In this document: piece by piece, positions 1-64,000 of the stretch | Layout of the letters: every line of letters starts with the position of its first letter | Position numbering within the stretch: position 1 is the first letter of the stretch | NCBI GenBank assembly: GCA_043820105.1 | Contig: JBDREC010000046.1 | Coordinates: 8,687-72,686, forward strand | Source: Pseudomonadota bacterium | GTDB lineage: Bacteria; Bdellovibrionota_F; JAHFAK01; JBDREC01 | Length of the DNA: 64,000 nucleotides | Direction of reading: 5' to 3' | Position numbers and translations under genes: made by a program | The notes under the pieces: generated by a model | Databases searched by the model: none | Told to the model about the DNA's origin: nothing | The model's input: only the letters and a program-made list of their open reading frames with translations

Positions 1-438
1 AAGTTTAGAAATGAAAGCATAGGTTTCATTTTTCAATTTCATTATTTGTTTAGAGAGTTAAGTGCTCTTGAGAATGTTATGTTACCCGCTTTAATGTTTG
101 GCCTGGGGAAAAAAGAAGCTTCCTTAAAAGCAAAGCAAATTTTAGAAGAAGTTTCACTACATGGTAGAATGGAACATAAGCCAGGCGAACTTTCTGGTGG
201 AGAACAGCAAAGGGTTGCAATTGCTCGCTCTATTATAATGTCTCCTAAGATTATTTATGCTGATGAACCAACAGGGAATCTTGATCCTGATACTGGAGAA
301 AGTGTGTTTAATTTACTGCTTGGCCTAAATAAATCTCATAATGTTACCTTAGTTACTGTTACTCATAATCAAAAGCTCGCTTCATTAACCGATAGAACTT
401 TAAGAATAAGGAAAGGTAAAATCGAAAACTTTAAATGA
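1..438 (+). CDS. ABC transporter ATP-binding protein (LolD/FtsE-like), 5'-partial
   Basis: The frame is open from base 1. The translation shows the ABC signature LSGGEQQRVAIARSI, the Walker B/D-loop (IYADEPTGNLD) and the H-loop (VTHN). The stop overlaps the bamA start (ATGA). Confidence 0.8.
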   Translation, partial: KFRNESIGFIFQFHYLFRELSALENVMLPALMFGLGKKEASLKAKQILEEVSLHGRMEHKPGELSGGEQQRVAIARSIIMSPKIIYADEPTGNLDPDTGESVFNLLLGLNKSHNVTLVTVTHNQKLASLTDRTLRIRKGKIENFK

Positions 439-2882
439 AAACTTTAAAATGCTATTTATATATATTTTTATTCTCGTGTCTTAGCTTTTCCTTGTTTGCA
501 GCAATCGAAGATGCAAATAAAGTTGTAAATTCAATAATGGTTTCTGGAAATCATACTATTGAAGAAGCTGCAATTTTATCTTTAATTGAAACAAGACCTG
601 GCGAAAAGTATTCAGATGAAAAAATTAACAATGATCTGAAAACTTTATATGGCGAAGGATATTTCGATGATATTCTTATTAAGAAAGAAGAGGTCGACGA
701 TTTTAGTTTAGATCTTTTAATTGTTGTTAGAGAAAAACCAATTGTAGCTGAAGTTGATTTTGGTTTTTTTGGTGAGAAAATTGCAGAAAAGAAAAAAACA
801 AAAGTTGATATAAATAAAGATCCTACGAAAAGTATTGATTTCAAGGCTGAAGGTGATGTTTTTAAATCAGAAGACATTGATGTTGTTGATGAAGATGAAA
901 TAAAAGATGTAATTTCAACATCAGTTTCTTCATATCTGGATATTTCAAAATTAAAATCAGATATAGAAGCTATCGAAAAGCTTTATTATGATAAGGGTTA
1001 CTACCTTGTAAGGGTTGATTATGTGCTGGTGGATAAAGGTCAAAATAAGGTAAAGGTTTTGTTTTCAATAAAGGAAGGCTATCAAGTAATTTGCAAGCGA
1101 ATTAATTTTATTGGCAATAAGCATTTCTCTGAAGAAGAACTGAAAAAGACCATGCATACAGCGGAAGGTGGATTTTTAGAGTTCGTTTCAGAACTTGGAA
1201 TATCAGCAGCAGGTGCCTATAAAGAAGAACTTTTCAACATTGATAAAGAGTTAATAACTTATTTTTATTTAAATCACGGTTTCATAAATATTAAAATAGA
1301 ACAGCCTGTTGTATTTTTATCTCCTGATAAAAGCAGGATTTATATTGATGTCATTCTGAATGAAGGCGATCAGTTCTATGCTAATAATATTAGTATTTCA
1401 GGAGATATAATCTATGATGAAGAAAAAATAAGAGAAAAGATTCAGATAAAACAAGGAGATGTCCTGAGTTATGAAAAGATTCAAAGAGATATTCAGCGTG
1501 TTAGTGCGTTGTACATGGATGATGGATATGCTTATGTAAATGTTATTCCAAGAACAGATGTTAATAATGAAGACAAAACAGTTAATATTAGTTTTGATAT
1601 ACAGAAGGGAAATAGAGTTTATATTGAAAAAATTAATTTTCTTGGCAATGATACAACTCGAGATAAAATATTGAGAAGGCAAATGGATATTTTTGAAGGT
1701 GAACTTTATTCAGCAACAAAGATATCTAAAAGTAAGTTTAATATTCAAAGGCTAAGTTTTTTTAAAGATGTGAAAATTACTCAAAGTGAAGGATCAAGAG
1801 ACGATAAACTAAATCTTGATATTGAAGTTGTTGAACAAAGTACGGGTACCTTCTCTGTTGGAGCTGGTTTCAACTCTTTTGAAAGTTTTCAGCTTATTGC
1901 ACAAATTCAGAAAAATAATCTTTTAGGCTATGGCTGGGTAATTAATCTAATGGCAAGATTAGGTGGCAGGAGTCAGGTTTATCATTTGAATTTTGTAGAT
2001 CCATATTTTTTAGATACTGATATGTCACTATCTGTTAGTGTGTATAATCAACAAATTAGATATATTGATTTTACACCACAACAAACAGGTGGTTCAATAA
2101 AACTTGGATATCCAATTTGGGATAGAGTTTATAGAGCTAGTTTTGGCTATAGTCTTGAAGATGTTGAAATTCTAAATGTTAATGCTGTTCAGGAATCCTT
2201 GGTATCCGAAGGGCTAACAAGTTCGCTTGTTTTTGGTTTATCAAGGGACACTAGAAATAGACTTAATATGTTTGAAACAACCTCCGGAATGTTAAGCACC
2301 TTTAATTCAGAGTTAGCTGGAACAGGGTTTTTAGGTGGTGATACTGATTTTCTGAAACTATCATTTGAACACAAACAATTTATACCTGCCTTTGATGATG
2401 ATTTTCCAATTCTTGGTGGATCAAATTTTCAATTGCGAGGTAAACTCGGATGGATTACTTCAACGACTGATCAAGAGGTACCAATTTTCGAAAGATATTT
2501 CCCAGGAGGTATGTATTCAATAAGAGGTTTTGGAATTAGAACTCTTGGTCCAACTATTGATGTTGCTTCTAGCTCAGATCCAGAAAGTCTTATTAACCAG
2601 GAATTCCATATTGGTGGAAATAAAGAAGCTGTTTTTAACTTTGAATATGTTTTTCCAATATTAAAAGAACATGGTATTAAAGGCGTTTTATTTTTTGACA
2701 TGGGAAATGCCTTTGATAATGGCGAATTTTATAATTTTAACGACTTTAGATATTCGGCAGGTTTTGGCTTTCGCTGGTTTTCACCAATTGCTCCACTTCG
2801 TTTTGAATGGGGTTTTCCTTTAGATAGAGAAGAGGATGAAAATGTTTTTATCTTTGATTTTTCTATTGGGACACCGTTTTAG
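435..2882 (+). CDS. bamA: Outer membrane protein assembly factor BamA (Omp85)
   Basis: 815 aa with a signal peptide and repeated POTRA-like segments. The C-terminus is the surface-antigen beta-barrel (RGFGIRTLGP ... FDFSIGTPF, terminal aromatic residue). Confidence 0.9.
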   Translation: MKTLKCYLYIFLFSCLSFSLFAAIEDANKVVNSIMVSGNHTIEEAAILSLIETRPGEKYSDEKINNDLKTLYGEGYFDDILIKKEEVDDFSLDLLIVVREKPIVAEVDFGFFGEKIAEKKKTKVDINKDPTKSIDFKAEGDVFKSEDIDVVDEDEIKDVISTSVSSYLDISKLKSDIEAIEKLYYDKGYYLVRVDYVLVDKGQNKVKVLFSIKEGYQVICKRINFIGNKHFSEEELKKTMHTAEGGFLEFVSELGISAAGAYKEELFNIDKELITYFYLNHGFINIKIEQPVVFLSPDKSRIYIDVILNEGDQFYANNISISGDIIYDEEKIREKIQIKQGDVLSYEKIQRDIQRVSALYMDDGYAYVNVIPRTDVNNEDKTVNISFDIQKGNRVYIEKINFLGNDTTRDKILRRQMDIFEGELYSATKISKSKFNIQRLSFFKDVKITQSEGSRDDKLNLDIEVVEQSTGTFSVGAGFNSFESFQLIAQIQKNNLLGYGWVINLMARLGGRSQVYHLNFVDPYFLDTDMSLSVSVYNQQIRYIDFTPQQTGGSIKLGYPIWDRVYRASFGYSLEDVEILNVNAVQESLVSEGLTSSLVFGLSRDTRNRLNMFETTSGMLSTFNSELAGTGFLGGDTDFLKLSFEHKQFIPAFDDDFPILGGSNFQLRGKLGWITSTTDQEVPIFERYFPGGMYSIRGFGIRTLGPTIDVASSSDPESLINQEFHIGGNKEAVFNFEYVFPILKEHGIKGVLFFDMGNAFDNGEFYNFNDFRYSAGFGFRWFSPIAPLRFEWGFPLDREEDENVFIFDFSIGTPF

Positions 2883-2885
2883 GAA

Positions 2886-2969
2886 GTGGTAAGTGGTAAG
2901 TGGTAAGTGGTAAGTGGTAAGTGGTAAGTGGTAAGTGGTAAGTGGTAAGTGGTAAGTGGTAAGTGGTAA
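2886..2969. repeat. (GTGGTAA)12 perfect heptanucleotide tandem repeat
   Basis: Read directly from the sequence. It starts 4 nt after the bamA stop codon. Confidence 0.95.
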
Positions 2970-2972
2970 GAT

Positions 2973-4088
2973 TTAAGAGTCGCCAAAGCATGTGCCTAGG
3001 TCTCTGGCTGTATTGACTGTGTCGCAATCAAGTGGAACTGATTTCATTCTGTTTACAGCGTCTTTTAGTGGGACGTAGCGGACAAATGGGGGGTCAAGGG
3101 CTACCATTATTCCTGATTGGCCTTCAGACAAGGCCCTGACTGCTGCTGCTCCAAAGCGTAGTGAAATTAGTCTGTCAAAAGTTGTTGGAGAACCTCCCCT
3201 TAAAAGGTGTCCTAAGATTACGGCTCTTGATTCAATGCCTGTTAATGCTTCTAGCTCTTTAGCTACAGTTTCACCAACACCACCTAGTCTTTCCAGCCGT
3301 CCCAATTCTTTGGAAATAACTGAAACATTGCCATCTGCAGGTTTTGCGCCTTCTGCTACAACTACAATTGAATAATCTCTGCCACTTTCTTTGATATTTT
3401 TTATTTTTTCTGCGACGAGATTAAGGTCATAAGGAATTTCAGGCATTAAAATAACATCAGCGCATGCTGACACACCAGCATTTAGAGCTATCCAGCCTGC
3501 ATATCTTCCCATTACTTCTACTACCATGATTCTATGATGAGACTGGGCAGTGGCGTGTAATCTGTCAATGCAAGATGTAGCGAAACTGACAGCTGAGTCA
3601 AATCCAAAGGTTATTACGGTTTTATCAAGATCATTATCAATTGTTTTTGGAACACCAACTACTTGTAGTCCTAAATCAGCAAAAGCATTTGCGATTTTTA
3701 ATGAACCATCGCCTCCTATCGAAATGAGTGCATCAATTCCATGATCTTTAAATTTTGAAACCAAATCAGGAGTAATATCTTTTTCAAACCAAGAACCATC
3801 TTCTGCTTGTGTTGGATAGCATAAAGGATTTCCCTTATTGGTAGTTCCAAGGATTGTGCCACCTTGATTTGTGATTCCACGTACAGAGTGAGCTGTTAAT
3901 TTAATGATAGGCTCTATATCTTTATAATTTTGAGGAAGAAAAAGACCATTGTATCCATCACGAATACCAACAACTTCCCAGCCTTTGTTGATGGCGCTTA
4001 AAACAGCAGCTCGGATAACAGCATTTAAGCCTGGTGCGTCTCCACCGCCTGTTGAAATTGCAATTTTTTTAATTTTATTTTGATACAT
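2973..4088 (-). CDS. pfk: 6-phosphofructokinase (ATP- or PPi-dependent)
   Basis: 371 aa with PFK-family motifs: the N-terminal GGDAPGLNAVIR, GGDGS, MGR and the PKTIDNDL substrate site. Confidence 0.85.
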   Translation of the reverse strand: MYQNKIKKIAISTGGGDAPGLNAVIRAAVLSAINKGWEVVGIRDGYNGLFLPQNYKDIEPIIKLTAHSVRGITNQGGTILGTTNKGNPLCYPTQAEDGSWFEKDITPDLVSKFKDHGIDALISIGGDGSLKIANAFADLGLQVVGVPKTIDNDLDKTVITFGFDSAVSFATSCIDRLHATAQSHHRIMVVEVMGRYAGWIALNAGVSACADVILMPEIPYDLNLVAEKIKNIKESGRDYSIVVVAEGAKPADGNVSVISKELGRLERLGGVGETVAKELEALTGIESRAVILGHLLRGGSPTTFDRLISLRFGAAAVRALSEGQSGIMVALDPPFVRYVPLKDAVNRMKSVPLDCDTVNTARDLGTCFGDS

Positions 4089-4390
4089 GTATACCTGCTT
4101 TAAATAAATAATGTAATCTAAATTCTATTCTTTATTTCAATATCATCAAGGAAATAGTTAAAATAAGTATTTTCTTTTTATCCAATAGTTTTAGATTTCG
4201 TCTATTTGTCTACTTACTGAAAGGGATCAGCTAGTGGCGATAATAATAGAGTGCAGTTGTCGGTGATATACCCGTTTTAAAAAATTAATTATTAATTATT
4301 ATTTATTGATTATTAATTATTTTTCGAGCGAATTTTTAAAATTTTCAATAATTAATTCTTAACAATTAATTAATCTATACGCGTTTTACA

Positions 4391-4429
4391 TATATAAAAA
4401 GGGGGTACACTCGTTAGAGCGTACCCCCC
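4391..4429 (-). terminator. Rho-independent terminator (minus-strand orientation)
   Basis: On the minus strand the RNA reads GGGGGGUACGCUCUAACGAGUGUACCCCC followed by UUUUUAUAUAU. The stem is 8-11 bp and GC-rich, with a U-tract after it. Confidence 0.5.
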
Positions 4430-4573
4430 TTGTTTCAAAAGTCTAGGACTCTGATTACCTTTGATTTCAGTATTTCTACTTCATATCATTAGCATTTTTC
4501 AAATCCTAGCCCCCTCCGAAATTGTATAAAATAGGCTTTTTTACATGCCCCTTCCAAGCAATTGCATACGTAT
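4392..4573 (-). ncRNA. Candidate sigma-54-dependent small RNA (~180 nt)
   Basis: It is bounded by a perfect sigma-54 promoter and the intrinsic terminator above. No ORF longer than 8 codons lies between them. Confidence 0.4.
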
Positions 4574-4583
4574 TGTTTCCTAG

Positions 4584-4600
4584 AGCAAGATTGGTGCCAG
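4584..4600 (-). promoter_or_regulatory. Sigma-54 (-24/-12) promoter
   Basis: The minus strand reads CTGGCACCAATCTTGCT, i.e. TGGCAC-N5-TTGCT, a full consensus match with correct GG/GC spacing. Confidence 0.5.
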
Positions 4601-4654
4601 CTTGATCACTGTATGTTTTAAGCTATAGGTTATAAGCATTAAGGCTATAATATC

Positions 4655-4693
4655 AAACAGATAGATCCTTGTTCACTTGTTCCCCTGTTTTCT
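4655..4693. repeat. Octamer direct repeats (AAGNGAAC)x4, minus-strand orientation, 55-95 nt upstream of the sigma-54 -24 box
   Basis: The plus strand reads cttgttcacttgttcccctgttttcttgttccc. This is a possible enhancer (UAS) array. Confidence 0.5.
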
Positions 4694-4986
4694 TGTTCCC
4701 TTGTTTTTAAGTGTCAAAATGGGATTTGATGGACAAAAAGTGACACCAGTCACGAAATCCAGCAATATTGCGGGTTTGCAAAAAATGGCTCATCTAAGTT
4801 CTTTCTGAGCAAGGATAATACGGTTTATGCCTAGATTACGCCAAAATTGAGCATTTTACGCTTTGTGATTTTTGTCACAAAACAAGATAAATGTATATAT
4901 TACAATGCCTTATCTTTGGTGGCTCCATGGCACAGCTCTTGCTATAACTATAAAGTAAGCATCGAGGAGTAAAGGGAGAAAAAGCT

Positions 4987-5352
4987 ATGTTATTAGAAAA
5001 AAAATCATTACGATATTTATTATTTGAATATAACGAAACATTTATAAAATATATTAGATTTTTACTTATATTTAATTTGTTAGATGGAATTTTTACAACC
5101 TTGTTTATTGAATTAGGTGTAGCCACAGAAGCTAATCCAATTATGAACGCACTATATAATACTAGCCCAATTACTTTTATGTTTGGCAAGATCATTCTTA
5201 TGATGGCTGGATGTTATTTATTACATAAAAATATTGCTAAGAGTTTAGCTAAGTTAGCCGTTATTTTGGCTTTTGGTGTTTACTCTTTAATCATTATTTA
5301 TCACTTGCTTTTCCTACAAGTTCACATCGTTTGTCTTTGTCTTGCACAATAA
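4987..5352 (+). CDS. Small integral membrane protein (DUF5658-like, conserved E-x-NP motif)
   Basis: 121 aa with 3-4 hydrophobic helices. The TEANPIM motif resembles the DUF5658 family. A GGAG-like RBS (gggagaaaaagct) precedes the ATG. Confidence 0.5.
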   Translation: MLLEKKSLRYLLFEYNETFIKYIRFLLIFNLLDGIFTTLFIELGVATEANPIMNALYNTSPITFMFGKIILMMAGCYLLHKNIAKSLAKLAVILAFGVYSLIIIYHLLFLQVHIVCLCLAQ

Positions 5353-5384
5353 TTTTAACTAATTAATAAACATATTTACCACTT

Positions 5385-5629
5385 GCCTGATTTTAGAAAA
5401 GGAAATCGTATCTTCATTTCAAAAAAAGACTGCTCAAAATCCCCAGCGGGATTTTGGCCTTGATCTCACCGCGCTATTTTCCAAGTATAAGTAAAATGAA
5501 ATTAATGAATTACATTCACTTATATATAGTAATTTCATTTAACTTCTACTAGGAAAAACCGGCTAGCGCGGCTCCGATACACTTTTTTTGAAATGAAGAC
5601 ACGATTCCCTTTTCTTATAAAATCAGGCC
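5385..5629. repeat. ~245-bp nested inverted-repeat element (MITE-like or long structured hairpin)
   Basis: Terminal inverted repeats of ~45 bp (gcctgattttagaaaaggaaatcgtatcttcatttcaaaaaaag versus the reverse complement of the right end) match at ~43 of 47 positions. There are also inner inverted repeats (AAAATCCC-cagc-GGGATTTT; AAATGAAATTA/TAATTTCATTT). Confidence 0.55.
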
Positions 5630-6069
5630 AATATTTAAATATAAATAAAGATAAATAATTAACAGTCTTAATAATACATCAAGATGTGTATTTTTTATAT
5701 AAGAAAATAATAGATTTTTCCGACCAAGTGGGCCGACTGGGGCGCATGCCCTTTTTAAAATAACTTCCCTGAAATTTTCATAAAAAATAAAAGGGGCCTT
5801 AATTCTCGGTTTGGAGAAAGGGTCGTTGTTTTCTCGTATTTTGCATTCAAAAATGACATTGTGGCTATGTTTTGTTTTGTTTTTAAATTATTTTAAGTGT
5901 GAAAAAATATAATAAAAACAAGGTGATCGGTATGATGAAGCTGGGGTTTTTTCATTTGGCATAGTTTTTGGATATACAAAAAGGTACGAACTCGACATTT
6001 TGTCATATTATTGCATAGTGGTTGGAAGGCATTAAAGCTAATGTTAACTACTAAAGAAGGGGGATAGTA

Positions 6070-7263
6070 ATGAAATACTACCTATCAAGACACAAAATTC
6101 TGGTCATTTTCGTAAGTTTTCTATTGATTTTACCATTATCAGCACTTGGAAAAGATAAAAAGAAACAAAAACAAGGATCTTCAAGTAGTTCAAGGGTTTC
6201 ATCTTCAAGTAGCAATGGATCAAGGAGCACTGGAAGTCAAAGGGGATCAAGTGTGCAATCAAGGCCTAGCTCAAGCCAAACTCAGGCATCTCAAGCTAGA
6301 CCAAGTTCAAGTAGACCCCAAGCTTCTCAATCTAGAAGTCAAGCACAGCAAAGAACTGGAACTACCACTCAAACAAGACCAAAACAATCAACTACAGTAG
6401 CAACAACTACTACTCAATCTGGAACAAGGTCACAGACTACGGTTACAAGGGAACAAGGGAACAGGGGAACAACAACTAGCACTCATCAGAGAGGATCAAC
6501 CCAGGTTAGCAGTCATCAAAGACCAACAACTCAAGCTAGCAGTCATCAAGGAAGTGGTTCCCATGGCAATCATGGTGGAACTCATAATAATCAAGGAAAC
6601 CATGGTTCTTCAGGAAATCATGGAAATAATAATCATAACAATAATGGAAGCAGTCATAGAAGAGATACAGTTCATGTAGTTCACCATTATCACCATCATG
6701 CTGTTCATCAAAGACCAAATCCTTATAGACCTTATGTAAGACCCTATGTGAAGTGGAACAGATATGTTACAAAATCTAATAGAAGATTTGTAAGATATGT
6801 TCATTACGCAAGACCTTTTTATTATAGACCATTGTTCATATTTTATATTGCACCTTACAGACCGCATTATACAGTAACTTTTTATTATGAACTGCCAGCA
6901 AGACCACAAAGAGATATGTGTGATATACTTGTCCATGAAGACATGTTAGACGAAGGAAATGATTATTTCTACTATACTATGGTTAATCTTTTCTACAATA
7001 GAGATTTTGATCCTATGTTCACAGATATTTATGATCCAGATAGAGATGCTTATATGCATGAATTAGTTATGGATTATGATTATGCAAGACTAGACAATGG
7101 TTATTGCTCTGCCTTAGTGTCAATTTCACAAAAAGTTGCAGATGATCGTTATACCTATCCATCAGATCCTGAGCTTTATGAAGCTGTTGAGTATCAAGAA
7201 GGTATCGCTCCAAGTTGTGAAGATGCATTGCTTGAAGCTATTAAACATGTTAATCCTTGTTAA
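6070..7263 (+). CDS. Secreted low-complexity protein: Ser/Thr/Gln-rich, then a His/Asn/Gly-rich tract (HHYHHH), then Tyr/Arg/Pro-rich, then an acidic Cys-containing C-terminal domain
   Basis: There is a strong RBS (aaggggga) and a signal peptide (MKYYLSRHKILVIFVSFLLILPLSALG). The 397-aa ORF is long and uninterrupted despite its low complexity. Confidence 0.6.
   Translation: MKYYLSRHKILVIFVSFLLILPLSALGKDKKKQKQGSSSSSRVSSSSSNGSRSTGSQRGSSVQSRPSSSQTQASQARPSSSRPQASQSRSQAQQRTGTTTQTRPKQSTTVATTTTQSGTRSQTTVTREQGNRGTTTSTHQRGSTQVSSHQRPTTQASSHQGSGSHGNHGGTHNNQGNHGSSGNHGNNNHNNNGSSHRRDTVHVVHHYHHHAVHQRPNPYRPYVRPYVKWNRYVTKSNRRFVRYVHYARPFYYRPLFIFYIAPYRPHYTVTFYYELPARPQRDMCDILVHEDMLDEGNDYFYYTMVNLFYNRDFDPMFTDIYDPDRDAYMHELVMDYDYARLDNGYCSALVSISQKVADDRYTYPSDPELYEAVEYQEGIAPSCEDALLEAIKHVNPC
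6437..6465 (+). repeat. Octamer repeat (AAGGGAAC)x3 inside the CDS
   Basis: This is the same octamer family as at 4655 and 7262. Here it encodes TREQGNRG. Confidence 0.6.
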
Positions 7264-7287
7264 GCAAGAGAACAAGAGAACAGGGAA
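7262..7287 (+). repeat. Octamer repeat (AAGAGAAC)x2-3, immediately 3' of the stop
   Basis: Read directly from the sequence. Confidence 0.6.
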
Positions 7288-7297
7288 TAGCTATCTT

Positions 7298-7332
7298 AAT
7301 TCAAAATTTAAAATTCAAAATTCAAAATTAAA
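7298..7332. repeat. (AATTCAA)5 heptanucleotide tandem repeat
   Basis: Read directly from the sequence. Related copies occur at 11409 and 13245. Confidence 0.85.
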
Positions 7333-7403
7333 ATTGACATAAACTCCACTTTAACTAGCATACCATTAGGTTATTATAATAAATAATACTGCATGGAGAT
7401 CTA

Positions 7404-9110
7404 ATGAACACTGAAAATACTAATATTAAAGAAGAAACCGAAATTTCTACTTCTTCGTCAAACTTTATAAGAGACATTATTGACCGGGACCTTGAGACAA
7501 ACAAATATGATGGAAGGGTTGTAACTCGCTTTCCCCCTGAACCTAATGGGTATTTGCATATTGGACATACAAAGGCTATTTGTTTGAGTTTTGGGATCGC
7601 TAAAGATTACAAAGGTCCCTGCCACTTAAGATTTGATGACACTAATCCAATAAAAGAAGAGCAGGAATATATTGATGCAATTATTGAAGATATTAAATGG
7701 CTTGGCTTTGATTGGGGTGAAAATCTTTTTTATGCGTCTGATTATTTTGATATGTTGTATGAATATGCAATAGAACTGATTAAAAAAAATGTAGCTTATG
7801 TGTGTGATCTTAGTCCAGAAGAAATTAGAGAGTATAGAGGAACCTTAACAAGTCCAGGAAAAGAGAGTCCATTTAGAAATAGATCTATTGAAGAGAATCT
7901 TGATCTTTTTGAAAGAATGAAAAATGGGGAGTTTAAAAATGGAGAAAGAACCTTAAGGGCAAAAATCGATATGAGCTCTGGCAATTTGAATATGAGAGAT
8001 CCTGTTTTTTATAGAATCCTGCATGCACATCACCATAGAAGTGGTGATAAATGGTGTATATATCCAATGTACGATTATACTCATTGTGTTTCAGATTCTA
8101 TTGAGCGCATTACTCACTCCCTTTGCACCTTAGAATTTGAAGATCATCGACCATTGTATGATTGGTTTCTTGAACAACTGGAGGTTTATAGATCCCAGCA
8201 AATTGAATTTGCCCGTTTAAACTTAACATCAACTGTAATGAGTAAAAGAAAACTATTAAAGCTTGTAAAAGAAAATTATGTTGATGGATGGGATGATCCT
8301 CGAATGCCAACTATTTCAGGCCTTAGAAGAAGAGGCTTTACACCAGAATCAATTAAAGACTTTTGTGACCGTATTGGCGTAGCAAAAGCTAACAGCACAA
8401 TTGATATCGCCTTATTAAATCATTGTCTTCGTGAAGATTTAAATAAAAAAGCTAAGCGAGTTATGGCAGTTTTATATCCATTGAAACTTGTTATAACAAA
8501 TTATCCTGACGACAAGGTTGAAGAGTTTGAAGCAATAAATAATCAGGAAGACGAAAGCATGGGTAAAAGACTCATACCTTTTTGTAAAGAACTATTTATC
8601 GAACAAAGCGACTTCATGTTAGAAGCTCCCAAAAAGTTTCATAGATTATCTCCTGGAAAAGAAGTTAGGTTGATGCACGCTTATTACATAAAATGTGAAA
8701 AAGTTATAATGGATGAGGAAAGCGGTGAAATTAAAGAAATTCATTGTACTTATGACCCTGATACAAAAGGCGGTTGGTCAAATGATGGTAGAAAGGTGAA
8801 AGGCACTTTGCATTGGGTATCAGCAAGACACGCATTAGACGCTGAAGTTCGATTATATGAAAGCCTGCTTACAGCTGAAAACACTGATGAGATGGATGCT
8901 GAGAAGGATTTTACGGATTATATAAATCCAGATTCAAAAAAGATTTTAACTAATTGTAAAGTAGAGCCCAGTTTAAAAGATTCTGAAATTTTATCAAATT
9001 ATCAGTTTCTTAGACAAGGCTATTTTTGTAAAGACAAAGATAATGGCTTAGTTTTTAATCAAACAGTGTCTTTGAAAGATTCCTGGGCAAAGATTGCCAA
9101 TAAACAATAA
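7404..9110 (+). CDS. glnS: Glutaminyl-tRNA synthetase
   Basis: Class I HIGH motif (PNGYLHIGH) and VMSKR (KMSKS). The N-terminus matches E. coli GlnRS closely ([35 protein letters not shown]). The 568-aa length fits. Confidence 0.9.
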
Positions 9111-9132
9111 AATAGTCTTTATCTTTTTCTAA

Positions 9133-9161
9133 TTGACAAGGGCCAATTATGGTCATAATAT
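9133..9161 (+). promoter_or_regulatory. Sigma-70-like promoter TTGACA-N17-TAATAT
   Basis: A perfect -35, a 17-nt spacer and a near-consensus -10, ~35 nt upstream of the pilZ-domain gene. Confidence 0.45.
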
Positions 9162-9194
9162 TTTGATTTTAATTAACTAGTTAATGAGGTTATA

Positions 9195-9566
9195 ATGGTA
9201 AAAAATCGGGACAGTGACAAAAGGGAGACAACAAGGGTTCCGGTAAAACTTAGAGTTGATTACAAATGTAAAGATAATTTCTTGTTTGAATTTTCATCGA
9301 ATTTAAGTCAGAACGGAATTTTTGTTACAACAAACAAACCACTTGATCCTGGAACTCGCCTTGATGTTCAATTTAAACTTGAGGCAGATATGAGTGATGC
9401 TCATACAGTTAATGCTCTTGGAGAAGTCATTTGGGTAAATATCCCAAAAGATAAAAAAGGCAAAGCACTTGATGGACAGGTGGGCATGGGTATTCGATTC
9501 TTAAATTTAGATGAACTTTCTAAAGATAAAATCAAAGCATTGGTAAAGCGTATTGCTGTTTTATAA
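9195..9566 (+). CDS. PilZ domain (c-di-GMP-binding) protein
   Basis: The RxxxR motif (RETTRVPVKLRV) and the D.S..G motif (FSSNLSQNG) are both present. Length is 123 aa. Confidence 0.7.
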   Translation: MVKNRDSDKRETTRVPVKLRVDYKCKDNFLFEFSSNLSQNGIFVTTNKPLDPGTRLDVQFKLEADMSDAHTVNALGEVIWVNIPKDKKGKALDGQVGMGIRFLNLDELSKDKIKALVKRIAVL

Positions 9567-9591
9567 ATAATAAAAAGATAGGAGTTATGAA

Positions 9592-10641
9592 ATGAAAAAG
9601 ATACTATTCTTGCTTATCACAATTGGATTGTTTTTTGTGTTTTCCTGTGAGATCAAAAAAGAGGCAAATAAGCCTTCTGCTGTTAAACCTTCTGCCCCTA
9701 CTGCTGTAGCAACTGGTGATGCAGCTATTGTTGATGGTGAAGCAATTTCTCTTGCTGAACTTGACAAAAACATTTCTTCAAAACTTTATAGATTTGAAGA
9801 AAGAATTTATTCTATGAAAATTGAAGCTCTTGATGAAATTATCAATGAAAAGATAATTGAAAAAGAAGCACAAGCAAAAAATACTACACAAGAAAAACTT
9901 CTTGAAGAAGCTGCAAATAACATTAAAGTTGATCAAAAAGAATTAGATGAGTTTTATGAAAGATTTAAAAATAGACTTGCAGGAACTGAAGAAGAAAAAA
10001 AGGAAAGACTAACAGCAATCTTTAAAAGGAAAAAAGAAAGAGAAATAAAAACTCAGTTTATTGAAGAATTGAGAAAAAGTCATAAAATTGAAATATTACT
10101 AACACCTCCTCCTTTGCCAGTAGCTGACATAAAGGCAGAAGAATATAGTCCATATATTGGTAAAAAAGATGCTCCTGTTGAAATTATTGAATTTTCTGAA
10201 TTTAAATGCCCATATTGCAAAAAAGCAGCTAAAACAATTAAAGATGTTGCTGCAAAATTTAAAGATGAAGTTAAAGTGGTTTTTAGACATTTCCCAATTC
10301 CAAGTCATAAAGGTGCTTTTGAAGCAGCTGAAGCTTCAATGTGTGCAAATGACCAGGGAAAATTTTGGGAATATCATGATGTGCTTTTTGAGGGCAAGGG
10401 AGATTTTGATAAAGCAATGTTCGTAAAAATAGCTACAGATTTAAAGCTTGATATTAAGAAATTTGAAGCTTGCTATGATTCACATAAACATAAAGCAAAC
10501 ATTGAAAAAGATAGAACAGATGGCGAAAAGGCTGGTGTTAGCGGAACACCTGGTTTCTTCGTTAATAAAAAAGTTGTAGCTGGCGCAAGAGAAGCTGACT
10601 TTTTTGAAGATCTGATTAACAGAGAATTAGGCAGAAAATAG
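9592..10641 (+). CDS. DsbA-family thiol:disulfide oxidoreductase lipoprotein with an N-terminal helical extension
   Basis: A lipobox (FFVFSC) and a CPYC thioredoxin-fold active site within a DsbA-like C-terminal half. Confidence 0.75.
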   Translation: MKKILFLLITIGLFFVFSCEIKKEANKPSAVKPSAPTAVATGDAAIVDGEAISLAELDKNISSKLYRFEERIYSMKIEALDEIINEKIIEKEAQAKNTTQEKLLEEAANNIKVDQKELDEFYERFKNRLAGTEEEKKERLTAIFKRKKEREIKTQFIEELRKSHKIEILLTPPPLPVADIKAEEYSPYIGKKDAPVEIIEFSEFKCPYCKKAAKTIKDVAAKFKDEVKVVFRHFPIPSHKGAFEAAEASMCANDQGKFWEYHDVLFEGKGDFDKAMFVKIATDLKLDIKKFEACYDSHKHKANIEKDRTDGEKAGVSGTPGFFVNKKVVAGAREADFFEDLINRELGRK

Positions 10642-10652
10642 GAAGTTTACAT

Positions 10653-11129
10653 ATGATAACTTTACCTGAAAATATTTATTTATTTAATTCATTGACTGAT
10701 GATGAAATAAATAAAGTTAGCAACCTTGTTATCGAAACAGATTATAGAAAGAGTGATGTAATTTTGAAAAAAGGAGATTATGTCTCTGAAATTTACATTA
10801 TTAAATCTGGATCAGTTAAAGTGCAATTGCCACAAGAAAAGACTTTGTTGAAAGAGGATGATCTTGTTACGATTTTAAAAAAAGGAGAGTGCTTTGGCGA
10901 ACTTTCCTTTATTGATTCTGGATCAGCTTCTGCTACAATTATTGCAAATCAAGATTCAATAATCTATTCCATTCAAAAAGAAGATTTTAAAAACTTTTTG
11001 CTTGAGAACCATGATATTGAACGAAAGATTTACAACAATTTATTAATAACTCTTGTGAAAAGAGTTAGAAATACAACGCAAAATCTTGTGGGATCCAGAT
11101 TTTTTATTTCCTCTTTCTTGACCTCATAA
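10653..11129 (+). CDS. Cyclic nucleotide-binding domain protein
   Basis: It carries the cNMP-binding signature GECFGELSFIDSGSASATIIA. Confidence 0.7.
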   Translation: MITLPENIYLFNSLTDDEINKVSNLVIETDYRKSDVILKKGDYVSEIYIIKSGSVKVQLPQEKTLLKEDDLVTILKKGECFGELSFIDSGSASATIIANQDSIIYSIQKEDFKNFLLENHDIERKIYNNLLITLVKRVRNTTQNLVGSRFFISSFLTS

Positions 11130-11200
11130 AACTGATCTGTTGACGAAAACCATTAATAATACTATAATAAAGCTATATAAAAATTAATAATAAATTTATT

Positions 11201-11404
11201 ATGAAATATTATAAAAAACTAATAAAATCAAAAAAAGGACAAACAGCTGTTGAATATGCACTAGCTACTATCCTTGGTTCCATTATTGCAATCTCAATGT
11301 ATTTCTTAGTTGATCTTAAACTTGAGGGATCAACTAATAATCGTAATATTTTAGAGATGTATTTTGGAAATATGGAGCATGTTGTTTGCAGGCCTTATCC
11401 TTAA
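11201..11404 (+). CDS. flp: Flp/Fap-family type IVb pilin
   Basis: 67 aa with the class III prepilin motif G-QTAVEYALA followed by a hydrophobic helix. Confidence 0.6.
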   Translation: MKYYKKLIKSKKGQTAVEYALATILGSIIAISMYFLVDLKLEGSTNNRNILEMYFGNMEHVVCRPYP

Positions 11405-11408
11405 TAAT

Positions 11409-11450
11409 AATTCAAAATGCAAAATTCAAAATTCAAAATTTAGAATTCAA
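11409..11450. repeat. (AATTCAA)6 heptanucleotide tandem repeat (two variant units)
   Basis: It starts 5 nt after the flp stop. Confidence 0.85.
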
Positions 11451-11526
11451 TTATTTGCTTGTTAATAATTTGTTTTATTAATATTATTTTTTTTTGAAAT
11501 TTAAAATTATTAACTGGAGCCTTTTT

Positions 11527-13245
11527 ATGTCACAACTTTCAGTTCTTGATTGGTCTATTATTATTGGATATATTGTTATCAGTTTAGCGGCTGGTCTTTT
11601 GATTGCAAGGCGTTTTAAGGGAGCTAAAAGTATAATCGGATACTTTGTAGCAAATAGATCTTTGCCTTGGTGGCTGGCTGGCATTTCAATGATAGCATCC
11701 TCTTTTGCAATTGATACTCCTTTAGGAATTACTGGTATGGTAGCTAGCCATGGTATTCAAGGAGTTTGGTTTGCATGGGCTTTCATAATAGGTGGTACAG
11801 GTGCATTGTCAGCTTTCTTTTTTGCTTTTATGCTTAGAAGATCTGAAGTTATTACGTCAGCTGAGCTTATTGAATTGAGATATTCTGGAAAAGGCGCAGC
11901 TTTCTTAAGACTATTTAAAGCTATTTTTATTGGTATAGTTGCAAATGCTTTAACTTTAGGATGGGTAATGAAGGCTGTTACAACTTTTGGAGAAGTTGGA
12001 TTTGGATACAACCCTATGTTGATTCTTGCGGTAATTTTAGCTATAACTCTTGTGTATACAACAGTTTCTGGTATGTGGGGAATTGTTGCAACTGACGTTT
12101 TGCAATATGCAATTTCACTTTTTGGTGTAATTGCTCTGGCAGTTTACGCTATTAAATATGTTGGTGGAATTGATGGCCTTGTAGAAGGTATAAATGCCAG
12201 ATATGGTCTTGAAGAAGGTACAAAAAGATTAAACTTTATTCCTAGAATTGATTCATCTTTTTTTCATATGTTTATTGTATTTGTGACTCTAAAGTGGTGG
12301 GCCGATCCTCCAAATGCAATCTTGCAAAGAATTGTTTCTTCAAAAAATGAGAAGCATGCTTCTTTGGCAACCTTAATATTTTCAATTGGGCAATTTGCTA
12401 TTAATTATTGGCCAATGATACTGGTTGCTCTTGTTTCTTTGATTGTATATCCAAATTTACCTAAATCTGAAGCAGAAAAAGGATATGTTTTATTAATTTT
12501 CAAGTTATTACCTTCTGGAATGCTGGGAATTGTGCTTGCAGCGATGATTGCAGCTTTAATGTCAACAATTGATACTCACATTAATATGGGCGCTTCTTAT
12601 ATTGTTAATGATATATATAAAAGATTTATTAACCCAGAAGGCGATGAAAAGCATTATGTTTTGGTTTCAAGGATAGCCACAGTTTTAATGTTATTAATCG
12701 CTGTTGTTATAGCCATGAACTTAGATTCAGTTAAATCTGCATGGTATTGGCTATCAATGCTTTTAGCTGGTTATGGCTTTGTTACTGTTATCAGATGGTT
12801 TTGGTGGAGGCTTAATGCCTGGTCAGAAATTGTATGCATGCTAACATCTTTTCTTGGAACAATCTTGGCGAAATATGTTTTTAATTTTAGTACTTTTGGA
12901 TGGAGATTCATATTTGTCGTTGTTTTCTCCTTGAGCCTAACAGTGATTGCTACTTTTTTAACAAAGCCATCTTCAAAAGAAGTGCTATTAAATTTTTGTA
13001 AATTAGTTAGACCTTTTCCAACTTTCTGGGGTCCCATTGTTAAAGAAAACCCAGATCTTGGATGGAATCCTTTTTTTGGAAAAACACTTTCCATGTGGTT
13101 AATGGGAGTTGTAATGATTTTTTCAATTTGCTTTGGAACAGGGCATCTAGTATTTACAAATTACTTATATGCAATAATTTTATATGGAATAGCTTCATTC
13201 TTTGGAATTATTATTTACAAAATGTGGCCAGAAACACTTGAATAA
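11527..13245 (+). CDS. Sodium:solute symporter (SSS) family transporter
   Basis: About 13 TM helices typical of SSS. I chose the ATG at 11527 because a GGAG sits 9 nt upstream. The ORF extends in frame to 11494. Confidence 0.85.
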   Translation: MSQLSVLDWSIIIGYIVISLAAGLLIARRFKGAKSIIGYFVANRSLPWWLAGISMIASSFAIDTPLGITGMVASHGIQGVWFAWAFIIGGTGALSAFFFAFMLRRSEVITSAELIELRYSGKGAAFLRLFKAIFIGIVANALTLGWVMKAVTTFGEVGFGYNPMLILAVILAITLVYTTVSGMWGIVATDVLQYAISLFGVIALAVYAIKYVGGIDGLVEGINARYGLEEGTKRLNFIPRIDSSFFHMFIVFVTLKWWADPPNAILQRIVSSKNEKHASLATLIFSIGQFAINYWPMILVALVSLIVYPNLPKSEAEKGYVLLIFKLLPSGMLGIVLAAMIAALMSTIDTHINMGASYIVNDIYKRFINPEGDEKHYVLVSRIATVLMLLIAVVIAMNLDSVKSAWYWLSMLLAGYGFVTVIRWFWWRLNAWSEIVCMLTSFLGTILAKYVFNFSTFGWRFIFVVVFSLSLTVIATFLTKPSSKEVLLNFCKLVRPFPTFWGPIVKENPDLGWNPFFGKTLSMWLMGVVMIFSICFGTGHLVFTNYLYAIILYGIASFFGIIIYKMWPETLE

Positions 13246-13280
13246 ATTCAAAATTCAAAATTCAAGATTCAAAATTCAAA
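13245..13280. repeat. (AATTCAA)5 heptanucleotide tandem repeat
   Basis: It overlaps and directly follows the transporter stop codon. Confidence 0.85.
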
Positions 13281-13358
13281 ATATAAATGAACGTTTGCAT
13301 TTTAAATTTTTAAATATTAATTATATAAACGATTTTTTAAAGTTTTAAAGAGGTAAAA

Positions 13359-14651
13359 ATGTCAGAAGATAAAATGGAAAAACTGGTTTCATTGTGTAAA
13401 AGACGCGGATATATATTTCAATCAAGTGAAATTTATGGTGGTATTAATAGTTGTTATGATTATGGTCCACTTGGGATAGAATTAAAAAATAACTTAAAGC
13501 GCTATTGGTGGGAATCTATGGTGCATAGAAGAGATGATATAGAAGGTATTGATGCTTCTATTTTAATGCATCCTAAGGTTTGGAAAGCTTCTGGTCATAT
13601 AGATGGTTTTACTGATCCTTTAATTGATTGTAAAAAATGCAAAAATAGATTTAAAGCAGAAGACCTTAAAAGCAATGAGCAGTGTCCAAAATGTGGAGGT
13701 GAATTGACTGAGCCTAGGAATTTTAATCTAATGTTTAAAACTTTTATGGGACCAGTTGAAGAGGATGCAAATGTTGTTTATCTTAGACCTGAAACAGCTC
13801 AAGGTATTTATGTAAACTTTTTAAATGTTTTAAATGCCTCAAGACAAAAGCTTCCTTTTGGAATTGCTCAAATTGGAAAAGCCTTTAGAAATGAAATTAC
13901 TCCTGGAAACTTTATCTTTAGAACAAGAGAATTCGAACAAATGGAAATGCAATTTTTCATTAATCCAAAAGATGATGAAAAATGGTTTGAATACTGGAAA
14001 GCTCAAAGGCTTGAATGGTTTAAATCTCTTGGTCTAAAAGAAGAAAAATTAAGATATAATGAACATGGTCCTACTGAACTGGCTCACTACGCAAAGGCAG
14101 CCTTTGATATCCAATATAAGTTTCCTTTTGGATGGCAAGAAGTTGAAGGTATTCATAATAGATCTGACTTTGATCTGACACAGCATATGAAATTTTCTAA
14201 TAAAAAACTTAATTATTTTGATGAAAAAGCTAAAGAAAAATACGTGCCTTATATTATAGAAACCTCAATCGGGTGCGATAGAACCTTATTGACTTTGCTC
14301 GTTGATGCCTATGAAGAAGAGGGTGAAAGAGTTGTTTTAAAACTTCATCCAAAACTTGCTCCTTATCAAGTTGCAGTTTTTCCTTTAATTAATAAAGAAG
14401 GTATGCCAGAGGCTGCTGTAAAGATATATGATGAGGCAAAGAAAAAGTTTAAAGCCTTTTATGATACCTCTGGTGCCATTGGAAGAAGATACAGAAGGCA
14501 AGATGAAGCTGGAACTCCATTCTGTATTACCATTGACGCAGATACGGTTAAAGATGGTTCTGTTACATTACGCGAAAGAGATTCGATGGAACAAGGTCGC
14601 TTTTCAGTAGAAGAAGCTTTTGAAAAGATAAGTAAGGCTTCTACTATTTAA
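13359..14651 (+). CDS. glyQS: Glycyl-tRNA synthetase (alpha2 dimeric type)
   Basis: The N-terminus ([20 protein letters not shown]) and class II motifs are typical of the single-chain GlyRS. Confidence 0.9.
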
Positions 14652-14656
14652 ACTTT

Positions 14657-15424
14657 TTACTCAAACTTCTTTGCTTCTTGCCAGAGCTCTTCCATTTTAT
14701 CAAGTGATAATTCATGAATATCTAGGTTTTTATTGCGGCAGGTATCTTCAATATAATGAAAACGTTTTATGAATTTATTGATGGTATGATTTAATCCCAT
14801 TTCTGGGTCTAATTTAAGATGCCTTGAAAGGTTAACTAAGACCATTAGCATGTCACCAATTTCATGTTCAATTTCTTTTAGGTCATTTTTTTTAAGGCTT
14901 TCTTTTAATTCTTCATATTCTTCTTCTAATTTCGATAAAATATCATCTGCTTTTTCCCAGTCAAAGCCTACATTGGCCGCTTTTTCAGTAACCCTGTATG
15001 CCCTAAGCAGTGCTGGAAGCTCTTTTGGGACACCACCAATAATGGATTTCTTGTTTTCTTTTTTTGCTTTTATTGCTGCCCAGTTTTTTAATACCTTTTC
15101 TGGCGTGTCTGCTTTTTCATTTCCAAAGACATGTGGGTGTCTTCTTGTGAGTTTGTCAGCGATGCTATTAACCACGTCATCTATTGTAAAATCGCCATTT
15201 TCAGCTGCGATTTGTGCTTGGAAAATTATTTGAAGTAATAAGTCTCCCAATTCTTCACAATGTTTTTCTCTATCCTTACCTTCCATTGTTTCTAAAACTT
15301 CATATGTTTCTTCAATGAGGTATTTTCTTAAGGTTAATAGAGTTTGTTTTTGATCCCAGGGGCAACCATCAGGAATCCTAAGTGTTTTCATTATATTGAC
15401 AAGTTTGTTGAAACTTTCAGACAT
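14657..15424 (-). CDS. mazG: MazG nucleoside triphosphate pyrophosphohydrolase
   Basis: The RRHPHVFG and EExGE motifs are present, and the two-domain MazG architecture is visible. The start is probably at MSESF (15424); the ORF extends to 15490. Confidence 0.8.
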   Translation of the reverse strand: MSESFNKLVNIMKTLRIPDGCPWDQKQTLLTLRKYLIEETYEVLETMEGKDREKHCEELGDLLLQIIFQAQIAAENGDFTIDDVVNSIADKLTRRHPHVFGNEKADTPEKVLKNWAAIKAKKENKKSIIGGVPKELPALLRAYRVTEKAANVGFDWEKADDILSKLEEEYEELKESLKKNDLKEIEHEIGDMLMVLVNLSRHLKLDPEMGLNHTINKFIKRFHYIEDTCRNKNLDIHELSLDKMEELWQEAKKFE

Positions 15425-15437
15425 GAAGTTTTGCCTT

Positions 15438-16538
15438 TTATACAGAGAGTTTGGATTTTTTTCGCTTAGAATCAAGTTTTTCAATACCAAATTCTTTCAT
15501 ATATATCTTGTCAAGTTTCTTGAGTTCATCAAGAACTGACAATAGTAGTGTAACTTTTTCATGATGAGACAAAAACGCTGATTTGCATGAATCAATAATT
15601 ATTTTCTTTAAATCCTCATAGGAGAAATTATATTTTTCATGTGCCAATAAGAATTCATCAGTCATTGTTGTATCTGAAATGAGGCGATTATCTGTGTTTA
15701 AGGTTACTCTTAAACCATAATCATAGAAAAATCTAAGTGGATGCATATCAAAGTTTTTAACAGAATTGGTTTGTATATTGCTTGTTAAGCATATTTCTAA
15801 AGGGATTCTATGGTCATTAACATAATTTAATAAGTCCCCATCTTCTTTTAGTCTGATTCCATGCCCAATTCTATGTGCTCCACAGTAATGTATGGCTTGA
15901 GCTATACTTGCAGGACCATAAGCTTCTCCAGCATGAATTGTAACATTAACATTATTATTTAAAACAAGATAAAATGCCTCTTTATGCTGTTTTGCAGGAT
16001 AGTCTTCTTCAGCTCCAGCTAAGTCAAAACCCAGGACACCTTTATTTTTGTAGGCAACACAGAGTTCAGCAAGTTTTACTGAAATATCTGGATTCATATT
16101 TCTTATGCCACAAATAATAACACCAGTTTTTATGTTGTATTTTCTTTCGGCTTTTACAAGACCTGCTAGGACTGCATCTACAATTGCAGCTAGATTTAAA
16201 CCTTTTTCTTGATGTAAAATTGGAGCATATCTAACTTCAAGATAGCGGATATTTTCAAGGGCAGCGTCTTCTGCTAATTCAAAAGCTACTCGTTTTAACG
16301 CATCTTCAGTTTGCAATACACTACAGGTAATGCTAAAAGCTTTAAGATATTCTTCCAGCGACTCAACCTTATCCATTACTAAGTGCTTTTTTAGGTCTTC
16401 TTCATTATAGGCAGGTAATTCAACATCATGTTCTTTGGCAATATCAAGGATTGTTGATACTCTTAAAGAGCCATCTAAATGGCAATGAAGGTCAGTTTTT
16501 GGAAGTTTCTTTATAAATTCATATGTTAGTTTTGACAT
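15438..16538 (-). CDS. add: Adenosine deaminase
   Basis: The metal-binding signature DLHCHLDGS sits near the N-terminus. TIM-barrel amidohydrolase motifs follow (HAGE, the D at ...SLNTDN). Confidence 0.8.
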   Translation of the reverse strand: MSKLTYEFIKKLPKTDLHCHLDGSLRVSTILDIAKEHDVELPAYNEEDLKKHLVMDKVESLEEYLKAFSITCSVLQTEDALKRVAFELAEDAALENIRYLEVRYAPILHQEKGLNLAAIVDAVLAGLVKAERKYNIKTGVIICGIRNMNPDISVKLAELCVAYKNKGVLGFDLAGAEEDYPAKQHKEAFYLVLNNNVNVTIHAGEAYGPASIAQAIHYCGAHRIGHGIRLKEDGDLLNYVNDHRIPLEICLTSNIQTNSVKNFDMHPLRFFYDYGLRVTLNTDNRLISDTTMTDEFLLAHEKYNFSYEDLKKIIIDSCKSAFLSHHEKVTLLLSVLDELKKLDKIYMKEFGIEKLDSKRKKSKLSV

Positions 16539-17586
16539 CTATTTTCTCCTCCTGGACTATTACTGAGTTGACAAGGCGGTTGTAGTCAATTGCACCTGTA
16601 CAATTGGGGTCATATTCAAAGATGGACATTTTTTTTGCTGGAGCTTCTCTGAGCCTTGTGTTTATTCTTATTGGTCTAAAGACCTTATCTTCAAAGTGAT
16701 TGTTTAAATATGAAACAACTTCAAAGGAAATTCTATTTCTTACATCATAAAATGTTGGAATTATTCCTATTACTTCAGAATGGTGACCGTGTAGTCTGTT
16801 TAACTTTTTGATAGATTCAAGTGCTTGTTTAACTCCAACAAGTGATAAATAATCACAGCTAACAGGAATTAAAACCTCTTCAGCGTATAACAATGCATTT
16901 TGGTTTAATAAGCTTAGTGATGGAGGACAATCTAATATTACGTAATCATAGTTTCTTATATTTTTTAATCTATCTGTCAGGACCTTTTCTCTTTTTTCAA
17001 ATGGAACTAGTTTAATTTCTGCTTCAGCTAAAGTTTCATTTGATAGAACAATATCTAATTTATCACTAACTGATATAATACAATCTTCAATGGGAACATT
17101 ATCAACTAAAACATCGTACATGTTTTTTCGCCAGGTTATTCCAAGACTTTCACCAACATTGCCCTGGGCGTCCATATCAATCAACAATACTTTTTTATCT
17201 TTACCTGCAAGGCCTGCAGCCAGGTTTATTGATGTTGTAGTTTTGCCAGTTCCACCTTTATGATTTAATACTGCAATTTTTCTTGTTTTATGCCCTTCAG
17301 GGACAACTCTTGCATGTTGGGAAAAAAATGATTTTCTGCAATCAGGGTTACAAAAGTAATGAGTTTTATCAGGAGTATTAGCAATTTGTGCTATTGTTAA
17401 AACTTGAGTTTCTTTTGAACAAAAGTCGCATCTTACGGTGTTTACTGATTGTATTGCAGGTTCTTTGCATTTTATGGAACAAAAATATTTAATATTTCCA
17501 TTGTCTCTGCTCACTTGATAATTAAATTTAACCAAGAAGTCTTTACCGCAATTATAGCATTGTTGCAACTGGCCTTGATGCATCAT
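16519..17586 (-). CDS. ParA/MinD-family ATPase with an N-terminal duplicated Cys-rich zinc-finger module
   Basis: The C-terminal ~260 aa carries the deviant Walker A KGGTGKTT of ParA. The N-terminal ~90 aa carries two CxxC...YFC(S/N)xxC units. Confidence 0.75.
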   Translation of the reverse strand: MMHQGQLQQCYNCGKDFLVKFNYQVSRDNGNIKYFCSIKCKEPAIQSVNTVRCDFCSKETQVLTIAQIANTPDKTHYFCNPDCRKSFFSQHARVVPEGHKTRKIAVLNHKGGTGKTTTSINLAAGLAGKDKKVLLIDMDAQGNVGESLGITWRKNMYDVLVDNVPIEDCIISVSDKLDIVLSNETLAEAEIKLVPFEKREKVLTDRLKNIRNYDYVILDCPPSLSLLNQNALLYAEEVLIPVSCDYLSLVGVKQALESIKKLNRLHGHHSEVIGIIPTFYDVRNRISFEVVSYLNNHFEDKVFRPIRINTRLREAPAKKMSIFEYDPNCTGAIDYNRLVNSVIVQEEKIDVKTNI

Positions 17587-17663
17587 GGACTTTTATCTCC
17601 TATATAAATTCGAGGATCGCATCAAACTAGTTATAATCTGCTAAAAGTCAAGAAAGGAAATGT

Positions 17664-18152
17664 CTAGAGCTTAACTTGGTCTAGCAATTTGATAAGTTCT
17701 TTGTCAGTGCTTGTCATTTTGAGAAGGTCAACTTTCATTTTTAATAAGTCCTTGAGATTGTTTGGAATGTCTTCTGAATAATGGACTATTAAGAAAATTG
17801 CTTCCTTAACTAATTTTAAGTCACTTAATTCAAGCATTGCTCCAAGTACCTCAAAATCTTCAGGCATACCATATAAATCTAGATATTTATCAATATTTGT
17901 TTTGAAAACTTGACCTGTTTGCTGAGTTTTTAACTTTTGAAGCAATTCGTAATGGTCAAGTGTTCCCTTGTCACCCTTGAACATATTATCAAGGTCCTTT
18001 AGATATTCCTTTTTTGCAATTTTGTTTCGATGCATTTGTTTTTTAGACTTTTGAGCATCGCCACTTGAAGAATCTGAACGACCATCTTTTTTTTGATCTA
18101 TTTCTTTCCAACTAGGGCGGTCATAATGATCTCTATCATCCTTTGAACTCAT
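17664..18152 (-). CDS. Hypothetical protein (basic N-terminus, helical)
   Basis: A 162-aa ORF with no recognisable motif. Confidence 0.4.
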   Translation of the reverse strand: MSSKDDRDHYDRPSWKEIDQKKDGRSDSSSGDAQKSKKQMHRNKIAKKEYLKDLDNMFKGDKGTLDHYELLQKLKTQQTGQVFKTNIDKYLDLYGMPEDFEVLGAMLELSDLKLVKEAIFLIVHYSEDIPNNLKDLLKMKVDLLKMTSTDKELIKLLDQVKL

Positions 18153-18177
18153 AATAATACCTCTTTTAATATTATTA

Positions 18178-18834
18178 TTATTTTAATGGGCTTACTTCGG
18201 TTATTGAAGTTCTATCATAAATTGTTTCAAAAAATGCACAATTATTTGATCCAGGATCAGGATCTGCTAAAGTGCAATTGTCTCCAGCAACATCAGCATT
18301 TAAATCCCCTACAGCTTGAACAACATACCATCCGTCAGAATCATAGGCATCAAGTTGAGCTGCTGTTCTATCGATAAAAAGACCACTGCCTGTAGGTTCT
18401 GAACAAGCACCACTTCCATCGCCAGTACTTAATGGACAGCCCGCAACTCCAGCTTCTACTACATATCTAAAGTAGACATCATAATCAGGTCTTACAGCGA
18501 CTCCACCTGGTCCCCAGGAATCGTAGTTATCTGGATTGTCGGGTTTGTTAGTTACATATGTAAATTTAAGTTTTTCACCATGAGGTAGGTTCGTTGGATT
18601 TCTCGGAAGTGGCAGGTACTGTCCATATTCAACATGGTAACTTTCTTCACCAGCTTTAATTGTCCCAAAGGCAGCTGGGATTTCTGATTTTTTTGATTTT
18701 AAAATGTATCTGTTATATGCAGTTGTGGCTAGACCTGCCAGAATTCCAATTATAACAACTGTAATCATTAACTCTACAAGTGTGAAACCATAATTATTGT
18801 TCTTTATTGTTTGATTAATTTTCATTTTCTTCAT
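18178..18834 (-). CDS. pilA: Type IV pilin (PilA-like, prepilin N-methylation domain)
   Basis: The leader ends in G, followed by FTLVELMITVVIIGILA. The C-terminal domain is Cys-rich. Confidence 0.8.
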   Translation of the reverse strand: MKKMKINQTIKNNNYGFTLVELMITVVIIGILAGLATTAYNRYILKSKKSEIPAAFGTIKAGEESYHVEYGQYLPLPRNPTNLPHGEKLKFTYVTNKPDNPDNYDSWGPGGVAVRPDYDVYFRYVVEAGVAGCPLSTGDGSGACSEPTGSGLFIDRTAAQLDAYDSDGWYVVQAVGDLNADVAGDNCTLADPDPGSNNCAFFETIYDRTSITEVSPLK

Positions 18835-20212
18835 CCTTCATATTTAATTTTTGCATTCGATATCTTAAAGATCTGTGAGATATATTGAGGAGTTTAGCGG
18901 CCTTATTTTTATTTTCTTTTGCTTTTTCCATTGCTTCTATTATAAGACTTTCTTCAAGTGTGGCTAGTTCAAAATCTAAATCAACAGTGCCCTTTGCAAA
19001 AAGTTTTTTGCCGGCGATTGTATTGCTATTGCTGGCCAAAGCATCTTGAACTTCAGGTGGCAGGGAGCTTTCCTGTATTTTATCAGTGCTTTCAAAGGCA
19101 ATGGTTCGTTCAATAATATTTTCAAGCTCTCTAATATTTCCAATATAATTATAATTAATGAGCCGCTGCATTGCTCCAGGTGTAAAACCAATTATTTTTA
19201 AATTGTTTTCCCTTACATATTTTTTAAGAAAATGTTCAGCGAGTATTGGAATATCAGGTTTTCTGTCACGAAGAGGAGGAAGATCAATTTCAACTACTTT
19301 AAGTCTGTAAAAAAGGTCTTCTCTGAACTTATTTGTTGATACATCTTTTTTCAGATCACTATTTGTTGCTGAAATAATTCTAAGGTCAACAGAAATTTCA
19401 TAGGTTCCACCTATTGGAATGAATTTTTTTTCTTGAAGCACACGAAGGAGTTTAACCTGAGTCTGGTTTGGTAATTCTCCCACTTCATCAAGGAATATTG
19501 TGCCATTATTGGCAGCTTCAAAAAGGCCTTTTTTATTGGTATCAGCTCCAGTGAATGCACCTTTTACATAACCAAACAATTCACTTTCAATTAAATTGTC
19601 AGGAATGGCGCCACAGTTAACTGGAACAAAGGGACCATTTTTAAATTTACTGTTAAAGTGAATAGCACGTGCAATAAGATCTTTTCCTGTTCCAGATTCT
19701 CCAGCAATTAAAACAGAAAGCTTTGTGTCTTTTATTCTATCAATTGTATCAAAAATTGTTCGTATTTGAGGGGTATCACCTATAATATTTCCATATCCAA
19801 ACTTATCTGTAACAAGTTTTTTTAGAGCTTTGTTTTCTTTTGCCAAAGTTGCTTTTTCAAGTGCATTTCTTATGATAATTTTAATTTCATCGACTTTAAA
19901 AGGTTTCATTATGTAGTCATAAGCACCTTTTTTCATAGCTTCAATTGCTGATTCTGTTGAAGCGTAAGCTGTTATCATGAGGACTATAATTTCACTTTTT
20001 ATTTTTTTAGCTTTATCTAAGATTTCAAATCCATCTATTTCTGGCATGCAAATATCAGTTATTACCATATCAAAATCATTATTTGCTAATAGTTGAATAG
20101 CTTTTGTGCCTGATGTTGTGCTAGTGGAATCGTAGCCCTCATTACTTAATAAGATATCAAAAAACTCGCACATACTTTTTTCATCATCAACGAAGAGGAT
20201 TTTAGACATCAA
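18815..20212 (-). CDS. pilR: Sigma-54-dependent response regulator (PilR/NtrC family)
   Basis: A receiver domain (DDE...D), an AAA+ sigma-54 interaction domain (GESGTGK, GAFTGA) and a C-terminal Fis-type HTH. Confidence 0.85.
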   Translation of the reverse strand: MMSKILFVDDEKSMCEFFDILLSNEGYDSTSTTSGTKAIQLLANNDFDMVITDICMPEIDGFEILDKAKKIKSEIIVLMITAYASTESAIEAMKKGAYDYIMKPFKVDEIKIIIRNALEKATLAKENKALKKLVTDKFGYGNIIGDTPQIRTIFDTIDRIKDTKLSVLIAGESGTGKDLIARAIHFNSKFKNGPFVPVNCGAIPDNLIESELFGYVKGAFTGADTNKKGLFEAANNGTIFLDEVGELPNQTQVKLLRVLQEKKFIPIGGTYEISVDLRIISATNSDLKKDVSTNKFREDLFYRLKVVEIDLPPLRDRKPDIPILAEHFLKKYVRENNLKIIGFTPGAMQRLINYNYIGNIRELENIIERTIAFESTDKIQESSLPPEVQDALASNSNTIAGKKLFAKGTVDLDFELATLEESLIIEAMEKAKENKNKAAKLLNISHRSLRYRMQKLNMKDEENEN

Positions 20213-21896
20213 TTGGCTCCTTGTTTTCGTATGTTGGCATAGTAATAGTAACAGTTGTTCCTAATCCGCGGCTACTGCTAAAGGCAATATTGGATTTATG
20301 TATTTCTAAAATATTATGCACAATAGCCAGACCTAGCCCAGTACCACCTGGTTTTGTTGTAAAAAATGGATCATAGATCTTTTCCATTTCAGTAGCAGGA
20401 ATACCAACTCCTGTATCTGCAATTTTAATTGTTAATAATTTTTCATCTTCATCGTTATCTGAAGATGTCGATATTATTAATTTGCCACCATAGGGCATTG
20501 ATTCAAGTGCATTTTTAATTATATTCCAGAAAACTTTTTTCATTTGCTCTTTGTCAGCATAAATATAAGCATCATTAAATTCATAAATTTCTTCAATATT
20601 TTCAGGAATTCCAAGTTTTTCAGCGATAATCTTTAATTCTTCAATTAGAAGATCTTTAAGTAATATTTTTTCAAATTTTGTTTGACCTGGTTTAACATAA
20701 AAAAGAAAATTCGTGATTAATAAATTAAGTCTATCTGTTTCCCGTATGACAATATTCATTAATTTTTCATTTTTTTCATCTTTTTCCATGGTACTTTGTA
20801 GTAGTTCTATTGAACCTCGCATTGATGTAAGTGGGTTTCTAAATTCATGCGCTATGCCAGCTGCTAACTTACCAACTGCTGCTAATCTGTTTTGGCGCTT
20901 AATTTTTTCTTCAAGTTCTTTATACTCAGTTAAATCATGAATATTTAATATTTTGCCTTCAATAGTTGTATCTAGACCATATAGATTAGAAATAGAGTAG
21001 CCCAGGTATTTTTGTTTTTCTTCTTTTGTTTTAAATTGACCTTCAAAGGCCCAGGGATATTTGCTGCTATTATTTTCTTCTTGTGAGTCTAATATACCAT
21101 CAAAAAGGTCATTAATTTTACAACCATTAACTTCTTCAAAGGAGTAATCTGTAATTTGCTCAAAGGCATTGTTTATAAAGGTAATTCTGTTTTCAACATC
21201 TAAAGTTGCAAGACCATTATCGATTGATTCTACAATATTTTGATTTAAAATTCTTAACTTTCTAAGATCAGCGTTTTTCTTGATAAGATCTGAATGAACA
21301 ACTTTTAGTTGTTCTGAAAGATAACCACTCAAATAAGCTATAATAAAGAAAGTTAATATGTTCAAACTAAGTTTGTTTAAGAGGTCATAGCTTGAAAATA
21401 TAACTAAAGAATCTGTAAATACATGGGAGCTTGAAATATATCCAAAGTATTGAAGGTCAATTAAGGCCCCATAAAATATTGAAATAACAGATGCAGCTTT
21501 ATAGGCTCCTGATTTAGAAAGCAAAATACTCGCATTTATAATTGTAAGGAAATACATAAAAGGGAAGGGGCTTTCAATGCCACCAGTTGCATAAATTAAA
21601 GCAGTTGAAAAAATGATATCCCATAATATTTGGACATTTGAAAATAGGATTAAATTCTTAGCCAAATTCTTTTTTTCAAGGAAGGCAAATATTATTGAAA
21701 AGAAATAAGTAATTCCTATAAGAATATAAAAAATTAACAAACCTGAGGAAATGAATATTCTTTTAAAATAAATTTCAATGGTAACTACAGTTCCCAAAAG
21801 GATTGTTATTATTGCAACTCTTATAAAAAGGTACCAGGGCAGTTTTGATGCAAGATTCATTTCAAGAATTTCTTGAGATAATTTTTTATTTTCCAT
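20202..21896 (-). CDS. pilS: Sensor histidine kinase (PilS-like)
   Basis: A multi-TM N-terminus, a PAS-like domain, a HisKA H-box (HEFRNPL) and a HATPase_c domain (DTGVGI, GGTGLGL). Confidence 0.8.
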   Translation of the reverse strand: MENKKLSQEILEMNLASKLPWYLFIRVAIITILLGTVVTIEIYFKRIFISSGLLIFYILIGITYFFSIIFAFLEKKNLAKNLILFSNVQILWDIIFSTALIYATGGIESPFPFMYFLTIINASILLSKSGAYKAASVISIFYGALIDLQYFGYISSSHVFTDSLVIFSSYDLLNKLSLNILTFFIIAYLSGYLSEQLKVVHSDLIKKNADLRKLRILNQNIVESIDNGLATLDVENRITFINNAFEQITDYSFEEVNGCKINDLFDGILDSQEENNSSKYPWAFEGQFKTKEEKQKYLGYSISNLYGLDTTIEGKILNIHDLTEYKELEEKIKRQNRLAAVGKLAAGIAHEFRNPLTSMRGSIELLQSTMEKDEKNEKLMNIVIRETDRLNLLITNFLFYVKPGQTKFEKILLKDLLIEELKIIAEKLGIPENIEEIYEFNDAYIYADKEQMKKVFWNIIKNALESMPYGGKLIISTSSDNDEDEKLLTIKIADTGVGIPATEMEKIYDPFFTTKPGGTGLGLAIVHNILEIHKSNIAFSSSRGLGTTVTITMPTYENKEPIDV

Positions 21897-21905
21897 TCGG
21901 ATTTA

Positions 21906-23123
21906 TTATTCTCCCATTCCACCGGCCATTTTAAATACTGGCAAGTACATTGCAACAACAACTGTTCCAATAACAACACCTAAAAAGGCCATGATTAGAG
22001 GTTCTAGTGCGGAGGTTAAAGCGCCAACAGCTTCATCAACTTCTTCTTCATAAAAATCGGCTATTTTATTGAGCATTTGATCTACAGCACCGGCTTGTTC
22101 ACCAACCTTTATCATTTGGCAAACCATTTCAGGAAAAAGACCACTTTCACTCATGGGCTCAGCCATGTTTTTACCTTCTGAAACTCTTTCTCTAACTACC
22201 ATAATTGCTTTTTGAATTACACTGTTGCCAGCCGTGGTACTAACAATTTCAAGTGATTCTAGAATGGGGACACCAGAGGTCATAAGTGTTCCAAGCGTTC
22301 TTGCAAATCTGGCGATAGCAATTTTTTTGATAACATTACCAACAATTGGTAATTTCAAATATAGAATATCAAAAAATCGTCTGCCTCTTGGTGATTTTTT
22401 GAAATATTTAAAACCAGTTATAGATGAAGCAATTCCTATTATAACTAATAATATATGATTTTCAACGGTTGTACTAATATCAATAACGGCTTGTGTAATA
22501 CCAGGTAATTCGCCACCAAGATCATCAAACATAGTTTGGAACATTGGAATAACAAATTTAACTAAAACTAAAACAACAACACCTGAAAAGATGAGAATAC
22601 CCATGGGATATGTCATTGCACTTTTAACCTTCTTTTTCAATGACATGCTCTTTTCCACATAAATTGCAAGTCGTTGCAGAATAATATCCAAAATACCACC
22701 GACTTCACCAGCTCTAATTAAGTTTACCATTAGTGAATCAAAGGCAAAGTCATGTTTAGACAAAGCATCAGCAAAGGTTTGACCACTTTCAACAGCCTTT
22801 TTTACGTCAATTAAAGTATCTTTAAAAAGAATATTTTTTTGCTGTGAACCTAGAACATCTAAGCAAGAAACAAGAGGTAGACCCGCATCAATCATTGTTG
22901 AAAACTGTCTTAGAAAGATAACCATATCTTTGGTTGGAATGTTTTTTGAAAGGTTGATTTTATTCAGCTTAGCAAATGAAAACCCACTATGTTCAGCAAC
23001 GGTTTCAACTCTAATGTTTTTCTTTTTTAGGTATTCGGTTACTCCTTCTACCGTATCTGTTTCATAGATTCCCTTAACTTTTTTCCCAGCTTTGTTTAAG
23101 CCCGTATATTTAAAAAAAGGCAT
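21906..23123 (-). CDS. pilC: Type IV pilus assembly platform protein PilC (GspF family)
   Basis: Two GspF repeats and three TM segments. Length is 405 aa. Confidence 0.85.
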   Translation of the reverse strand: MPFFKYTGLNKAGKKVKGIYETDTVEGVTEYLKKKNIRVETVAEHSGFSFAKLNKINLSKNIPTKDMVIFLRQFSTMIDAGLPLVSCLDVLGSQQKNILFKDTLIDVKKAVESGQTFADALSKHDFAFDSLMVNLIRAGEVGGILDIILQRLAIYVEKSMSLKKKVKSAMTYPMGILIFSGVVVLVLVKFVIPMFQTMFDDLGGELPGITQAVIDISTTVENHILLVIIGIASSITGFKYFKKSPRGRRFFDILYLKLPIVGNVIKKIAIARFARTLGTLMTSGVPILESLEIVSTTAGNSVIQKAIMVVRERVSEGKNMAEPMSESGLFPEMVCQMIKVGEQAGAVDQMLNKIADFYEEEVDEAVGALTSALEPLIMAFLGVVIGTVVVAMYLPVFKMAGGMGE

Positions 23124-23243
23124 TTTTATTTACTTTCAATATTATTTAATTAAGTTTCTAATTATAATATCAGAATATTAATATTCAACAAAAATCGGGA
23201 TATTATTAAATGTAATATCTAGGTACTGGCTAAAATCAATGAC

Positions 23244-25664
23244 TTATTGTTTTCTTTCAGTAATCTTTAAAAGTGCTGGTAAAAAAACCAAGCTCAGGAT
23301 TAGGTTAGCAGACAAAGTAATTAAAGCAACATCAGCAAGTGACGTCATGCCTGGATGATGAGATATTTTCATTGCGCCAAAGCCAAGGGCTGTGGTTAAT
23401 AATGCCCCTGTAACGGCTCTGGCCACTTCTGATAATGATTCTGGACTGAGTCCATCTGCTGAAGCTCTAGAAACAATGTGAACCGCAGCATCAACGGACA
23501 TTCCAAATGCCACAGCAATTATTATTATATTAAAATAATTGAATTGAACATTGGTAAGGTGCATTAAACCACCTGAAACTAGGAGTGTTAATACAGCTAT
23601 AAATTGACAAATAGCAGCCTTTTTAAAATCTTTCATAATGATTAGCATTGAAAGAAAAACAAAGACAAAAACATATAATGCCATCATCGGGGCTTCTTTA
23701 AAAACCATTTTAATGATATCTGCAATTATAATAGATGGGCCAGCAGCATGAAAAGTTTTACCATTTGAAGTTTTTAATCCGGAGATTTCATCTTGAAATT
23801 TTATTGCGTTTCTTCCATCATCCAAGATTACTGCTGAATAAATAAAAACGAGTCTTTCTTTAAGCTTTCCTTCCTTGTTTCTAAAGTTACGTGTGACTTC
23901 TGCTGGAAGATCTTTGAGTTCAAATGGCTCAGGAGTATTTTCTGATAAAATTGCATTTAAGATATCTTGTTCTTTTTGTGGAAGACTTTTTAGACTTATA
24001 TTAGCTAAAAGATTTCTCAGTTCTTGTATATATTTTCTTTTTATCTCTTGGTTTTCTGGGACTAGATCTGATAGTGAAAATACAAATTTTATTGTTGAGT
24101 TTTCACCAGTGCTTAGTTTTTTATTTCTCAAGACTTTTGCAATTTCGTGTTCGTGTGCTTCATTATCTGCAAAGACTACTATAGGAGATTGGGGGTGTCC
24201 CAACAATTGCTCAATGGTTTTGTCTAGTTTATATGATCTCATGTTGCCAGCCATATCTCTTGCATCATGATTAAAGCTAACTTTATTGCATAAAAGTAAG
24301 GGGGTGAGTAAAATTAAGCTTGTTATTGTTAAGGTTTTATATGGGAACTTTATTATCCATGCGTAAAGGGGAGCTTTATTTGTTAGGTCGCTTTTTTTAT
24401 GTGGTTTCCATTTTAAACGAGTGAAAATGCTAATTAGGGAAGGAAGCAATGTTAAATAAGCTAGCATTACGCAAAAAACACCGGCTCCTGCTATTATTCC
24501 AAACTCCCTGAAGGCTCTGAAATCTGAAACTATTAATGCTGCAAAACCTATAATAGTTGTAATTGCTGCAATGTATACGGCTTTGCCTGTGTTTGAATAG
24601 GTGTGCCTTATTGTTTTTTCGGTATCCTTGTCAAAATTAAACCATTCATGTTCAAAGCGCCCCAGAAGGTGGACCCCGTGATCTATTCCTAGGCCCAGTA
24701 AGATTACAGAAACAAAGGCTGTAAGGATATTAAGAGATTCAAAAAAATATGCTGCGATTCCATATGTCCAGATGATTCCAACGATTAAAGGTGAAATAAC
24801 AAGTAGAATAGCTCCCAATCGTCTAAAGTGAAAAGCCAAATATATAATGATTAATAAAAGTGCAAGAACACTTGCTATTCCTAAATCTTTTTCTATTTGA
24901 GATTGTTGATCTACTTTCTTTTTATATGAGCCTCCAATTTCTACCAGAAAGTTTTCTCCATATTTTTTAAGGTCAGATTTAAATATTACGTTTTCAACGT
25001 CAGTGACAATTTTTTTGGCAAATTTTAAGTCAGATGATTCAGCTGAAGGTCTTATTAAGATAACGATTTGTTTTTTATCTTTGTCTAGATGATAAAGATC
25101 ATGCATTTGCTTTCTGAACCATGATACATCAGCTTTTGTGGTTTGTCCCTTTAAAATTTTATCTAAATCTACTTCAGGAGCTGGGTCGTCAAACAGGTCA
25201 ACAAAAAAGGGGTTTGCTTTTCTTGTTTCCCATTCTTTTCTTTCCCTGACTTTATTGGTCAAAGCTTTTAATGATTCCTCTTCAAGGTAGTAAAGTCCGT
25301 ATCTTCTGAAAAAATTTATAGGTCTTTTGGTCTGGATATACATTATGTTTGGAAGTTTTTTAAATTTTTCTGTAAAATCATCAGCAAATTCAATTAGCTT
25401 ATCAGGTTCTGCTTGAGATCCCACAACTGCAACATAGCCTAAACTTCCTAGTTTTTCCTTAATATTTTCAAGCTCTTTTACGCTGGGAATATCTTTGGGT
25501 AAAAGCTCTGATAAGTCAGCATTAATTTTTAAGTTTTTTGCAGAATAAAGAGCAATTCCAAGGAATAAAGATAAAATAATTAAAAGAGTTAATGGTTTTT
25601 TATATATTAGTACTGCCAGTTTTCCCAGGATATTGGAAATTGTTATTTTATTGTTATTGTTCAA
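23244..25664 (-). CDS. MMPL/RND-superfamily exporter (two 6-TM bundles with periplasmic loops)
   Basis: 806 aa with the SSD/MMPL-like duplicated topology. Confidence 0.75.
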   Translation of the reverse strand: MNNNNKITISNILGKLAVLIYKKPLTLLIILSLFLGIALYSAKNLKINADLSELLPKDIPSVKELENIKEKLGSLGYVAVVGSQAEPDKLIEFADDFTEKFKKLPNIMYIQTKRPINFFRRYGLYYLEEESLKALTNKVRERKEWETRKANPFFVDLFDDPAPEVDLDKILKGQTTKADVSWFRKQMHDLYHLDKDKKQIVILIRPSAESSDLKFAKKIVTDVENVIFKSDLKKYGENFLVEIGGSYKKKVDQQSQIEKDLGIASVLALLLIIIYLAFHFRRLGAILLVISPLIVGIIWTYGIAAYFFESLNILTAFVSVILLGLGIDHGVHLLGRFEHEWFNFDKDTEKTIRHTYSNTGKAVYIAAITTIIGFAALIVSDFRAFREFGIIAGAGVFCVMLAYLTLLPSLISIFTRLKWKPHKKSDLTNKAPLYAWIIKFPYKTLTITSLILLTPLLLCNKVSFNHDARDMAGNMRSYKLDKTIEQLLGHPQSPIVVFADNEAHEHEIAKVLRNKKLSTGENSTIKFVFSLSDLVPENQEIKRKYIQELRNLLANISLKSLPQKEQDILNAILSENTPEPFELKDLPAEVTRNFRNKEGKLKERLVFIYSAVILDDGRNAIKFQDEISGLKTSNGKTFHAAGPSIIIADIIKMVFKEAPMMALYVFVFVFLSMLIIMKDFKKAAICQFIAVLTLLVSGGLMHLTNVQFNYFNIIIIAVAFGMSVDAAVHIVSRASADGLSPESLSEVARAVTGALLTTALGFGAMKISHHPGMTSLADVALITLSANLILSLVFLPALLKITERKQ

Positions 25665-25824
25665 GATTAGGTCCTTTTTAAAATTTGGGAAACACTATAA
25701 AAGTGGATTTGTTTTGTCAAAGGTATTTGCTGAGTTACTTATCAGAGATTTTGTAGATTTTATCTGTTTGATCTTTTAAAAAACTATAATCATGTGATAC
25801 TATTATATAAGAATCACTTTTGTT

Positions 25825-26238
25825 TTATAGGCTTTGACCAGTAGTAGCCATTGTTAAAGAGTGATGTTTGACGCCATTTAGGTTTTTTAATTCATCAGAA
25901 AGCTTTTTAACAATTGAGGATTTACCTTTTACAACAATTATCTCAAGACAGTTGTTATGATCTAAGTGAACATGCTGGGATGAAATAATTATTTTATGAA
26001 AGTCATGTTGAACCTTTGTAGCTTTTCCCTGCATTTCTTTTTTATGATGATCAAATACAATTGTAATTGTGCCAGCGACCTCACGATTTGAACGCCAATC
26101 TGCCTCAACAAGCTCATTTCGAAGAAGCTCAGAAATAGCTTTTGAGCGGTTACAAACCCCGCGTTTTCCAATTAAGGTATCAAATTCTTTTATAAGTTTT
26201 GCATCTAAAGAAATACTAAATCGTTTTAGCTTTTCCAT
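25825..26238 (-). CDS. nikR: Nickel-responsive regulator NikR (RHH + ACT-like metal-binding domain)
   Basis: An N-terminal ribbon-helix-helix (RFSISLDAKLIKEFD). The C-terminal domain has conserved His/Cys residues (HH...H.H..C). Length is 137 aa. Confidence 0.7.
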   Translation of the reverse strand: MEKLKRFSISLDAKLIKEFDTLIGKRGVCNRSKAISELLRNELVEADWRSNREVAGTITIVFDHHKKEMQGKATKVQHDFHKIIISSQHVHLDHNNCLEIIVVKGKSSIVKKLSDELKNLNGVKHHSLTMATTGQSL

Positions 26239-26256
26239 TGTAAGGCCATCTCCAGT

Positions 26257-26280
26257 GTTACGAAATTAACAAAACGTAAC
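26257..26280. promoter_or_regulatory. Palindromic operator candidate GTTACG-N12-CGTAAC upstream of nikR
   Basis: A perfect 6-bp inverted repeat, 19-42 nt upstream of the nikR start codon. Confidence 0.3.
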
Positions 26281-26344
26281 ATCACAATTGAGTTGTTTTG
26301 TAAAGAAAAAAGTGATGTTTGAATTTTAAAATTAATTTTTTGAA

Positions 26345-26884
26345 CTAATTAGCGGGACATGCACGAGGAAAATTTTCAAGATCACTTATTGCATCTTCAG
26401 TTCTGTCCAGGTTTACACAGGACCTTGCTAAGATAGGAACCATTTTTTTTCCAAGTGATTTCATTCCAGCAATTCCAAGGGGGTTTGGTATTATGGCTAC
26501 ATTTCCATCAGCTTTATATTTTATCACGTCACCATTTGGCCTTCTTACATATGACTCTCCATCTGTAAAACTTACTTTGATGACTTCATTTCCACAAGGA
26601 CCGCTTATTGCAATTCCAGATACTCTAAAATCAGAACCATCACCATCAGCTTGGTCTATTGCACCTAATACTTCATCAATTGTTGAATCACATATTCCCT
26701 CTTTTCTGAGCTCTTGTTTTGTTTTGTATCTATTTTGGTGCTCTAACCATAGGTCATCAAGCGCTGATTGAAGGTTAGTTCTAACATTGCAATTACTATC
26801 ATTTGCATATATTAAGGATGTTGAAATAAAGGTTATTGTTAATATTATGAATATAATTTTTGATGTTTTCATATTTGTTCTCAT
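26345..26884 (-). CDS. Secreted hypothetical protein (signal peptide, six Cys)
   Basis: A 179-aa ORF with an N-terminal signal peptide. Confidence 0.5.
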   Translation of the reverse strand: MRTNMKTSKIIFIILTITFISTSLIYANDSNCNVRTNLQSALDDLWLEHQNRYKTKQELRKEGICDSTIDEVLGAIDQADGDGSDFRVSGIAISGPCGNEVIKVSFTDGESYVRRPNGDVIKYKADGNVAIIPNPLGIAGMKSLGKKMVPILARSCVNLDRTEDAISDLENFPRACPAN

Positions 26885-27319
26885 CTCTAAAATATTTATG
26901 CTCTGATGAGCAATAAAAGTAATTACTTGTTTTTTTTACATCAAAATTAGATAATTGCAAAATAAGTGCCAAAATAAGAAACTATAAAAAACAATAAAAA
27001 CAGGGGCATATTATAATCATTGAATGTTTGAAATATTAAAAATGGCCAAATTTCAGCACTTAAAAAGATGCTTTTTATTTTCTAATATGGTAGTTGTGTT
27101 TTTCAATTTTGACAAAAGAAGTTAATTTTTATAAGAGATTTTTTGGTTATAATTACATGTCTTTCTAATATGCTAAAATAAAAGACTTATTTTAATACAT
27201 TTTTTTGTTGCCACATTTGAAAAGCCCTTTTAAGTTGGCATAAAACTTGTAATAGGTAGGTGTTATTTCTGCTAATGTATGTTTGAATGATTTTGTTAAT
27301 AACGATTTAGGAGTTTAAA

Positions 27320-29386
27320 ATGAAAAAAATTCTGTTTCTTTTAATTATCCATGTTTTTTTATTTCAGTTCTTGTTTGCCTCAAGCCAAAGAGCTCATCAA
27401 ATTGAAGCTGGGGATTATTTGACATTAAATTTTCCTGTTTCAGTTCTTTTATCTCCTGACTCAAAATATATTGCATACACTGAAATGAGATGGACTGGAG
27501 AAGATGAAAAAAGAGATAAGGATCTATGGATTGTTTCAGTTAAAAATAAAACTAAAAAGAGGCTTACTTTTGATGGTTTAGCCCCAGGAAATATTGCCTG
27601 GTCAAATGATTCAAAATCAATTTACTTTACTGCTTCAATCTCAAAGGCTGAGCATGTTGATCCGCCATATAATGGAAAGACACAAGTTTATAAGATCAGC
27701 ATTAGTAATCCTGATCCCTTTCCAATTACAAGAGAAGAAAAAGGGGTTTCATTATTTCAAATAACTAGCGATGAAAAATTTATTTACTACACTTCAAGCG
27801 AGCAAGTTTTTGAAGATGATTGGAAGGAAATGAAGGAAGGTAGATCTGATATAAAATATGGTCATGGAGTCAATGATTATAATCCTATTTTTAAATATGA
27901 TGTTGAAAACTGGAAATCAGAAAAAATACTGGATGCAAAGAAAGTAATTTGGTCTATGCATTTGTCGCCTGATGACTCGAAGCTTGCAATGCATACAACA
28001 ACAGGCAATGAGCTTATTTATAACGAAGGTTGGTCAGATGTAGAAGTTTTGGATCTAAAAACAAATGAGCTAAAAAAAATAACTGAAGGTGATTTTAGAA
28101 AAAATCATAAAACACCATATGGATGGCTTGAAGAAATTGCCTGGGCTTATGATAGTAAAACTCTAGCTTTTTCCTTGGGATTTGATGGTTATCCCTGTCA
28201 ATTATATGCAGCTAGTATTACAGGGGATAAAAGTAAAACATGGAAGCTATCTGCTCCAAAAGACTCTGATGTTACTGGTCATTTGAAATGGTATCCTGGA
28301 AAATTGACTCTAATGTTTTTGGCTGAGATTAAAGCCCATCAATATCTATATGGAATTGAAGATGTTAAGGATTCAAAGCAAGGGGATTTTAAGTTGTTTA
28401 CAAAAGATCCAATTGTTGTTCATGATTTTGACATGAATAAAGAAAAAAAGATTGCTTTAATAAAGCAATCAGGACTTGAGTTTGAAGATATATTTTTATT
28501 AAAGGCAGACAAGTTTGATAAAATTACAGAACTGAATCCTCAGACAAGCGAATGGATTTTGCCTCAGATTCAAATCGTTAAATGGGAAGGTGCTGATGGC
28601 GATATTGTTGAGGGTATTTTAGAGCTTCCTGCTGGCTATAAAAAAAGCGATGGGCCTCTTCCAACCATAATTGAAATTCATGGTGGACCTACTGCATCAA
28701 CAAAAGATAGAATTAGGTTTTGGATTTATGGAAGAACCTTGATGGCTTCAAAGGGTTATGCTTTATTAAGCCCTAATTATCACGGTTCAACAGGCTATGG
28801 TGAAAAGTTTATGACTAAGCTTATTGGCAGAGAAAATGATATTGAAGTGGAAGATATTGTAAAGGGAACTGAATATTTGATAAGCCAGGGAATAGCAGAT
28901 AAAGAAAAAATTGGTGTTATGGGGTGGTCAAATGGTGGTTATTTGACTAATTGTTTAATAGTAAAAAGACCGGATCTTTATAAGGCAGCCTCATCTGGAG
29001 CTGGGGTTTTAGACATGGTTATTGAATGGGGAATTGAAGATACACCTGGCCATGTTATTAATTATATGAAAGGGTTTCCATGGGAAAAGCAAAAAGCCTA
29101 TGTAAAAGCCTCGCCATTATATGAACTTAATAAAGTTAAAACCCCGACTTTGATTCACTTCGGAGAAAATGATGCTCGTGTTCCAATTGCTCACGCGACT
29201 GCTCTTCATAGGGCGCTTCATTATTATCTGAAGGTTCCAACTCAATTAATTGTATATCCTGATGAAGGTCATAGTTTGCAAATATATAAGAATAGACTTT
29301 TAAAAATGCAGTGGGATCTTGCTTGGTTTGAAAAATATTTATTAAAAACTGAAAAAAAAGAAGATGATAAAAAGACAGTGAGGTGA
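27320..29386 (+). CDS. S9-family serine peptidase (beta-propeller + alpha/beta-hydrolase)
   Basis: A signal peptide, then the GWSNGGY nucleophile elbow and a downstream Asp/His (DEGH). Confidence 0.8.
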   Translation: MKKILFLLIIHVFLFQFLFASSQRAHQIEAGDYLTLNFPVSVLLSPDSKYIAYTEMRWTGEDEKRDKDLWIVSVKNKTKKRLTFDGLAPGNIAWSNDSKSIYFTASISKAEHVDPPYNGKTQVYKISISNPDPFPITREEKGVSLFQITSDEKFIYYTSSEQVFEDDWKEMKEGRSDIKYGHGVNDYNPIFKYDVENWKSEKILDAKKVIWSMHLSPDDSKLAMHTTTGNELIYNEGWSDVEVLDLKTNELKKITEGDFRKNHKTPYGWLEEIAWAYDSKTLAFSLGFDGYPCQLYAASITGDKSKTWKLSAPKDSDVTGHLKWYPGKLTLMFLAEIKAHQYLYGIEDVKDSKQGDFKLFTKDPIVVHDFDMNKEKKIALIKQSGLEFEDIFLLKADKFDKITELNPQTSEWILPQIQIVKWEGADGDIVEGILELPAGYKKSDGPLPTIIEIHGGPTASTKDRIRFWIYGRTLMASKGYALLSPNYHGSTGYGEKFMTKLIGRENDIEVEDIVKGTEYLISQGIADKEKIGVMGWSNGGYLTNCLIVKRPDLYKAASSGAGVLDMVIEWGIEDTPGHVINYMKGFPWEKQKAYVKASPLYELNKVKTPTLIHFGENDARVPIAHATALHRALHYYLKVPTQLIVYPDEGHSLQIYKNRLLKMQWDLAWFEKYLLKTEKKEDDKKTVR

Positions 29387-29395
29387 TTTATTTTG

Positions 29396-30694
29396 TTATT
29401 GGCTTAACTTTTCACGAAGCTCTTCAGGTAAGAATTCAAAAGGAATTGTAGCATCAATCAAAAATAAATTTGCATAATCTTTAACGCTCATGTGATAAAA
29501 ACCATTCATGCCACTATCCGAACCCCAGCTGTTTTGCATGAGGATCCATTCCACATTTCCTTTTGCATTCATTTTATAACCAACTGCAAGCATTGCATGC
29601 ATTCCTTCTCTTGATATGCCTGTTGAAAGGGCTTCAGTTCTTGTTATTTTAGGAAAATCTACGAGGCTGCTATAATCAAAGGCTTTCATTGACATAACAC
29701 CAGTTTTAGTGTGGATGAATTCTGTTCTCATTGAAACACCAAGAGGAACATAGACACCGTTATTAAGTGCATTTCGAATAGAGTTTATAAAATTATCAAA
29801 TGAAAGATTCAATTCGTAAATTGGTGATTCAATTGTGCTGTTTCCATTTCCTGAAAAAATGAGTTTGTTGAAATAATAAGTAGGATATCTAGGATCATTA
29901 AATGTGTCGATGTAAGTCATTTCACCAATATTTATCAAGGACTCTGCCAATTCTTTTGGACTAGTTTCTTTGCCTTTAAATATAGTACTATTTGGCACTT
30001 TACCCATTGATTTATCTAGCAGTGCTTGTGCCTTATCAAGGTGTTTATAAACATAATCTATTAGCTCGCTTTCATTGACAGAACCAGAGTCATACATTTT
30101 CCTAAACTCTTGTTTGGCGTCCATTAGTAGATAGCCAAGCAAAGTTGTAACATATTCACTGTATTCGCTCGTTGCTGTTTCTGGATACTCTTCTTCTTGA
30201 ACAAAACCATATTCAGCAATTAAGCCCATTGCTGTTTGATAAACTCCACCATCTTGAACAAAATTTATTGTATAATCATCAGGATTATAGACACCATCTC
30301 CTTCATCATAGATTGCAAAGGCTTCAGCAAAATCTTCTTTATAGATAATCCTATTTAATGAATCTGCAAATTTATGATATAGAGCCCAGTAGTATATGTA
30401 TGATTCAGAGATATTTATTAGAATACCTTTTTTCTTTAATGAAGCTTCAATTGCTGCTGTTGTGGCAAAAATCCAACATCTTCCTGTGTCCGCCTGATCA
30501 TCTATCTTGGGTCTTGGTAAGATGAGGTCATATTCTTCCAGGGTAATCTCGGTTCCATCGTAATTAGCATATTTAATACCATCTTCAAAAACATCACCAT
30601 AACTATTCGTCCAAAAAGAAAAAATGATTGCAAAAATTATTAAGAATAAGGCTAAAAAGAAATTTTGGCTGGCTCTTTGGATATTATTCTTCAT
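29396..30694 (-). CDS. C1-family (papain-like) cysteine peptidase, membrane-anchored/secreted
   Basis: The catalytic Cys motif (QADTGRCWIFATT) and the C-terminal NSWGSDSGMNGFYHM motif. The N-terminus has a TM/signal segment. Confidence 0.75.
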   Translation of the reverse strand: MKNNIQRASQNFFLALFLIIFAIIFSFWTNSYGDVFEDGIKYANYDGTEITLEEYDLILPRPKIDDQADTGRCWIFATTAAIEASLKKKGILINISESYIYYWALYHKFADSLNRIIYKEDFAEAFAIYDEGDGVYNPDDYTINFVQDGGVYQTAMGLIAEYGFVQEEEYPETATSEYSEYVTTLLGYLLMDAKQEFRKMYDSGSVNESELIDYVYKHLDKAQALLDKSMGKVPNSTIFKGKETSPKELAESLINIGEMTYIDTFNDPRYPTYYFNKLIFSGNGNSTIESPIYELNLSFDNFINSIRNALNNGVYVPLGVSMRTEFIHTKTGVMSMKAFDYSSLVDFPKITRTEALSTGISREGMHAMLAVGYKMNAKGNVEWILMQNSWGSDSGMNGFYHMSVKDYANLFLIDATIPFEFLPEELREKLSQ

Positions 30695-30869
30695 TTTATC
30701 TCCAGATTTTTTCCCTGATTCATAATATATTAATCCGTTTGCAAAAATTATACCGAAGCTGGTCTTATAATGGTTTTGTTAATTAAGAGTGTAATTTTAA
30801 TGACTTGTGTTGTTTGTCTCTAGTTTAATGAAGGTCTGATAGGTGTCAAATTGGCTTGTTTGTGCACGT

Positions 30870-31268
30870 TTATAGGTTTTTATATTTTTGTTCTAGTTCA
30901 AACTCTGAAGAAGTTACATAGTCTTCAATTTTTCTCATTCTTTCATTCATGGTTCTATATTTATGTCTTATATCTGCAAATGTTTCCTTTGGTGTTAGGG
31001 TAACAGATCTCCAAAATATAGCCTCTTCTTCTGATCGATATTGATTAGCTGGTTTTTTCTTTAGTATAAATATTAAAGCAATATATCCTATCCAAAAAAA
31101 TGGTGATAAGAAGATTGCTCCTATTATAATAATTAATCTAACAAGTGTTCTGGAAATGTTTAAATAATCTGCTATTCCAGCACAAATTCCAAATAAAATG
31201 CCTTTATCAGGATTCCTGTACAGGCGATGTGGATTTATTGATTCGTAACTCATATTTTGTTCCTCCAT
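30870..31268 (-). CDS. pspC: Phage shock protein C
   Basis: A PspC domain (GILFGICAGIADYLNI) and a C-terminal EDYVTSSEF comparable to E. coli PspC. Confidence 0.75.
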   Translation of the reverse strand: MEEQNMSYESINPHRLYRNPDKGILFGICAGIADYLNISRTLVRLIIIIGAIFLSPFFWIGYIALIFILKKKPANQYRSEEEAIFWRSVTLTPKETFADIRHKYRTMNERMRKIEDYVTSSEFELEQKYKNL

Positions 31269-31483
31269 TTTGGGTTGTCTTTGTCTAGAATTGTTTCAAT
31301 TGAATTTATCCTTGTTTCCATTTTTTGTGCTGCTTGCCAAAGGTCAGATAATATTTGCTCATCTTCTCGTGATAGTGTTTTTGCTGATTTTATTTTGGCT
31401 ATATAGTGGAGGATTAGCCAAAATGGAACTATGATTATAAGAAAAGCAAAAAATAATGAAACTGTTACAATTGTTGGGGCCAT
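31250..31483 (-). CDS. pspB: Phage shock protein B
   Basis: 77 aa: a single TM followed by LHY...SxxDxxxLxxLxxxAxxMxxRIxxxExILD, which aligns with E. coli PspB. Confidence 0.7.
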   Translation of the reverse strand: MAPTIVTVSLFFAFLIIIVPFWLILHYIAKIKSAKTLSREDEQILSDLWQAAQKMETRINSIETILDKDNPKWRNKI

Positions 31484-31492
31484 TTTATTTCC

Positions 31493-31560
31493 TTTGAAAG
31501 TGGTAAGCTGTAGGTTGTAAGCTGTAAGAAAGGAGTACAGCGTACGGCGTACAGCGTACA
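31493..31560. repeat. Degenerate heptamer repeat block: (GTGGTAA-like)x4 then (GTACAGC)x4
   Basis: Read directly from the sequence. It lies in the pspA-pspB intergenic spacer. Confidence 0.7.
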
Positions 31561-31568
31561 GCGTTTGC

Positions 31569-32231
31569 TTATTTTCCTAGTTTTTCTTTTAGTTTTTGTA
31601 GTTCTGTTTCTATTTCGTTTTCGTGTTCTAGTTTTTCGAATTCATCTTCTAAGGATTTTTTGCCCCCCTTTATTTTCATGGCTTCTATTTCGCCTTCCAT
31701 TCTATCAATATCGCGCTCGAATTTATCGAATTTATTAAGTGCTTTTGAGGTTTCTGATTTGTGAATTTGCCTGTTCATTTCAAGTCTTGAAGCTGCTGAC
31801 TGCTTTCTGGCTATAATAGTTTTTTGTTTTGTTTTTGCTTCACTAAGTTTATCTTCAAGTTGTTTTATATCTTTTTTAAAATGATCTAAGATTTCATTAA
31901 GATTGTTAAACTCAATATTATAGTCATTTTCAATTCTTTGCTTTTTAGCTTTTTCTTCAATTGCAGCCTTTGCTAAATCATCTCTTCCTTTTTCAACGGC
32001 AAGCTCTGCTTTGCTTTGCCACATATTTTGATTTTCTTTTAAAAGTTCAATATTTCTTTCAATAGTTTTTTTGTCAGCAATGTATTTTGCTGCTTGAGAC
32101 TTGACTTCAACAAGAGTATCTTCCATCTCTTGAATCATTAGCCTGACCATTTTTTCTGGATCCTCTGCTTTATCAAGCATATGGATTATGTTTGAATTAA
32201 TAATATCTGTAAGTCTTGAAAAAATTCCCAT
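31569..32231 (-). CDS. pspA: Phage shock protein A (PspA/IM30)
   Basis: The N-terminus MGIFSRLTDIINSNI...AEDPEKMVRLMIQEMEDTLVEV is nearly identical to the E. coli PspA N-terminus. The rest is coiled-coil. Confidence 0.9.
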   Translation of the reverse strand: MGIFSRLTDIINSNIIHMLDKAEDPEKMVRLMIQEMEDTLVEVKSQAAKYIADKKTIERNIELLKENQNMWQSKAELAVEKGRDDLAKAAIEEKAKKQRIENDYNIEFNNLNEILDHFKKDIKQLEDKLSEAKTKQKTIIARKQSAASRLEMNRQIHKSETSKALNKFDKFERDIDRMEGEIEAMKIKGGKKSLEDEFEKLEHENEIETELQKLKEKLGK

Positions 32232-32295
32232 TTTTGCCTCCTGTTTATATGGTAAATTAATACCCATATGTTATTAAAATATTCAAGGAATTAAT

Positions 32296-32568
32296 TTAAT
32301 AATCCCTGAATTTATCATAAGGTTGGTGGCAAATACAAAATCCTGTATCTGCCCAGTCCTTTTTTCTATCAATATTTTCTGATTCCTCAGATAAAATTTC
32401 ATAGTTTTTTTTGTTTTTATCTGAAAGGCTTGTTGCTTCATTTTGTATAAGATTAAAATTGTTTTCAAGGGAGCTTAGTTTTTCTTCAGAAGATAAAAAT
32501 AATAAAAAGCCAATTGAAAGGAATAGGCTTTCTTTGATTATATTATTTTTATTAATTATACTTATCAT
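32296..32568 (-). CDS. Hypothetical small protein in the pspA leader (may be non-coding)
   Basis: A 90-aa ORF between the sigma-54 promoter and pspA, with a hydrophobic N-terminus. Confidence 0.25.
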   Translation of the reverse strand: MISIINKNNIIKESLFLSIGFLLFLSSEEKLSSLENNFNLIQNEATSLSDKNKKNYEILSEESENIDRKKDWADTGFCICHQPYDKFRDY

Positions 32569-32616
32569 TATACTTTTTTCCTTTTTAACTAAGCCCTAAA
32601 ACATAAGAAGGCGATA

Positions 32617-32634
32617 TTGCATGGAATGTGCCAA
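32617..32634 (-). promoter_or_regulatory. Sigma-54 promoter of the psp operon
   Basis: The minus strand reads TTGGCACATTCCATGCAAT (TGGCAC-N5-ATGCA). It is positioned as in classical PspF-dependent pspA promoters. Confidence 0.55.
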
Positions 32635-32765
32635 TTCTTTGACATTGGATAAGTGTCTATAATCAAACACCAAATTTCGTCTCATCTGAAAAAGCTTGAT
32701 TTTTATAGTGGCGTAAAATACCATGAAGTGGCATAAAACAATAAATAAGGTTTAAAAAAACCAAT

Positions 32766-33788
32766 TTGAGTGATTTCGTTGAAAATAATCCCTTAATAGG
32801 GGAATCTGAATCTTTTCATCTGGCTTTAAACAAGGTTTCAGTTTTAGCAAAAATAAATAAACCTGTTTTAGTAGTTGGTGAAAGAGGAACAGGTAAAGAA
32901 TTATTTGCAGCCAGGCTTCATTATCTTTCTGACCGCTGGGACAATGACTATTTAAAGCTTAATTGTTCAACTTTAACTGAAGGTATTTTAGAATCAGAAC
33001 TCTTTGGTCATGAGGCGGGTTCTTTTACAGGTGCTTTAAAAAAACATATTGGTGTATTTGAAAAAGCTGATAATGGAACTTTATTTCTTGATGAAATTGC
33101 TAATACATCCTTAAGGCTTCAGGAAAAAATACTAAGAGTAATTGAATATGGTGAATTTACAAGAGTTGGTGGAAATATTAATCTTAAGACTGATGTGAGA
33201 ATTGTTGCAGCTACTAATATTGACTTGCCTAATTTGGCCAGTTGCGGCCAATTTCGCTTTGATTTGCTTGATCGCTTATCTTTTGATGTTATTACAATAC
33301 CCCCTTTAAGAGAAAGAGGGCTTGATATTGTTTTGCTGGCAGAGCATTTTGCAATGAAAATGGTAAAGCAAATTAAGGGAGATTGTTTTTATGGCTTTTC
33401 TGATGAAAGCAAAAACAAGCTTTTAGCACATGCTTGGTCAGGAAATGTTCGTGAACTAAGAAATGTTATTGAAAGAACCGTTTTTCATGCTCATGTAAAC
33501 AAAAAAAAGACATATGAAATTATAATTAATCCATTTGAATCTGAGCATAAGTTGCCTGGTGCTTCTCTTGACTCAAAAGATAATATTGATATTATTCAAG
33601 AAAATATAAAAGAAAAAGGTCTTGAGGAAGTTTTAGATTTTTATTTAGCGGTTGATAATTATAAGAAAGAAATTTTGGGAAATGCATTAAGGAAAAATAA
33701 TTTTAATCAGAAAAAAACTGCATATAAGTTGGGTCTAACGTATAATCAGTTTAGGGGTCTAATTAGAAAGTTTAAGATAAAAAGATAA
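32766..33788 (+). CDS. pspF: Sigma-54 activator PspF (no receiver domain)
   Basis: It aligns with E. coli PspF (LIGESESF...KPVLVVGERGTGKELFAARLH) and carries GAFTGA and a C-terminal HTH. The start is a TTG. Confidence 0.85.
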   Translation: MSDFVENNPLIGESESFHLALNKVSVLAKINKPVLVVGERGTGKELFAARLHYLSDRWDNDYLKLNCSTLTEGILESELFGHEAGSFTGALKKHIGVFEKADNGTLFLDEIANTSLRLQEKILRVIEYGEFTRVGGNINLKTDVRIVAATNIDLPNLASCGQFRFDLLDRLSFDVITIPPLRERGLDIVLLAEHFAMKMVKQIKGDCFYGFSDESKNKLLAHAWSGNVRELRNVIERTVFHAHVNKKKTYEIIINPFESEHKLPGASLDSKDNIDIIQENIKEKGLEEVLDFYLAVDNYKKEILGNALRKNNFNQKKTAYKLGLTYNQFRGLIRKFKIKR

Positions 33789-33826
33789 AAGGGCTTGATA
33801 TTAAGAATGGCTTGGTTTAATAATTA

Positions 33827-33896
33827 GTGGTAAGTCGTAAGTGGTAAGTGGTAAGTGGTAAGTGTTAAGTGGTAAGTGTTAAGTGGTAAGTGGTAA
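33827..33896. repeat. (GTGGTAA)10 heptamer repeat with GTCGTAA/GTGTTAA variants
   Basis: It lies 39 nt after the pspF stop. Confidence 0.9.
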
Positions 33897-33965
33897 GAAG
33901 GATAACTGGTGACAGGTGCCCTGGTGACCTATTATTAAGTTAAGAATTAATACTTAAGAGTTAAT

Positions 33966-34832
33966 ATGAAAATGAAAAAATATATAATACTTTTTTTGCT
34001 TTTATTGTTTATGATGGGGTGCTCTGTAAAGCGTTTTGCTGTTAGGCAAGTTGGAGAAGTTATAAAAGATGGCATGGAAGCAGTTTATTCAGAAGAAGAT
34101 CTTGAACTAGCTAAAATTTCTATTGCTTCAAATTTGAAGCTTCTTGAGGTTTTGCTCGTTGATGATCCTGAGAATATAACTATTAAGATGTTGTTAACTG
34201 AAGGCTATGGAGCTTACTCTTTAGCTTTTATTGAAGAAGCTTCCCTCGTTAGGGCTAGTTATTTTTATAAAAAGGCAATGAAATATGCTGAGGAAGTTTT
34301 ACAAGAGGCAGATTATTTTAAAGCTGGTTTTAAATTAAGCATACCAGCTTTTGAAAAAGAAGTGAGTTTAATTAAAAAAGACCACGTAGATTCTGTTTTT
34401 TGGTTTGCATTTAATTGGGGACGCTATATTTTACTTAACCTGGATAACACGCAGGCTCTATTTGATCTTCCAAAGGTTGAAGCTTTAATGAAACAAGTGA
34501 TGGTTTTGGATGATAGCTTCTATTTTTCATCAGCACATTTGTTTTTTGGAAGCTTACATTCAGCCAGGCCTGTAATGCTTGGAGGTAAACCAGATTTATC
34601 AAAGAAGCATTTTGAAACATGTATTACTAATACGCAGGAAAAGTTCTTTCTTCATAAGTACTATTATGCAAAATATTATGCAGTTAGGGTTCAAGATCAG
34701 GATTTATTTAAAAAAATGTTAAGTGATGTTATCAACGGCGATCTTGAAATATTGCCAAGCTTCAGACTTATGAATAAAATTGCTCAAGTTAAGGCAAAAG
34801 CTTTGCTTGCAAAAAGTAGTGAGTATTTTTAA
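33966..34832 (+). CDS. TRAP-transporter-associated TatT-family lipoprotein (helical/TPR-like)
   Basis: A lipobox (LLLFMMGCS) and an all-helical body. It sits immediately upstream of dctPQM, as in TPAT-type TRAP systems. Confidence 0.5.
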   Translation: MKMKKYIILFLLLLFMMGCSVKRFAVRQVGEVIKDGMEAVYSEEDLELAKISIASNLKLLEVLLVDDPENITIKMLLTEGYGAYSLAFIEEASLVRASYFYKKAMKYAEEVLQEADYFKAGFKLSIPAFEKEVSLIKKDHVDSVFWFAFNWGRYILLNLDNTQALFDLPKVEALMKQVMVLDDSFYFSSAHLFFGSLHSARPVMLGGKPDLSKKHFETCITNTQEKFFLHKYYYAKYYAVRVQDQDLFKKMLSDVINGDLEILPSFRLMNKIAQVKAKALLAKSSEYF

Positions 34833-34851
34833 GCAAATTCAAGGAGTTTTT

Positions 34852-35862
34852 TTGAAAAGTAAGTATATAAAATTGTTTTTAATTATTTTTTTTACCTTAT
34901 CTATTTCTATGCTTGTTCAGCCAAAAACTATTATTAAATTAGCAACAGTAGCACCAGATGGTTCTGCTTGGATGAAGATCACAAAAGAATACACAGATGC
35001 TGTTGAAAAAGCCACAAATAATCGAATAGGTTTTAAACTTTATCCCGGTGGTGTTGCAGGTGATGAAAGAGCAGTTCTGCGAAAAATGAGATTTAATCAA
35101 ATTAATGCAGCTGGCTTTACTGGGGTTGGCTTAGGAGATATTTTACCAGAGGTTAGGATTCTTGACTCACCAATGCTATTTAGATCTTATGCTGAAGTTG
35201 ATTTTGTCTTGTCAAAATTTACAAAAGATTTTGAGAGTGAATTTTTAAAAAAAGGTTTTGTTTTGTTAGGGTGGACAGAGGTTGGATTTATTTACTTTTT
35301 TTCTCAATTAAATATTCTTACAAAAGAGCTTTTATCAGAAACCAAAATGTGGACCTGGGAAGGGGACCCTGTTTCTTCTGCTATGCTTAATTCTTTAAAT
35401 GTTAAACCTATTCCACTGGCAGTTACAGATGTTTTAACATCTTTGCAAACAAACTTAATTGATTCTGTCTATACTGGCCCAGCTGCCTGTGTAGCCTTAC
35501 AATGGTTTGCAAGGATTAAATATATTTTAGATGTAAAGCTTGCTGATGCGGTTGGTGCAATTTTGATTTCAGAAAAAACTTATAATATGCTTTCAAAACC
35601 AGATAGCAAAATACTTAAAGATCTGGGTTTTGAATATATGAAAAAGCTTACCAAGATATCAAGAAAAGATAATGACGAATCATTAAGCCTAATGCAGGGA
35701 AATGGAATCACTTTATTAAAACCCACAGAAAAAGATAAAGAATTCTTTGTAAAGGCCGGACAACAGGCAAGACAAGCCCTTGTTGGAAAAATGTATTCAA
35801 AAGAATTATTAAATCGATTTGAAAAGACTTTGGAAGAGTTTAGGAAAAGTGGTAAGCGGTAA
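34852..35862 (+). CDS. dctP: TRAP transporter substrate-binding protein (DctP family)
   Basis: DctP-like periplasmic binding fold. I chose the TTG start at 34852 because AAGGAG lies 5 nt upstream. The ORF extends to 34780. Confidence 0.8.
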   Translation: MKSKYIKLFLIIFFTLSISMLVQPKTIIKLATVAPDGSAWMKITKEYTDAVEKATNNRIGFKLYPGGVAGDERAVLRKMRFNQINAAGFTGVGLGDILPEVRILDSPMLFRSYAEVDFVLSKFTKDFESEFLKKGFVLLGWTEVGFIYFFSQLNILTKELLSETKMWTWEGDPVSSAMLNSLNVKPIPLAVTDVLTSLQTNLIDSVYTGPAACVALQWFARIKYILDVKLADAVGAILISEKTYNMLSKPDSKILKDLGFEYMKKLTKISRKDNDESLSLMQGNGITLLKPTEKDKEFFVKAGQQARQALVGKMYSKELLNRFEKTLEEFRKSGKR

Positions 35863-35925
35863 GTGGTAAGGGGTAAGTGGTAAGTGGTAAGTGGTAAGTG
35901 GTAAGTCGTAAGTCGTAAGTCGTAA
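35849..35925. repeat. (GTGGTAA)11 heptamer repeat with GCGGTAA/GGGGTAA/GTCGTAA variants, overlapping the dctP stop codon
   Basis: The dctP TAA stop is the TAA of the second repeat unit. Confidence 0.9.
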
Positions 35926-35981
35926 GATTGGATGCTCGATGTTGGGAGGTGCTTAGTTAGTGACTATTAATGAAAGGTTAA

Positions 35982-36464
35982 ATGAAACTGATTAGATATA
36001 TAAATGAAAAAATTGTTAAGCTTGAAATTGGTGTTTTAGTAGCTATTACAATGTTTATGATTATTTCATCTTTTGTTCAGGTTGTCTTAAGGACCTTTTT
36101 TAATACGGGTTTTGAAGCAGCTGATATTATTAACAGGCATCTTGTGCTTTGGATAGGTTTTATTGGTGCTTCCTTAGCTACGCATAATGAAAAACATATT
36201 AATGTCGACTTGTTTTCTGTATTTATCTCAAAGAAACATAAAAAAATTGCAAAAGTAATTACTTCTTTATTTGCTATTGCAATTTGTATAATTTTGGCAA
36301 AGGCAGGTATTGATTTTGTGAAATCTGAGATTGAATTTTCTATGCCCATTATTGGTAATATAAAGCCTTTCTATTTTGAACTTATTATTCCGTTTGGCTA
36401 CATTGTTATTGCTGCTCGCTTTTTATTGAATCTTATTGAGAATCTTTTGCCAGGAGATAAGTAA
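35982..36464 (+). CDS. dctQ: TRAP transporter small permease (DctQ)
   Basis: 160 aa with 4 TM helices. Confidence 0.75.
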   Translation: MKLIRYINEKIVKLEIGVLVAITMFMIISSFVQVVLRTFFNTGFEAADIINRHLVLWIGFIGASLATHNEKHINVDLFSVFISKKHKKIAKVITSLFAIAICIILAKAGIDFVKSEIEFSMPIIGNIKPFYFELIIPFGYIVIAARFLLNLIENLLPGDK

Positions 36465-36467
36465 GCC

Positions 36468-37778
36468 ATGACCAGCCTTCTTGTTATATTTGTTATTATA
36501 ATTCTAGCCTTATATGGAACCCCTTTGTTTGTAGTTTTAGGTAGTATTGCCTTATTTTCTTTCTTTCGTGAAGGTTATGGAGCTGATTCAGGGCCATTGG
36601 TTATAATGCCACTTTATGATATTGTTTCATCTCAGCCTGTTTTGCTTGCCATTCCTTTGTTTACCTTCGCTGGATATATGATGGCTGAATCAAAGACCCC
36701 TCAAAGGCTTGTTGAATTAGCGCGAGCCTACATTGGGTGGATGCCTGGTGGAATTGCTCTGGTTACATTATTTACTTGTGCGATTTTTACTGCTTTTACA
36801 GGTGCAACGGGAGTGACTATAATAGCTCTTGGTGGTTTGATGTATCCTGTCTTATTAAAGGATATGTATGGTGAAAAGTTTTCTTTAGGTCTTATAACTG
36901 GTGCTGGAAATATTGGTTTATTATTTCCTCCATCTCTTCCAATCATACTTTATGCTCTGGTTGTTCCAAAAGATGGTGATATGATGGTTTCAGTTGATCA
37001 GTTGTTTGCAGCTGGTTTACTCCCTGGTCTATTGATTTTAATGGTAATTGGAATATACGTTATTCTTTATGCCAAGCAAAAAAGATTATCAACTTACAAG
37101 TTTACCTTCACAGAAGCTTTAAGGGCAACTCAAAATGCTATTTGGGAGATCCCGCTTCCTTTTATAATTATTATTGGAATTTATGGAGGTTATTTTACAG
37201 CAACAGAAGCTGCTTCATTTGTTGCTTTCTATGTTTTTGTTATTGAGGTTTTTATATATAAGGACATAAGCCTTAAAAAAGATCTGCCAAAAGTCATAAC
37301 TGAATCCATGATGCTAACAGGTGGGGTTTTAATTGTTTTAGGAACAGCCATGGGCCTTGCTAATTATATGATTGATGCTCAAATTCCCATGAAGATTCTT
37401 TCATTCATGGAGCAATTCATAACATCAAAGTTTGTTTTTCTTATGACTTTAAATATCTTTTTATTAGTTGTTGGTTTTTTGCTGGATATATTTTCTGCTA
37501 CCCTGGTTGTTGTTCCTTTGATAGCGCCGATTGCTTCAAGTTTTGGAATAAATCCAGTTCACCTTGGTATTATTTTTCTAACAAATCTTGGAATAGGTTA
37601 CTTAACGCCCCCTGTTGGCATGAATCTATTTATTGCTTCATTTAGATTCAATAAGCCAGTTCTAACTCTATACAGGGCTTCACTTCCATTTCTTTTTTTG
37701 CTGCTTATTTCTCTAATAATCATAACCTATGTTCCATTCTTAAGTACTTATGTAGTTGAGCTTTTGAATATAAAATAG
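36468..37778 (+). CDS. dctM: TRAP transporter large permease (DctM)
   Basis: 436 aa with 12+ TM helices and DctM-family motifs. Confidence 0.85.
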   Translation: MTSLLVIFVIIILALYGTPLFVVLGSIALFSFFREGYGADSGPLVIMPLYDIVSSQPVLLAIPLFTFAGYMMAESKTPQRLVELARAYIGWMPGGIALVTLFTCAIFTAFTGATGVTIIALGGLMYPVLLKDMYGEKFSLGLITGAGNIGLLFPPSLPIILYALVVPKDGDMMVSVDQLFAAGLLPGLLILMVIGIYVILYAKQKRLSTYKFTFTEALRATQNAIWEIPLPFIIIIGIYGGYFTATEAASFVAFYVFVIEVFIYKDISLKKDLPKVITESMMLTGGVLIVLGTAMGLANYMIDAQIPMKILSFMEQFITSKFVFLMTLNIFLLVVGFLLDIFSATLVVVPLIAPIASSFGINPVHLGIIFLTNLGIGYLTPPVGMNLFIASFRFNKPVLTLYRASLPFLFLLLISLIIITYVPFLSTYVVELLNIK

Positions 37779-37851
37779 TTGCTTTTTTTACTAATATCAC
37801 TATTTAGGTAGCCAACTTAAATATTTCATAAATGAGAAAAACAAAAAAACT

Positions 37852-40683
37852 ATGGCAGTTGATTATATAAAGATACGTGGAGCCAGGCAGCATAACCTTA
37901 AAAATGTGGATGTGGATATTCCAAGGAATAAGCTTGTTGTAATAACTGGTATTTCTGGTTCTGGTAAGTCATCACTGGCTTTTGATACAATTTATGCTGA
38001 AGGTCAGAGAAGGTATGTGGAATCACTTTCTGCCTATGCTCGGCAGTTCTTAGATAGAATGGATAAGCCTGATGTAGATTCTATTGAAGGTTTATCTCCA
38101 GCTATTTCTATTGAACAAAAAACAGTTAGTAAAAATCCAAGATCAACTGTAGCAACTGTTACAGAAATTCATGATTACCTTAGGCTTTTATATGCAAGGA
38201 TTGGAATTCCATTTTGCTATTCTTGTGGCAAAAAGATTTCATCTCAAACTGTGCAGCAAATCGTTGATTCAATTTGCGCTTTAGATGAAGGAGCAAGGAT
38301 TCATGTGCTTGCTCCAATTGTTAGAGGCAAGAAGGGTGAATTTCAGAAAGAGTTTAGCCAATATTTAAAAGAAGGCTATGTTAGAATTAAGGTAGATGGA
38401 GAAACTCTTGATTTAAGTCCTGGACTTAAGCTTTCAAAAAATAAGAAGCATGATATTGATGTTTTCATCGATAGATTAATTATTAAGGAAGGTATTAAAA
38501 ATAGGGTAACTGATTCAGTTGAAACCACTTTGAAATTATCTGATGGGCTTGTTAAAATTGATATTATTGATGCAAAAAACGAGCTTTTAAAAAGTATATT
38601 ATTTTCTGAAAAATTTTCCTGTAATGACTGTAATATTAGTTATCCATCAATTACTCCTCAAATGTTTTCTTTTAATTCGCCACAAGGAGCTTGTCCTGAA
38701 TGTGATGGTTTGGGAACCAAGATTTATTTTGATGAAAAGCTTATTGTTCCTGACCAAAATTTGACTTTAGCTCAGGGAGCAATAGCTCCTTTTGGAAATA
38801 CCACTTCAAAATATTATTATCAAATGCTGCTTGCTGTAGCAAGTCATTATAGCTTTAGTTTGGGCATTCCATTTAGACAGCTTGATGATGAAATTAAGGA
38901 TATATTAATATATGGCTCAAAGGGTGAAAATATAAAATTTTCCTTTGTTGGGGATGATATGTCACATTCTTTTGAAAGACCCTTTGAAGGAGCAATTCCA
39001 TATCTTGAAAGAAGATATAAACAAACAGAATCTGAAAAAATTAGAGATGATTTAGATAAATATATGTCTCAAAGGATTTGTGAAAAATGCAATGGAAAGC
39101 GCTTAAGACAAGAAAGTCTTCACATCCTTGTTGGTGAAATATCAATTGATAAATTCCTGAAAATGTCGATTAAAGAAGGCATTGAATTCCTGATAAATAT
39201 TAAGCTTACAAAAAAAGAAGAACATATTGCACGAAGGATTCTAAAAGAACTAAAAGAGCGGCTAGGATTTTTGTCAAGTGTTGGGCTTAATTATCTTTCA
39301 CTTGATCGATCTTCAGCTACTTTATCTGGGGGTGAAGGTCAAAGGATAAGACTGGCAACTCAGATTGGATCTTCCTTAAGTGGTGTGTTGTATATTTTAG
39401 ATGAACCAAGCATTGGCCTGCATCATCGTGATAATGGAAGGCTCATTGAAACCTTGAAAGGACTTCGTGATTTAGAAAATACTGTTTTGGTTGTTGAGCA
39501 TGATGCTGATATGATGTTAAATGCTGATTATATTTTTGATATGGGACCTGGCGCTGGCAGGCATGGGGGAAAGTTAACAGCTCAAGGTACTCCAAAAGAG
39601 ATTATGCAAGATCCTAATTCTTTAACAGGAAAATATTTGTCAGGCGAAAAGCAAATTAGGACAGCTAAGAAAAGAAGAAAAGGACATGGCAAATCAATAA
39701 CTATTAATAAGGCCTTTGGAAATAATTTAAAAAACTTAGATGTAAGCTTTCCTCTTGGAAAATTTATTTGTGTCACAGGAGTTTCTGGTTCAGGAAAAAG
39801 TACCTTAGTAAATGACACCCTTTATAAATATCTTGCTCAACATTTTTACAGGGCCAAGATGCATGAAACAGTAAAATGTAAACATATTAAAGGAATAAGT
39901 TACATTGATAAGGTTATAAATGTTGATCAATCTCCAATTGGAAGAACCCCACGATCTAATCCAGCTACTTATACAGGGCTTTTTACCCCAATTAGAGAGC
40001 TTTTTGCAGATCTGCCTGATTCAAAGATGCGCGGTTATAAACCCGGGCGTTATTCTTTTAATGTTAAGGGTGGAAGATGTGAAGCTTGCCAGGGTGATGG
40101 TGTAATAAAAATTGAAATGCATTTTTTGCCAGACGTTTTTGTCCAGTGTGAGGTTTGTAAAGGATCAAGGTATAATCGTGAAACTCTTGAAATTAAATAT
40201 AAAGGGAAGAATATTTCAGATCTTTTAAATATGACTGTTGATGAAGCTGCCAAGTTTTTTGAGAATCAACCAGTGATTTCAGCAAAGCTTGAGACTTTAC
40301 AAGAGGTAGGTCTTGGTTATATTTGTCTTGGTCAATTTGCCACAACACTTTCTGGTGGTGAGGCGCAGAGAATTAAGCTTTCAAAAGAACTTTCAAAAAG
40401 ATCAACAGGCAGAACTCTTTATATTTTAGATGAACCAACTACTGGCCTTCATTTTGATGATATCAAAAAACTTTTAGCTGTTCTAAATCGCTTCGCAGAT
40501 AAGGATAATACTGTGATTGTAATTGAACACAATCCAGATGTGATTAAAAATGCAGATCATATCATTGATCTTGGGCCTGAAGGTGGTGATGAAGGTGGTC
40601 AAGTTTTAGCACAGGGTACACCTGAAGAAATCGCAGCTTGCAAAGATTCATATACTGGAATGATGTTGAAAGAAGTGTTGTGA
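37852..40683 (+). CDS. uvrA: Excinuclease ABC subunit A
   Basis: 943 aa with two ABC ATPase modules, zinc fingers (CxxC) and the UvrA signature. Confidence 0.95.
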
Positions 40684-40686
40684 AGA

Positions 40687-40728
40687 GTGGTAAGTGGTAA
40701 GTGGTAAGTGGTAAGTGATAAGTGGTAA
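40687..40728. repeat. (GTGGTAA)6 heptamer repeat (one GTGATAA variant)
   Basis: It starts 4 nt after the uvrA stop. Confidence 0.9.
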
Positions 40729-40777
40729 GAAAGAGATCTGGGGAACTGGCGTTCTGGTACCACTTGTTCCCTATAGG

Positions 40778-41971
40778 CTATGATAGAGAAGCTAAAAAAT
40801 CGCATATCATTGTAGGTGAATAAATCTTTTCATCTTTTGCTGGCATTAAGGGCGTGCTGATAAATTTTACACCAAGATCTTCGATTTTATTTACATCAAT
40901 TGTGCTTCTGATTGGTGAGTTTGCAAGATCTGTTACGACGAAGTTAAGTAAATTGCTTGTGCTTACGTTATCGGAACAATCTTTTTTTAGGTATTCCAAT
41001 AATACTTTTACTGATTCATCTGGATTGAGTCCGAATCTTTCTGGGTCTTCGTAAGAGTTCATTAAATAAACTTTTGGACAATTTGCCTTTGCTATTGCTG
41101 ATCCCACGCCCTTAGGCAATAAATTTACCAATAAGGAAGAATAAAAAGAACCCATAGGATAACAGATTAAGTCAGCACTATTGATAAGCGTAACTATCTT
41201 TTCTTCAGTTTCAATATCAGCGCTTTCATTGCTTTCATGATTTCTTGTTAAGAATATATTTTTTATCTTTTTATTAAGTGGTTTTTGCTCTTTTCCTGTT
41301 ATTAAATCTTGGCCTACTAGCTTAACACCATCTGAAAGCTCGACACCAATATGCATACTTTCACTAGTTACAGGTCTGACTACTCCTCTTGATTCAACAA
41401 GCTTTGAAAACATGAAAATCACTGAATCAATATCTTTGTCTTGGGAAAAATAACCACCAACTATTATAAGGTTGCCAATACTGGCTCCTTTTAAGTCAAA
41501 ATTGTTCGGCATAATATCTACAAAGAATTGAAGGTGATTTGTAATGATTTTTCTCATTGGGTTTGAGATTATTGAAATCATTGGATGGCTGCCATTAATA
41601 ATATTTAGAAGGATTGCCAATAATTCTTCCTTTGCTTTATCAAGTGGCAACCTATGGGCAAAAAGCTTATAAATTTCTGGATTACCTTTTATAGATTGAT
41701 CAGCCAGAGCCATCATTCTATTTCTTAAATCGCCAACAGCTATCATATCAAAGGCATCTCTAATTTTTCGAGAACTTCCACCTGAATCAAAAGCTGTAAT
41801 AATATGAATAGTATTATGCGAATATTTAATTATTTCTTTGCTGATTTCCCTAAGTGCTGTGCCACCAGAAAAAAACAAAATCTTTGGTCCAAGCTCTGGA
41901 GTTTTTTTAAATCTAGCGATTTTAATTTCATCAGGAATAGAAACTTGTCTGGTTATTTCAACTTTTGTCAT
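40778..41971 (-). CDS. YvcK/CofD-family protein (gluconeogenesis factor / UPF0052)
   Basis: It has SGGTALREI (the GGGTG-like P-loop) and FDSGGSSRKIRD, which are YvcK/CofD family motifs. Confidence 0.7.
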   Translation of the reverse strand: MTKVEITRQVSIPDEIKIARFKKTPELGPKILFFSGGTALREISKEIIKYSHNTIHIITAFDSGGSSRKIRDAFDMIAVGDLRNRMMALADQSIKGNPEIYKLFAHRLPLDKAKEELLAILLNIINGSHPMISIISNPMRKIITNHLQFFVDIMPNNFDLKGASIGNLIIVGGYFSQDKDIDSVIFMFSKLVESRGVVRPVTSESMHIGVELSDGVKLVGQDLITGKEQKPLNKKIKNIFLTRNHESNESADIETEEKIVTLINSADLICYPMGSFYSSLLVNLLPKGVGSAIAKANCPKVYLMNSYEDPERFGLNPDESVKVLLEYLKKDCSDNVSTSNLLNFVVTDLANSPIRSTIDVNKIEDLGVKFISTPLMPAKDEKIYSPTMICDFLASLS

Positions 41972-42158
41972 AAAAAGATATGATCCTTTCGGTAACTATT
42001 GATAAATAAATTAAGCTTTAATAATAGTAAAATCAATGTTAAAAATTGATTTTAAAAATGTAAAACTTGTGCCTTAAAATTTTCAGTTTTAACATAAAAA
42101 TCAAATTTTGGATTTTGTAAGCTTCTGGAATTACAATCAAAATGAACATGGTGTGATT

Positions 42159-42174
42159 TGGCACACAAAGTGCA
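42159..42174 (+). promoter_or_regulatory. Sigma-54 promoter
   Basis: TTGGCACACAAAGTGCA, i.e. TGGCAC-N5-GTGCA, with correct GG/GC spacing. Confidence 0.5.
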
Positions 42175-42386
42175 AAATATAACTTTTGTATGGCTAAACA
42201 CGAAGGGAAATGGGAATGTTATCTTATACAATAATGTCAATTTATATCACTCAGACAATTATAATATCATTTAGAAATAATTATCAATTTATATGTAATA
42301 TCATTTATAGGTCAATTTATCTCAATAAAGATAAAAAGCTCCTACCATACTAAAGTAGGATTTTATTGTACACCCCATGTCATTGC

Positions 42387-42418
42387 GGAGGGGGGATGGA
42401 TATCCCCTCTCCATTTTT
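42387..42418 (+). terminator. Rho-independent terminator
   Basis: GGAGGGGGGAUGGAUAUCCCCUCUCC (an 11-bp stem with G-U wobbles) followed by AUUUUU. Confidence 0.55.
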
Positions 42419-42532
42419 AAAGCATTTAAATTCAAAATCCCGTACTACACATAATTTTTATTAATTTGATTTGTAGGTTTCAATTTTGTAAGTTTTTACA
42501 AGAATAAAGCTTTTAATTAAAGGAGGATTATC

Positions 42533-44545
42533 ATGAAAAAGGTAATTATTATTATCATTCTATCAATTTTTACCTTAAGTTGTCTTGGTTCAGATGATAC
42601 ATCTTCAGATACGACCATAACTGGTACAGTTCAAGTAATAGGTTTTGATGCTTCCACAAAAGATTTAGTGGTTAATCATCCTGTTAGTGTAAGTATTTCC
42701 GTACAATCAAAAATAGGTCTTGCCAATTTAGAGGTTTCTGTTGGACTAGTGGAAACTCCTGAAGAAAATGCAACAGAAGATGAAATGGCTGATTTGCAAT
42801 CTTGTCTTTTAGGAGTTGTTCGCTTTGAGGATCTCAAGGCAAATGTTGCTAAAACTATGCATGAAAGCTTTAGAGTGAGCTCTGATTGTGAGTTAAGTGA
42901 TACATCTAAAACCCTGAACTTTTTTACCATTATTGATATTTTTGATAAAAGTGATTTTTCAGCGGATCCTTTAAGTGATGATGGAATTGCTGCTTTTTAT
43001 ACAAAAAACCAGAGTCGTCCTAATAATAAAGTTTGCTTAACATCTGATGGTGATGTGGGATGTATTGTTAATGTTACTGTAGATGAAAATCCTGGTATAG
43101 ATTTATCTATGTCTAAATTTTCTTTGCAATCAAGTACAGTGATTTTATATGATGGCACTGATAGTTCTAATGTGCCAGCTGGTGAAGGGGAATATAATCC
43201 AGCACACGCAAAAGCTAATATAGCAATTCGCCTTGATGGAGTGAGTAGTGATGCTGAAAATGACTTAACTGCAGCTACTGAAATTCGTTATGATATATGT
43301 CCCAAAAATGGAACAAATCCAGATTGTGTTTTAGGTGAATGGATGCCTGTTACCATTTTTTCAGTAAAGGACGCTGCAAGTGGACATGATAGAATTGCTG
43401 AAGTCTCTTCTCTCAGCGGAGGGCACGATAGTTATTATCAGCATGATTTATATTTTGAAGGTGATACTTTGACTGCAATTTCAGCAGGTGGAGCTTGGGC
43501 AGATCACGGTCAATTTACGCTTCGAGCCTGCATTAACATTCCAAGAGCAGCTGAAGCAGAATTTAGTTTAAGCGCTTTTACCCCTTTAACAGAGGCTTCA
43601 GAAATGGGTTATGGTGAAAGCCTGGATAATAATTGTAAATATTTTAAGGTAAATATTACTGAACCAAGGGATCAGGGTAATTCGCCTTCTTTAAGCTTTG
43701 ATCATTCATATTCTAATACTTGGGGAGATGATGATACAATTGCTGTTTACGCAGATATCGGGACTACTAACACCCTTGACAGTGAAGGAGCCCATTCCCA
43801 TACCTATGCTGAAGTAAAACTAGAAGGCTGGATTTCTTCAACCATTTTTCATGCAGACTCAGATGTAGATGCTGATACTGATATTTCTGATAATGAAATT
43901 GACTTAACGGTCGTTGCTATGGATTCAACTGTTTACAGCTATTCAAGAGAAGGTGAGTCAGAACTAACTTTTGATGAGGATTGGTCTGTTTCTAAAAAGA
44001 TTTGTGCAACTTTTTCCTATGGAATTTGGATTGTGAGTGTTGATGTAGATGTTTGTGCTTCTGGATCTTTGGGATTTGATGCGACGCTTACGATGTCATC
44101 TCACGCTGGGGATGATACAAGTAATTTTGATACAACTACAACTGCATATGGTGAAGCAATCCCAACCATTACTCCAAGTCTTGATTTTGATGCTTCAGCC
44201 ACAGCATCACTAGATGCAGTTATTTATGAAGCAGGAGCCAAGGCTTCCATTTCACTGCTTGATCTTTCCTCGCCGTTAACGGCCTCATTAAAATGGGGAT
44301 CTTATAGTGATTCAGAAATGGGTGTTATTGTTGATGTGGACTTCTCAACAGATATTACAACTCTAGATGGTTATCTTGAATTATACGTTGATAAAAAGGA
44401 AGTGGATTGCGTTCATGATTATGAACCTTGGACTTGCAGTTCATATTGGCACCGTGAAGACACTGATACAATTGCATCATGGACTGCTGTAACATATGAT
44501 CATTCTCTCTTAAATGAAACAACTTCAGATACCTTAGAATTTTAA
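42533..44545 (+). CDS. Large acidic lipoprotein (hypothetical)
   Basis: An RBS (AAAGGAGGA) and a lipobox (FTLSCLG). 670 aa, rich in D/S/T with paired Cys. Confidence 0.6.
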   Translation: MKKVIIIIILSIFTLSCLGSDDTSSDTTITGTVQVIGFDASTKDLVVNHPVSVSISVQSKIGLANLEVSVGLVETPEENATEDEMADLQSCLLGVVRFEDLKANVAKTMHESFRVSSDCELSDTSKTLNFFTIIDIFDKSDFSADPLSDDGIAAFYTKNQSRPNNKVCLTSDGDVGCIVNVTVDENPGIDLSMSKFSLQSSTVILYDGTDSSNVPAGEGEYNPAHAKANIAIRLDGVSSDAENDLTAATEIRYDICPKNGTNPDCVLGEWMPVTIFSVKDAASGHDRIAEVSSLSGGHDSYYQHDLYFEGDTLTAISAGGAWADHGQFTLRACINIPRAAEAEFSLSAFTPLTEASEMGYGESLDNNCKYFKVNITEPRDQGNSPSLSFDHSYSNTWGDDDTIAVYADIGTTNTLDSEGAHSHTYAEVKLEGWISSTIFHADSDVDADTDISDNEIDLTVVAMDSTVYSYSREGESELTFDEDWSVSKKICATFSYGIWIVSVDVDVCASGSLGFDATLTMSSHAGDDTSNFDTTTTAYGEAIPTITPSLDFDASATASLDAVIYEAGAKASISLLDLSSPLTASLKWGSYSDSEMGVIVDVDFSTDITTLDGYLELYVDKKEVDCVHDYEPWTCSSYWHREDTDTIASWTAVTYDHSLLNETTSDTLEF

Positions 44546-44548
44546 TAA

Positions 44549-46441
44549 ATGTATTTTAAGAATAAAAAAATATATTTTTATATTTTAATTTTTCTTTTTA
44601 TTGTAGGCTGTTTTTTTCTCATAAAGGAAACTTATTTCTCAAATAATAAATCAATCGCTAATTTAGAAATATGTAACATGCAAAAAGATGATGGTTTTTC
44701 CTATGAGTTTGAAATTGATACTCGTGCCACATTTTCTTTATCGTCTTTTATGGGAAAGAAAGCAAATAAAGAAAATCTTCAAAAAACACATAATCTAATG
44801 AAAGGCAAAATAAGTTTTAGAGCACTGAAAGATACTGATGATAGGACTTTAATGGCAGGCCAATTGAGTGAATTGGAGTATGAAATTAACAAAAGAAAAG
44901 CTTTTGAATCTATAAAAGAACTTAGCATTCCTTTTAAGTTTAAACTTGGAAGCAATTGTTCAATATCAGAAATAGATTTATCCTATATTCCTAATAAGAA
45001 AAATAAACAGTTAATTGAAAATGTTATTTATGAACTGCAAATGACTTTTTTAGGTGATGAAAACCAAGAAAAATGGCAAGCAAAAGAAGAAAATGCTCTT
45101 GCAGGCTATGAAGCAAATTATTTGGTCAATGAAATTTCTAAAGATAGCATTTCTATTCATAAAGCTAAGGAAAAATATTTTACTTCAAATACTAGTTCCA
45201 ATAAATCAAATGAGAGTATTAATGTTATTTCATCTGACATCAACATTAGTATATCAAAAAATAAAAAGTGGTTTGATTCAATAAGTACAAAGGAAAGTAT
45301 TGAGATTTTAAAAAATGATGAAATATTCATGCAAGTTGAAAACAAATTAAAAATAAAAAAGTATTTAAAGCCTATTGAAAATTTAGCCCTATGGCAAGAT
45401 GATATCTTTTCAGAATATGAAAATCCTATTGATATAGAAAACTTTTCAAAGATCTATCGCAAATCCCAATTAAGTCATGAATCTAATGAGCGTGATATCA
45501 ATACATTAATAAATAGGTCTTTAAATAGGTCTTTTTCACAAATTTTAGAAGATTATAAAAAAAATATCTTATCAAAAAATCCTTTAGAAAAATCAAAGGC
45601 ACTTGATCTTTTAGTTTCTTATTTAAGGGCAAAAGAAGGGGCTAGCCTTGAGCTTACTCATGCAATAAAGACAGGTGACCTGGAAAATGAATACCAATCT
45701 ATGGCCTTTTTAGCACTGGAACTATCTTCAACTAACGAGTCACAAAAAGCCTTAATGGATGTTTTGCAGGATGTTGATCATAGTTCAATGAATAGAATGC
45801 GATCTGTGATTGCTTTGCAGGATATAAAGAATCCAGCTCCAGAAGTTTTTGATTCAATGATAATTCAAATGAATAAATCAGTTCCGGAAAACGTTGATCG
45901 TGGTGAAAATGATGTTGCAAGAACAAGTGCTTTATCTTTGGGTACATTGGCTGCAAATAATAAAGAAGCTTTTGGAGCTAGAGCTAAAGAAGAATTATTA
46001 AAAAACCTTAAAAGCGCAAATAATTCGTCAGAAACAGCGCTTTATATAAGAGCCTTGGGAAATACTAAGAATCCTTTATTAATTGATGACATAGTCCCAT
46101 ATTTAAATTCCTCTTCAAGCTCTGTACGGTCAGCTTCTGCTGACACTATTGGAGCTATAGATTCAGTGCAATCAGAAGCAATTCTTCTTAATCAGTTTTC
46201 AGAAGAAGAATCTAAAAAGGTTCGTTTAAGTATCATGAAATCTTTAAATAAATTAAGCAAAACAAGTGAAAATTCAACCAATTCCATATCAAATCTCATC
46301 TTATTTGAAGAAAATAAGGATGTGAGAGCTCAAATGATTATTTTTTTAGGTCAAAGGGCTGCTTATAAGGCTCTGTTAAACTTTAAAAACCATGAAAAAG
46401 ATAGTGATAATATAGCGTTAATTGGACGATATATAAAATAG
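44549..46441 (+). CDS. Membrane-anchored protein with C-terminal HEAT/PBS-lyase-like repeats (hypothetical)
   Basis: An N-terminal TM segment. The C-terminal repeats (RSVIALQDI..., VRSASADTIGAI...) resemble HEAT repeats. It sits 3 nt after the previous gene. Confidence 0.55.
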   Translation: MYFKNKKIYFYILIFLFIVGCFFLIKETYFSNNKSIANLEICNMQKDDGFSYEFEIDTRATFSLSSFMGKKANKENLQKTHNLMKGKISFRALKDTDDRTLMAGQLSELEYEINKRKAFESIKELSIPFKFKLGSNCSISEIDLSYIPNKKNKQLIENVIYELQMTFLGDENQEKWQAKEENALAGYEANYLVNEISKDSISIHKAKEKYFTSNTSSNKSNESINVISSDINISISKNKKWFDSISTKESIEILKNDEIFMQVENKLKIKKYLKPIENLALWQDDIFSEYENPIDIENFSKIYRKSQLSHESNERDINTLINRSLNRSFSQILEDYKKNILSKNPLEKSKALDLLVSYLRAKEGASLELTHAIKTGDLENEYQSMAFLALELSSTNESQKALMDVLQDVDHSSMNRMRSVIALQDIKNPAPEVFDSMIIQMNKSVPENVDRGENDVARTSALSLGTLAANNKEAFGARAKEELLKNLKSANNSSETALYIRALGNTKNPLLIDDIVPYLNSSSSSVRSASADTIGAIDSVQSEAILLNQFSEEESKKVRLSIMKSLNKLSKTSENSTNSISNLILFEENKDVRAQMIIFLGQRAAYKALLNFKNHEKDSDNIALIGRYIK

Positions 46442-46617
46442 TATAACTAATAATAATTTTGAATTTTAAATTTAATTTGTTGGTACTTTGGTGACTTCCT
46501 TATTTGTTTACCAAGCCTTTTTGTATTAATTAAAATTGACTCAAATTATTATATCAATTAAATGGATAGCCTATGAAGAAATTCAAATTAAACAATATAT
46601 TAATAAATTAGAATAAA

Positions 46618-47727
46618 ATGAAAACTATCAAAGATTCAAATATAAATCTTATTTCAGAAGATAAAAGAAAGAGAGATTTAGAAGAGAGAGTAAAAGAATT
46701 ACATTGCTTGCACGAGCTCTTAGATCTTTTTTACACAAATAAAAACCGCGATGATATTTTAAGCAAGGCTGTTTATATAATAAAGAAAAGTTGGCAATAT
46801 CCTGAATGCACAGAAGTAAGATTGAATTTTAATAATAAAAATTACAAAACAGGCGGTTTTGTTGAAACTGTATGGAGACAAGCAGCTGACATTCTTCTTG
46901 ATAATAAAAAGCTGGGAATCCTTGAGGTTTATTATACAGAGGAAAAACCTAAGGAATATGAAGGTGTTTTTTTAAAAGAAGAAAGGGCCTTGATAAATAG
47001 TATTTCCAGGCAATTTACCTATATGGCACAGCAGATTGAAACAGAAAAAATTATTGCTTCCTATCAAAGGCAATTAAGATCACTTGCCTCAAAACTTTCT
47101 TTAGCTGGAGAAGAAGAAAGAAGAAATATTTCAAATAGTCTTCATGATACTATTTGTCAGGATTTAGCCTTATCAAAAATAAAAATTAATAAAATAAAGA
47201 AATCTCTTGATAAAAATAATATAGATTTTGCTCTTCAGGATGTGTCAGAGCTTATTAATTCTTTATTGAATAAGACACGGGCTTTAATTTTTGATATTAG
47301 TCCACCAATTCTTTATGAACTTGGTTTAGAGGCTTCAATTGAATGGCTAGCTGAAAAAATTCAAAAAGAGCATAATATTCGTACCTCAGTTTATAATGAT
47401 AAAAGAAAAAAAAGACTTGATAAAGATTTAAAAGTATTTTTATTCCAAGCTGTGAGAGAATTATTGATAAATGTGGTCAAACATGCTCAGGCAAAGAATG
47501 TAAAAATAAACATTAACGAGCAAAATGAATTTATTGTAATTGAACTTATTGATGATGGTATAGGAATTGATGATTGTAAGCTTGATACAATAGGGGATGA
47601 AACAGGAGGTTTCGGTCTTTTTAGCATTAAAGAAAGGATTTTTTTATTTAATGGAAGCTTTGAAATATCAGGAACCTTAAATAAAGGCACACAAATAAAA
47701 TTGCTAGCACCTTTAAAACAAAAATGA
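46618..47727 (+). CDS. Cytoplasmic sensor histidine kinase (GAF-like N-domain + HisKA_3 + HATPase)
   Basis: An H-box (SNSLHDTICQDL, NarX/HisKA_3 type) and HATPase motifs (DDGIGID, GGFGL). Confidence 0.8.
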   Translation: MKTIKDSNINLISEDKRKRDLEERVKELHCLHELLDLFYTNKNRDDILSKAVYIIKKSWQYPECTEVRLNFNNKNYKTGGFVETVWRQAADILLDNKKLGILEVYYTEEKPKEYEGVFLKEERALINSISRQFTYMAQQIETEKIIASYQRQLRSLASKLSLAGEEERRNISNSLHDTICQDLALSKIKINKIKKSLDKNNIDFALQDVSELINSLLNKTRALIFDISPPILYELGLEASIEWLAEKIQKEHNIRTSVYNDKRKKRLDKDLKVFLFQAVRELLINVVKHAQAKNVKININEQNEFIVIELIDDGIGIDDCKLDTIGDETGGFGLFSIKERIFLFNGSFEISGTLNKGTQIKLLAPLKQK

Positions 47728-47740
47728 AGTGGAAAAAATA

Positions 47741-48388
47741 ATGAGCAAGAAAATATTGATAGCAGATGATCATAAAATATTACGAGATGGTTTGAAGTCA
47801 TTAATAGAAAATGAGACAAGTTTTCAAGTTGTCGCTGAAGCAAAAGATGGTGAAGAAGCTGTAGAACTTAGTCTTAAGCATAAACCAGAAATTGTCATAA
47901 TTGATATTACCATGCCAAAACTTAATGGAATAAAAGCCGCTGAAATGATTTTGCAAAAGATTAAAGATGTGAAAATTATTGCCTTATCAGTTCATGCTGA
48001 CAAAAGATATGTCTCTCAAATGTTTAAAGTTGGTGCAAAAGGATATTTATTAAAAGATTGTGCTTTTGAAGAACTAATCCAAGCTATACATACTGTTATT
48101 GAAGACAAGGTATATATAAGTCCAGCGGTAGCTGGCGAGGTTGTTGGTGATTATATAAGACATTTAGACAGAGGGAAATCTTCTGTTTTATCCTTGTTAA
48201 CTCAAAGAGAAAGAGAAGTTCTTGAGTTATTGGCAGACGGGAAAAACGCAAAAGAAGTGGCTTTCATGCTTGAAATTAGTGTTAAAACAATCGAAACACA
48301 TCGCAGACAACTTATGGAAAAGTTAAATATTCACAGTATTGCAGAATTAACAAAATATGCAATAAGAGAAGGCATAATCAATCTCTAA
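47741..48388 (+). CDS. NarL/FixJ-family response regulator (REC + LuxR HTH)
   Basis: A receiver domain (ADDH...D...K) and a C-terminal LuxR-type HTH (LTQREREVLELLADGKNAKEVAFMLEISVKTIETHR). The alternative start is 47729. Confidence 0.85.
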   Translation: MSKKILIADDHKILRDGLKSLIENETSFQVVAEAKDGEEAVELSLKHKPEIVIIDITMPKLNGIKAAEMILQKIKDVKIIALSVHADKRYVSQMFKVGAKGYLLKDCAFEELIQAIHTVIEDKVYISPAVAGEVVGDYIRHLDRGKSSVLSLLTQREREVLELLADGKNAKEVAFMLEISVKTIETHRRQLMEKLNIHSIAELTKYAIREGIINL

Positions 48389-48519
48389 TCCAAATCCTTA
48401 GCTATTCATCAGGTTTTATCTTACCCAAAATCATACTTATCCTAATTGTTCAACTATTTTTTATTCTCTATAACAGCTTTCAATTTTAACAAAATTATTA
48501 TTGCTAAGAGGTAAATAGA

Positions 48520-49806
48520 ATGAATGACAAAGCTTTTAGTGCCTTTGAGATGGCTCAAAGACAATTTGATCAGGTTGCAGATCTTTTAGATTTAGATGCG
48601 GCCTCAAGAGATCTATTGCGTAATCCAATGAGAGAATATCATTTTAATATTCCAGTGAAAATGGATGATGGTTCAGTCTCTGTATTCAGAGGATTTAGGG
48701 TTCAACACAATGATGCAAGGGGTCCTGGTAAAGGTGGAATAAGGTTTCATCCCCAAGAGACGATTGATACTGTTAGGGCGCTTTCAATGTGGATGACCTG
48801 GAAATGTGCTTTAGTTGATATTCCTTTGGGTGGTAGTAAGGGAGGCGTGATTTGTGATCCGCATAATTTGAGCTTATCAGAGCAGGAAAGACTTTGCAGG
48901 GGATGGGTTAGACAAATTGCTAGAAATATTGGACCATGTATTGACGTGCCTGCTCCAGATGTTATGACTAATGCACAACATATGCTATGGATGCTTGATG
49001 AGTTTGAAGTTATCCATGGAGGAAAGTTTCCAGGAGTTATCACTGGAAAGCCAGTTGGCCTCGGAGGATCACTTGGCAGAACAGAAGCAACTGGATATGG
49101 TGTAATATTTACAGTAAGAGAAGCTTTAAAAGAACTGGGAATTATGCCTGAAAACACAACAGCCAGTTTTCAGGGTTTTGGAAATGTTTCACAATATGCA
49201 GCAAAACTTTATCAGCAATTGGGTGGAAAAATAATTTCTGTCTCTTGTTGGAATCAGAAAGAGCAGATAGCTTATACTTATAAAAAAATTAAGGGTATTA
49301 ATTTAGAAGATCTTTTGACAATAACAGATCGCTTTGGAGGCATTGATAAAGAAAAAGCATTTGAAAAAGGTTATGAAATCTTGCCAGCTCAAGCCTGGAT
49401 AAGTCAAGATGTTGATATTCTAATCCCAGCTGCCCTTGAGAATCAAATTACAGCTAGCAGTGTTAAAAAAATTAGTGAAAAAGTAAAAATAATTGCAGAA
49501 GGAGCTAATGGTCCTACAACACCTGAAGCAGATGTATTTATTAAAGAAAAAGGTATCTTTTTAATTCCTGATTTTTTAGCAAATGCAGGTGGGGTTACTT
49601 GCAGTTATTTTGAACAGGTGCAAAGTAATATGAATTATTATTGGGAAAAAGATGAAGTTTTAAGCAAGCTGGATCTTAAAATGACCTCTGCATTCAAAGA
49701 AGTGAGCAGGTTATCAAGAAAAAGAAATATATACCAAAGGGATGCAGCCTATATAATAGCTATTAATAATGTTGTTAAAGCTTGTAAGGAAAGAGGTTGG
49801 GTATAA
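48520..49806 (+). CDS. gdhA: Glutamate dehydrogenase (Glu/Leu/Phe/Val dehydrogenase family)
   Basis: The family signature KGGIRFHP...LVDIPLGGSKGGV and a Rossmann domain (GFGNVS). Confidence 0.85.
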   Translation: MNDKAFSAFEMAQRQFDQVADLLDLDAASRDLLRNPMREYHFNIPVKMDDGSVSVFRGFRVQHNDARGPGKGGIRFHPQETIDTVRALSMWMTWKCALVDIPLGGSKGGVICDPHNLSLSEQERLCRGWVRQIARNIGPCIDVPAPDVMTNAQHMLWMLDEFEVIHGGKFPGVITGKPVGLGGSLGRTEATGYGVIFTVREALKELGIMPENTTASFQGFGNVSQYAAKLYQQLGGKIISVSCWNQKEQIAYTYKKIKGINLEDLLTITDRFGGIDKEKAFEKGYEILPAQAWISQDVDILIPAALENQITASSVKKISEKVKIIAEGANGPTTPEADVFIKEKGIFLIPDFLANAGGVTCSYFEQVQSNMNYYWEKDEVLSKLDLKMTSAFKEVSRLSRKRNIYQRDAAYIIAINNVVKACKERGWV

Positions 49807-51566
49807 TGATTGAGAACACCAAGTTTCCACTTCCAAAAACAATCAAAAGATTTCAAAGAGAATTCTTTGAGTCAAAAGATGACTTTACGTATATTGGAAA
49901 TGGATCTTTTGGTGGTAAGGCATTGGGGCTGCTTTTTATTCATGATAAATTAGTGAAATCCTGTGAGAATAATACTGGCTTTGAGAATATTAGGGTAAGT
50001 ATTCCTAAATCTACAATTATTACGACAGAGCTGTTTGATATCTTCATGAAAAGGAATAATCTTTATGATTTATTTTCTAATAAAAATATTTCAGATGAAG
50101 ATATTGTTCTTGAGTTTCAGCAAGCCGAGTTGCCTACGGAACTTTTGGGTGATCTGCGGGCCCTAATTTCAAAAGTTCACAGTCCATTGGCCATTAGATC
50201 ATCAAGTTTGATCGAAGATTCAATAGACGCGCCCTTTGCAGGAATTTATGCAACAAAAATGATTCCTAACAATCAATCTGAAACAACAATGCGCTTTAGA
50301 AAATTATCAGATGCAATTAAGTTTGTGTACGCATCAACATTTTTTAAATCTGCCAAGGACTATATTAGTTCTATAGATTTAAACATTAACAATGAAAAAA
50401 TGGCTGTAATTATTCAAGAGTGTGTTGGAAATTTATATGATGATTATTTTTATCCGAACATATCAGGCGTGGTTCGTTCTTACAATTTTTATGCTTTTGG
50501 TAAGTCAAAACCACAAGATGGAATGGGGAGTTTGGCTTTAGGATTGGGAAAAACTATTGTGGATGGATCCAATAGTTGGAACTATTCACTTACTAATCCT
50601 AAAGCTCCTCCCCCTTATAACTCTATTTCAGACCTTTTAAAGCTTAGTCAGAATAAGTTTTGGGCTGTTGATATGTCAAAACAGACAAAATATGATCCTG
50701 TGAAAGAAACAGAGTTTATGAAATTACTTGAACTTAAAGAAGCCGAGTTTCATGGGAACTTACAGCCCATAGCTTCAACATATGACCCAGCTTCTGATAG
50801 AATAGCCTTTGGAACTCATGTAAATGGTCCAAGGCTTTTAAATTTTACTCAAATATTAGATTTTGAAGAAGTGAAATTAAATAAACTTTTATTACATATT
50901 GTGGATTTATGTAAAGATATGTTCAAAGAAGATGTTGAAATTGAATTTGCACTAAATTTTGATCATAAAAATTATAAAAATGTAAGGTTTGCTTTTTTAC
51001 AAGTCAGACCAATAGCAGTGTCAAATGAAAACACAACAGTTGAGAGTAGTGAGTTATTGCAATCTGATAATTTATTGTCTTCAGATGTTGTGTTGGGAAA
51101 CGGAAGTGATAACAATATTAAAGATATAGTTTTTGTTAAACCTGAAGTTTTTGATAAAAGTAAAACAAGACAAATCGCTAATGAACTTGAACTAATTAAT
51201 AAAGACTGTCTCAGAGAAAATATTAATTATTTATTAATTGGATTTGGTAGGTGGGGAAGTCAAGATGAATGGCTAGGAATACCAGTTGATTGGGGTCAGA
51301 TATCTAAGGCAAAGGTTATTATTGAAGCAACTTTGCCAGCAATAGATGTTGAAATAAGTCAAGGCTCCCATTTTTTTCATAATCTGACTGGCTTTAAAAT
51401 TCCTTATTTTTCTGTAAAGCACAATAGTAAATTCTCAATAGATTGGGATTGGCTTAATTCGCAGAAAATGATAAAAGAAACAAGTTTTTTAAAACATGTT
51501 AGATTAAGCAGGCCCTTAAATGTTAAAGTCGATGGCAAAAAGGGAATTGGTGTAGTGAAAAAATGA
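49806..51566 (+). CDS. PEP/pyruvate-binding (PPDK_N, ATP-grasp-like) domain protein lacking the phosphohistidine and PEP-utilising domains
   Basis: GGKALGL, the VRSSSLIEDS...FAG motif and FLQVRP, all typical of PF01326. The start overlaps the gdh stop (TAATG). The C-terminal ~180 aa is paralogous to the next gene. Confidence 0.7.
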   Translation: MIENTKFPLPKTIKRFQREFFESKDDFTYIGNGSFGGKALGLLFIHDKLVKSCENNTGFENIRVSIPKSTIITTELFDIFMKRNNLYDLFSNKNISDEDIVLEFQQAELPTELLGDLRALISKVHSPLAIRSSSLIEDSIDAPFAGIYATKMIPNNQSETTMRFRKLSDAIKFVYASTFFKSAKDYISSIDLNINNEKMAVIIQECVGNLYDDYFYPNISGVVRSYNFYAFGKSKPQDGMGSLALGLGKTIVDGSNSWNYSLTNPKAPPPYNSISDLLKLSQNKFWAVDMSKQTKYDPVKETEFMKLLELKEAEFHGNLQPIASTYDPASDRIAFGTHVNGPRLLNFTQILDFEEVKLNKLLLHIVDLCKDMFKEDVEIEFALNFDHKNYKNVRFAFLQVRPIAVSNENTTVESSELLQSDNLLSSDVVLGNGSDNNIKDIVFVKPEVFDKSKTRQIANELELINKDCLRENINYLLIGFGRWGSQDEWLGIPVDWGQISKAKVIIEATLPAIDVEISQGSHFFHNLTGFKIPYFSVKHNSKFSIDWDWLNSQKMIKETSFLKHVRLSRPLNVKVDGKKGIGVVKK

Positions 51567-54500
51567 AAAAGGATAGCAAAGCTATAAAAGATAAGACATT
51601 TTACAATGAGCTTAATGAAAGAACAAAAGAGCTGAATTGTCTTTATGAACTTGATAAAATACTGGAAATTATAGGTCTTGATAGTCTTGTTTTATTTGAA
51701 AAATTGATGCCTATTATTAAGTGTGCCTGGCGATATTCTGAAATATGTTGTATAAAAGCCATGTTTCGAAAAAAAGAATTTTATTCTGATGAATTTACTG
51801 AAACTCCATGGGTACAAAGTTCTAACATCTTTATTCAAGGGGAAAAAGTAGGACAAATAGATGTTTATTATTTGGAAGAAAAAGAAGATGTTGGGGAAGG
51901 ATGTTTTTTACCTGAAGAGAGAAAACTATTAAATACCATAGCAGATCGAGTTGGGAAATATTTTTACTATGAGGAGCTTCGCAGAAATTATTTGAAAATG
52001 CAGGAGCTTAAGCAAGAGCCTACAGAGTTAAAAGATGAAAAATGGAAAGTTATTTTAAGCATGATATCAAGGACTGATGCAAATCTCCTTGCTTTGATTG
52101 TTAAGAAGATGCTTTATAGATTATGTTGGGCTGGTAATATAGAAGCTCAGTCAATGATGCAGGAATATGGTCATGATTTAGCAGAAACACAAGAAGGGTC
52201 TATTATTGATGCTAATAGACCAATCAAAAAAAAGAAAAATGAATCACTCATTGATCTGAGAAATAAAATATTTAATATTGCTTCTGAAGTTTATAGTGAT
52301 GAAGCAATTATAGATTTAATTGAAAAATGGATGAAGGAAAATAATGTTAGCTTTCTTGTGAGAACTTTAGAAAGTAATAGTACTTCTTTTGCAGAAATAT
52401 CAGAAGCCATCTCAAAATATCAGCATTTAACTCCTGGAGATGCAAAAATATCAGGTGTTACCAAGAAAAGTCTTTTAGTGCTTTTAACCAGGAGATTTTT
52501 AACTGAAAATTTACGGTTTACAAATATTGCAAAACAGTATTTGGAAATAAAAGATTTTTATAAATTATTTCAGCATACTATTGCTCCTTTTGACAGTCAT
52601 GGAAAATTGGGTGGGAAAAGTTCTGGTCTTTTTCTTGCATCATCTATTATAAAAAGAAAAGCAAAAGATCTTAATATCCAGATAAAAGTTCCTAAGACCT
52701 GGTTTGTATCTTCAGATACAATTTATAGTTTTATTCATTATAATAATTTGGGTGATATAATTGAACAAAAATATAAAACTATTAATCAAATCAGATCCGA
52801 ATATCCACATATTGTTCACGTTTTTAAAAACGCTTCTTTTCCTTCTGAGATTATAAGTGGTTTATCCTCAGCTTTAGATGATTTTGGGAATAAACCCATT
52901 ATTGTCAGAAGTTCATCTTTATTAGAGGATAATTTTGATACATCTTTTGCTGGAAAATATAAAAGTTTATTTTTAGCTAACCAGGGGACAAAAGAAGAAA
53001 GGCTTGAAGCCTTGATGGATGGTATTGCAGAGATATTTGCATCTACTTTTGCCCCTGATCCAATTTCTTATAGAATAGAAAAAAATCTTCTGGATTTTAA
53101 AGAAGAGATGGGTATTTTAATTCAAGAAGTAGTTGGTAAAAAGACTGGAAAATATTTTTTTCCAGCTTTTGCTGGAGTTGCCTTTTGTAATAATGAATTT
53201 AGGTGGTCAAAAAGAATAAAAAAGGATGATGGGCTTTTAAGGATAGTTCCTGGTTTGGGAACAAGGGCTGTTGATAGATTAAGTGATGACTATCCAATTT
53301 TAATAGCGCCAGGTCAGCCAAATTTAAGAGTTAATACAATTCCCAAAGAAATTTGCAAATATTCTCCACAAAAAATTGATGTTATTAATTTAGAATCAAA
53401 TGAATTTCAAACTGTTGAGATTGAAAAAATATTAAAAGAAATCGACTATGATTATCCACAAATAAATAATGTTATGTCTATATATGATGGAGATTCTCTA
53501 AGAATTCCAGCACCATTTGAATTAGATTTTAAAGAAAATACCAAGGATCTTGTTGTTACTTTTGAAGGAATGTTTAGCAAAACAACATTTATTAATGATG
53601 TTAAAAAAATATTAGATGAATTGAAAAGTGTTTTAAAAACACCTGTAGATATTGAGTTTGCCTTTGATGAAAATGATTTTTATCTCTTGCAATGTCGACC
53701 ACAAAGCTATTCTATTGAGAATAAACCTCAGCCAATACCAAAAAACATTGAAGCTAAAGATTGTTTATTTACAGCACATAAGTATATTTCAAATGGATAT
53801 GTGCCTGATATTAGCCATATTGTTTATGTTGATCCTTTGAACTATGCTACTATAAAAGAACATTCAGAATTATTCAGAATTGGCAAAGTTGTTGGAAAAT
53901 TAAATAAATTATTACCAAAAAGAAAATTTATTTTAATGGGTCCTGGAAGGTGGGGAAGTAGGGGAGATATCACTTTGGGTGTCAATGTAACTTATGCTGA
54001 TATTAACAATACTTCTGTTTTAATAGAAGTGGCCAGAAAAAAAGGCAATTATGTTCCAGATCTGTCATTTGGAACGCATTTTTTTCAAGATCTGGTAGAG
54101 TCTAATATCAGATATATTCCACTATACCCAGATGAAGGGACTTGTGTTTTTAATGAAAACTTTCTTAACAATAAAAAGAACCTTTTATCAGAAATCTTAC
54201 CAAAATATGGCTATCTAAAAGACGTAATTAAGGTTATTGATGTACCGCATTCAACTGACGGGAAAATATTAAAAATATTAATGAACTCTGATCTAAACGA
54301 AGCTTTAGCCTATTTTTCAAAACCATCAATGAGCACAGAAGTAGAAGAAGAAGTATATACGCCAGATACCAAAGAAACACAGCCAGATGAATGGAATTGG
54401 AGAATGTTAATGGCCAACAAATTGGCATCAGAGCTTGATTCAAGAAAATACGGTGTAAAGAACATTTATGTATTTGGAAGCACTAAATCAGGGACTGCAC

Positions 54501-54748
54501 AAATGGGTAGCGATATTGATCTTCTGGTTCACTTTAATGGTAGCAAAAGCCAAAGAATAGAACTTATGCATTGGTTTGATGGTTGGAGCAAGGCCCTTGA
54601 TGTAATGAATTATTTAAAGACAGGATATAAGTCTGAGGGATTATTAGATGTTCATTTTATAACAGATGAAGACATTAAGAATAAGACAAGTTTTGCTGTG
54701 AAGATTGGTGCTGTAACAGATGCTGCCAAGCCTTTAAAGATGAAGTAA
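51563..54748 (+). CDS. Multidomain protein: GAF-like sensor + PPDK_N ATP-grasp-like domain + C-terminal pol-beta-superfamily nucleotidyltransferase
   Basis: The N-terminal ~130 aa is homologous to the HK N-terminus at 46618. The central part has GGKSSGL ... IVRSSSLLEDNFDTSFAG ... LLQCRP. The C-terminus carries the minimal NTase motif FGSTKSGTAQMGSDIDLLV. The ATGA overlap with the previous gene suggests coupling. Confidence 0.7.
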   Translation: MKKDSKAIKDKTFYNELNERTKELNCLYELDKILEIIGLDSLVLFEKLMPIIKCAWRYSEICCIKAMFRKKEFYSDEFTETPWVQSSNIFIQGEKVGQIDVYYLEEKEDVGEGCFLPEERKLLNTIADRVGKYFYYEELRRNYLKMQELKQEPTELKDEKWKVILSMISRTDANLLALIVKKMLYRLCWAGNIEAQSMMQEYGHDLAETQEGSIIDANRPIKKKKNESLIDLRNKIFNIASEVYSDEAIIDLIEKWMKENNVSFLVRTLESNSTSFAEISEAISKYQHLTPGDAKISGVTKKSLLVLLTRRFLTENLRFTNIAKQYLEIKDFYKLFQHTIAPFDSHGKLGGKSSGLFLASSIIKRKAKDLNIQIKVPKTWFVSSDTIYSFIHYNNLGDIIEQKYKTINQIRSEYPHIVHVFKNASFPSEIISGLSSALDDFGNKPIIVRSSSLLEDNFDTSFAGKYKSLFLANQGTKEERLEALMDGIAEIFASTFAPDPISYRIEKNLLDFKEEMGILIQEVVGKKTGKYFFPAFAGVAFCNNEFRWSKRIKKDDGLLRIVPGLGTRAVDRLSDDYPILIAPGQPNLRVNTIPKEICKYSPQKIDVINLESNEFQTVEIEKILKEIDYDYPQINNVMSIYDGDSLRIPAPFELDFKENTKDLVVTFEGMFSKTTFINDVKKILDELKSVLKTPVDIEFAFDENDFYLLQCRPQSYSIENKPQPIPKNIEAKDCLFTAHKYISNGYVPDISHIVYVDPLNYATIKEHSELFRIGKVVGKLNKLLPKRKFILMGPGRWGSRGDITLGVNVTYADINNTSVLIEVARKKGNYVPDLSFGTHFFQDLVESNIRYIPLYPDEGTCVFNENFLNNKKNLLSEILPKYGYLKDVIKVIDVPHSTDGKILKILMNSDLNEALAYFSKPSMSTEVEEEVYTPDTKETQPDEWNWRMLMANKLASELDSRKYGVKNIYVFGSTKSGTAQMGSDIDLLVHFNGSKSQRIELMHWFDGWSKALDVMNYLKTGYKSEGLLDVHFITDEDIKNKTSFAVKIGAVTDAAKPLKMK

Positions 54749-54750
54749 TA

Positions 54751-55623
54751 TTAGATGAGAATTCTTTTAGCTTGATCAAGCTTATCTAAGTTAAATTCAA
54801 CAATAGCGAGTTCCTTGCCATTATGTGCAGCTGAGAAACAGTGGGTTTCATTAATTTTATCTTTCCATGACTTTGTTATACTTGCTGATTCATGGATGTG
54901 TCCATGAAGAGTTAATAATGGTTTGTTATTTTCAATAAATCTTCTTATTGCAATGCTACCTACATGAACATCAAGCTGCACATGGTCTATCATTTTTCCA
55001 TCAAGTGCAGCATAATCAAGGTTTGTGTTGTGAGGAGGAGCATGAAATAAAAATATTGAATTTATAAATTTATCACCCTTTGTTAGGATTTCCAGATCAT
55101 TAGAAATCGTAGAATGTTTAATAATATTTTCTGGAATTTTTTCTGATCTATAACCTTCATAGGGATGAATACAGCCTGGGTCAACATATTGACTAACATC
55201 ATATTTTTCCCAATCTTTAAAAAGAAATGGAGTAGGTGGTATATATGAATATCCGAATATATTATAATTATAAAGTTGGGTTTTTTTAAAATGAATATAA
55301 TTCCAAAGCCCTTTTTTTTCAGCTTCTATTAAATGAACTTCATTTATTTTTGGGTCATCATTTCCGAGTATTAAATATATTTTGGGATATTGTTTTTTTA
55401 GCTTTTTCCTGAGAATAAATAACTGAGGACTTAGAAAATCGTTTATAAAATTATCGTAATTTTTGTGATTATTGTTTGTTAAGCAACTAAAGGCAGATGG
55501 TAATATATCACCTCCAACAAAAATGATTTCAGGAGTTTTTTTTATGATATACTTAAAAAGTTTGTTATATTTTACTATATCTCCATGTAGGTCTGTCACA
55601 AAAAAACATTTTGTTTGGTTCAT
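54751..55623 (-). CDS. Calcineurin-like metallophosphoesterase
   Basis: The motif series DLHGD, GGD, GNDD and GHIHE is present. Confidence 0.75.
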   Translation of the reverse strand: MNQTKCFFVTDLHGDIVKYNKLFKYIIKKTPEIIFVGGDILPSAFSCLTNNNHKNYDNFINDFLSPQLFILRKKLKKQYPKIYLILGNDDPKINEVHLIEAEKKGLWNYIHFKKTQLYNYNIFGYSYIPPTPFLFKDWEKYDVSQYVDPGCIHPYEGYRSEKIPENIIKHSTISNDLEILTKGDKFINSIFLFHAPPHNTNLDYAALDGKMIDHVQLDVHVGSIAIRRFIENNKPLLTLHGHIHESASITKSWKDKINETHCFSAAHNGKELAIVEFNLDKLDQAKRILI

Positions 55624-55796
55624 AGTTATCCACTAGGGGTTTAGAAAAAATTATTAATACAATTAAATATTAATTTTAGTGATAATAATCAAGATTAGAA
55701 ATATCTATGCACAATAAACATTATGATAGATTTCTAAGTTAACTAAACAGCGCTATTAGTGATTAAGTGATGCTTGCTTTTTCTGGTTTTTTACAA

Positions 55797-56078
55797 TTAC
55801 CCAAAAAACTTTAGAAAAATAATATAAAAAAATAGTAAAACAATAGCACCCAACCAGGTGATTAATAAAGCTCCACCAAGTTTTACAAAAATGTTGGACT
55901 TTTTAAAGTCAAAGGCTTGAAGACCACCAGCCATTTTTCCATATTTACCTCCTTTTGAAGGAGTGGAAGCTAGACTAAGAGAAAAACCACAGCTCGGGCA
56001 ATTTTTTTTTCGATTGGAAAATTCTTCACCACAGCTAGGGCAGCCTGATTTATTAGGATTAGAAGTATTTTCAGACAT
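55797..56078 (-). CDS. Small zinc-ribbon membrane protein (hypothetical)
   Basis: CPSCG...CPSCG followed by a C-terminal TM helix. Confidence 0.4.
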   Translation of the reverse strand: MSENTSNPNKSGCPSCGEEFSNRKKNCPSCGFSLSLASTPSKGGKYGKMAGGLQAFDFKKSNIFVKLGGALLITWLGAIVLLFFYIIFLKFFG

Positions 56079-56229
56079 TGTTTTTTAGTAAAAAGTTGAT
56101 AAATATTTGTTCTTTAATAGTAGTTTATTATAAAATAGTCAAATAATTGATTTATATATTTGAGAGAGACCTTGATTCTTTTTATTAAAATTGATAAAGA
56201 TTTTCTTTCAATATCTTGTGGGGAATAAA

Positions 56230-64000: not shown

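Follow-up and report, generated by a model that had tools for sequence, protein, structure and literature searches.

Heptanucleotide repeats have been a puzzle in bacteria since 1990, when the STRR class was described (Mazel et al., as cited in PMC4692102 and PMC2670836). An excess of heptanucleotide simple-sequence repeats (SSRs) in intergenic DNA has been reported as well, for which polymerase slippage in a 7-nt register was proposed (Mrazek et al. 2007, via PMC4679880 and PMC4692102). Among the sequences described, the cyanobacterial STRRs include hairpins between hupS and hupL (PMC2670836), TAACTGA repeats occur in Beggiatoaceae, cyanobacteria and Bacteroidetes (MacGregor 2015, PMC4679880), and GGGNATC repeats occur in Xanthomonas and Nostoc, with a function that 'remains to be elucidated' (Rehm 2015, PMC4692102). 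The published work on these heptamer repeats leaves their function open (PMC4679880, PMC4692102, PMC2670836).

The window, by which we mean the whole 64-kb stretch of DNA analysed here, adds a new unit, GTGGTAA, in an isolated uncultured lineage. Its arrays are heptanucleotide SSRs of the STRR/long-SSR class, the unit being new and the kind known; tandem GTGGTAAGTGGTAA or its complement was absent from the searchable literature. Like the STRRs of heterocystous cyanobacteria, they are built of 7-nt tandem units, belong to several families per genome, are intergenic and often lie between co-directional genes, but the unit sequences are different and the host is an isolated lineage known from an uncultured MAG labelled Pseudomonadota, with 33% GC. 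Furthermore, the cyanobacterial repeats are sometimes paired in hairpins, as between hupS and hupL, whereas the window arrays have no inverted partner apart from a partial one at 40756–40766. The LSSRs surveyed by Mrazek, Guo and Shah (2007) share with the window arrays a period-7 excess in intergenic DNA of free-living bacteria and a proposed origin by slippage; however, as this survey is described in PMC4679880 and PMC4692102, it has neither the GTGGTAA unit nor a polar rule.

The GGGAATC/GGGGAYT repeats of Xanthomonas and Nostoc are similar in placement: their G-rich strand is sense in the 50 bp that follow a stop codon, or antisense shortly ahead of a start codon. They are transcribed and differ in copy number between relatives (PMC4692102). 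Their units contain GGG or GGGG tracts that form G-quadruplexes (G4) in vitro, and exactly 4 units are preferred (PMC4692102), whereas no G4 is predicted for GTGGTAA and the window arrays have 6–12 units. The TAACTGA repeats (PMC4679880) resemble the present case in that one heptamer dominates a genome, the phyla concerned are scattered, other heptamers are intermixed and the unit contains stop triplets. In BOGUAY, however, TAACTGA is mostly present in 2–6 copies, in forward orientation and just upstream of starts (PMC4679880), whereas the window arrays are longer and follow stops. Finally, REP/BIME elements and intrinsic terminators also lie directly after stop codons, including at a binding-protein/permease gene junction such as dctP–dctQ, but the window arrays have no palindrome, stem-loop or U-tract.

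Heptamer arrays in the window

A sequence-only reading of this DNA had described tandem arrays of GTGGTAA at five places next to stop codons. These arrays are real and non-random, as (GTGGTAA)2 with at most one mismatch matches 33 times in the window compared with 0.02 times expected from shuffles. Four are clean, with 6–12 units, and one is degenerate; all five are on the plus strand, and a sensitive scan of the window found no GTGGTAA-like array on the minus strand. TRF assigned the window arrays a period of 7, with 6.3–12.4 copies and 90–100% matches. Each of the five loci lies in a spacer or overlaps only the last codons of a gene. The gene names proposed in that reading were upheld by Pfam (BamA/Omp85, a PspF-like sigma54 activator, DctP, UvrA and PspA), which further assigned the TAtT–DctP–DctQ–DctM TRAP transporter genes, a CofD-like gene and PspC.

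Two of the clean arrays lie between convergent genes. Perfect (GTGGTAA)12 at 2886–2969 occupies the spacer between bamA (435–2882, plus strand, stop at 2882) and the phosphofructokinase gene pfk (2973–4088, minus strand, stop at 2973), both identified by Pfam; the 90-nt spacer consists of the 84-nt array and 3 nt on either side. (GTGGTAA)6 at 40687–40728, with one unit reading GTGATAA, starts 3 nt past the uvrA stop and ends 49 nt from the convergent stop of the cofD-like gene. A partial inverted unit, GGTACCACTTG, follows at 40756–40766 of the plus strand and can pair with the last 1.5 units of this array. The remaining four convergent pairs of the window are array-free, with spacers of 5, 9, 2 and 14 nt. 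As ordinary convergent spacers measure only 2–14 nt, the window arrays are pure insertions into a very compact genome, and there is no general need here for terminator-like spacers between convergent genes.

The other two clean arrays are associated with the TRAP transporter genes. (GTGGTAA)10 at 33827–33896, in which three units are variant (GTCGTAA, and GTGTTAA twice), lies between the pspF-like gene and TAtT, 38 nt past the stop of the former and 69 nt ahead of the start of the latter. (GTGGTAA)11 at 35849–35925, with the variants GCGGTAA, GGGGTAA and three times GTCGTAA, overlaps the 3′ end of dctP and is followed 56 nt downstream by the start of dctQ. The dctP open reading frame (ORF) terminates at the TAA of unit 2 of its own array (35860–35862), which confirms the proposal that the array supplies this stop codon, and the distances of 3, 38 and 3 nt to the stops of bamA, pspF and uvrA bear out the claimed adjacency of the other arrays.

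The degenerate array lies on the plus strand at 31500–31528 in the pspA–pspB spacer, 16 nt upstream of the ATG of pspB (ORF 31250–31483, minus strand), and consists of GTGGTAA, GCTGTAG, GTTGTAA and GCTGTAA. A degenerate copy had been placed here at 31493–31560; it is present, but its extent is smaller, the rest being a different heptamer, (GTACAGC)4, at 31535–31564 of the plus strand, 4 nt from the pspA stop (31569–31571, minus strand). As pspA and pspB are on the minus strand, their mRNA carries the C-rich complement of the degenerate array. The right boundary GTAA|GA is common to all five GTGGTAA arrays, and those at bamA and dctP have the flanks TTTAGGAA...GATT in common.

The sense strand of the GTGGTAA unit is G-rich and C-free, and its tandem copies present a TAA in all three frames every 21 nt; the earlier statement that every plus frame is closed while the complementary strand is open is correct by sequence logic.

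GTGGTAA accounts for five of the nine period-7 arrays of the window. A second heptamer family, (AATTCAA)n, was overlooked by the sequence-only reading and occurs on the plus strand at three places: about 5.5 units at 7298–7335, past the stop of an ORF at 6070–7263 and abutting a −35-like TTGACA at 7334; 6 units at 11409–11450, past the stop of a small Flp-pilin-like ORF (11201–11404); and (AAATTCA)5.6 at 13244–13282, overlapping the TAA stop of a sodium:solute symporter gene (11494–13245). In this order the three arrays begin 34, 4 and −2 nt from plus-strand stops. Their unit contains no G at all and has no sense-strand stop. When only perfect repeats of at least three copies were counted, the window contained six arrays of period 7 and none of period 6 or 8–12.

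Structure and terminator potential of the arrays

The array RNA is predicted to be unpaired on both strands (MFE folds, z-scores 0.2–1.2). The sole hairpin potential at the window arrays is that between the last 1.5 units of the 40687–40728 array and the segment at 40756–40766 (minus-strand fold, z = −3.2). An intrinsic terminator, with a GC-rich stem-loop and a U-tract, was searched for and found at none of the window arrays, in agreement with the earlier claim that they are not hairpin terminators, while good terminator-like sites are present elsewhere in the window, at 4398–4431 (minus strand) and 42387–42412 (plus strand). G-quadruplex formation was rejected, as the unit offers GG doublets only and the G4-aware MFE structure of (GUGGUAA)12, at −1.9 kcal/mol, is quadruplex-free; the control (GGGAAUC)4 folds into a quadruplex in G4-aware folding.

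In the complement, (UUACCAC)12, C makes up 43% and G is absent, and the MFE fold leaves this RNA unpaired over as much as 84 nt. By composition, a rut site is defined as some 70–80 nt of RNA that is C-rich, G-poor and unstructured. The complement strand, which as RNA would be C-rich, G-poor, predicted unstructured and about 80 nt long, resembles such a site in composition only, and natural rut sites are, to our knowledge, not tandem repeats. Neither rho nor cold-shock genes were found within the 64-kb window.

Several other identities were considered. Rfam gave no match across the whole window at the gathering threshold, and we know of no convincing resemblance of GTGGTAA to DnaA boxes, Chi, Shine–Dalgarno sequences or CsrA sites. 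A MITE or other small mobile element was rejected, since TIR, TSD and a conserved body are absent at the arrays, and their flanks align over the GTAA|GA boundary alone and weakly to about 15 nt. A phase-variation contingency locus, in which an SSR in a promoter or early in an ORF switches expression through its length, was rejected likewise: the housekeeping genes bamA, uvrA, dctP and pspF have their arrays on the 3′ side, and at dctP the stop falls in unit 2 at any copy number.

Distribution and copy-number change

The arrays had been taken for a genome-specific family, which cannot be maintained. Species-representative genomes of at least 12 phyla contain exact (GTGGTAA)4, in at least 107 stretches altogether, and the family belongs to a long-known heptanucleotide SSR/STRR class. 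Among the carriers are Campylobacterota, Cyanobacteriota, Bacillota, alpha-, beta- and gamma-Proteobacteria, Acidobacteriota, Bacteroidota, Ignavibacteria, Planctomycetota, Omnitrophota, Bdellovibrionota, Kiritimatiellae, Marinimicrobia and Chloroflexota. Among the matches listed, the local GC of the carrier loci ranges from 28 to 70%, array length reaches 12–23 units and copy number is highly variable. Culturable carriers include Halomonas titanicae and Shewanella, and GTGGTAA-type arrays are present in complete isolate genomes, e.g. those of Arcticibacter (CP169244) and H. titanicae.

The carrier genomes are not restricted to this unit. In about 800 kb around the bacterial matches listed, period 7 accounts for 245 arrays, period 6 for 9 and period 8 for 13, and 94 different heptamer units were counted at the carrier loci among these matches. 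As the carrier genomes are heptamer-rich in general, the phyletic spread of GTGGTAA is most simply explained as convergent, and this is the most likely reading. In viral contigs, (GTGGTAA)4 was found in 5 stretches and its same-composition permutations GGTGATA, GTGATGA and GGGTTAA in 1, 13 and 3. A special, conserved status of GTGGTAA was rejected, because the permutations are comparably common in viral contigs and 94 other units co-occur with it. In single spacers of carriers, several unrelated heptamer units can be seen side by side.

Comparison of relatives was informative on copy number at a Halomonas locus. In H. titanicae BH1, 11 units follow the stop codon of pgpA; a TARA metagenome contig that is 99% identical in PgpA and near-identical in its flanks carries 8 units, and a related species with an 83% identical PgpA has a 173-nt repeat-free spacer. 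This locus shows VNTR behaviour and recent gain in place. The suggestion that the arrays are VNTRs which alter C-termini is upheld in its first part at the Halomonas locus (11 vs 8 units) but not in its second: the dctP ORF stops in unit 2, so that a downstream change in copy number spares the protein. The UvrA of the window is identical to a protein of an NCBI MAG labelled 'Pseudomonadota bacterium'; the next homologues have 73% and 68% identity, and their contigs are no longer syntenic with the window. GTGGTAA arrays are absent from the contigs of both, one of which has two short arrays of other heptamers.

A polar rule across species

For this comparison every bacterial array among the matches listed was oriented as GTGGTAA, and ORFs were called at 150 aa or more. 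The median distance from a same-strand stop to the array is 9 nt, and 24 of 41 arrays among the matches listed begin within 15 nt of it; for the stop of an opposite-strand gene, the median distance from the array is 88 nt, and no more than 15 nt separates the two in 4 of 32 cases (same matches). In convergent pairs among the matches listed, the array is closer to the stop in sense orientation in 12 cases and to the other in 1 (Wilcoxon p = 0.002), and about a dozen of these listed arrays supply the stop codon themselves. The polar rule, by which an array closely following a stop codon has its C-poor strand in the mRNA, holds in more than 100 species and across phyla.

The same polarity is seen where two arrays face each other. 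Among the matches listed, inverted (TTACCAC)n copies lie within 90 nt of 18 arrays, in every case 3′ of the array, so that the G arm leads on either strand (18:0). These hairpin-type elements are arranged as stop, G array, loop, C array, 7–9 nt and next start. Thirteen arrays are 7–9 nt away from the start ATG of a gene on the opposite strand; at least 6 of them are the 3′ C arm of such elements, and a separate 'start-codon cluster' was set aside for this reason. In two Acidobacteriota species, whose flanking proteins are 83% and 92% identical, the loop has diverged and both arms are perfect, a hint that the arms are under positive constraint and not merely tolerated.

The rule is not confined to GTGGTAA. 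Among the matches listed, 36 independent arrays of other heptamers lie nearest to a gene 3′ end; their sense strand (11% C and 27% G) has more G than C in 27 cases and more C than G in 8 (p = 0.002). In 24 of the 28 hairpins formed by other heptamers among these matches, the G>C arm is the leading one (24 vs 4, p = 0.0002). By contrast, stop-codon content as the determinant of array orientation is not supported: where stop triplets occur on one strand only, other heptamers at 3′ ends divide 13 vs 8 among the matches listed, which is not significant. There are exceptions to the rule, as single C-sense arrays abut stops at three loci (L026, L078 and L088) and also occur inside co-directional pairs, and AATTCAA has more C than G yet abuts stops. 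The orientation filter is statistical, at about 85%, and not absolute.

Origin and placement of the arrays

We favour the reading that the arrays are heptamer SSRs generated by slippage and sorted in their placement by an RNA-level constraint that depends on orientation, and we put its probability at roughly one half. Loops of the size of a 7-nt repeat largely escape mismatch repair. Arrays would arise and change in length through slipped-strand mispairing in a 7-nt register, a proposal that follows Mrazek 2007 as cited in PMC4679880, and a filter that works on the transcript and discriminates between orientations would determine where they lie. A repeat would be tolerated right after a stop codon if the mRNA strand is the C-poor one. 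GTGGTAA as mRNA, being C-free, predicted to be unstructured and closed in three frames, would be tolerated there, whereas its complement, rich in C, free of G and open in every frame, would be kept off stops or paired behind a preceding G arm. For the sense transcripts of bamA, pspF, dctP and uvrA, the array would thus be an inert spacer.

The opposite-strand transcripts would meet the arrays differently. Those of pfk, the cofD-like gene and pspA reach an array 3, 49 and about 40 nt past their stops and would expose as many as 84 nt of RNA that is predicted unstructured, 43% C and devoid of G, so the C-rich complement may terminate convergent or antisense transcription via Rho loading. That the filter is Rho-related in origin, and that transcripts of the opposite strand are subject to Rho loading at the arrays, are both plausible but unproven. 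We know of no Rho in cyanobacteria. As Nostoc follows the positional rule (Rehm 2015, PMC4692102), Rho would not be the whole reason for it. Within the present genome, five arrays of the same unit in 64 kb are not attainable by independent slippage from random seeds, and copying or unit-specific selection must have acted as well; their number, the common GTAA|GA edge and the shared TTTAGGAA flank suggest copying between loci and not independent birth.

A unit without predicted G4 potential obeys the strand and position rule that was earlier reported for G4-forming heptamers in two genera (PMC4692102). That such a unit follows the rule in more than 100 species speaks against a general explanation by G4. 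Together with the near-universal order of hairpins with the G arm first, it points to an RNA-level constraint tied to the direction of transcription. The local element is confirmed as a known kind with a new unit, and the cross-phylum polarity is the part worth following.

The C-rich complement could also be the selected feature. The arrays would then be dedicated hairpin-less insulators, in which a (UUACCAC)n Rho-loading track stops convergent and antisense transcripts while the sense strand is Rho-proof, with partial termination after pspA. The composition and predicted unpaired state of the complement, the distances at which pfk, cofD and pspA transcripts reach it, and the failure to find intrinsic terminators at the array-bearing gene ends are all in line with this, and a tendency to avoid exposed C-rich RNA would lead to both the C-poor-sense and the G-arm-first rule. 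We nevertheless consider such an insulator unlikely, since the four other convergent pairs of the window manage with 2–14 nt and no array, single C-sense arrays exist within co-directional pairs, and the positional rule extends to presumably Rho-less Nostoc. A wider version is more doubtful, in which the arrays represent a hairpin-less polarity element spread over more than 12 phyla, with the C-poor strand transcribed first where translation ends, and not a neutral stutter. If this were true, the sense transcript would be immune to factor loading, and RNA transcribed into a gene from its 3′ end would display a minimal stretch of repeats, rich in C and free of G, to which Rho or another C-specific binder of single-stranded RNA is recruited. 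Simple repeats would then make an insulator against antisense and convergent transcription, and the G-arm-first hairpins would be explained too. An improbable alternative is that the 7-nt unit is the register of a protein-binding array, for a single-strand nucleic-acid-binding protein (e.g. with a cold-shock domain) or a DNA-binding protein. Protein binding would give genome-specific unit preferences, and one unit does make up five of the nine period-7 arrays here; the arrays are predicted to be unstructured and therefore accessible, hairpin arms are kept between species despite loop divergence, and unidentified partners have been proposed in the literature, among them a cold-shock-domain protein (MacGregor 2015, PMC4679880). 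However, no candidate protein gene lies beside the window arrays, and the 94 units across genomes among the matches listed, unrelated units in shared spacers and highly variable copy number speak against it.

The remaining explanations carry less weight. A non-B structure of DNA or RNA, of the kind suggested for GGGNATC repeats, is highly unlikely, be it a G-quadruplex or an R-loop, where R-loops at the end of translation would drive orientation-specific expansion of a G-rich non-template strand. The positional rule equals that of the G4-forming Xanthomonas and Nostoc heptamers (PMC4692102), the sense strand is G-rich and C-free, and the arrays begin exactly where ribosome cover ends; but a unit with GG doublets only yields no predicted quadruplex, unlike the GGGAAUC control, and AATTCAA contains no G. 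Still less likely is the stop-codon insulation suggested in the sequence-only reading, in which three-frame stops catch read-through or frameshifted ribosomes. TAA does recur in all frames every 21 nt, and among the matches listed the arrays start 0–14 nt past stops and about 12 provide the stop themselves. As an organising principle, however, it fails: orientation tracks G>C (27 vs 8) and is not predicted by stops (13 vs 8, not significant), AATTCAA takes equivalent positions without sense-strand stops, and three units would suffice where arrays run to 12–23. As stop and start codons are C-free, the idea is also confounded with C-depletion. We give hardly any credence to an assembly artefact or a mobile element. 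The window is from a MAG, and many arrays in other assemblies lie at contig ends, but each window array sits between unique, intact genes, the dctP frame relies on its array, and comparable arrays are present in the complete isolate genomes of Arcticibacter (CP169244) and H. titanicae. Typical short reads are longer than the 42–84 nt of the arrays, and a mobile element would have a conserved body, which is absent beyond about 15 nt of flank. For annotation, the arrays can supply stop codons, as at dctP, and can break assemblies.

Arm order in heptamer hairpins and limits on copy number

Among the bacterial loci elsewhere that carry an exact (GTGGTAA)4 (L001–L107), hairpins formed by heptamer arrays nearly always place the G-rich arm first, 5′ to the C-rich one, and this order holds on both strands. 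In the matches listed, the G-arm-first arrangement outnumbers the opposite one by 18 to 0 for GTGGTAA and by 24 to 4 for other units. We found no statement of this rule in the papers on heptamer repeats that were consulted. Two Acidobacteriota MAGs provide orthologous spacers (L062, 4040–4113; L067, 2784–2865), each located between a 157-aa ORF, which appears GreA-like as judged by eye from the sequence, and the next gene. Both spacers contain a (GTGGTAA)4/(TTACCAC)4–5 hairpin whose arms are perfect and whose loop has diverged between the two, and the proteins flanking them are 83% and 92% identical.

Many (GTGGTAA)n arrays, among the matches listed, lie exactly at the ends of draft-assembly contigs (L007, L013, L020, L023, L029, L044, and L075), and some of these have 15–23 units. 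Short-read assemblies break at repeats of this type, so that the unit counts seen in MAGs are best taken as lower bounds.

Flanks of the GTGGTAA arrays in the window

The arrays after bamA (2886–2969) and at dctP (35849–35925) have a left flank in common, TTTAGGAA (2877–2885 and 35840–35848), with a 2-nt offset, as well as the right flank GATT. The right boundary runs from GTAA directly into GA in these two and in the other three GTGGTAA arrays of the window (31500–31528, 33827–33896, and 40687–40728), i.e. in five of five. The common flanks hint that arrays were copied between loci together with their terminal units; as the chance of such sharing is roughly estimated at ~0.02, this is only suggestive.

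A second heptamer family

Arrays of (AATTCAA)n are found on the plus strand at 7298–7335, 11409–11450, and 13244–13282, directly 3′ of plus-strand stop codons. The first adjoins a good −35/−10 match (TTGACA-16-TAGCAT, 7334–7361) upstream of the Gln/Glu-tRNA synthetase gene, and thus occupies the position expected for an UP element. The second begins 4 nt past the stop codon of a small 67-aa ORF (11201–11404) whose N-terminus (…GQTAVEYALA…) is Flp/Fap-pilin-like; this ORF falls outside the ORF list of the window, where the minimum was 80 aa.

Intergenic spacers and unusual ORFs

Four convergent gene pairs (14651/14657, 29386/29396, 54748/54751, and 57980/57995) are separated by only 5, 9, 2, and 14 nt, respectively. 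These spacers are too short for any terminator; transcription must either end within the opposing gene or be factor-dependent. The spacer at 4089–4874 (~790 nt) is unusually long for this compact genome, and contains an (ATTAATT)5 array (4284–4321), a strong 15-bp terminator-like hairpin on the minus strand (4398–4431), a decayed xxxTAAG heptamer run (~4613–4649), and the period-8 repeat CCTTGTTC (4667–4705). It might carry a non-coding RNA; an Rfam search gave no match in this spacer.

The ORF at 6070–7263, which is without a Pfam match, includes 2.5 copies of a 30-nt period repeat (6476–6549), which suggests that a 10-residue repeat lies within the encoded protein. Two large ORFs, 57995–61642 (minus strand, 1215 aa) and 42533–44545 (plus strand, 670 aa), match no Pfam family at E ≤ 1e-5. 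At 49797–54748, two neighbouring ORFs each contain a PPDK_N (PEP-utilising, ATP-binding) domain; the second (1061 aa) also has a nucleotidyltransferase (Pol-beta-like) domain fused at its C-terminus, an unusual domain combination.

Follow-up and report, generated by a model that had tools for sequence, protein, structure and literature searches.

A candidate sigma-54-dependent small RNA gene upstream of pfk in an uncultured, AT-rich bacterium

GlmY, which is dependent on GlrR and sigma-54, and CrcZ, which is controlled by CbrB, are non-coding RNAs of about 150-400 nt that require sigma-54 and are linked to central carbon or amino-sugar metabolism; they titrate RapZ or Hfq via repeated motifs and adjoin activator genes. 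In the nasF leader/NasR system of Klebsiella, a conditional terminator is located downstream of a sigma-54 promoter. The Qrr1-5 RNAs of Vibrio, which depend on LuxO and sigma-54, are short non-coding transcripts that run from a sigma-54 promoter to a Rho-independent terminator; they are about 100 nt long with a conserved core, the gene qrr1 adjoins luxO, and a passage of one report describes them as Hfq-dependent base-pairing regulators (10.1101/2021.07.01.450815). CbrB stimulates CrcZ synthesis from a promoter that depends on RpoN (PMC4063720). Pxr, found in Myxococcus xanthus and other myxobacteria, is about 108 nt in length and is always located directly downstream of the activator gene nla19 (PMC5568312).

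A locus with similar transcription signals was found on the minus strand of a 64,000-nt stretch of DNA (the window) from an uncultured AT-rich bacterium. The explanation that we favour, with rather better than even confidence, is an independent gene from which sigma-54 RNA polymerase makes a non-coding sRNA of about 179 nt. The main features of the locus are as follows:

4584..4600, minus strand: sigma-54 promoter CTGGCAC-CAATC-TTGCT, an exact TGGCAC-N5-TTGC match with GG at -24/-25 and GC at -12/-13
4395..4573, minus strand: predicted transcript of ~179 nt, with its putative start at A4573 and its putative 3' end in the U-tract
4390..4431, minus strand: intrinsic terminator with a 15-bp stem (8 G-C pairs) and the loop UAAC, followed by UUUUUAUAUAU
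2973..4088, minus strand: gene for ATP-dependent 6-phosphofructokinase (pfk; Pfam PFK, E = 6e-99), co-oriented with the RNA
4987-5352, plus strand: gene for a 121-aa small membrane protein of the DUF5658 family (Pfam PF18902, E = 4.6e-19)

At the level of transcription the candidate resembles the known sigma-54 sRNAs. It has the promoter, the short non-coding transcript and the Rho-independent terminator in common with the Qrr RNAs, and it adjoins pfk, a gene of the kind of metabolism that GlmY and CrcZ serve. To our knowledge, pfk is not a typical sigma-54 target. Like Pxr, the candidate comes from a 'deltaproteobacteria-like' organism with many sigma-54 activators (PMC5568312). It is nevertheless a member of none of these families, because no covariance model matched it, no activator gene is adjacent to it, and its size and sequence differ. 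Its neighbours are pfk and the DUF5658 gene, and the nearest activator gene, a PilR-like one, is 14 kb away, whereas nla19, luxO and the activators of GlmY and CrcZ adjoin their RNAs; at about 179 nt it is longer than Pxr, and the repeated loop motifs by which GlmY and CrcZ titrate their proteins are not evident in it.

The search of Rfam covariance models which the sequence-only reading of this DNA had proposed as a check matched the predicted RNA to no known family, either at the gathering score over the whole window or at E up to 10 over positions 4050-6100, where six weak and unrelated matches were obtained (best SurA, E = 0.28, on the opposite strand). The models of Qrr, GlmY/GlmZ, CrcZ, NrsZ and Pxr (the last if present in release 15) all gave no match, and no tRNA or tmRNA genes were found. 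If real, the candidate would be a sigma-54-dependent sRNA from a lineage without cultured or sequenced close relatives, and would show that riboregulators driven by an enhancer-dependent promoter are not confined to Vibrio, enterobacteria, Pseudomonas and myxobacteria. It would also depart from the described cases in two respects: the RNA gene lies away from an activator gene, and its divergent control region is common with a protein gene. The type of RNA is a familiar one and opens no long-standing question, but the locus, with the promoter of an alternative sigma factor, an orphan terminator and folding that is specific to the strand, makes a clean test case for predicting sRNAs from sequence alone.

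Direct reading of the minus strand at 4600-4584, CTGGCACCAATCTTGCT, gave TGGCAC at 4599-4594, the spacer CAATC, TTGC at 4588-4585 and then T. Within this TGGCAC-N5-TTGCW sequence (4584-4599) the GG and GC dinucleotides are exactly 10 bp apart, and in a weighted scan of the window the site scored 14.5 of 14.5, the maximum. The promoter is thus present at the coordinates given to it by the sequence-only reading. Exact TGGCAC-N5-TTGC occurs three times on the two strands of the window against an expectation of 0.14 from dinucleotide-preserving shuffles, and none of 100 shuffles reached three. The looser TGGCAC-N6-TGC (that is, TGGCAC-N5-xTGC) occurs five times against 0.21 expected, in all five cases in intergenic DNA; the earlier estimate of about 0.1 chance matches per 64 kb was therefore of the right order of magnitude.

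The sigma-54 motif is functional in this genome. Sigma-54 is evidently in use, because the window encodes two of its activators and carries the motif upstream of a psp operon:

32766-33788: PspF gene, 455 bits against the TIGR02974 equivalog cut-off of 443.6, with a Sigma54_activat domain
18815-20212: gene for a PilR-like activator, an NtrC-family response regulator with a Sigma54_activat domain
50 nt upstream of the psp operon: sigma-54 site TGGCAC-ATTCC-ATGC
4928..4943, plus strand: perfect sigma-54 promoter TGGCAC-AGCTC-TTGCT, 44 nt upstream of the start codon of the DUF5658 gene
26956-26971, minus strand: sigma-54 site, 72 nt from the start codon of a 179-aa secreted-looking protein
61718-61733, minus strand: sigma-54 site, 76 nt from the start codon of a 1215-aa protein
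62072-62087, plus strand: sigma-54 site, 48 nt from the start codon of a Pal-like lipoprotein

In the psp operon, pspA and pspC come after a 90-aa ORF, and pspF adjoins the operon in divergent orientation; this arrangement is textbook, and its sigma-54 site is an internal positive control for the motif. The PilR-like gene adjoins genes for a PilS-like kinase, a PilC-like protein and a pilin. Searches by tblastn for rpoN, Hfq and CsrA genes gave no match in the 64-kb window, a fragment too small for their absence to be informative. Eight sites in the window score at least 13.5 of 14.5 in the weighted scan; non-coding DNA makes up only 10.7% of the window, yet seven of the eight fall between genes. 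Five high-scoring intergenic sites are located 44-76 nt upstream of co-oriented start codons. The promoter of the candidate RNA is one of two exceptions to this spacing: the next co-oriented start codon, that of pfk, is 496 nt away, with the terminator in between.

The terminator consists of AAGGGGGGTACGCTC-TAAC-GAGTGTACCCCCTT at 4431-4398, followed by TTTTTATATAT to about position 4390, so that UUUUU directly follows the hairpin in the RNA. A scan of the whole window for hairpins abutting a T-tract found it to be the most stable of the 64 kb, with a dG of -23.1 kcal/mol. The sequence-only reading had described a strong intrinsic terminator on this strand about 170 nt from the promoter, and both statements hold: the 15 pairs are there, the -24 element and the start of the G-run are 170 nt apart, and 153 nt separate TTGCT from AAGGGGGGTACGCTC. 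Only two hairpins of the window reach -20 kcal/mol, that at 4390-4431 on the minus strand and one of -21.0 kcal/mol at 42387-42412 on the plus strand, whereas no gene end in the window carries a hairpin-plus-T-tract of -15 kcal/mol or better. Both are orphans, with the nearest upstream gene on the opposite strand, and both are located 150-215 nt downstream of a sigma-54-type site; at 4390-4431 there is no co-oriented ORF upstream. The candidate thus has a promoter and a terminator of its own, is intergenic, and is distinct from the tail of any protein gene.

The other strong terminator belongs to a second unit of similar layout:

42159-42419, plus strand: promoter TGGCAC-ACAAA-GTGC, predicted start near 42185, terminator at 42387-42412

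These two units are the only transcripts in the window with canonical strong terminators. Their layout bears on the explanation that promoter and terminator are each real but do not form one unit, or stand together by coincidence. The promoter would then be a silent or poised sigma-54 site of the DUF5658 region and the hairpin an insulator shielding pfk. Such a site would be in keeping with the established ability of sigma-54 holoenzyme to stay bound without initiating transcription, and both kinds of signal concentrate in intergenic space. If about 7 real promoters are spread over the 13.7 kb or so of intergenic strand-positions, we estimate a probability of roughly 7% that a promoter stands 120-260 nt upstream of a given terminator. 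For both of the strongest terminators to show this layout, the joint chance is about 0.005 under the same scattering of about 7 real promoters, a null that we regard as conservative. Moreover, the interval is GC-enriched and is structured on the transcribed strand only, and an insulator would have nothing to stop if no minus-strand transcription came from upstream. We therefore hold this explanation to be improbable, and a single unit with its own promoter and terminator is preferred.

No credible ORF is present in the interval of about 179 nt. Stops break all three frames, the longest ATG ORF is of 8 codons (MQLLGRGM*) and begins 6 nt after the predicted start, and the small ORFs have no Pfam match. 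The sequence-only reading had put the limit at 8 codons, which is correct for ATG starts but not for TTG starts: one 22-codon TTG ORF occupies 4557-4489, without a Shine-Dalgarno sequence, and a second of 22 codons crosses the terminator. A tiny peptide, encoded by the 8-codon ATG ORF or by the TTG ORF at 4557-4489, would also account for a short transcript; both frames exist, and the sibling-like second unit carries a 47-codon ATG ORF. Neither frame, however, has a Shine-Dalgarno sequence, since the AGGAAAC upstream of the ATG precedes the predicted start; with the stops in every frame and the lack of a family match, we regard a peptide product as very improbable, and the transcript is best taken as non-coding.

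The predicted ends of this non-coding transcript were obtained from standard sigma-54 geometry, which places the start at A4573, 12 nt beyond the C (4585) of the GC at -12, and from the position of the U-tract. Folding of the full length (4395-4573) gave a dG of -60.6 with z = -6.07, and of 4390-4576 a z of -5.76. The terminator contributes to these values, but the body without it (4432-4573, minus strand) still has z = -2.88, a stability matched by 2 of 300 shuffles; the antisense of the body on the plus strand has z = -0.52, and 40 random windows have a mean of 0 with sd 0.73. The predicted transcript is also richer in G + C than the 306-nt downstream flank between terminator and pfk (38.5% versus 22.5%). 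Two stem-loops are predicted in the body:

4521..4562, minus strand: stem-loop 1, on which the MFE and centroid structures agree, preceded by an unpaired 5' end of 11 nt
4434..4520, minus strand: stem-loop 2, a long hairpin with many G-U pairs, in which the arm UUCGGAGG..CUAGGAUUU pairs with GAGUCCUAG..CUUUUGAA

The unpaired 5' end corresponds to 4573-4563, AUACGUAUGCA.

This structured interval allows a different assignment, which is the main rival of an independent RNA: transcription from the sigma-54 promoter would yield a 5' leader of pfk and would normally stop at the hairpin, unless a signal-dependent antitermination factor or an alternative fold permits read-through. The pfk gene is co-oriented and is the next gene downstream, the second unit (42159-42419) is likewise located upstream of a co-oriented gene, and the order of elements is that of a nasF-type leader, in which a sigma-54 promoter is followed by a structured leader of ~150-200 nt, a strong terminator and a co-oriented gene. 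Several observations speak against a leader. The terminator is 310 nt from the pfk ATG, and the spacer, at 22.5% GC, contains several sigma-70-like hexamer pairs, for example TTGATG-16-TAGAAT at 4149-4122; pfk can therefore do without the RNA promoter. The five sigma-54 mRNA promoters of the window, by comparison, sit 44-76 nt from their start codons. Inspection showed no upstream segment that could compete for the G6 arm of the terminator, and the body has no C-run; the G-runs able to pair with the C5U5 arm do so much more weakly than the 15-bp hairpin and are paired within stem-loop 2 as it is. The MFE structure of the RNA is identical to its centroid structure, and the modules, with the terminator, are kept both in the short context and in a 485-nt fold reaching pfk, with no mutually exclusive antiterminator. 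Neither the two-hairpin ANTAR-type target nor the antiterminator of a nasF-type leader was found, and no Rfam riboswitch, leader or other cis-regulatory family matched at E up to 10. A pfk leader is thus unlikely, though a serious contender. Of the sigma-54-dependent sRNA put forward by the sequence-only reading, the promoter, the terminator and the non-coding structured interval have stood, so that the proposal is partly supported; a discrete RNA acting in trans would be the likelier product, and a leader of pfk the less likely one.

For an independent RNA, the mode of action can be suggested by analogy only. A single-stranded 5' end of 11 nt, followed by two stem-loops and then by the terminator hairpin and its U-tail, would be the usual build of a trans-acting, chaperone-bound sRNA that acts by base-pairing, and we infer this mode for the candidate. 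The RNA might instead sequester a protein, as a CsrA/RsmA-type or Hfq-type sponge or as a mimic of the ribosome-binding site. Three purine-rich elements with GGA or G-runs, UUGGAAGGGGC, UCGGAGGGGGC and ACAAGGGGGGU, are in line with such a role and are notable in a genome of 33% GC, and exact GGAGGGGG occurs only twice in the window, here and in the terminator of the second unit. A precedent for titration exists in CrcZ, a sigma-54-dependent RNA that titrates Hfq (PMC4063720). The sponge is nonetheless a minority option, to which we give a low probability, because the GGA motifs and G-runs lie in predicted stems, not in loops, and because GGAGGGGG with one mismatch shows no enrichment (9 found versus 10.7 expected); in addition, no CsrA gene was seen within the 64-kb window.

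Base-pairing, the mode that we prefer, would imply mRNA targets, and these were sought among the translation-initiation regions of the 46 genes of the window. There were 27 pairing runs of at least 10, against 32 for shuffles, so that no excess was seen; a run as long as the longest, 14, was reached by 55% of shuffles, and RNAduplex predicted long, unrealistic duplexes.

The second unit differs from the first in its content. Its fold is no better than that of shuffles (z = -1.44), the N-terminus encoded by its 47-codon ATG ORF is hydrophobic, and it may be a small-protein gene; the Rfam search at E up to 10 over 41950-42560 returned weak, unrelated matches only. Paralogy of the two units was considered and rejected, since their local alignment score was equalled by 129 of 1000 shuffles; the likeness is in architecture only. 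In contrast to the Qrr sibling set, the two units share no significant sequence, and evidence of a sibling family is absent from the window. A broader, rather speculative proposal, to which we attach little probability, is that this deep-branching, unsampled lineage uses sigma-54 to produce a series of short transcripts with strong terminators, of which the 64 kb contain at least two. These would be riboregulators of a class peculiar to the lineage, without kinship to Qrr, GlmY, Pxr and CrcZ and uncoupled from activator genes; a shared enhancer would fire the RNA described here along with a membrane-protein gene, and the Shine-Dalgarno-like G-runs of this RNA might titrate an RNA-binding protein or ribosomes.

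Comparative searches placed the host far from the organisms represented in the protein, genome and metagenome collections searched, in which no close relatives of the lineage were found; the plasmid and phage collections gave no match either. The DUF5658 protein recovered only itself, as an identical protein annotated 'DUF5658 family protein [Pseudomonadota bacterium]'. The best relatives of BamA were at 54% identity (a partial protein on a 2-kb contig) and then at 40-42%, and the further named matches were from Deltaproteobacteria, Bdellovibrionota and Desulfobacterota, while identity of PFK reached a plateau of 70-74% across unrelated phyla. Synteny was followed through both proteins. The 80 genome loci obtained with PFK, the best at 72% identity in unrelated phyla, have no upstream sigma-54 motif, and the PFK homologues of 74% are located inside ABC-transporter operons, a different context. 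The nearest relatives by BamA (40-54%) carry skp, not pfk, after bamA and have a GC content of 39-49%. A metagenome scan for the promoter followed by 140-170 nt and GGGGGGTAC found 33 matches, none of them similar beyond the pattern, as expected by chance.

The region between the candidate RNA and the DUF5658 gene was analysed for sites of activation. The sequence-only reading had placed the RNA in a 2-kb gene-poor region; this region is not empty, since it contains the DUF5658 gene at 4987-5352 on the plus strand, whose own promoter at 4928-4942 had been missed. The two promoters are divergent, with their -24 elements 329 bp apart, and the following elements lie between them:

4667..4705: 8-bp tandem repeat, GAACAAGG on the minus strand, repeated about five times and located 68-106 bp upstream of the RNA promoter's -24 element
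4740-4753 and 4762-4771: palindromes GTGAC-N4-GTCAC and GCAATATTGC, respectively, midway between the divergent promoters and 147-181 bp from each -24 element
4862..4881: palindrome TTTGTGA-N6-TCACAAA, about 50-65 bp upstream of the DUF5658 promoter

The GAACAAGG repeat is a candidate site for an activator or an architectural protein, and GGAACAAG occurs nine times in the window versus 1.7 expected. The palindromes at 4740-4771 are a candidate enhancer common to both promoters, and the one at 4862-4881 we take to be of the CRP/FNR type, TGTGA-N6-TCACA. None of the three palindromes upstream of the RNA promoter has a second copy elsewhere in the window, and neither they nor the repeat recur at its other sigma-54 promoters.

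These elements suggest the following course of events for the candidate RNA. An enhancer-binding protein would bind upstream, at the GAACAAGG repeats (-70 to -105) or at the palindromes midway to the divergent promoter, and once activated would open the closed complex at TGGCAC-N5-TTGC. Transcription would then begin near A4573 and end at the hairpin and U-tract, 4431-4395. It is reasonable to suppose that one enhancer fires both the RNA promoter and that of the DUF5658 gene; the same enhancer would probably switch on the RNA and the membrane protein together, and the DUF5658 gene is probably co-induced with the RNA, because a second perfect sigma-54 promoter faces away from that of the RNA 329 bp upstream of it. 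A second divergent pair of sigma-54 sites is present in the window, at 61718-61733 on the minus strand and 62072-62087 on the plus strand, with a spacing of 339 bp, near the 329 bp of the first pair.

Canonical intrinsic terminators were found to be nearly missing from gene ends across the whole window. No hairpin followed by a T-tract at or below -15 kcal/mol was found 3′ of the approximately 46 protein genes in the window, and the only two hairpins with T-tracts at or below -20 kcal/mol that it contains both lie after sigma-54 sites, not after genes. Besides the first unit, which is the minus-strand promoter and terminator of the predicted sRNA, a second promoter-terminator unit was located, with the following features:

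42159-42419 (+): sigma-54-type promoter (TGGCAC-ACAAA-GTGC) with an orphan strong terminator
42210-42353 (+): 47-codon ATG ORF inside the unit
42387-42412 (+): terminator of the unit, dG -21.0, with TTTTT after the hairpin

Sequence comparison of the two units revealed no significant similarity. A 670-aa gene without family match lies 114 nt downstream of the second unit. Given the hydrophobic N-terminus encoded by the 47-codon ORF, an sRNA, a leader and a small-protein gene are all possible, and the second unit may be any of these.

Sigma-54 promoters were also found in divergent pairs:

4928-5352 (+): perfect sigma-54 promoter and DUF5658 membrane-protein gene, with the start codon 44 nt 3′ of the promoter
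61718-61733 (-) and 62072-62087 (+): a further pair of sigma-54-type promoters set back to back, each with the sequence TGGCAT-N5-TTGCA

The sequence-only reading recorded the RNA promoter and overlooked the perfect promoter 5′ of the DUF5658 gene; the two are divergent, with their -24 elements separated by 329 bp. The spacing of the 61718/62072 pair, 339 bp, is almost equal to that of this 4599/4928 pair, and the genes it serves encode a 1215-aa protein without family match, together with a Pal-like lipoprotein of the OmpA family.

Further genes and sites related to sigma-54 were as follows:

30870-33788: psp locus, in which pspF diverges from a sigma-54 promoter at 32618-32633 that is followed by a 90-aa ORF, pspA and pspC
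31535-31577 (+): short GTACAGCG/GTACGGCG repeats within the pspC-pspA spacer
17664-23123 (-): type IV pilus regulatory cluster of PilC-like T2SSF, PilS-like kinase, PilR-like sigma-54 activator and pilin
26956-26971 (-): perfect sigma-54 promoter, 72 nt 5′ of a 179-aa protein gene (region 25825-26971)

The pspF of the window exceeds the TIGR02974 cut-off, and the psp locus is useful as a positive control for the sigma-54 motif within the window itself. Its pspC-pspA spacer is 300 bp long and relatively GC-rich (36%). In the pilus cluster the PilS-like kinase carries a 6TM domain, and the pilin has an N-methylation motif. The pilin ORF and the end of the activator gene overlap, and no sigma-54 site with a high score was seen 5′ of the pilin. 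The N-terminus of the 179-aa protein resembles a signal peptide; the protein matches no family, and its gene is followed by that of a NikR-family regulator.

The source MAG has a GC content of 33%. Its BamA reached a best identity of 54% (partial) or 42% among 5.8 billion proteins, the named matches being from Deltaproteobacteria, Bdellovibrionota and Desulfobacterota, and a search with the DUF5658 protein found no match but itself. Because of this low BamA identity and the lone self-match, the source lineage is essentially unsampled.

Repeats were found around the predicted RNA gene and beyond the DUF5658 gene:

4270-4384: extremely AT-rich spacer separating the RNA terminator from pfk, in which ATTAATT is repeated in tandem at 4284-4321
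4667-4705: 8-bp tandem repeat GAACAAGG/CCTTGTTC, about 5 copies, upstream of the RNA promoter
5390-5620: nested inverted repeat, about 220 bp long, in the interval from the DUF5658 gene to the gene that follows
6070-7263 (+): gene whose 397-aa product has a signal peptide and a long region of low complexity rich in Ser/Thr/Gln/His/Asn

A 28-nt stretch in inverted orientation at 6445-6472, 93% identical to the 8-bp tandem repeat, falls within the coding region of the 397-aa protein, which has no match in Pfam or NCBIfam. The window contains 9 occurrences of GGAACAAG, versus 1.7 expected. The nested inverted repeat is present in one copy only within the window and has no match in Rfam. Complementarity is 94% between its 34-nt outer arms and 89% between its 28-nt inner arms, and the repeat folds as a single long hairpin, with dG -104 for the minus strand and -87 for the plus strand; it may represent either a MITE-like element or a structured RNA. 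The AT-rich spacer also holds 45-nt imperfect inverted repeats and several sigma-70-like hexamer pairs.

Follow-up and report, generated by a model that had tools for sequence, protein, structure and literature searches.

Why should an exact sigma-54 promoter lead, by way of short repeats, into a strong intrinsic terminator that stands before the start of a lipoprotein operon? We asked whether this arrangement makes a small RNA of its own, a leader of the operon, a control region for the divergent gene on the other side, or a small protein. The analysed DNA, hereafter the window, is a single 64-kb stretch with ~32% G+C. Its host is an uncultivated, AT-rich, deltaproteobacteria-like organism of a deep-branching lineage. 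The unit in question lies inside a 561-bp spacer (41972–42532, 26% G+C) flanked by divergent genes, and the features of the spacer and its borders are as follows.

40778–41971, minus strand: gene for a GAK-system CofD-like protein (TIGR04357, E = 2.5e-147), with its ATG at 41971
42028–42054, no strand assigned: palindrome TAAAATCAAT-N7-ATTGATTTTA with perfect 10-nt arms, at -131 to -105 from TGGCAC
42159–42174, plus strand: sigma-54 (-24/-12) promoter TGGCAC-N5-GTGCA, TGGCACACAAAGTGCA, an exact and intergenic match
42185–42418, plus strand: candidate non-coding RNA of ~233 nt (~180 nt if the first hairpin stops it), placed from the positions of promoter and terminator
42210–42353, plus strand: 47-codon ORF (MGMLSYTIM...), judged not to be a gene
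42236–42324, plus strand: AU-rich repeat block with TCAATTTAT three times and TAATATCATTTA twice, giving five TCA(A)TTTA cores
42287–42258, minus strand: near-consensus sigma-70-type promoter TTGATA-18-TATAAT, within the repeats and pointing at the CofD-like gene
42340–42369, no strand assigned: weak hairpin UCCUAC...GUAGGA between an A-run and a U-run (dG -6.4 on the plus and -8.8 on the minus strand), terminator-like on both strands
42387–42418, plus strand: strong intrinsic terminator GGAGGGGGGAU-GGAU-AUCCCCUCUCC, a hairpin at 42387–42412 followed by AUUUUU
42520–42535, plus strand: SD AAGGAGG (42520–42526) and the lipoprotein ATG at 42533
42533–44545, plus strand: gene for a 670-aa putative lipoprotein, the first of a lipoprotein/HEAT-repeat pair that spans 42533–46441

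We read the spacer, with moderate confidence, as holding a predicted autonomous sigma-54-dependent sRNA gene of ~233 nt. The promoter and the terminator carry most of this reading. Within TGGCACACAAAGTGCA the GG doublet (42160–61) and the GC doublet (42172–73) are exactly 10 nt apart, as sigma-54 promoters require, and the element departs from the core consensus TGGCAC-N5-TTGCW only once, with a G for T at -15. Transcription is predicted to start ~12 nt past the GC doublet, at ~42185. Exact matches to TGGCAC-N5-KTGCW number four in the window versus 0.06 expected from shuffles, and all four are intergenic; with one mismatch allowed there are 11 versus 2.7 expected. The sigma-54 element that the initial annotation had placed at 42159–42174 therefore stands as an exact match, far above chance. 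A PilR-like sigma-54 activator is encoded at 18815–20212 on the minus strand (Sigma54_activat domain, E = 6.7e-70) with a PilS-like kinase adjoining, and by this activator gene the organism qualifies as a user of sigma-54. The rpoN gene itself lies outside the window. One-mismatch matches were also found near ORFs, at the following positions.

32618–32633, minus strand: one-mismatch sigma-54 match, predicted start 37–65 nt 5' of a 90-aa ORF
61718–61733, minus strand: one-mismatch sigma-54 match, predicted start 37–65 nt 5' of the ORF of a 1215-aa protein without a Pfam match
62072–62087, plus strand: one-mismatch sigma-54 match, predicted start 37–65 nt 5' of the ORF of an OmpA-domain protein

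Their placement suggests that this organism makes heavy use of sigma-54.

Activator sites usually lie ~80–150 bp upstream of sigma-54 promoters, and the palindrome at 42028–42054 is at this usual distance. It is unique in the window, and a palindrome arm of 10 nt was reached in 45 of 1000 shuffles of the upstream 187 nt (p ~0.045). From its position it is a candidate site for an enhancer-binding protein (bEBP), though a role as operator of the CofD-like gene is just as possible. The spacer contained no match to the IHF consensus WATCAANNNNTTR.

Terminators were scanned over the whole 64 kb twice, once with strict stems and once by energy. The hairpin at 42387–42412 has an 11-bp stem with seven G-C pairs and a 4-nt loop (GGAU), with a dG of -19.5 to -21 kcal/mol, and is specific to the plus strand, the minus-strand version being without a U-run. 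These properties (a G+C-rich stem, a short loop and a U-run on the plus strand only) agree with the strong intrinsic terminator reported for 42387–42418 before. At -19.5 kcal/mol it ranked second among the terminator-like sites of the window, behind 4398–4431 on the minus strand (-26 kcal/mol). The third site (-16.8 kcal/mol) likewise did not stand behind a protein gene, and the remainder, at -13.4 kcal/mol or weaker, were almost all intragenic. None of the protein genes in the window ends with a hairpin comparable to the two outstanding ones. Since the upstream gene is divergent and the U-run is on the plus strand only, the terminator at 42387–42418 can only stop a transcript begun within the spacer. 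From the end of the U-run at 42418 there are a further 114 nt to the lipoprotein ATG at 42533.

Each of the two outstanding terminators follows an exact sigma-54 match on its own strand. Their hairpins begin 140–200 nt past the predicted start, and their U-runs end ~180 nt (at 4393) and ~233 nt (at 42418) from it. By our own estimate, the probability that terminators and sigma-54 promoters would pair in this way by chance is ~1e-4 or less. The second such unit is the following.

4599–4393, minus strand: sister unit, with an exact sigma-54 promoter TGGCACCAATCTTGCT at 4599–4584, a 180-nt RNA at 4573–4393 and a terminator at 4398–4431

The predicted sister RNA (4573–4393, minus strand) is free of ORFs and folds well below its shuffles (z = -6.2), and Rfam gave no match to it. 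Facing away from it, another exact sigma-54 promoter (4928–4943, plus strand) drives a gene for a DUF5658 membrane protein, and a co-oriented PFK gene follows ~310 nt downstream. The missing ORF, the z of -6.2 and the paired promoter and terminator together make a class of sigma-54-dependent sRNAs credible in this organism. The sister RNA and the plus-strand RNA at 42185–42420 have short collinear blocks in common at similar distances from their predicted starts, namely GUAUG at +4/+5, GAAGGG at ~+19, UAUNUUAUACAAU at +33/+38 and CGGAGGGGG further on. Local alignment of the two gave p = 0.13 over their whole length and p = 0.019 over the first 80 nt, and semi-global alignment was not significant. 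We rejected paralogy of the two units, as the alignment was not significant overall. The three-block pattern common to both had one match in metagenome DNA, within an ORF of an unrelated contig, which we took as chance.

Other repeats and hairpins were seen elsewhere in the window. Tandem heptamer arrays (GGTAAGT)n, with variants such as GTAAGCT and GTACAGC, occupy intergenic positions at 2885–2970, 31500–31575, 33828–33898 and 35850–35918. A 717-bp spacer contains a long nested inverted repeat (5395–5615), with outer arms at 5395–5428 and 5582–5615 (34 nt, 94% complementarity) and inner arms at 5477–5504 and 5530–5557 (28 nt, 89%). This inverted repeat, perhaps a structured RNA or a MITE-like element, includes the terminator-like hairpin that ranks third by strength in the window (5426–5467, minus strand, -16.8 kcal/mol).

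The unit has its own promoter, its own terminator and no coding capacity by sequence, the attributes of a trans-acting sRNA gene. The 47-codon ORF at 42210–42353 had a codon-usage score of -0.185, compared with a mean of -0.143 (sd 0.19) for spurious stop-free frames, and fell below all 345 real-gene segments of 45 codons (mean 0.239). NCBI annotation does not include it, and the accessions of the flanking proteins are consecutive with no gap. A HMMER scan of 1.84 billion proteins with this ORF returned only one match, a low-complexity repeat protein of biased composition. We rejected the ORF as a gene on its non-coding codon score, its missing annotation and this lone match, taken as spurious. 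Outside the terminator the candidate RNA has a weak fold (z = -1.27) that is not more stable than its shuffles.

The body of the unit carries the AU-rich repeats. TCAATTTAT occurs at 42237, 42284 and 42312, which are three of its six copies in the window with both strands counted, and TAATATCATTTA at 42262 and 42296. Tandem Repeats Finder (TRF) reported a 16-nt period with 2.9 copies at 42261–42309. Repeat content exceeded that of dinucleotide shuffles of the leader (p ~0.0005–0.01), with p only ~0.1–0.2 against shuffles of the whole 561-nt spacer, and the block ranked fourth among 120-nt spots of the window by repeat richness. The initial annotation had described ~2.5 copies of a 30–45-nt direct repeat at 42236–42347. 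Repeats are there, without the regularity that was stated: the units measure 48, 27 and 14 nt and are unphased, and the TCA(A)TTTA cores start at the irregularly spaced positions 42237, 42267, 42284, 42301 and 42312. Nor does the term 'iteron-like' suit them. Iterons are regularly spaced repeats of ~17–22 bp beside a rep gene or origin, and plasmid iterons share with this block the occurrence of direct repeats in AT-rich DNA. Here, by contrast, the units are short (9–14 nt), irregularly spaced and AT-rich, neither a rep gene nor an origin gives them a replication context, the genes around them are chromosomal and of housekeeping type, and the repeats overlap the sigma-70-type promoter on the minus strand. 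They are a minor feature of the unit and would most simply be read as a decayed local duplication. By analogy with CrcZ and CsrB, the UCA(A)UUUA motifs could as RNA serve as protein-binding repeats.

If the unit is an sRNA gene, an enhancer-binding protein, probably at the palindrome 42028–42054, would activate the sigma-54 holoenzyme at 42159–42174. Transcription would start near 42185 and run through an AU-rich, weakly structured body with the five UCA(A)UUUA motifs, and most transcripts would end at 42387–42418 to give an RNA of ~233 nt, a length that we infer from the positions of promoter and terminator. A minor species of ~180 nt may stop at the weak hairpin 42340–42369. Read-through into the lipoprotein/HEAT operon is possible, and the model does not need it.

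The main alternative, a serious one though rather unlikely in our judgement, is that the sigma-54 promoter serves the lipoprotein/HEAT operon and that the 348-nt leader is a conditional attenuator or antiterminator switch, with most transcripts stopping at 42418 except when the terminator is masked by a factor or by an alternative fold. The unit is co-oriented with the operon and directly 5' of it. The 114 nt past the terminator hold no strong sigma-70-like promoter (best match 8/12), so the operon could depend on read-through; a best score of 8/12 is ordinary for genes of the window, however, and does not discriminate. The element CACCCCAU (42371–42378) can base-pair with the terminator's 5' arm, leaving out the 3' arm, at ~-9 kcal/mol, and in the full fold it pairs instead with AUGGG at 42210–42214, which would allow a three-state arrangement. 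The terminator itself is much more stable than this alternative (-21 versus -9 kcal/mol). Precedent exists in the sigma-54-dependent nasF leader of Klebsiella with NasR antitermination and in the NasT/ANTAR leaders, in which a sigma-54 promoter is followed by a factor-independent terminator within the leader before the operon. Unlike nasF, the spacer has no paired hexaloop hairpins, its leader would be three times longer, and homologous operons are without such a leader. The neighbourhood also lacks a gene for NasR, ANTAR, BglG or another RNA-binding antiterminator, and the adjacent regulator is of the DNA-binding NarL/GerE type. Sigma-54 promoters are, moreover, already tightly switched, and the others in the window have short leaders.

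Database searches bear on the same choice. A covariance-model search had been suggested for the locus in the initial annotation; with Rfam 15 (including Qrr, GlmY/Z, CrcZ, Pxr, riboswitches and leaders) it gave zero matches in the window at the gathering score, and the unit matches none of the families described there. A lax scan of 41900–42700 returned chance-level matches only (E at least 0.7). Downstream of the lipoprotein gene come genes for a 630-aa HEAT-repeat protein, a histidine kinase and a NarL/GerE-type response regulator. The HEAT-repeat protein matches HEAT_2, with an additional weak match to Vitellogenin_N, and Pfam and NCBIfam searches with the lipoprotein gave no match. A search of 5.8 billion protein clusters found just three homologues of the lipoprotein, at 40–48% identity and each followed by a HEAT protein. 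Lipoprotein and HEAT-repeat protein thus form a conserved but very rare gene pair. The regions upstream of the homologous operons (L001, L004 and L005) had no sigma-54 promoter and no similarity to the leader at 42185–42418. The L001 operon, from another MAG, has heptamer arrays of a different kind (GTCTAGC, GTGTTCA, GTGATTA) in its 450-bp upstream region, at L001 positions 5690–5770.

The initial annotation had left the choice at either a sigma-54 sRNA or an attenuator-type leader. A short sigma-54-driven unit with a strong terminator is upheld, and sRNA and leader are inseparable by sequence, with the sRNA favoured. We favour it because the predicted start is 348 nt from the lipoprotein ATG while the other sigma-54 starts of the window are, by our own arithmetic, 33–65 nt from their ORFs; because the three homologous lipoprotein/HEAT operons have neither a sigma-54 promoter nor a similar leader; and because no riboswitch or leader family matches and there is no convincing antiterminator. 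The two readings are also non-exclusive, since a leader whose transcription ends early can function as an sRNA too.

The spacer might instead regulate the orphan CofD-like gene, with the plus-strand sigma-54 motif silent or irrelevant, the repeats acting as duplicated -35/-10-like modules or regulator sites for the promoter 42287–42258, and the hairpins incidental; we consider this improbable. TTGATA-18-TATAAT belongs to only four sigma-70 matches of 11/12 in the window, of which two, itself included, are intergenic. Its predicted minus-strand start, if the promoter is active, is at ~42251. On the minus strand the TCAATTTAT copies all read TTGA(C/T), and the weak hairpin (42340–42360) makes the better terminator on that strand. 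The CofD-like gene is solitary here, whereas its homologue in another locus (L010) is the last enzyme gene of a GAK operon with PhoU/EcKL kinase, RimK-type ATP-grasp, HprK-like and Amphi-Trp genes, and these GAK partners were undetectable in the window. Stripped of its usual operon partners, the gene therefore requires its own promoter. Yet control of the CofD-like gene leaves unexplained both an exact sigma-54 match for which 0.06 is expected by chance and a plus-strand-specific terminator of -20 kcal/mol, the second strongest in the window and correctly placed downstream. It is also not mutually exclusive with a plus-strand unit. If both promoters fire, the plus and minus RNAs would be complementary over ~42185–42251, about the first 66 nt of the plus-strand RNA.

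Two further origins for the spacer were rejected. A decayed GAK gene gave no tblastn signal, and a mobile or repeated element is at odds with the single occurrence of the spacer in the window. A short motif, ATTTTGTAAG(C/T)TT, occurs twice within it, at 42107–42124 just 5' of the sigma-54 promoter and at 42478–42495, 30–50 nt before the lipoprotein ATG, where it makes a small palindrome, TTGTAAGTTTTTACAA. The NarL/GerE-type regulator encoded nearby may bind this motif; chance occurrence in AT-rich DNA is the other possibility.

Least probable, and very unlikely in our view, is that the unit encodes a small hydrophobic protein of 45–47 aa, possibly type I toxin-like, with an antisense RNA over its 5' region: the ORF starts 25–31 nt past the predicted start and is preceded by GAAGGGAAA, a 47-codon open frame is uncommon at 26% G+C, the first 19 residues are moderately hydrophobic by our own estimate, and the strong divergent promoter would yield antisense RNA across the SD and start codon, but the codon score is mid-range for spurious frames and under every real-gene segment tested, the ORF is without annotation and has a low-complexity protein as its sole match, and the repeat copies are in differing reading frames.

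As a predicted sRNA gene, the unit resembles several known systems in design. GlmY and GlmZ of Enterobacteria are sRNAs of ~150–200 nt that depend on sigma-54 and GlrR and have terminators; the candidate differs from them in having neither an Rfam match nor a glmS or glrKR context. CrcZ and CrcY are a few hundred nucleotides long, with an unstructured body in which multiple short motifs titrate a protein, and with a terminal terminator. The candidate is like them in its sigma-54 promoter, its predicted length, its unstructured body with a repeated motif and its terminator. CrcZ and CrcY of Pseudomonas and Azotobacter depend on sigma-54 and CbrB (PMC6292655). The motif here is UCA(A)UUUA and not their A-rich CA motif, there is no Rfam match, and the repeats are modestly above chance. 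Qrr sRNAs come from orphan intergenic genes, several per genome, each of which has a -24/-12 promoter for sigma-54, a site for the activator upstream of it and, at the end, an intrinsic terminator (PMC3730234). The orphan intergenic position, the promoter-terminator layout and the presence of several units are common to the candidate and to Qrr1-5 of Vibrio, which depend on sigma-54 and LuxO. In contrast to Qrr, the candidate has no sequence or covariance-model similarity to that family, is ~233 rather than ~100 nt long, has no known conserved seed and belongs to an unrelated organism.

What such an RNA would act on can be put forward only speculatively. When the RNA was folded as a duplex with every start region in the window, no informative target emerged, and the adjacent genes were no outliers. 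One doubtful proposal, in which we place little confidence, is a lineage-specific sponge or antisense regulator under sigma-54 control. Like CrcZ or CsrB, it would use its five UCA(A)UUUA motifs to sequester an RNA-binding protein, and the 66 nt at its 5' end would base-pair with the mRNA leader of the divergent orphan CofD-like gene; together with the unit at 4599–4393 on the minus strand it would form a set of sigma-54 sRNAs.

Comparison with other genomes placed the organism apart. Scans of genome collections with the lipoprotein and with the CofD-like protein yielded nothing useful, and the best homologue of the CofD-like protein was 54% identical and in a different gene context. The closest UvrA in public data was 73% identical, on a 6-kb contig without synteny. 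No close relatives of the organism were found in the collections searched, and a scan of metagenome DNA with the promoter 20-mer gave zero matches. That a UvrA of 73% identity is the nearest shows the isolation of the lineage.

To our knowledge, the sigma-54-dependent sRNAs described so far, Qrr, CrcZ/Y and GlmY/Z, come from a few model Proteobacteria. The result has no bearing on any long-standing open question. An exact -24/-12 promoter within ~250 nt of a strong terminator, in a genome otherwise without such terminators, may be a genomic signature, and this promoter-terminator signature could find such RNAs in MAGs from sequence alone. Two promoter-to-terminator units in 64 kb of an uncultivated lineage suggest that the sigma-54 sRNA design is in wider use.

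Follow-up and report, generated by a model that had tools for sequence, protein, structure and literature searches.

The window, the 64-kb stretch of DNA analysed here, contains a two-component system followed by a glutamate dehydrogenase (gdh) operon, and two of the proteins encoded at this site begin with the same domain, hereafter called the module (Table 1). The whole kinase reading frame (46618-47727) encodes 369 aa, and the response regulator starts 1 nt past the kinase stop. Downstream lie gdh, the gene of a 589-aa protein that overlaps the stop of gdh, and the gene of a 1061-aa protein (whole reading frame 51563-54748).

Table 1. Features of the two-component system, the gdh operon and the adjoining phosphoesterase gene (positions in the window)
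Feature	Position	Strand	Evidence
Module of the histidine kinase, residues 1-144 (core about 15-141)	46618..47050	+	BLASTP, profile match 15-141, AF2, Foldseek
Kinase core, NarL-class: HisKA_3 (167-230), HATPase_c (273-367)	47051..47727	+	Pfam, NCBIfam
Response regulator, REC + GerE/LuxR HTH, NarL family	47729..48388	+	Pfam
AT-rich 131-bp intergenic stretch upstream of gdh	48389..48519	.	sequence scan
Glutamate dehydrogenase, ELFV_dehydrog_N + ELFV_dehydrog	48520..49806	+	Pfam; NCBIfam GdhA-type
589-aa PPDK_N (ATP-grasp) protein; C-terminal alpha/beta domain without annotation (GFGRWGS...GSHFF)	49797..51566	+	Pfam, BLASTP
Second module copy, residues 1-145 of the 1061-aa protein: ERTKELNCLY, WRYSEICC, ETPW, VYY, EGCFLPEERKLL	51563..51997	+	
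Remainder of the 1061-aa protein: helical ~154-337, PPDK_N ATP-grasp 348-730, alpha/beta 734-920, minimal NTase 943-1047	51998..54748	+	Pfam, AF2, Foldseek
Metallophosphoesterase, convergent with the gdh operon	54751..55623	-	Pfam

Kinase and regulator form a two-component system of the NarL class (Pfam: HisKA_3 3.7e-8, HATPase_c 4.4e-12, Response_reg 1.6e-28, GerE 5.2e-19). The dehydrogenase is identified by both of its Pfam domains (ELFV_dehydrog_N 2.1e-54, ELFV_dehydrog 7.7e-68) and matches the NCBIfam GdhA-type model at E=5e-143, yet stays under the equivalog cut-off. The original prediction that the two-component system adjoins the gdh operon is borne out: they are co-directional and 131 bp apart, and a scan of 46300-55900 found no terminator-like site between them. 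Promoter-like sites in the same scan were as frequent as expected from shuffled sequence and are uninformative in AT-rich DNA. The intergenic stretch presumably holds the gdh promoter and the target of the response regulator. In the kinase, the module begins with a long helix carrying ERVKELHCLH and continues through a second helix, WQYPEC and four beta-strands to EGVFLKEERALI, which leads into the C-terminal helix. Neither a transmembrane segment nor a second sensor domain was detected in this protein with Pfam and NCBIfam, and the module is its only candidate input domain.

Both proteins bear a true homologous copy of a cytoplasmic signalling domain of ~125 residues. The original prediction had proposed such a shared N-terminal module, with the reservation that the similarity might be compositional. 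Residues 20-130 of the kinase and 16-127 of the 1061-aa protein share 43 of 112 positions (38% identity, 60% positives, 1 gap; BLASTP, E=6e-20 with composition adjustment on), and the Smith-Waterman score of the module pair, 204, compares with 32.9 +/- 5.9 over 2000 shuffles (maximum 68). At z=29 the similarity is therefore not compositional. The span first proposed for the kinase copy corresponds to its residues 1-144 and encloses the whole profile match. According to tblastn, the window holds exactly 2 copies of the module, both of which retain all family-core positions. The kinase module is 38-46% identical to modules of the 1061-aa type and has generic modules as its nearest neighbours. 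Nor do the modules of regulators beside gdh group with the 1061-aa type, an idea that we rejected because generic modules are their nearest neighbours as well.

The module had also been described as GAF-like, a description that holds at the level of fold and fails at that of sequence models. Structure prediction with AlphaFold2 gave a confident model of the kinase module (pLDDT 89.9, pTM 0.79), with helices at 4-40, 44-57 and 120-143 and strands at 65-71, 74-77, 87-94 and 97-106; the same secondary structure is seen for the other copy in the full-length AF2 model of the 1061-aa protein. Its nearest structures in the PDB are almost all GAF domains (Foldseek, query-normalised TM 0.55-0.70, probability about 1.0), among them 3K2N-type domains, cyanobacteriochrome, phytochrome, Nlh1/Nlh2, NifA (8jrc), fRMsr, CodY and PtsP (3ci6). 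These GAF targets share about 10% identity with the module and exceed it by 20-60 residues in the alignments. The modelled sheet consists of 4 long strands and two one-residue bridges, where GAF domains usually have 5-6 strands. At the level of sequence, the first ~145 residues of the two proteins hit no Pfam or NCBIfam model at E<=10, GAF, GAF_2 and GAF_3 included. A profile comparison (hhalign) of our alignment A2 with four canonical GAF domains from the same proteins gave a sensible register with marginal statistics (P=0.004, probability 8%), the GAF profile being shallow, and a PDB sequence search with the module profile returned designed propeller repeats alone, which are spurious. Going by the model, the module may best be regarded as a minimal GAF-like domain, GAF by fold neighbourhood and without any current sequence model, and it would lack the helices and the strand that close over the pocket of classical GAF domains.

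The family has a signature of its own, drawn from alignment A1 and a class-by-class tally. In short, it reads ERxKELxCLY in helix 1, WQYP, a conserved W, G-x-hEV-x-Y in a hairpin, and EGPFLxEExxL into the C-terminal helix. In kinase numbering, the core comprises L21-x-E23-R24-x-K26-E27-L28-x-C30-L-(Y/H) in helix 1, W59-Q60-Y61-P62 ahead of strand 1, W86, the hairpin G100-x-h-E-V104-x-Y106, and (E)G116-P-F118-L119-x-E121-E122-x-x-L125 at the entry to the last helix. Conservation is unusually high, with 40-60% identity between unrelated proteins across phyla and architectures. When 1.84 billion cluster representatives (50% identity level) were searched exhaustively with the profile, 11,460 proteins passed E<=1e-3 and 5,153 passed E<=1e-30. 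Moreover, a genome scan yielded at least 563 confirmed matches among at least 600, mostly from anaerobes and distributed over many phyla of bacteria and several lineages of archaea. Proteins of the family carry 1-5 tandem copies of the module. In a sample of 68 proteins its partners were PAS (48), HATPase_c (33), HisKA (21), canonical GAF (13) and REC (11), and further HisKA_3, HisKA_2, GerE, MCPsignal and a Ser/Thr kinase domain (Pkinase); canonical GAF and the module coexist in the same proteins as separate domains. A common simple architecture is the module followed by a coiled coil and a GerE/LuxR HTH (10/10 tested), and the module is the sole non-output domain both in such one-component regulators and in kinases of ~370 aa. 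With the full-length kinase as query, 111 of its 120 best homologues proved to carry the module; when just the module of the kinase was used, a word-indexed protein search returned no match, which marks the sensitivity limit of that method.

The second copy is attached to a large enzyme. PPDK_N (PF01326) was matched at 1.1e-60 in the 1061-aa protein and at 4.5e-33 in the 589-aa protein, which is paralogous to the larger protein's core (BLASTP, 29% identity over 532 aa, E=1e-41). For residues about 346-730, the nearest relatives are rifampin phosphotransferase and PPDK (5hv3, E=2.6e-13 in Foldseek; PDB sequence E about 1e-6). The alpha/beta domain past the ATP-grasp is without annotation and has the motifs GPGRWGS and FGTHFF in the 1061-aa protein; Pfam and PDB searches with it returned nothing. 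In particular, no Pfam match at E<=10 to the swivel phosphohistidine domain of PEP-utilizers or to a PEP/pyruvate-binding domain was found at 730-926 or in the C-terminus of the 589-aa protein, and one may only speculate that the conserved His of GTHFF serves as the swivel phosphohistidine. Source records label the large enzymes of the cluster 'pyruvate, water dikinase' or 'nucleotidyltransferase'. We reject the first of these names, because neither a swivel nor a PEP-binding domain is detectable and the NCBIfam equivalog scores of the PPDK_N proteins are far under the cut-offs. The C-terminal domain at 943-1047 qualifies as a minimal nucleotidyltransferase by profile (Pfam PF01909, NTP_transf_2, 1.3e-10; PF18765, 6.9e-7; a weak match to NCBIfam MntA) and by its Foldseek neighbours, the MNT structures 8xeh, 7bxo and 2rff. 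All 120 orthologues of the 1061-aa protein that were retrieved have the module, and in homologues of ~1630 aa, which are fusions of the 589-aa protein with the 1061-aa type, it is internal. The catalytic core also occurs without it, in the 589-aa protein and in paralogues of 840-1010 aa, and the module therefore looks like an added regulatory domain.

The surroundings of the module bear on what it may sense. All 13 loci of the 1061-aa type, those of archaea (L012, L034) included, have gdh, the 589-aa gene and the 1061-aa gene in this order. In bacteria and archaea alike, a metallophosphoesterase gene usually follows the 1061-aa gene directly and in convergent orientation, a position conserved in L012, L014, L031, L056, L057, L064, L077 and L081. 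Away from this operon, kinases composed of the module, in part a PAS domain, and HisKA_3 are followed by a regulator and then gdh in L008, L010, L044, L052 and L069, module-HisKA kinases lie near gdh in L058, L065 (regulator in between) and L041, and in L064 a module-GerE one-component regulator is divergent from a complete gdh operon. Module regulators adjoin gdh in 9 of the 68 sampled non-operon loci, compared with ~0.5-2% by chance (binomial P 4e-11 to 1e-5), and the association extends over three output architectures and two GDH subtypes. No obvious nitrogen gene adjoins the module gene in about 57 of the 68, many of which encode multi-PAS proteins, so the signal read by the family as a whole may be broader than nitrogen status.

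The closest homologues of the kinase, eight of which were sampled on long contigs, point in a similar direction. One of them (L081) repeats the layout of the window: its kinase and regulator genes adjoin gdh, together with the genes of a module protein of 1060 aa and of the phosphoesterase, and amtB-glnK lies 6 kb off. The two-module layout recurs in L081 and in L064. Three others (L083, L085, L086) adjoin pntA-pntB and an aminotransferase gene, the layouts of L083 and L085 being near-identical, an aminotransferase gene and pntB are nearby in L082, and two (L087, L088) adjoin an ammonium transporter gene (amt). The neighbours of the remaining one (L084) show no obvious nitrogen link. Additionally, a module-GerE regulator lies beside glnK-amtB in L073. 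Judging from these gene neighbourhoods, the common denominator of these regulators is ammonium assimilation and the glutamate node. Our literature search, incomplete in its coverage, found no paper on the module motif, the operon or reversible GDH inactivation in Bacteroides.

We give a probability of about 0.5 to the reading that one cytoplasmic signal of nitrogen or glutamate status acts on both gdh transcription and enzyme activity. The module family probably senses nitrogen status, and in the window the module would be the input domain that reads the status of the glutamate node in the cytoplasm. Its ligand could be a small metabolite, possibly 2-oxoglutarate or glutamine/glutamate, a guess that we take from two GAF precedents: the GAF domain of NifA binds 2-oxoglutarate (PMC12998190), and that of EI-Ntr binds glutamine and controls the fused phosphotransferase, whose autophosphorylation is inhibited by glutamine (PMC4848567). 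In the kinase, the module as sole sensor would control autophosphorylation and thereby the LuxR-type regulator, which may act from the 131-bp region on transcription of the adjacent gdh operon, the target that gene order suggests. In the 1061-aa protein, it would allosterically gate the dikinase-like ATP-grasp core and the minimal MNT-type nucleotidyltransferase; gene order again suggests the substrate, and the enzyme may target GDH or the reaction it catalyses, covalent modification being one possibility. The conserved metallophosphoesterase could then reverse the modification of GDH. The original prediction had both proteins respond to the same ligand. That the two modules would respond to the same signal has strong indirect support, because module regulators recur beside gdh in distant lineages and the core is kept in both copies. 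Against the nitrogen reading weigh the shortened fold with its apparently missing pocket lid, the failure of GAF models to match, and a kinase module that shows no special closeness to the 1061-aa type.

Conservation of this degree is unusual for a sensor domain and may point to a cofactor or to a partner protein instead, and two alternatives follow these lines. The first of them concerns the cysteines. The original prediction had seen a Cys pair as a conserved pocket, of which one half stands: the first Cys aligns between the copies (C30 of the kinase, C26 of the 1061-aa protein), the second is shifted against its counterpart, and neither occurs in every member of the family. Frequencies were taken from the 'rep' and 'hkU' sets alone, since the genome scan ran with alignment A1, whose pattern demands the first Cys, and the derived 'gen' and 'REGgdh' sets are Cys-biased. 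The module might be a redox, thiol or cofactor sensor, working through a disulfide between the Cys of helix 1 and one where strand 1 begins, or through a metal, an Fe-S cluster or haem bound by them, so that kinase and enzyme follow the redox or oxygen state. Members of the 1061-aa type retain the first Cys at 99%, those of the unbiased family sets at about 70%, 96% of the 1061-aa type have a second Cys within 5 residues on the same strand, the lineages that bear the family are overwhelmingly anaerobes, GDH and PntAB are NAD(P)H-linked, and the very high conservation would suit a fixed cofactor. However, the second Cys is found at position 64 in the kinase, at 65 in the 1061-aa type (94%) and at 66 in most others, and would alternate between the faces of the strand; only 26% of the kinase-type modules have any second Cys; two amt-linked kinases lack the first one (KELTLLHK, KELTALHA) with the rest of the core intact; and two Cys per domain are too few for a cluster unless it bridges a dimer. 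We therefore reject the Cys pair as a general pocket feature, the second Cys being shifted and the first missing in ~30%. Given a second Cys that is rare and out of register, and amt-linked kinases without the first, a thiol or cofactor mechanism would not be general, and in the 1061-aa type it is possible. As an account of the family we consider redox sensing unlikely.

Less likely still is that the module binds no small molecule and is a protein-interaction or dimerisation/transmission domain, which docks PII or GDH or joins the kinase and the 1061-aa protein in a heterodimer. The identity between unrelated proteins would agree with such a role, as would the long helices that flank the module and its tandem arrangement in as many as 5 copies, features that resemble helical-spine signalling arrays. 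Moreover, glnK is close by in L081 and L073, and certain NifA proteins have a GAF domain that interacts with PII (PMC3854208). On the other hand, hundreds of soluble kinases and one-component regulators of the LuxR type have no possible input domain other than the module, a module-kinase is missing near the operon in most genomes that have it, which makes obligatory heterodimerisation unlikely, and the conserved polar residues R24, K26, E27, Q60, E121 and E122 would equally suit a ligand site. Finally, the copies might share ancestry and not specificity, with kinase and enzyme sensing different signals and adjacent by coincidence; an identity of just 38%, generic modules rather than the 1061-aa type as nearest relatives of the kinase copy, the many unrelated contexts of the family and the general tendency of GAF and PAS families to diversify their ligands would fit this, but it is the weakest of the three and quite improbable, because the gdh association has recurred independently, in several architectures and GDH subtypes, and the full core in both copies and the repeated two-module layout also speak against it.

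The reading of one nitrogen or glutamate signal with two outputs could be extended to the family at large. The module constitutes a distinct GAF-like family without annotation in the Pfam and NCBIfam copies searched; a GDH-directed system built on it is a speculative extension. In its broadest form, which we think unlikely to hold in full, the module is a widespread and hitherto unrecognised nitrogen sensor (2-oxoglutarate/glutamine) of anaerobic bacteria and archaea, the four-gene cluster a device for reversible covalent modification of GDH, and the regulators its transcriptional arm. If true, a domain of more than 11,000 protein clusters, on which kinases and LuxR-type regulators often depend as their sole sensor, would acquire a fold, a signature and a physiological theme open to test, the nitrogen/glutamate node, and the conserved four-gene GDH cluster, which spans many bacterial phyla and several archaeal lineages, would be a GDH counterpart to the adenylylation cascade of glutamine synthetase. 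To our knowledge, nitrogen control is poorly understood in many such lineages, including the Bacteroidota/Ignavibacteria group, Thermodesulfobacteriota, Chloroflexota and anaerobic archaea. If they shared one sensor linked with gdh, amt and pntAB, it would open a direct experimental route into their nitrogen control.

Each part of the system can be set against a known one. The module resembles GAF domains of the NifA type in its N-terminal helix, its antiparallel sheet, a C-terminal helix that passes the signal on and its place N-terminal to the output domain. It differs in being shorter, in the 4 long strands of the model, apparently without the helices and strand that are inserted in the classical pocket, and in its own highly conserved signature. 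The 1061-aa protein is comparable to EI-Ntr (PtsP), in which a GAF-type sensor that reads nitrogen status also precedes a phosphotransfer enzyme of the PEP-utilising superfamily. Unlike EI-Ntr, it has a PPDK_N ATP-grasp instead of the EI PEP-binding domains, no recognisable swivel and an additional NTase, and it is encoded with GDH. Its ATP-grasp (residues about 346-730) is similar to those of rifampin phosphotransferase, PEP synthase and PPDK, whereas a swivel His or substrate domain detectable by Pfam is absent and an alpha/beta domain with GRWGS and G(S/T)HFF takes this place. By profile and fold, its C-terminus is related to the MNT nucleotidyltransferases of HEPN-MNT antitoxins (MntA); it differs from these in being fused to a large enzyme, without a HEPN partner, in a gdh operon. 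A parallel in logic concerns nitrogen control itself. With NtrB/NtrC and GlnE/GlnD, one nitrogen signal reaches transcription through a two-component system and glutamine synthetase through a nucleotidyltransferase. Proteins, sensor domain and target enzyme (GDH) differ here, and a PII requirement is not apparent in the gdh system; by analogy, the two would nonetheless share a two-level logic, in which one signal acts both on transcription and on the enzyme.

The gdh gene of the window is part of a four-gene cluster (48520-55623), in which it is followed by the gene of the 589-aa PPDK_N protein, the gene of the 1061-aa protein and a convergent metallophosphoesterase gene. This cluster is kept in many bacterial phyla as well as in archaea (loci L012, L014, L031, L034, L056, L057, L064, L067, L077 and L081), and the literature searched yielded no account of it. 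The best homologues of the 1061-aa protein include a fraction, about 10%, with a length of 1625-1655 aa (P0001-P0007, P0010, P0019, P0024-P0026), in which the 589-aa and 1061-aa proteins are fused and the GAF-like module lies internally, at about residues 575-720. The existence of these fused homologues argues that the 589-aa and 1061-aa proteins function as a single unit. Both PPDK_N proteins also contain, after the ATP-grasp domain, an alpha/beta domain that is conserved and carries the motifs G(P/F)GRWGS and (F/Q)G(T/S)HFF, the His being invariant. The domain has no match in Pfam or among PDB sequences; it might be a divergent phosphohistidine domain.

A variant of the gdh cluster was also observed, in three Chloroflexota/Anaerolineae loci (L009, L040 and L047). 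Here a module-PPDK_N protein of 921-966 aa lacks the C-terminal NTase, and the genes that follow it encode a different, second GDH with about 33% identity and a second PPDK_N protein, of 843-858 aa, that has no module. In two loci from Thermodesulfobacteriota (L069 and L052), a module-bearing kinase, a regulator and gdh are followed by a convergent gene for a module-less homologue of the 1061-aa protein, and only the kinase carries the module.

Features of the window and of other loci
Feature	Location	Strand	Remarks
TRAP transporter, TAtT and DctM components	window 33966-37778		
uvrA	window 37852-40683		
670-aa lipoprotein-like ORF	window 42533-44545		directly upstream of kinase, before 630-aa HEAT-repeat gene; no Pfam match
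630-aa HEAT-repeat protein	window 44549-46441		after 670-aa lipoprotein-like ORF
Alpha/beta domain after ATP-grasp	window 53762-54322 and 51069-51563		both PPDK_N proteins
1215-aa ORF	window 57995-61642	-	downstream; no Pfam match
Module-less homologue of 1061-aa protein	L069 15747-18398	-	
Module-less homologue of 1061-aa protein	L052 18873-20375	-	

No tRNA genes were found in the 64-kb window (1-64000), nor any Rfam family at the gathering threshold. In the source record the MAG is named 'Pseudomonadota bacterium' (whole window; protein P0121). This label may be unreliable, because the window has a G+C content of about 32% and both its GDH and its 1061-aa protein have their best homologues in MAGs of Ignavibacteria, Bacteroidota, Calditrichia and Delongbacteria.

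At another locus (L082, 856-7162), a kinase homologue adjoins a defence island that comprises a CBASS-like pair (SMODS/DncV-like NTase and SAVED), type I restriction-modification genes and HicAB. In some proteins the module stands in three to five tandem copies, joined to a Ser/Thr protein kinase in P0241 and to MCP signalling domains in P0242 and P0246. The 558-aa P0160 is an unusual single-chain fusion in which a TetR_N/TetR_C_6 repressor is followed by the module and then by a HisKA_3/HATPase_c kinase.

Follow-up and report, generated by a model that had tools for sequence, protein, structure and literature searches.

A gdh-linked pair of truncated dikinase-like proteins: a candidate regulatory module of glutamate dehydrogenase in many bacterial phyla

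The window, i.e., the whole stretch of 64,000 nucleotides that was analysed, contains a gene cluster beginning with gdh (48520..49806, + strand), which encodes a hexameric-type glutamate dehydrogenase (GDH) of 428 aa. It is followed on the + strand by gene B (49806..51566; 586 aa counted from the ATG) and gene C (51563..54748; 1061 aa). The gdh stop and the B start overlap in TAATG (49804-49808) and the B stop and the C start in ATGA (51563-51566), thus the three co-directional reading frames with these overlaps, as proposed in the initial annotation, are present in the sequence. The unit is nevertheless larger than stated there. It includes a conserved metallophosphoesterase gene (54751..55623, − strand; 290 aa), convergent to C, the stop codon being 2 nt past that of C, and in this window also a cytoplasmic histidine kinase (46618..47727, + strand; 369 aa) and a LuxR-type response regulator (47729..48388, + strand; 219 aa) located 131 nt upstream of gdh; the annotation had omitted the phosphoesterase and the kinase.

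Glutamate dehydrogenase is a junction of carbon and nitrogen metabolism, and bacteria are believed to control it chiefly by transcription or allostery. The gdh product contains both expected domains at full length (Pfam ELFV_dehydrog_N, E 2e-54; ELFV_dehydrog, E 8e-68) and matches NCBIfam GdhA_Arch over its full length (477 bits). The nearest solved structure, also aligned at full length, is Thermococcus GDH 1euz (E 5e-124). The motifs GKGGIRFHP and NAGGVTCSYFE can be read from the sequence; the Lys of the first and the Ser of the second are the residues of glutamate specificity in this family. No obvious regulatory insertion was seen by comparison with solved GDH, i.e., the enzyme looks ordinary.

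B and C each contain a PPDK_N ATP-grasp domain, as had been annotated: residues 34-419 in B (E 4.5e-33, profile positions 3-325 of 328) and residues 348-730 in C (E 1e-60). In C the domain, taken as residues 345-730 (52595..53752), carries the motifs GGK, VRSSSLLED, FAG, DIEFA and LQCRP. The ATP-grasp motifs are invariant in 53 B sequences and 55 C sequences. The two proteins are paralogous, in agreement with the annotation (29% identity across 532 aa, E 1e-41), and a GRWGS...G[ST]HFF domain lies inside the alignment. The Pfam scan gave no match to PEP-utilizers (PF00391) or PEP-utilizers_C (PF02896) in B or C, so that the reported absence of the canonical swivel and TIM-barrel domains holds. 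Homologues are annotated in databases as, e.g., «pyruvate, water dikinase», and B and C might thus be taken for a PEP synthase/PPDK split by a frameshift or an assembly error; this reading, for which a check had been advised, is refuted, since PPDK_N is complete in both proteins, their identity does not exceed 29%, PF00391 and PF02896 are absent from both, and the pair of genes is found in this layout at 56 of the 80 loci. Between the two genes the median gap is −7 nt; in some genomes they are joined and encode one protein of about 1640 aa. The overlap, the short gap and the fusions indicate that B and C work together.

The domain that follows PPDK_N in both proteins spans residues ~420-586 in B (51063..51563; motifs GFGRWGS and SQGSHFF) and residues ~734-920 in C (53762..54322; motifs GPGRWGS and SFGTHFFQDLVE). 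The initial annotation was right in seeing it as shared but described it as a degenerate swivel with no His, whereas the very motifs it quoted (GSHFF and GTHFF) contain one. This residue, H522 of B (codon 51369-51371) and H839 of C (codon 54077-54079), is invariant in the 53 B and 55 C sequences, respectively. It stands at the N-terminus of a helix in a swivel-like fold. The domain is thus a swivel-like fold with an invariant His, not a His-less swivel remnant, and a phosphohistidine relay is therefore a likelier predicted chemistry than a dead domain. There is no sequence similarity to the canonical PPDK His domain. A profile of this His-domain (A4) found 2305 cluster representatives, and it lies directly after PPDK_N in 10 of the 10 unusual architectures scanned. 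This phosphoryl-carrier-like domain, with its invariant His and always behind a PPDK_N ATP-grasp, is defined here; it has no Pfam model.

The other domains of C are absent from B. Residues 1-150 (51563..52012; motif ERxKELNCLY) adopt a GAF fold, i.e., a central antiparallel sheet with flanking helices, the same fold as in NifA and PtsP. The GAF-like sensor of the annotation is thus real. It is a divergent GAF sensor without Pfam model, also found on histidine kinases and defined here. Next comes an all-helical domain (residues ~154-340; 52022..52582; helices 154-337 in the AlphaFold secondary structure) that matches no Pfam family; it is likewise defined here, and is kept in P0278, a 777-aa C-type variant lacking both GAF and nucleotidyltransferase (NTase). 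The AlphaFold model of C has a pLDDT of 80 and a pTM of 0.63.

The C-terminus of C is a minimal pol-beta-type NTase (residues ~943-1050; 54389..54712), with the motif FGS(x10)DID plus D1029. It matches Pfam NTP_transf_2 (PF01909; residues 953-1010, E 1e-10, or 1e-11 with the domain scanned alone), Polbeta (E 7e-7) and NCBIfam MntA_antitoxin (E 1.2e-5, under the cut-off of that model). The pol-beta signature hG[GS] x9-13 Dh[DE] is present with a third, downstream acidic residue. Among 54-55 C sequences there is no variation at G972, S973, D986 and D1029, and at least 90% have D984; the assignment made initially, whose motif was to be looked for in orthologues, is thus borne out.

The convergent phosphoesterase belongs to Pfam Metallophos (PF00149, E 1e-10), and the calcineurin-like motifs DLHGD, GGD, GNDD and GHIH can be read from its translation; no close solved relative was found. 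Of the 65 loci with enough sequence, 37 have an orthologue (45-58% identity) as the next gene after C, convergent to it in 35 of the 37 (median gap 10 nt). It tracks B (31/41 loci vs. 3/16; Fisher p 1.6e-4). Being missing from about 40% of loci, and following B rather than the NTase, it fits poorly with a simple pair of NTase writer and phosphoesterase eraser.

On the upstream side, the histidine kinase (Pfam HisKA_3 and HATPase_c) has as its N-terminal 130 aa the GAF-type sensor of C (residues 20-130 vs. residues 16-127 of C: 38% identity, E 6e-20). The response regulator matches Response_reg (E 1.6e-28) and GerE (E 5e-19). Sensor-bearing histidine kinases occur near the module in three further loci (L028, L057, L080); a similar LuxR-type regulator precedes gdh in L028 and L045, and in L083 one follows a family member with three GAF domains. 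The kinase is likely the transcriptional arm of the module.

The family is large: more than 5500 homologues of C were found, and at least 547 species genomes contain the module. Eighty loci, all from metagenome-assembled genomes and belonging to many bacterial phyla, were examined in detail. Sixty-one of them are informative on the upstream side, having 3.3 kb or more of sequence there; with gdh counted at 60% identity or more, it is the gene immediately 5' of B or C in 58 of the 61, and shares their strand in 55. The gdh orthologues adjoining B or C are 66-78% identical to that of this window, and the phyla concerned include Ignavibacteria, Bacteroidota, Calditrichota, Zixibacteria, Acidobacteriota, Planctomycetota and Spirochaetes, among others. 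The link to glutamate dehydrogenase is thus much stronger than had been claimed. It extends to more remote members of the family and to further subfamilies of GDH: REC-type proteins of about 1000 aa adjoin a GDH of 31-36% identity (L002, L038, L059, L066, L082), a GAF plus B-type protein adjoins one of 40% identity (L084), and a C-type protein without GAF and NTase adjoins one of 68% identity (L085). All-against-all clustering of the ORFs in the examined loci found no conserved neighbours other than gdh and the phosphoesterase. The N-terminal input differs from one member of the family to another, being either REC or GAF domains, the latter one to three in number. These interchangeable inputs, together with the same sensor on adjacent kinases, argue for a regulatory character.

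From gene linkage and domain logic we infer that the module may act on GDH or on a small molecule. The best explanation, held tentatively and with a confidence just short of even, is that it would be a signal-gated, ATP-driven system of phosphohistidine and nucleotidyl transfer dedicated to GDH. The GAF domain of C would sense a metabolite, and the GAF-type sensor of the neighbouring kinase would drive transcription via the LuxR-type regulator. The PPDK_N domains would load ATP phosphate, dikinase-style, onto H522 of B and H839 of C. Since a third domain for substrate binding is missing from B and C, and no partner but GDH is universally co-conserved, the phosphohistidine domain would then dock on GDH, and either phosphorylate it or control it while bound. 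The NTase may attach a nucleotide, probably AMP, either to GDH or to B/C, and the convergent metallophosphoesterase may take the modification off. It must be noticed that the same linkage would be expected if GDH merely supplied or consumed a metabolite of a shared pathway, and that the ordinary aspect of the linked GDH, with no obvious regulatory insertion, also speaks against a dedicated regulator. Enzyme-specific modifiers (AceK, PpsR, GlnE) are often encoded beside their target. AMPylation of a GDH is documented in mammals, where SelO modifies and inactivates the enzyme (PMC12375108). A literature search found no description of this gdh-linked module, in line with the initial view of an undescribed system.

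Among the alternatives, the first is that B and C form a small-molecule dikinase plus nucleotidyltransferase in a glutamate/2-oxoglutarate pathway, a metabolite being phosphorylated or adenylylated. GDH would only supply or remove glutamate, 2-oxoglutarate or ammonium, and the phosphoesterase would recycle a by-product. Rifampin phosphotransferase, HpeHI, phenylphosphate synthase and PigC may be cited as parallels; however, B has no possible substrate-binding domain beyond the ATP-grasp and the His-domain, GDH would be the sole other pathway enzyme since no further enzyme gene is conserved nearby, and swappable GAF/REC inputs with a paired sensor kinase are typical of signalling, not of pathway enzymes. 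This explanation is considered unlikely. A somewhat more doubtful one is a non-covalent regulator, in which His-autophosphorylated B/C would bind GDH and affect either its activity or its oligomerisation, without handing the phosphoryl group on to it, and the NTase would modify B or C. It is the working model for VadK, of the same ATP-grasp and His-domain layout without TIM barrel, although that model is itself a proposal (AlphaFold3 ipTM 0.36-0.41; PMC13400623). The linkage and fusion data apply equally to it, and sequence data cannot separate it from the main explanation.

It is highly improbable that GDH is the missing third domain of the dikinase, the phosphohistidine domain delivering phosphate to a substrate or intermediate in the GDH active site and ATP driving high-affinity ammonium assimilation. 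The lack of an acceptor-binding domain in B and C, GDH as the only universal partner, and a translational coupling that suggests a stoichiometric complex would agree with it, but no precedent exists, no adaptation is visible in the linked GDH, and sensor domains and NTase would be superfluous for such a role. An anti-phage defence or toxin-antitoxin system around an MNT-like nucleotidyltransferase is hardly credible: PADLOC PDC-S09 candidate-system models (E 1.6e-9) and the MntA_antitoxin model match the NTase, but over only ~45 residues of its core, B has no PADLOC match, no HEPN domain was found in C or its neighbours, and the same chromosomal context with housekeeping gdh recurs across phyla with no conserved mobile or defence genes nearby.

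A dedicated GDH module may also be considered more broadly. Rather than working on its own, GDH could act as acceptor in an ATP-driven machine of three parts, the His of B/C bringing ATP phosphate into the GDH complex, either for a new, reversible GDH modification under GAF/REC control or for the phosphorylation of an intermediate driving ammonium assimilation; this is plausible, though less likely than not. If true, a third, ATP-dependent mode of control or assimilation would exist beside GS-GOGAT and GlnE/GlnD/PII, and hundreds of species would have it, among them Ignavibacteria, Bacteroidota, Acidobacteriota, Planctomycetota and members of other phyla. The results suggest a widespread, unstudied layer of nitrogen control, post-translational or energy-coupled; the phyla of the 80 loci are abundant in soils, sediments and bioreactors.

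The comparison with known systems leads to the following distinctions. PEP synthase and PPDK (EC 2.7.9.1/2) share PPDK_N with B and C, which lack the canonical swivel (GGxTSH) and the TIM barrel; NCBIfam PEP_synth gives 32 and 65 bits on B and C vs. a cut-off of 740. Rifampin phosphotransferase (RPH; PDB 5hv1, 5hv6) binds rifampin through a domain of its own and carries the canonical swivel (PF00391); B/C have neither. The RIF_Ptrans_rph model gives 16 and 38 bits vs. a cut-off of 999, and covers part of the ATP-grasp only. Phenylphosphate synthase is one split dikinase and HpeHI another, and unlike these, B and C each have ATP-grasp plus His-domain, the conserved partner being GDH. In both split dikinases, it is the partner subunit that holds the canonical His domain and the aromatic-substrate site, as in the hydroxyphenylethanone kinase HpeHI (PMC12167813; PDB 9goj).

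PtsP/Enzyme I-Ntr of the nitrogen phosphotransferase system uses PEP in a TIM barrel, not ATP in an ATP-grasp, and has no NTase; only folds are common to PtsP and C, with no further sequence-level relationship. GlnE and GlnD control nitrogen assimilation, the NTase of GlnD being paired with a nucleotide-removing phosphohydrolase. GlnE, GlnD and MntA-type enzymes are pol-beta-fold NTases that nucleotidylylate proteins, and the NTase of C is of the pol-beta type. Unlike in GlnE/GlnD, it is minimal (~110 aa) and fused to a dikinase-like core; neither a GlnE/GlnD-type NTase, nor a second NTase, nor HD or ACT domains were found in C with Pfam and NCBIfam. Unlike MNT-HEPN systems, there is no HEPN partner, the only conserved neighbours being GDH and the metallophosphoesterase.

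A close parallel, compared by description, is VadK (Rv1127c) of Mycobacterium tuberculosis, in which only the ATP-grasp and the His domain of a PPDK are left. Its ATP- and Mg-dependent autophosphorylation, at His422, was established on purified protein by mass spectrometry, and it binds enzymes of the methylcitrate cycle, whose flux it tunes (PMC13400623). As in VadK, an ATP-grasp is followed by a His phosphoryl-carrier-type domain, without PEP/pyruvate TIM barrel. VadK retains the canonical PPDK His domain, to which the His-domain of B/C has no sequence similarity, and it lacks GAF, helical and NTase domains, a paralogous partner and a phosphoesterase; the enzymes it binds belong to the methylcitrate cycle, GDH not being among them. 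VadK has been proposed as a post-translational regulator of metabolic enzymes acting by direct contact (PMC13400623), a likeness which is proposed here for B/C, and the present module would extend the finding that truncated dikinases can be regulators instead of metabolic enzymes.

Three co-directional genes form the cluster. ORF1 (gdh, 48520-49806, 428 aa) has full-length Pfam matches to Glu/Leu/Phe/Val dehydrogenase (E 2e-54 and 8e-68). Protein B (49806-51566) has 586 aa when counted from its ATG (the mechanical ORF list begins 3 codons upstream, at TTG) and a single Pfam PPDK_N domain (residues 34-419, E 4.5e-33). Protein C (51563-54748, 1061 aa) has PPDK_N at residues 348-730 (E 1e-60) and a nucleotidyltransferase (NTase) at residues 953-1010 (E 1e-10). 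The gene junctions, read directly from the sequence, are GGGTATAATGATT and AAAAAATGAAAAAG: the TAATG and ATGA overlaps described in the initial annotation are thus genuine. The absence of PEP-utilizers and PEP-utilizers_C domains noted there is borne out by Pfam, with no match for either protein, and so is the paralogy of B and C (29% identity over 532 residues, E 1e-41, the alignment spanning the GRWGS...G[ST]HFF region). It had been considered that the two proteins might be a mis-split PEP synthase; this is ruled out, since each has its own full PPDK_N, their mutual identity is only 29% and the pair is conserved.

ORF1 is an ordinary hexameric-type glutamate dehydrogenase (GDH), and its whole length aligns with the GDH structures of Thermococcus, Pyrococcus and Thermotoga (E 1e-124 to 1e-115). 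A search for a regulatory insertion in module-linked GDH, by comparison with Thermococcus GDH, gave just small indels, in the NAD-binding domain. Rfam, run on the whole window for a riboswitch or leader 5' of gdh, gave zero matches, and a promoter/terminator scan of this AT-rich DNA found 45 promoter-like sites vs. 49 expected.

B and C have in common a domain C-terminal of PPDK_N, hereafter His-domain. The initial annotation described it as having no His, which is wrong: H522 of B and H839 of C show no variation in 53 and 55 sequences, respectively. In the joint alignment of both families the invariant positions include this His, GxGRWGS, one Glu and one Tyr. The predicted structure of B has a pLDDT of 88 and a pTM of 0.88, that of C a pLDDT of 80 and a pTM of 0.63, with residues 154-340 of C entirely helical. 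In both models a helix that comes after a strand bears the invariant His at its N-terminal end; PPDK, PEPS and Enzyme I have their catalytic His in the same kind of place. By Foldseek, the 586-residue B is colinear with whole PPDK (650-710 columns) and with PEP synthase (481 columns), and the alignment with the isolated RPH ATP domain has about 390 columns, i.e., the extent of ATP-grasp alone. The modelled B is thus alignable to PPDK and PEP synthase well past ATP-grasp.

Sequence homology between His-domain and the canonical swivel is rejected, three tests being negative: (i) hhalign with E. coli PpsA found none; (ii) the His-domain profile gave chance matches only against all PDB sequences; (iii) profile-profile HHalign against 120 genuine PpsA swivel domains gave a probability below 1%. 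The likeness remains at the level of the fold alone. A greedy alignment set GRWGS..LGIPV against GGRTCH..LGIPAV, the residue mapping thus being ambiguous. His-domain is read here as a swivel-like fold with the right position and an invariant His, yet a distinct sequence family, the residue equivalence being putative. Pfam searched at E up to 10 gave no credible match for the three unassigned regions. Searched against 1.84 billion proteins, the His-domain profile retrieved 2305 cluster representatives, and PPDK_N immediately precedes it in 10/10 unusual architectures scanned, with varying N-termini.

The protein collection contains more than 5500 homologues of C, whose identity to the query is about 50-55% throughout, and at least 547 species genomes encode C (scan with one genome per species). 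Homologue P0114 comes from an isolate, Melioribacteraceae bacterium 4301-Me. The neighbourhoods were compared in the 80 best loci, every one from a metagenome-assembled genome, their ORFs being matched to the window proteins by BLAST. These loci belong to Ignavibacteria/Melioribacteraceae, Bacteroidota, Calditrichota, Zixibacteria, Eisenbacteria, Krumholzibacteriota, Fermentibacteria, Cloacimonadota, Acidobacteriota, Planctomycetota, Myxococcales, Spirochaetes and others. Of the 61 loci whose upstream sequence reaches 3.3 kb or more, 58 have GDH (66-78% identity) immediately upstream, 55 of them on the same strand. B is found in 56/80 loci at a median distance of -7 nt from C, thus the overlap is conserved. 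In several lineages (P0001, P0002, P0010) B and C are fused into one chain of about 1640 aa. Among loci with 2 kb or more of sequence upstream, 19 lack B; most of these have GDH directly before C, and two (L016 and L059) have no GDH.

When all locus ORFs were clustered, the sole further conserved neighbour was a convergent metallophosphoesterase (54751-55623). Its orthologues (45-58% identity) occur in 37 of the 65 loci with enough downstream sequence, convergent in 35 of them (median spacing 10 nt). It is present in 31/41 loci with B vs. 3/16 without B (Fisher p 1.6e-4, uncorrected for phylogeny; 16 of the 19 loci lacking B enter this count). From this co-occurrence the module appears to exist in two forms: full (gdh-B-C plus phosphoesterase) and minimal (gdh-C). 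The enzyme carries a GNDD motif, read from the translation, and a weak NCBIfam match to YfcE; the motif is closer to phosphodiesterases such as YfcE than to the GNHE of protein phosphatases.

A wider family is found beside other GDHs. Proteins of about 1000 aa with REC, PPDK_N and His-domain, a weak DUF5752 match and no NTase adjoin another GDH (31-36% identical) in L002, L038, L057, L059, L066 and L082, and GDH genes of this subfamily occur in L008, L030 and L062 too. This is a second, paralogous pairing (e.g., L066:6559-9633 and L066:9718-11181), and some loci carry it together with the gdh-B-C module. At L038:11145-17659 (minus strand), the phosphoesterase is co-directional with a cluster of REC type (response regulator, GDH2, REC/PPDK_N protein, phosphoesterase) and convergent to gdh-B-C; given this orientation, one enzyme may serve both systems. 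A GAF plus B-type protein adjoins a GDH of 40% identity in L084, and a C-type protein without GAF and without NTase adjoins a GDH of 68% identity in L085. P0008 (1202 aa) has two copies of the GAF-type sensor and P0290 (L083:62-4636, 1524 aa) three, the latter protein being followed by a LuxR-type regulator; this indicates a modular expansion of the input domain. As N-termini and NTase vary beside GDHs of several subfamilies, the constant unit is ATP-grasp, His-domain and neighbouring GDH, while sensors and NTase are interchangeable accessories.

Directly upstream of gdh, the window encodes a cytoplasmic histidine kinase and a LuxR-type response regulator (46618-48388), the latter ending 131 nt short of gdh. 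The kinase (46618-47727; HisKA_3, HATPase_c) has an N-terminal GAF-type sensor 38% identical to that of C (E 6e-20); its first 130 aa are the same unmodelled sensor, with the ERxKELxCL motif and a conserved Cys. In the GAF domain Cys26 shows almost no variation. Kinases with this sensor flank the module in L028, L057 and L080. The common sensor suggests that one signal governs both transcription of the cluster and activity of C.

Other features of the window were also recorded. Just upstream of the kinase-regulator pair, two large adjacent ORFs (42533-46441, plus strand; 670 aa without Pfam match and 630 aa with HEAT_2 repeats only) are not conserved beside the module in other loci. An overlapping gene pair (56191-57980, plus strand) encodes a 3-oxo-5-alpha-steroid 4-dehydrogenase (Steroid_dh, E 2e-49) and a protein resembling NAD-dependent epimerase/3-beta-HSD; bacteria seldom have these two genes together, and the pair is likewise not conserved with the module. 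A 1215-aa ORF (57995-61642, minus strand) matches zero Pfam families at E 1e-3; its stretch has a G+C of 0.36-0.39, above its surroundings, and a reversed GC skew. A CofD-like 2-phospho-L-lactate transferase homologue (40778-41971, minus strand, E 3e-39) adjoins uvrA, and no further F420 genes were seen among the window ORFs scanned. NCBI assigns P0121, a protein identical to B, to a "Pseudomonadota bacterium" MAG. However, the G+C of the window is about 32% and the nearest B and C homologues whose source names an organism are mostly from Ignavibacteria, Calditrichia and Bacteroidota. The label may be wrong, or the lineage unusual.

All known PPDK_N enzymes transfer a phosphate from ATP to a His of a mobile domain, then to an acceptor on a third domain or subunit. 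This scheme is established for PPDK, PEPS and RPH. The split enzyme HpeHI follows the same phosphate-loading scheme (PMC12167813). In the C NTase the active site is intact and conserved; the closest NCBIfam relatives are enzymes of MntA type, which AMPylate proteins. Since B has nothing past ATP-grasp and His-domain, the acceptor must sit on another protein, and as GDH is the sole universal partner, B and C are proposed to act directly on it. Together they would make up a GAF-gated phosphohistidine enzyme of two different subunits, in some cases fused; the NTase would transfer a nucleotide onto either GDH or B/C, and the metallophosphoesterase would reverse a modification.

The main alternative is a small-molecule dikinase pathway, as most characterised relatives use small-molecule substrates; however, neither a substrate-binding domain nor an additional pathway gene is conserved, and the swappable GAF/REC inputs resemble signalling. 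B and C could also be a non-covalent regulator on the model of VadK, which the sequence fits as well as it does direct modification of GDH. The most radical interpretation compatible with the data is a GDH coupled to ATP. A defence or toxin-antitoxin system is rejected, as a HEPN partner is absent and the PADLOC and MntA matches extend no further than the NTase core.

Homologues bear generic database names ("PEP/pyruvate-binding domain-containing protein", "nucleotidyltransferase domain-containing protein"); "pyruvate, water dikinase", also attached to them, is mistaken. A partial coverage of the literature on the domain combination, DUF5752, the GDH-dikinase link and Bacteroides gdhA trans-acting genes gave no description of the module. 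As far as can be told, no earlier account exists of the combination, of the new His-domain family or of the near-obligate link to GDH. The module is very widespread and touches a central enzyme; its comparative support is strong, while its function is inferred.

The component chemistries are of known kinds, i.e., dikinase-type His relay, pol-beta NTase and metallophosphoesterase. VadK, a PPDK cut down to its ATP-grasp and His core domains, autophosphorylates on His422 and regulates the methylcitrate-cycle enzymes that it binds (PMC13400623); the core of B and C has the same two domains. SelO AMPylates and inactivates mammalian GDH (PMC12375108). These two precedents make the proposed chemical steps of a GDH-directed mechanism plausible.
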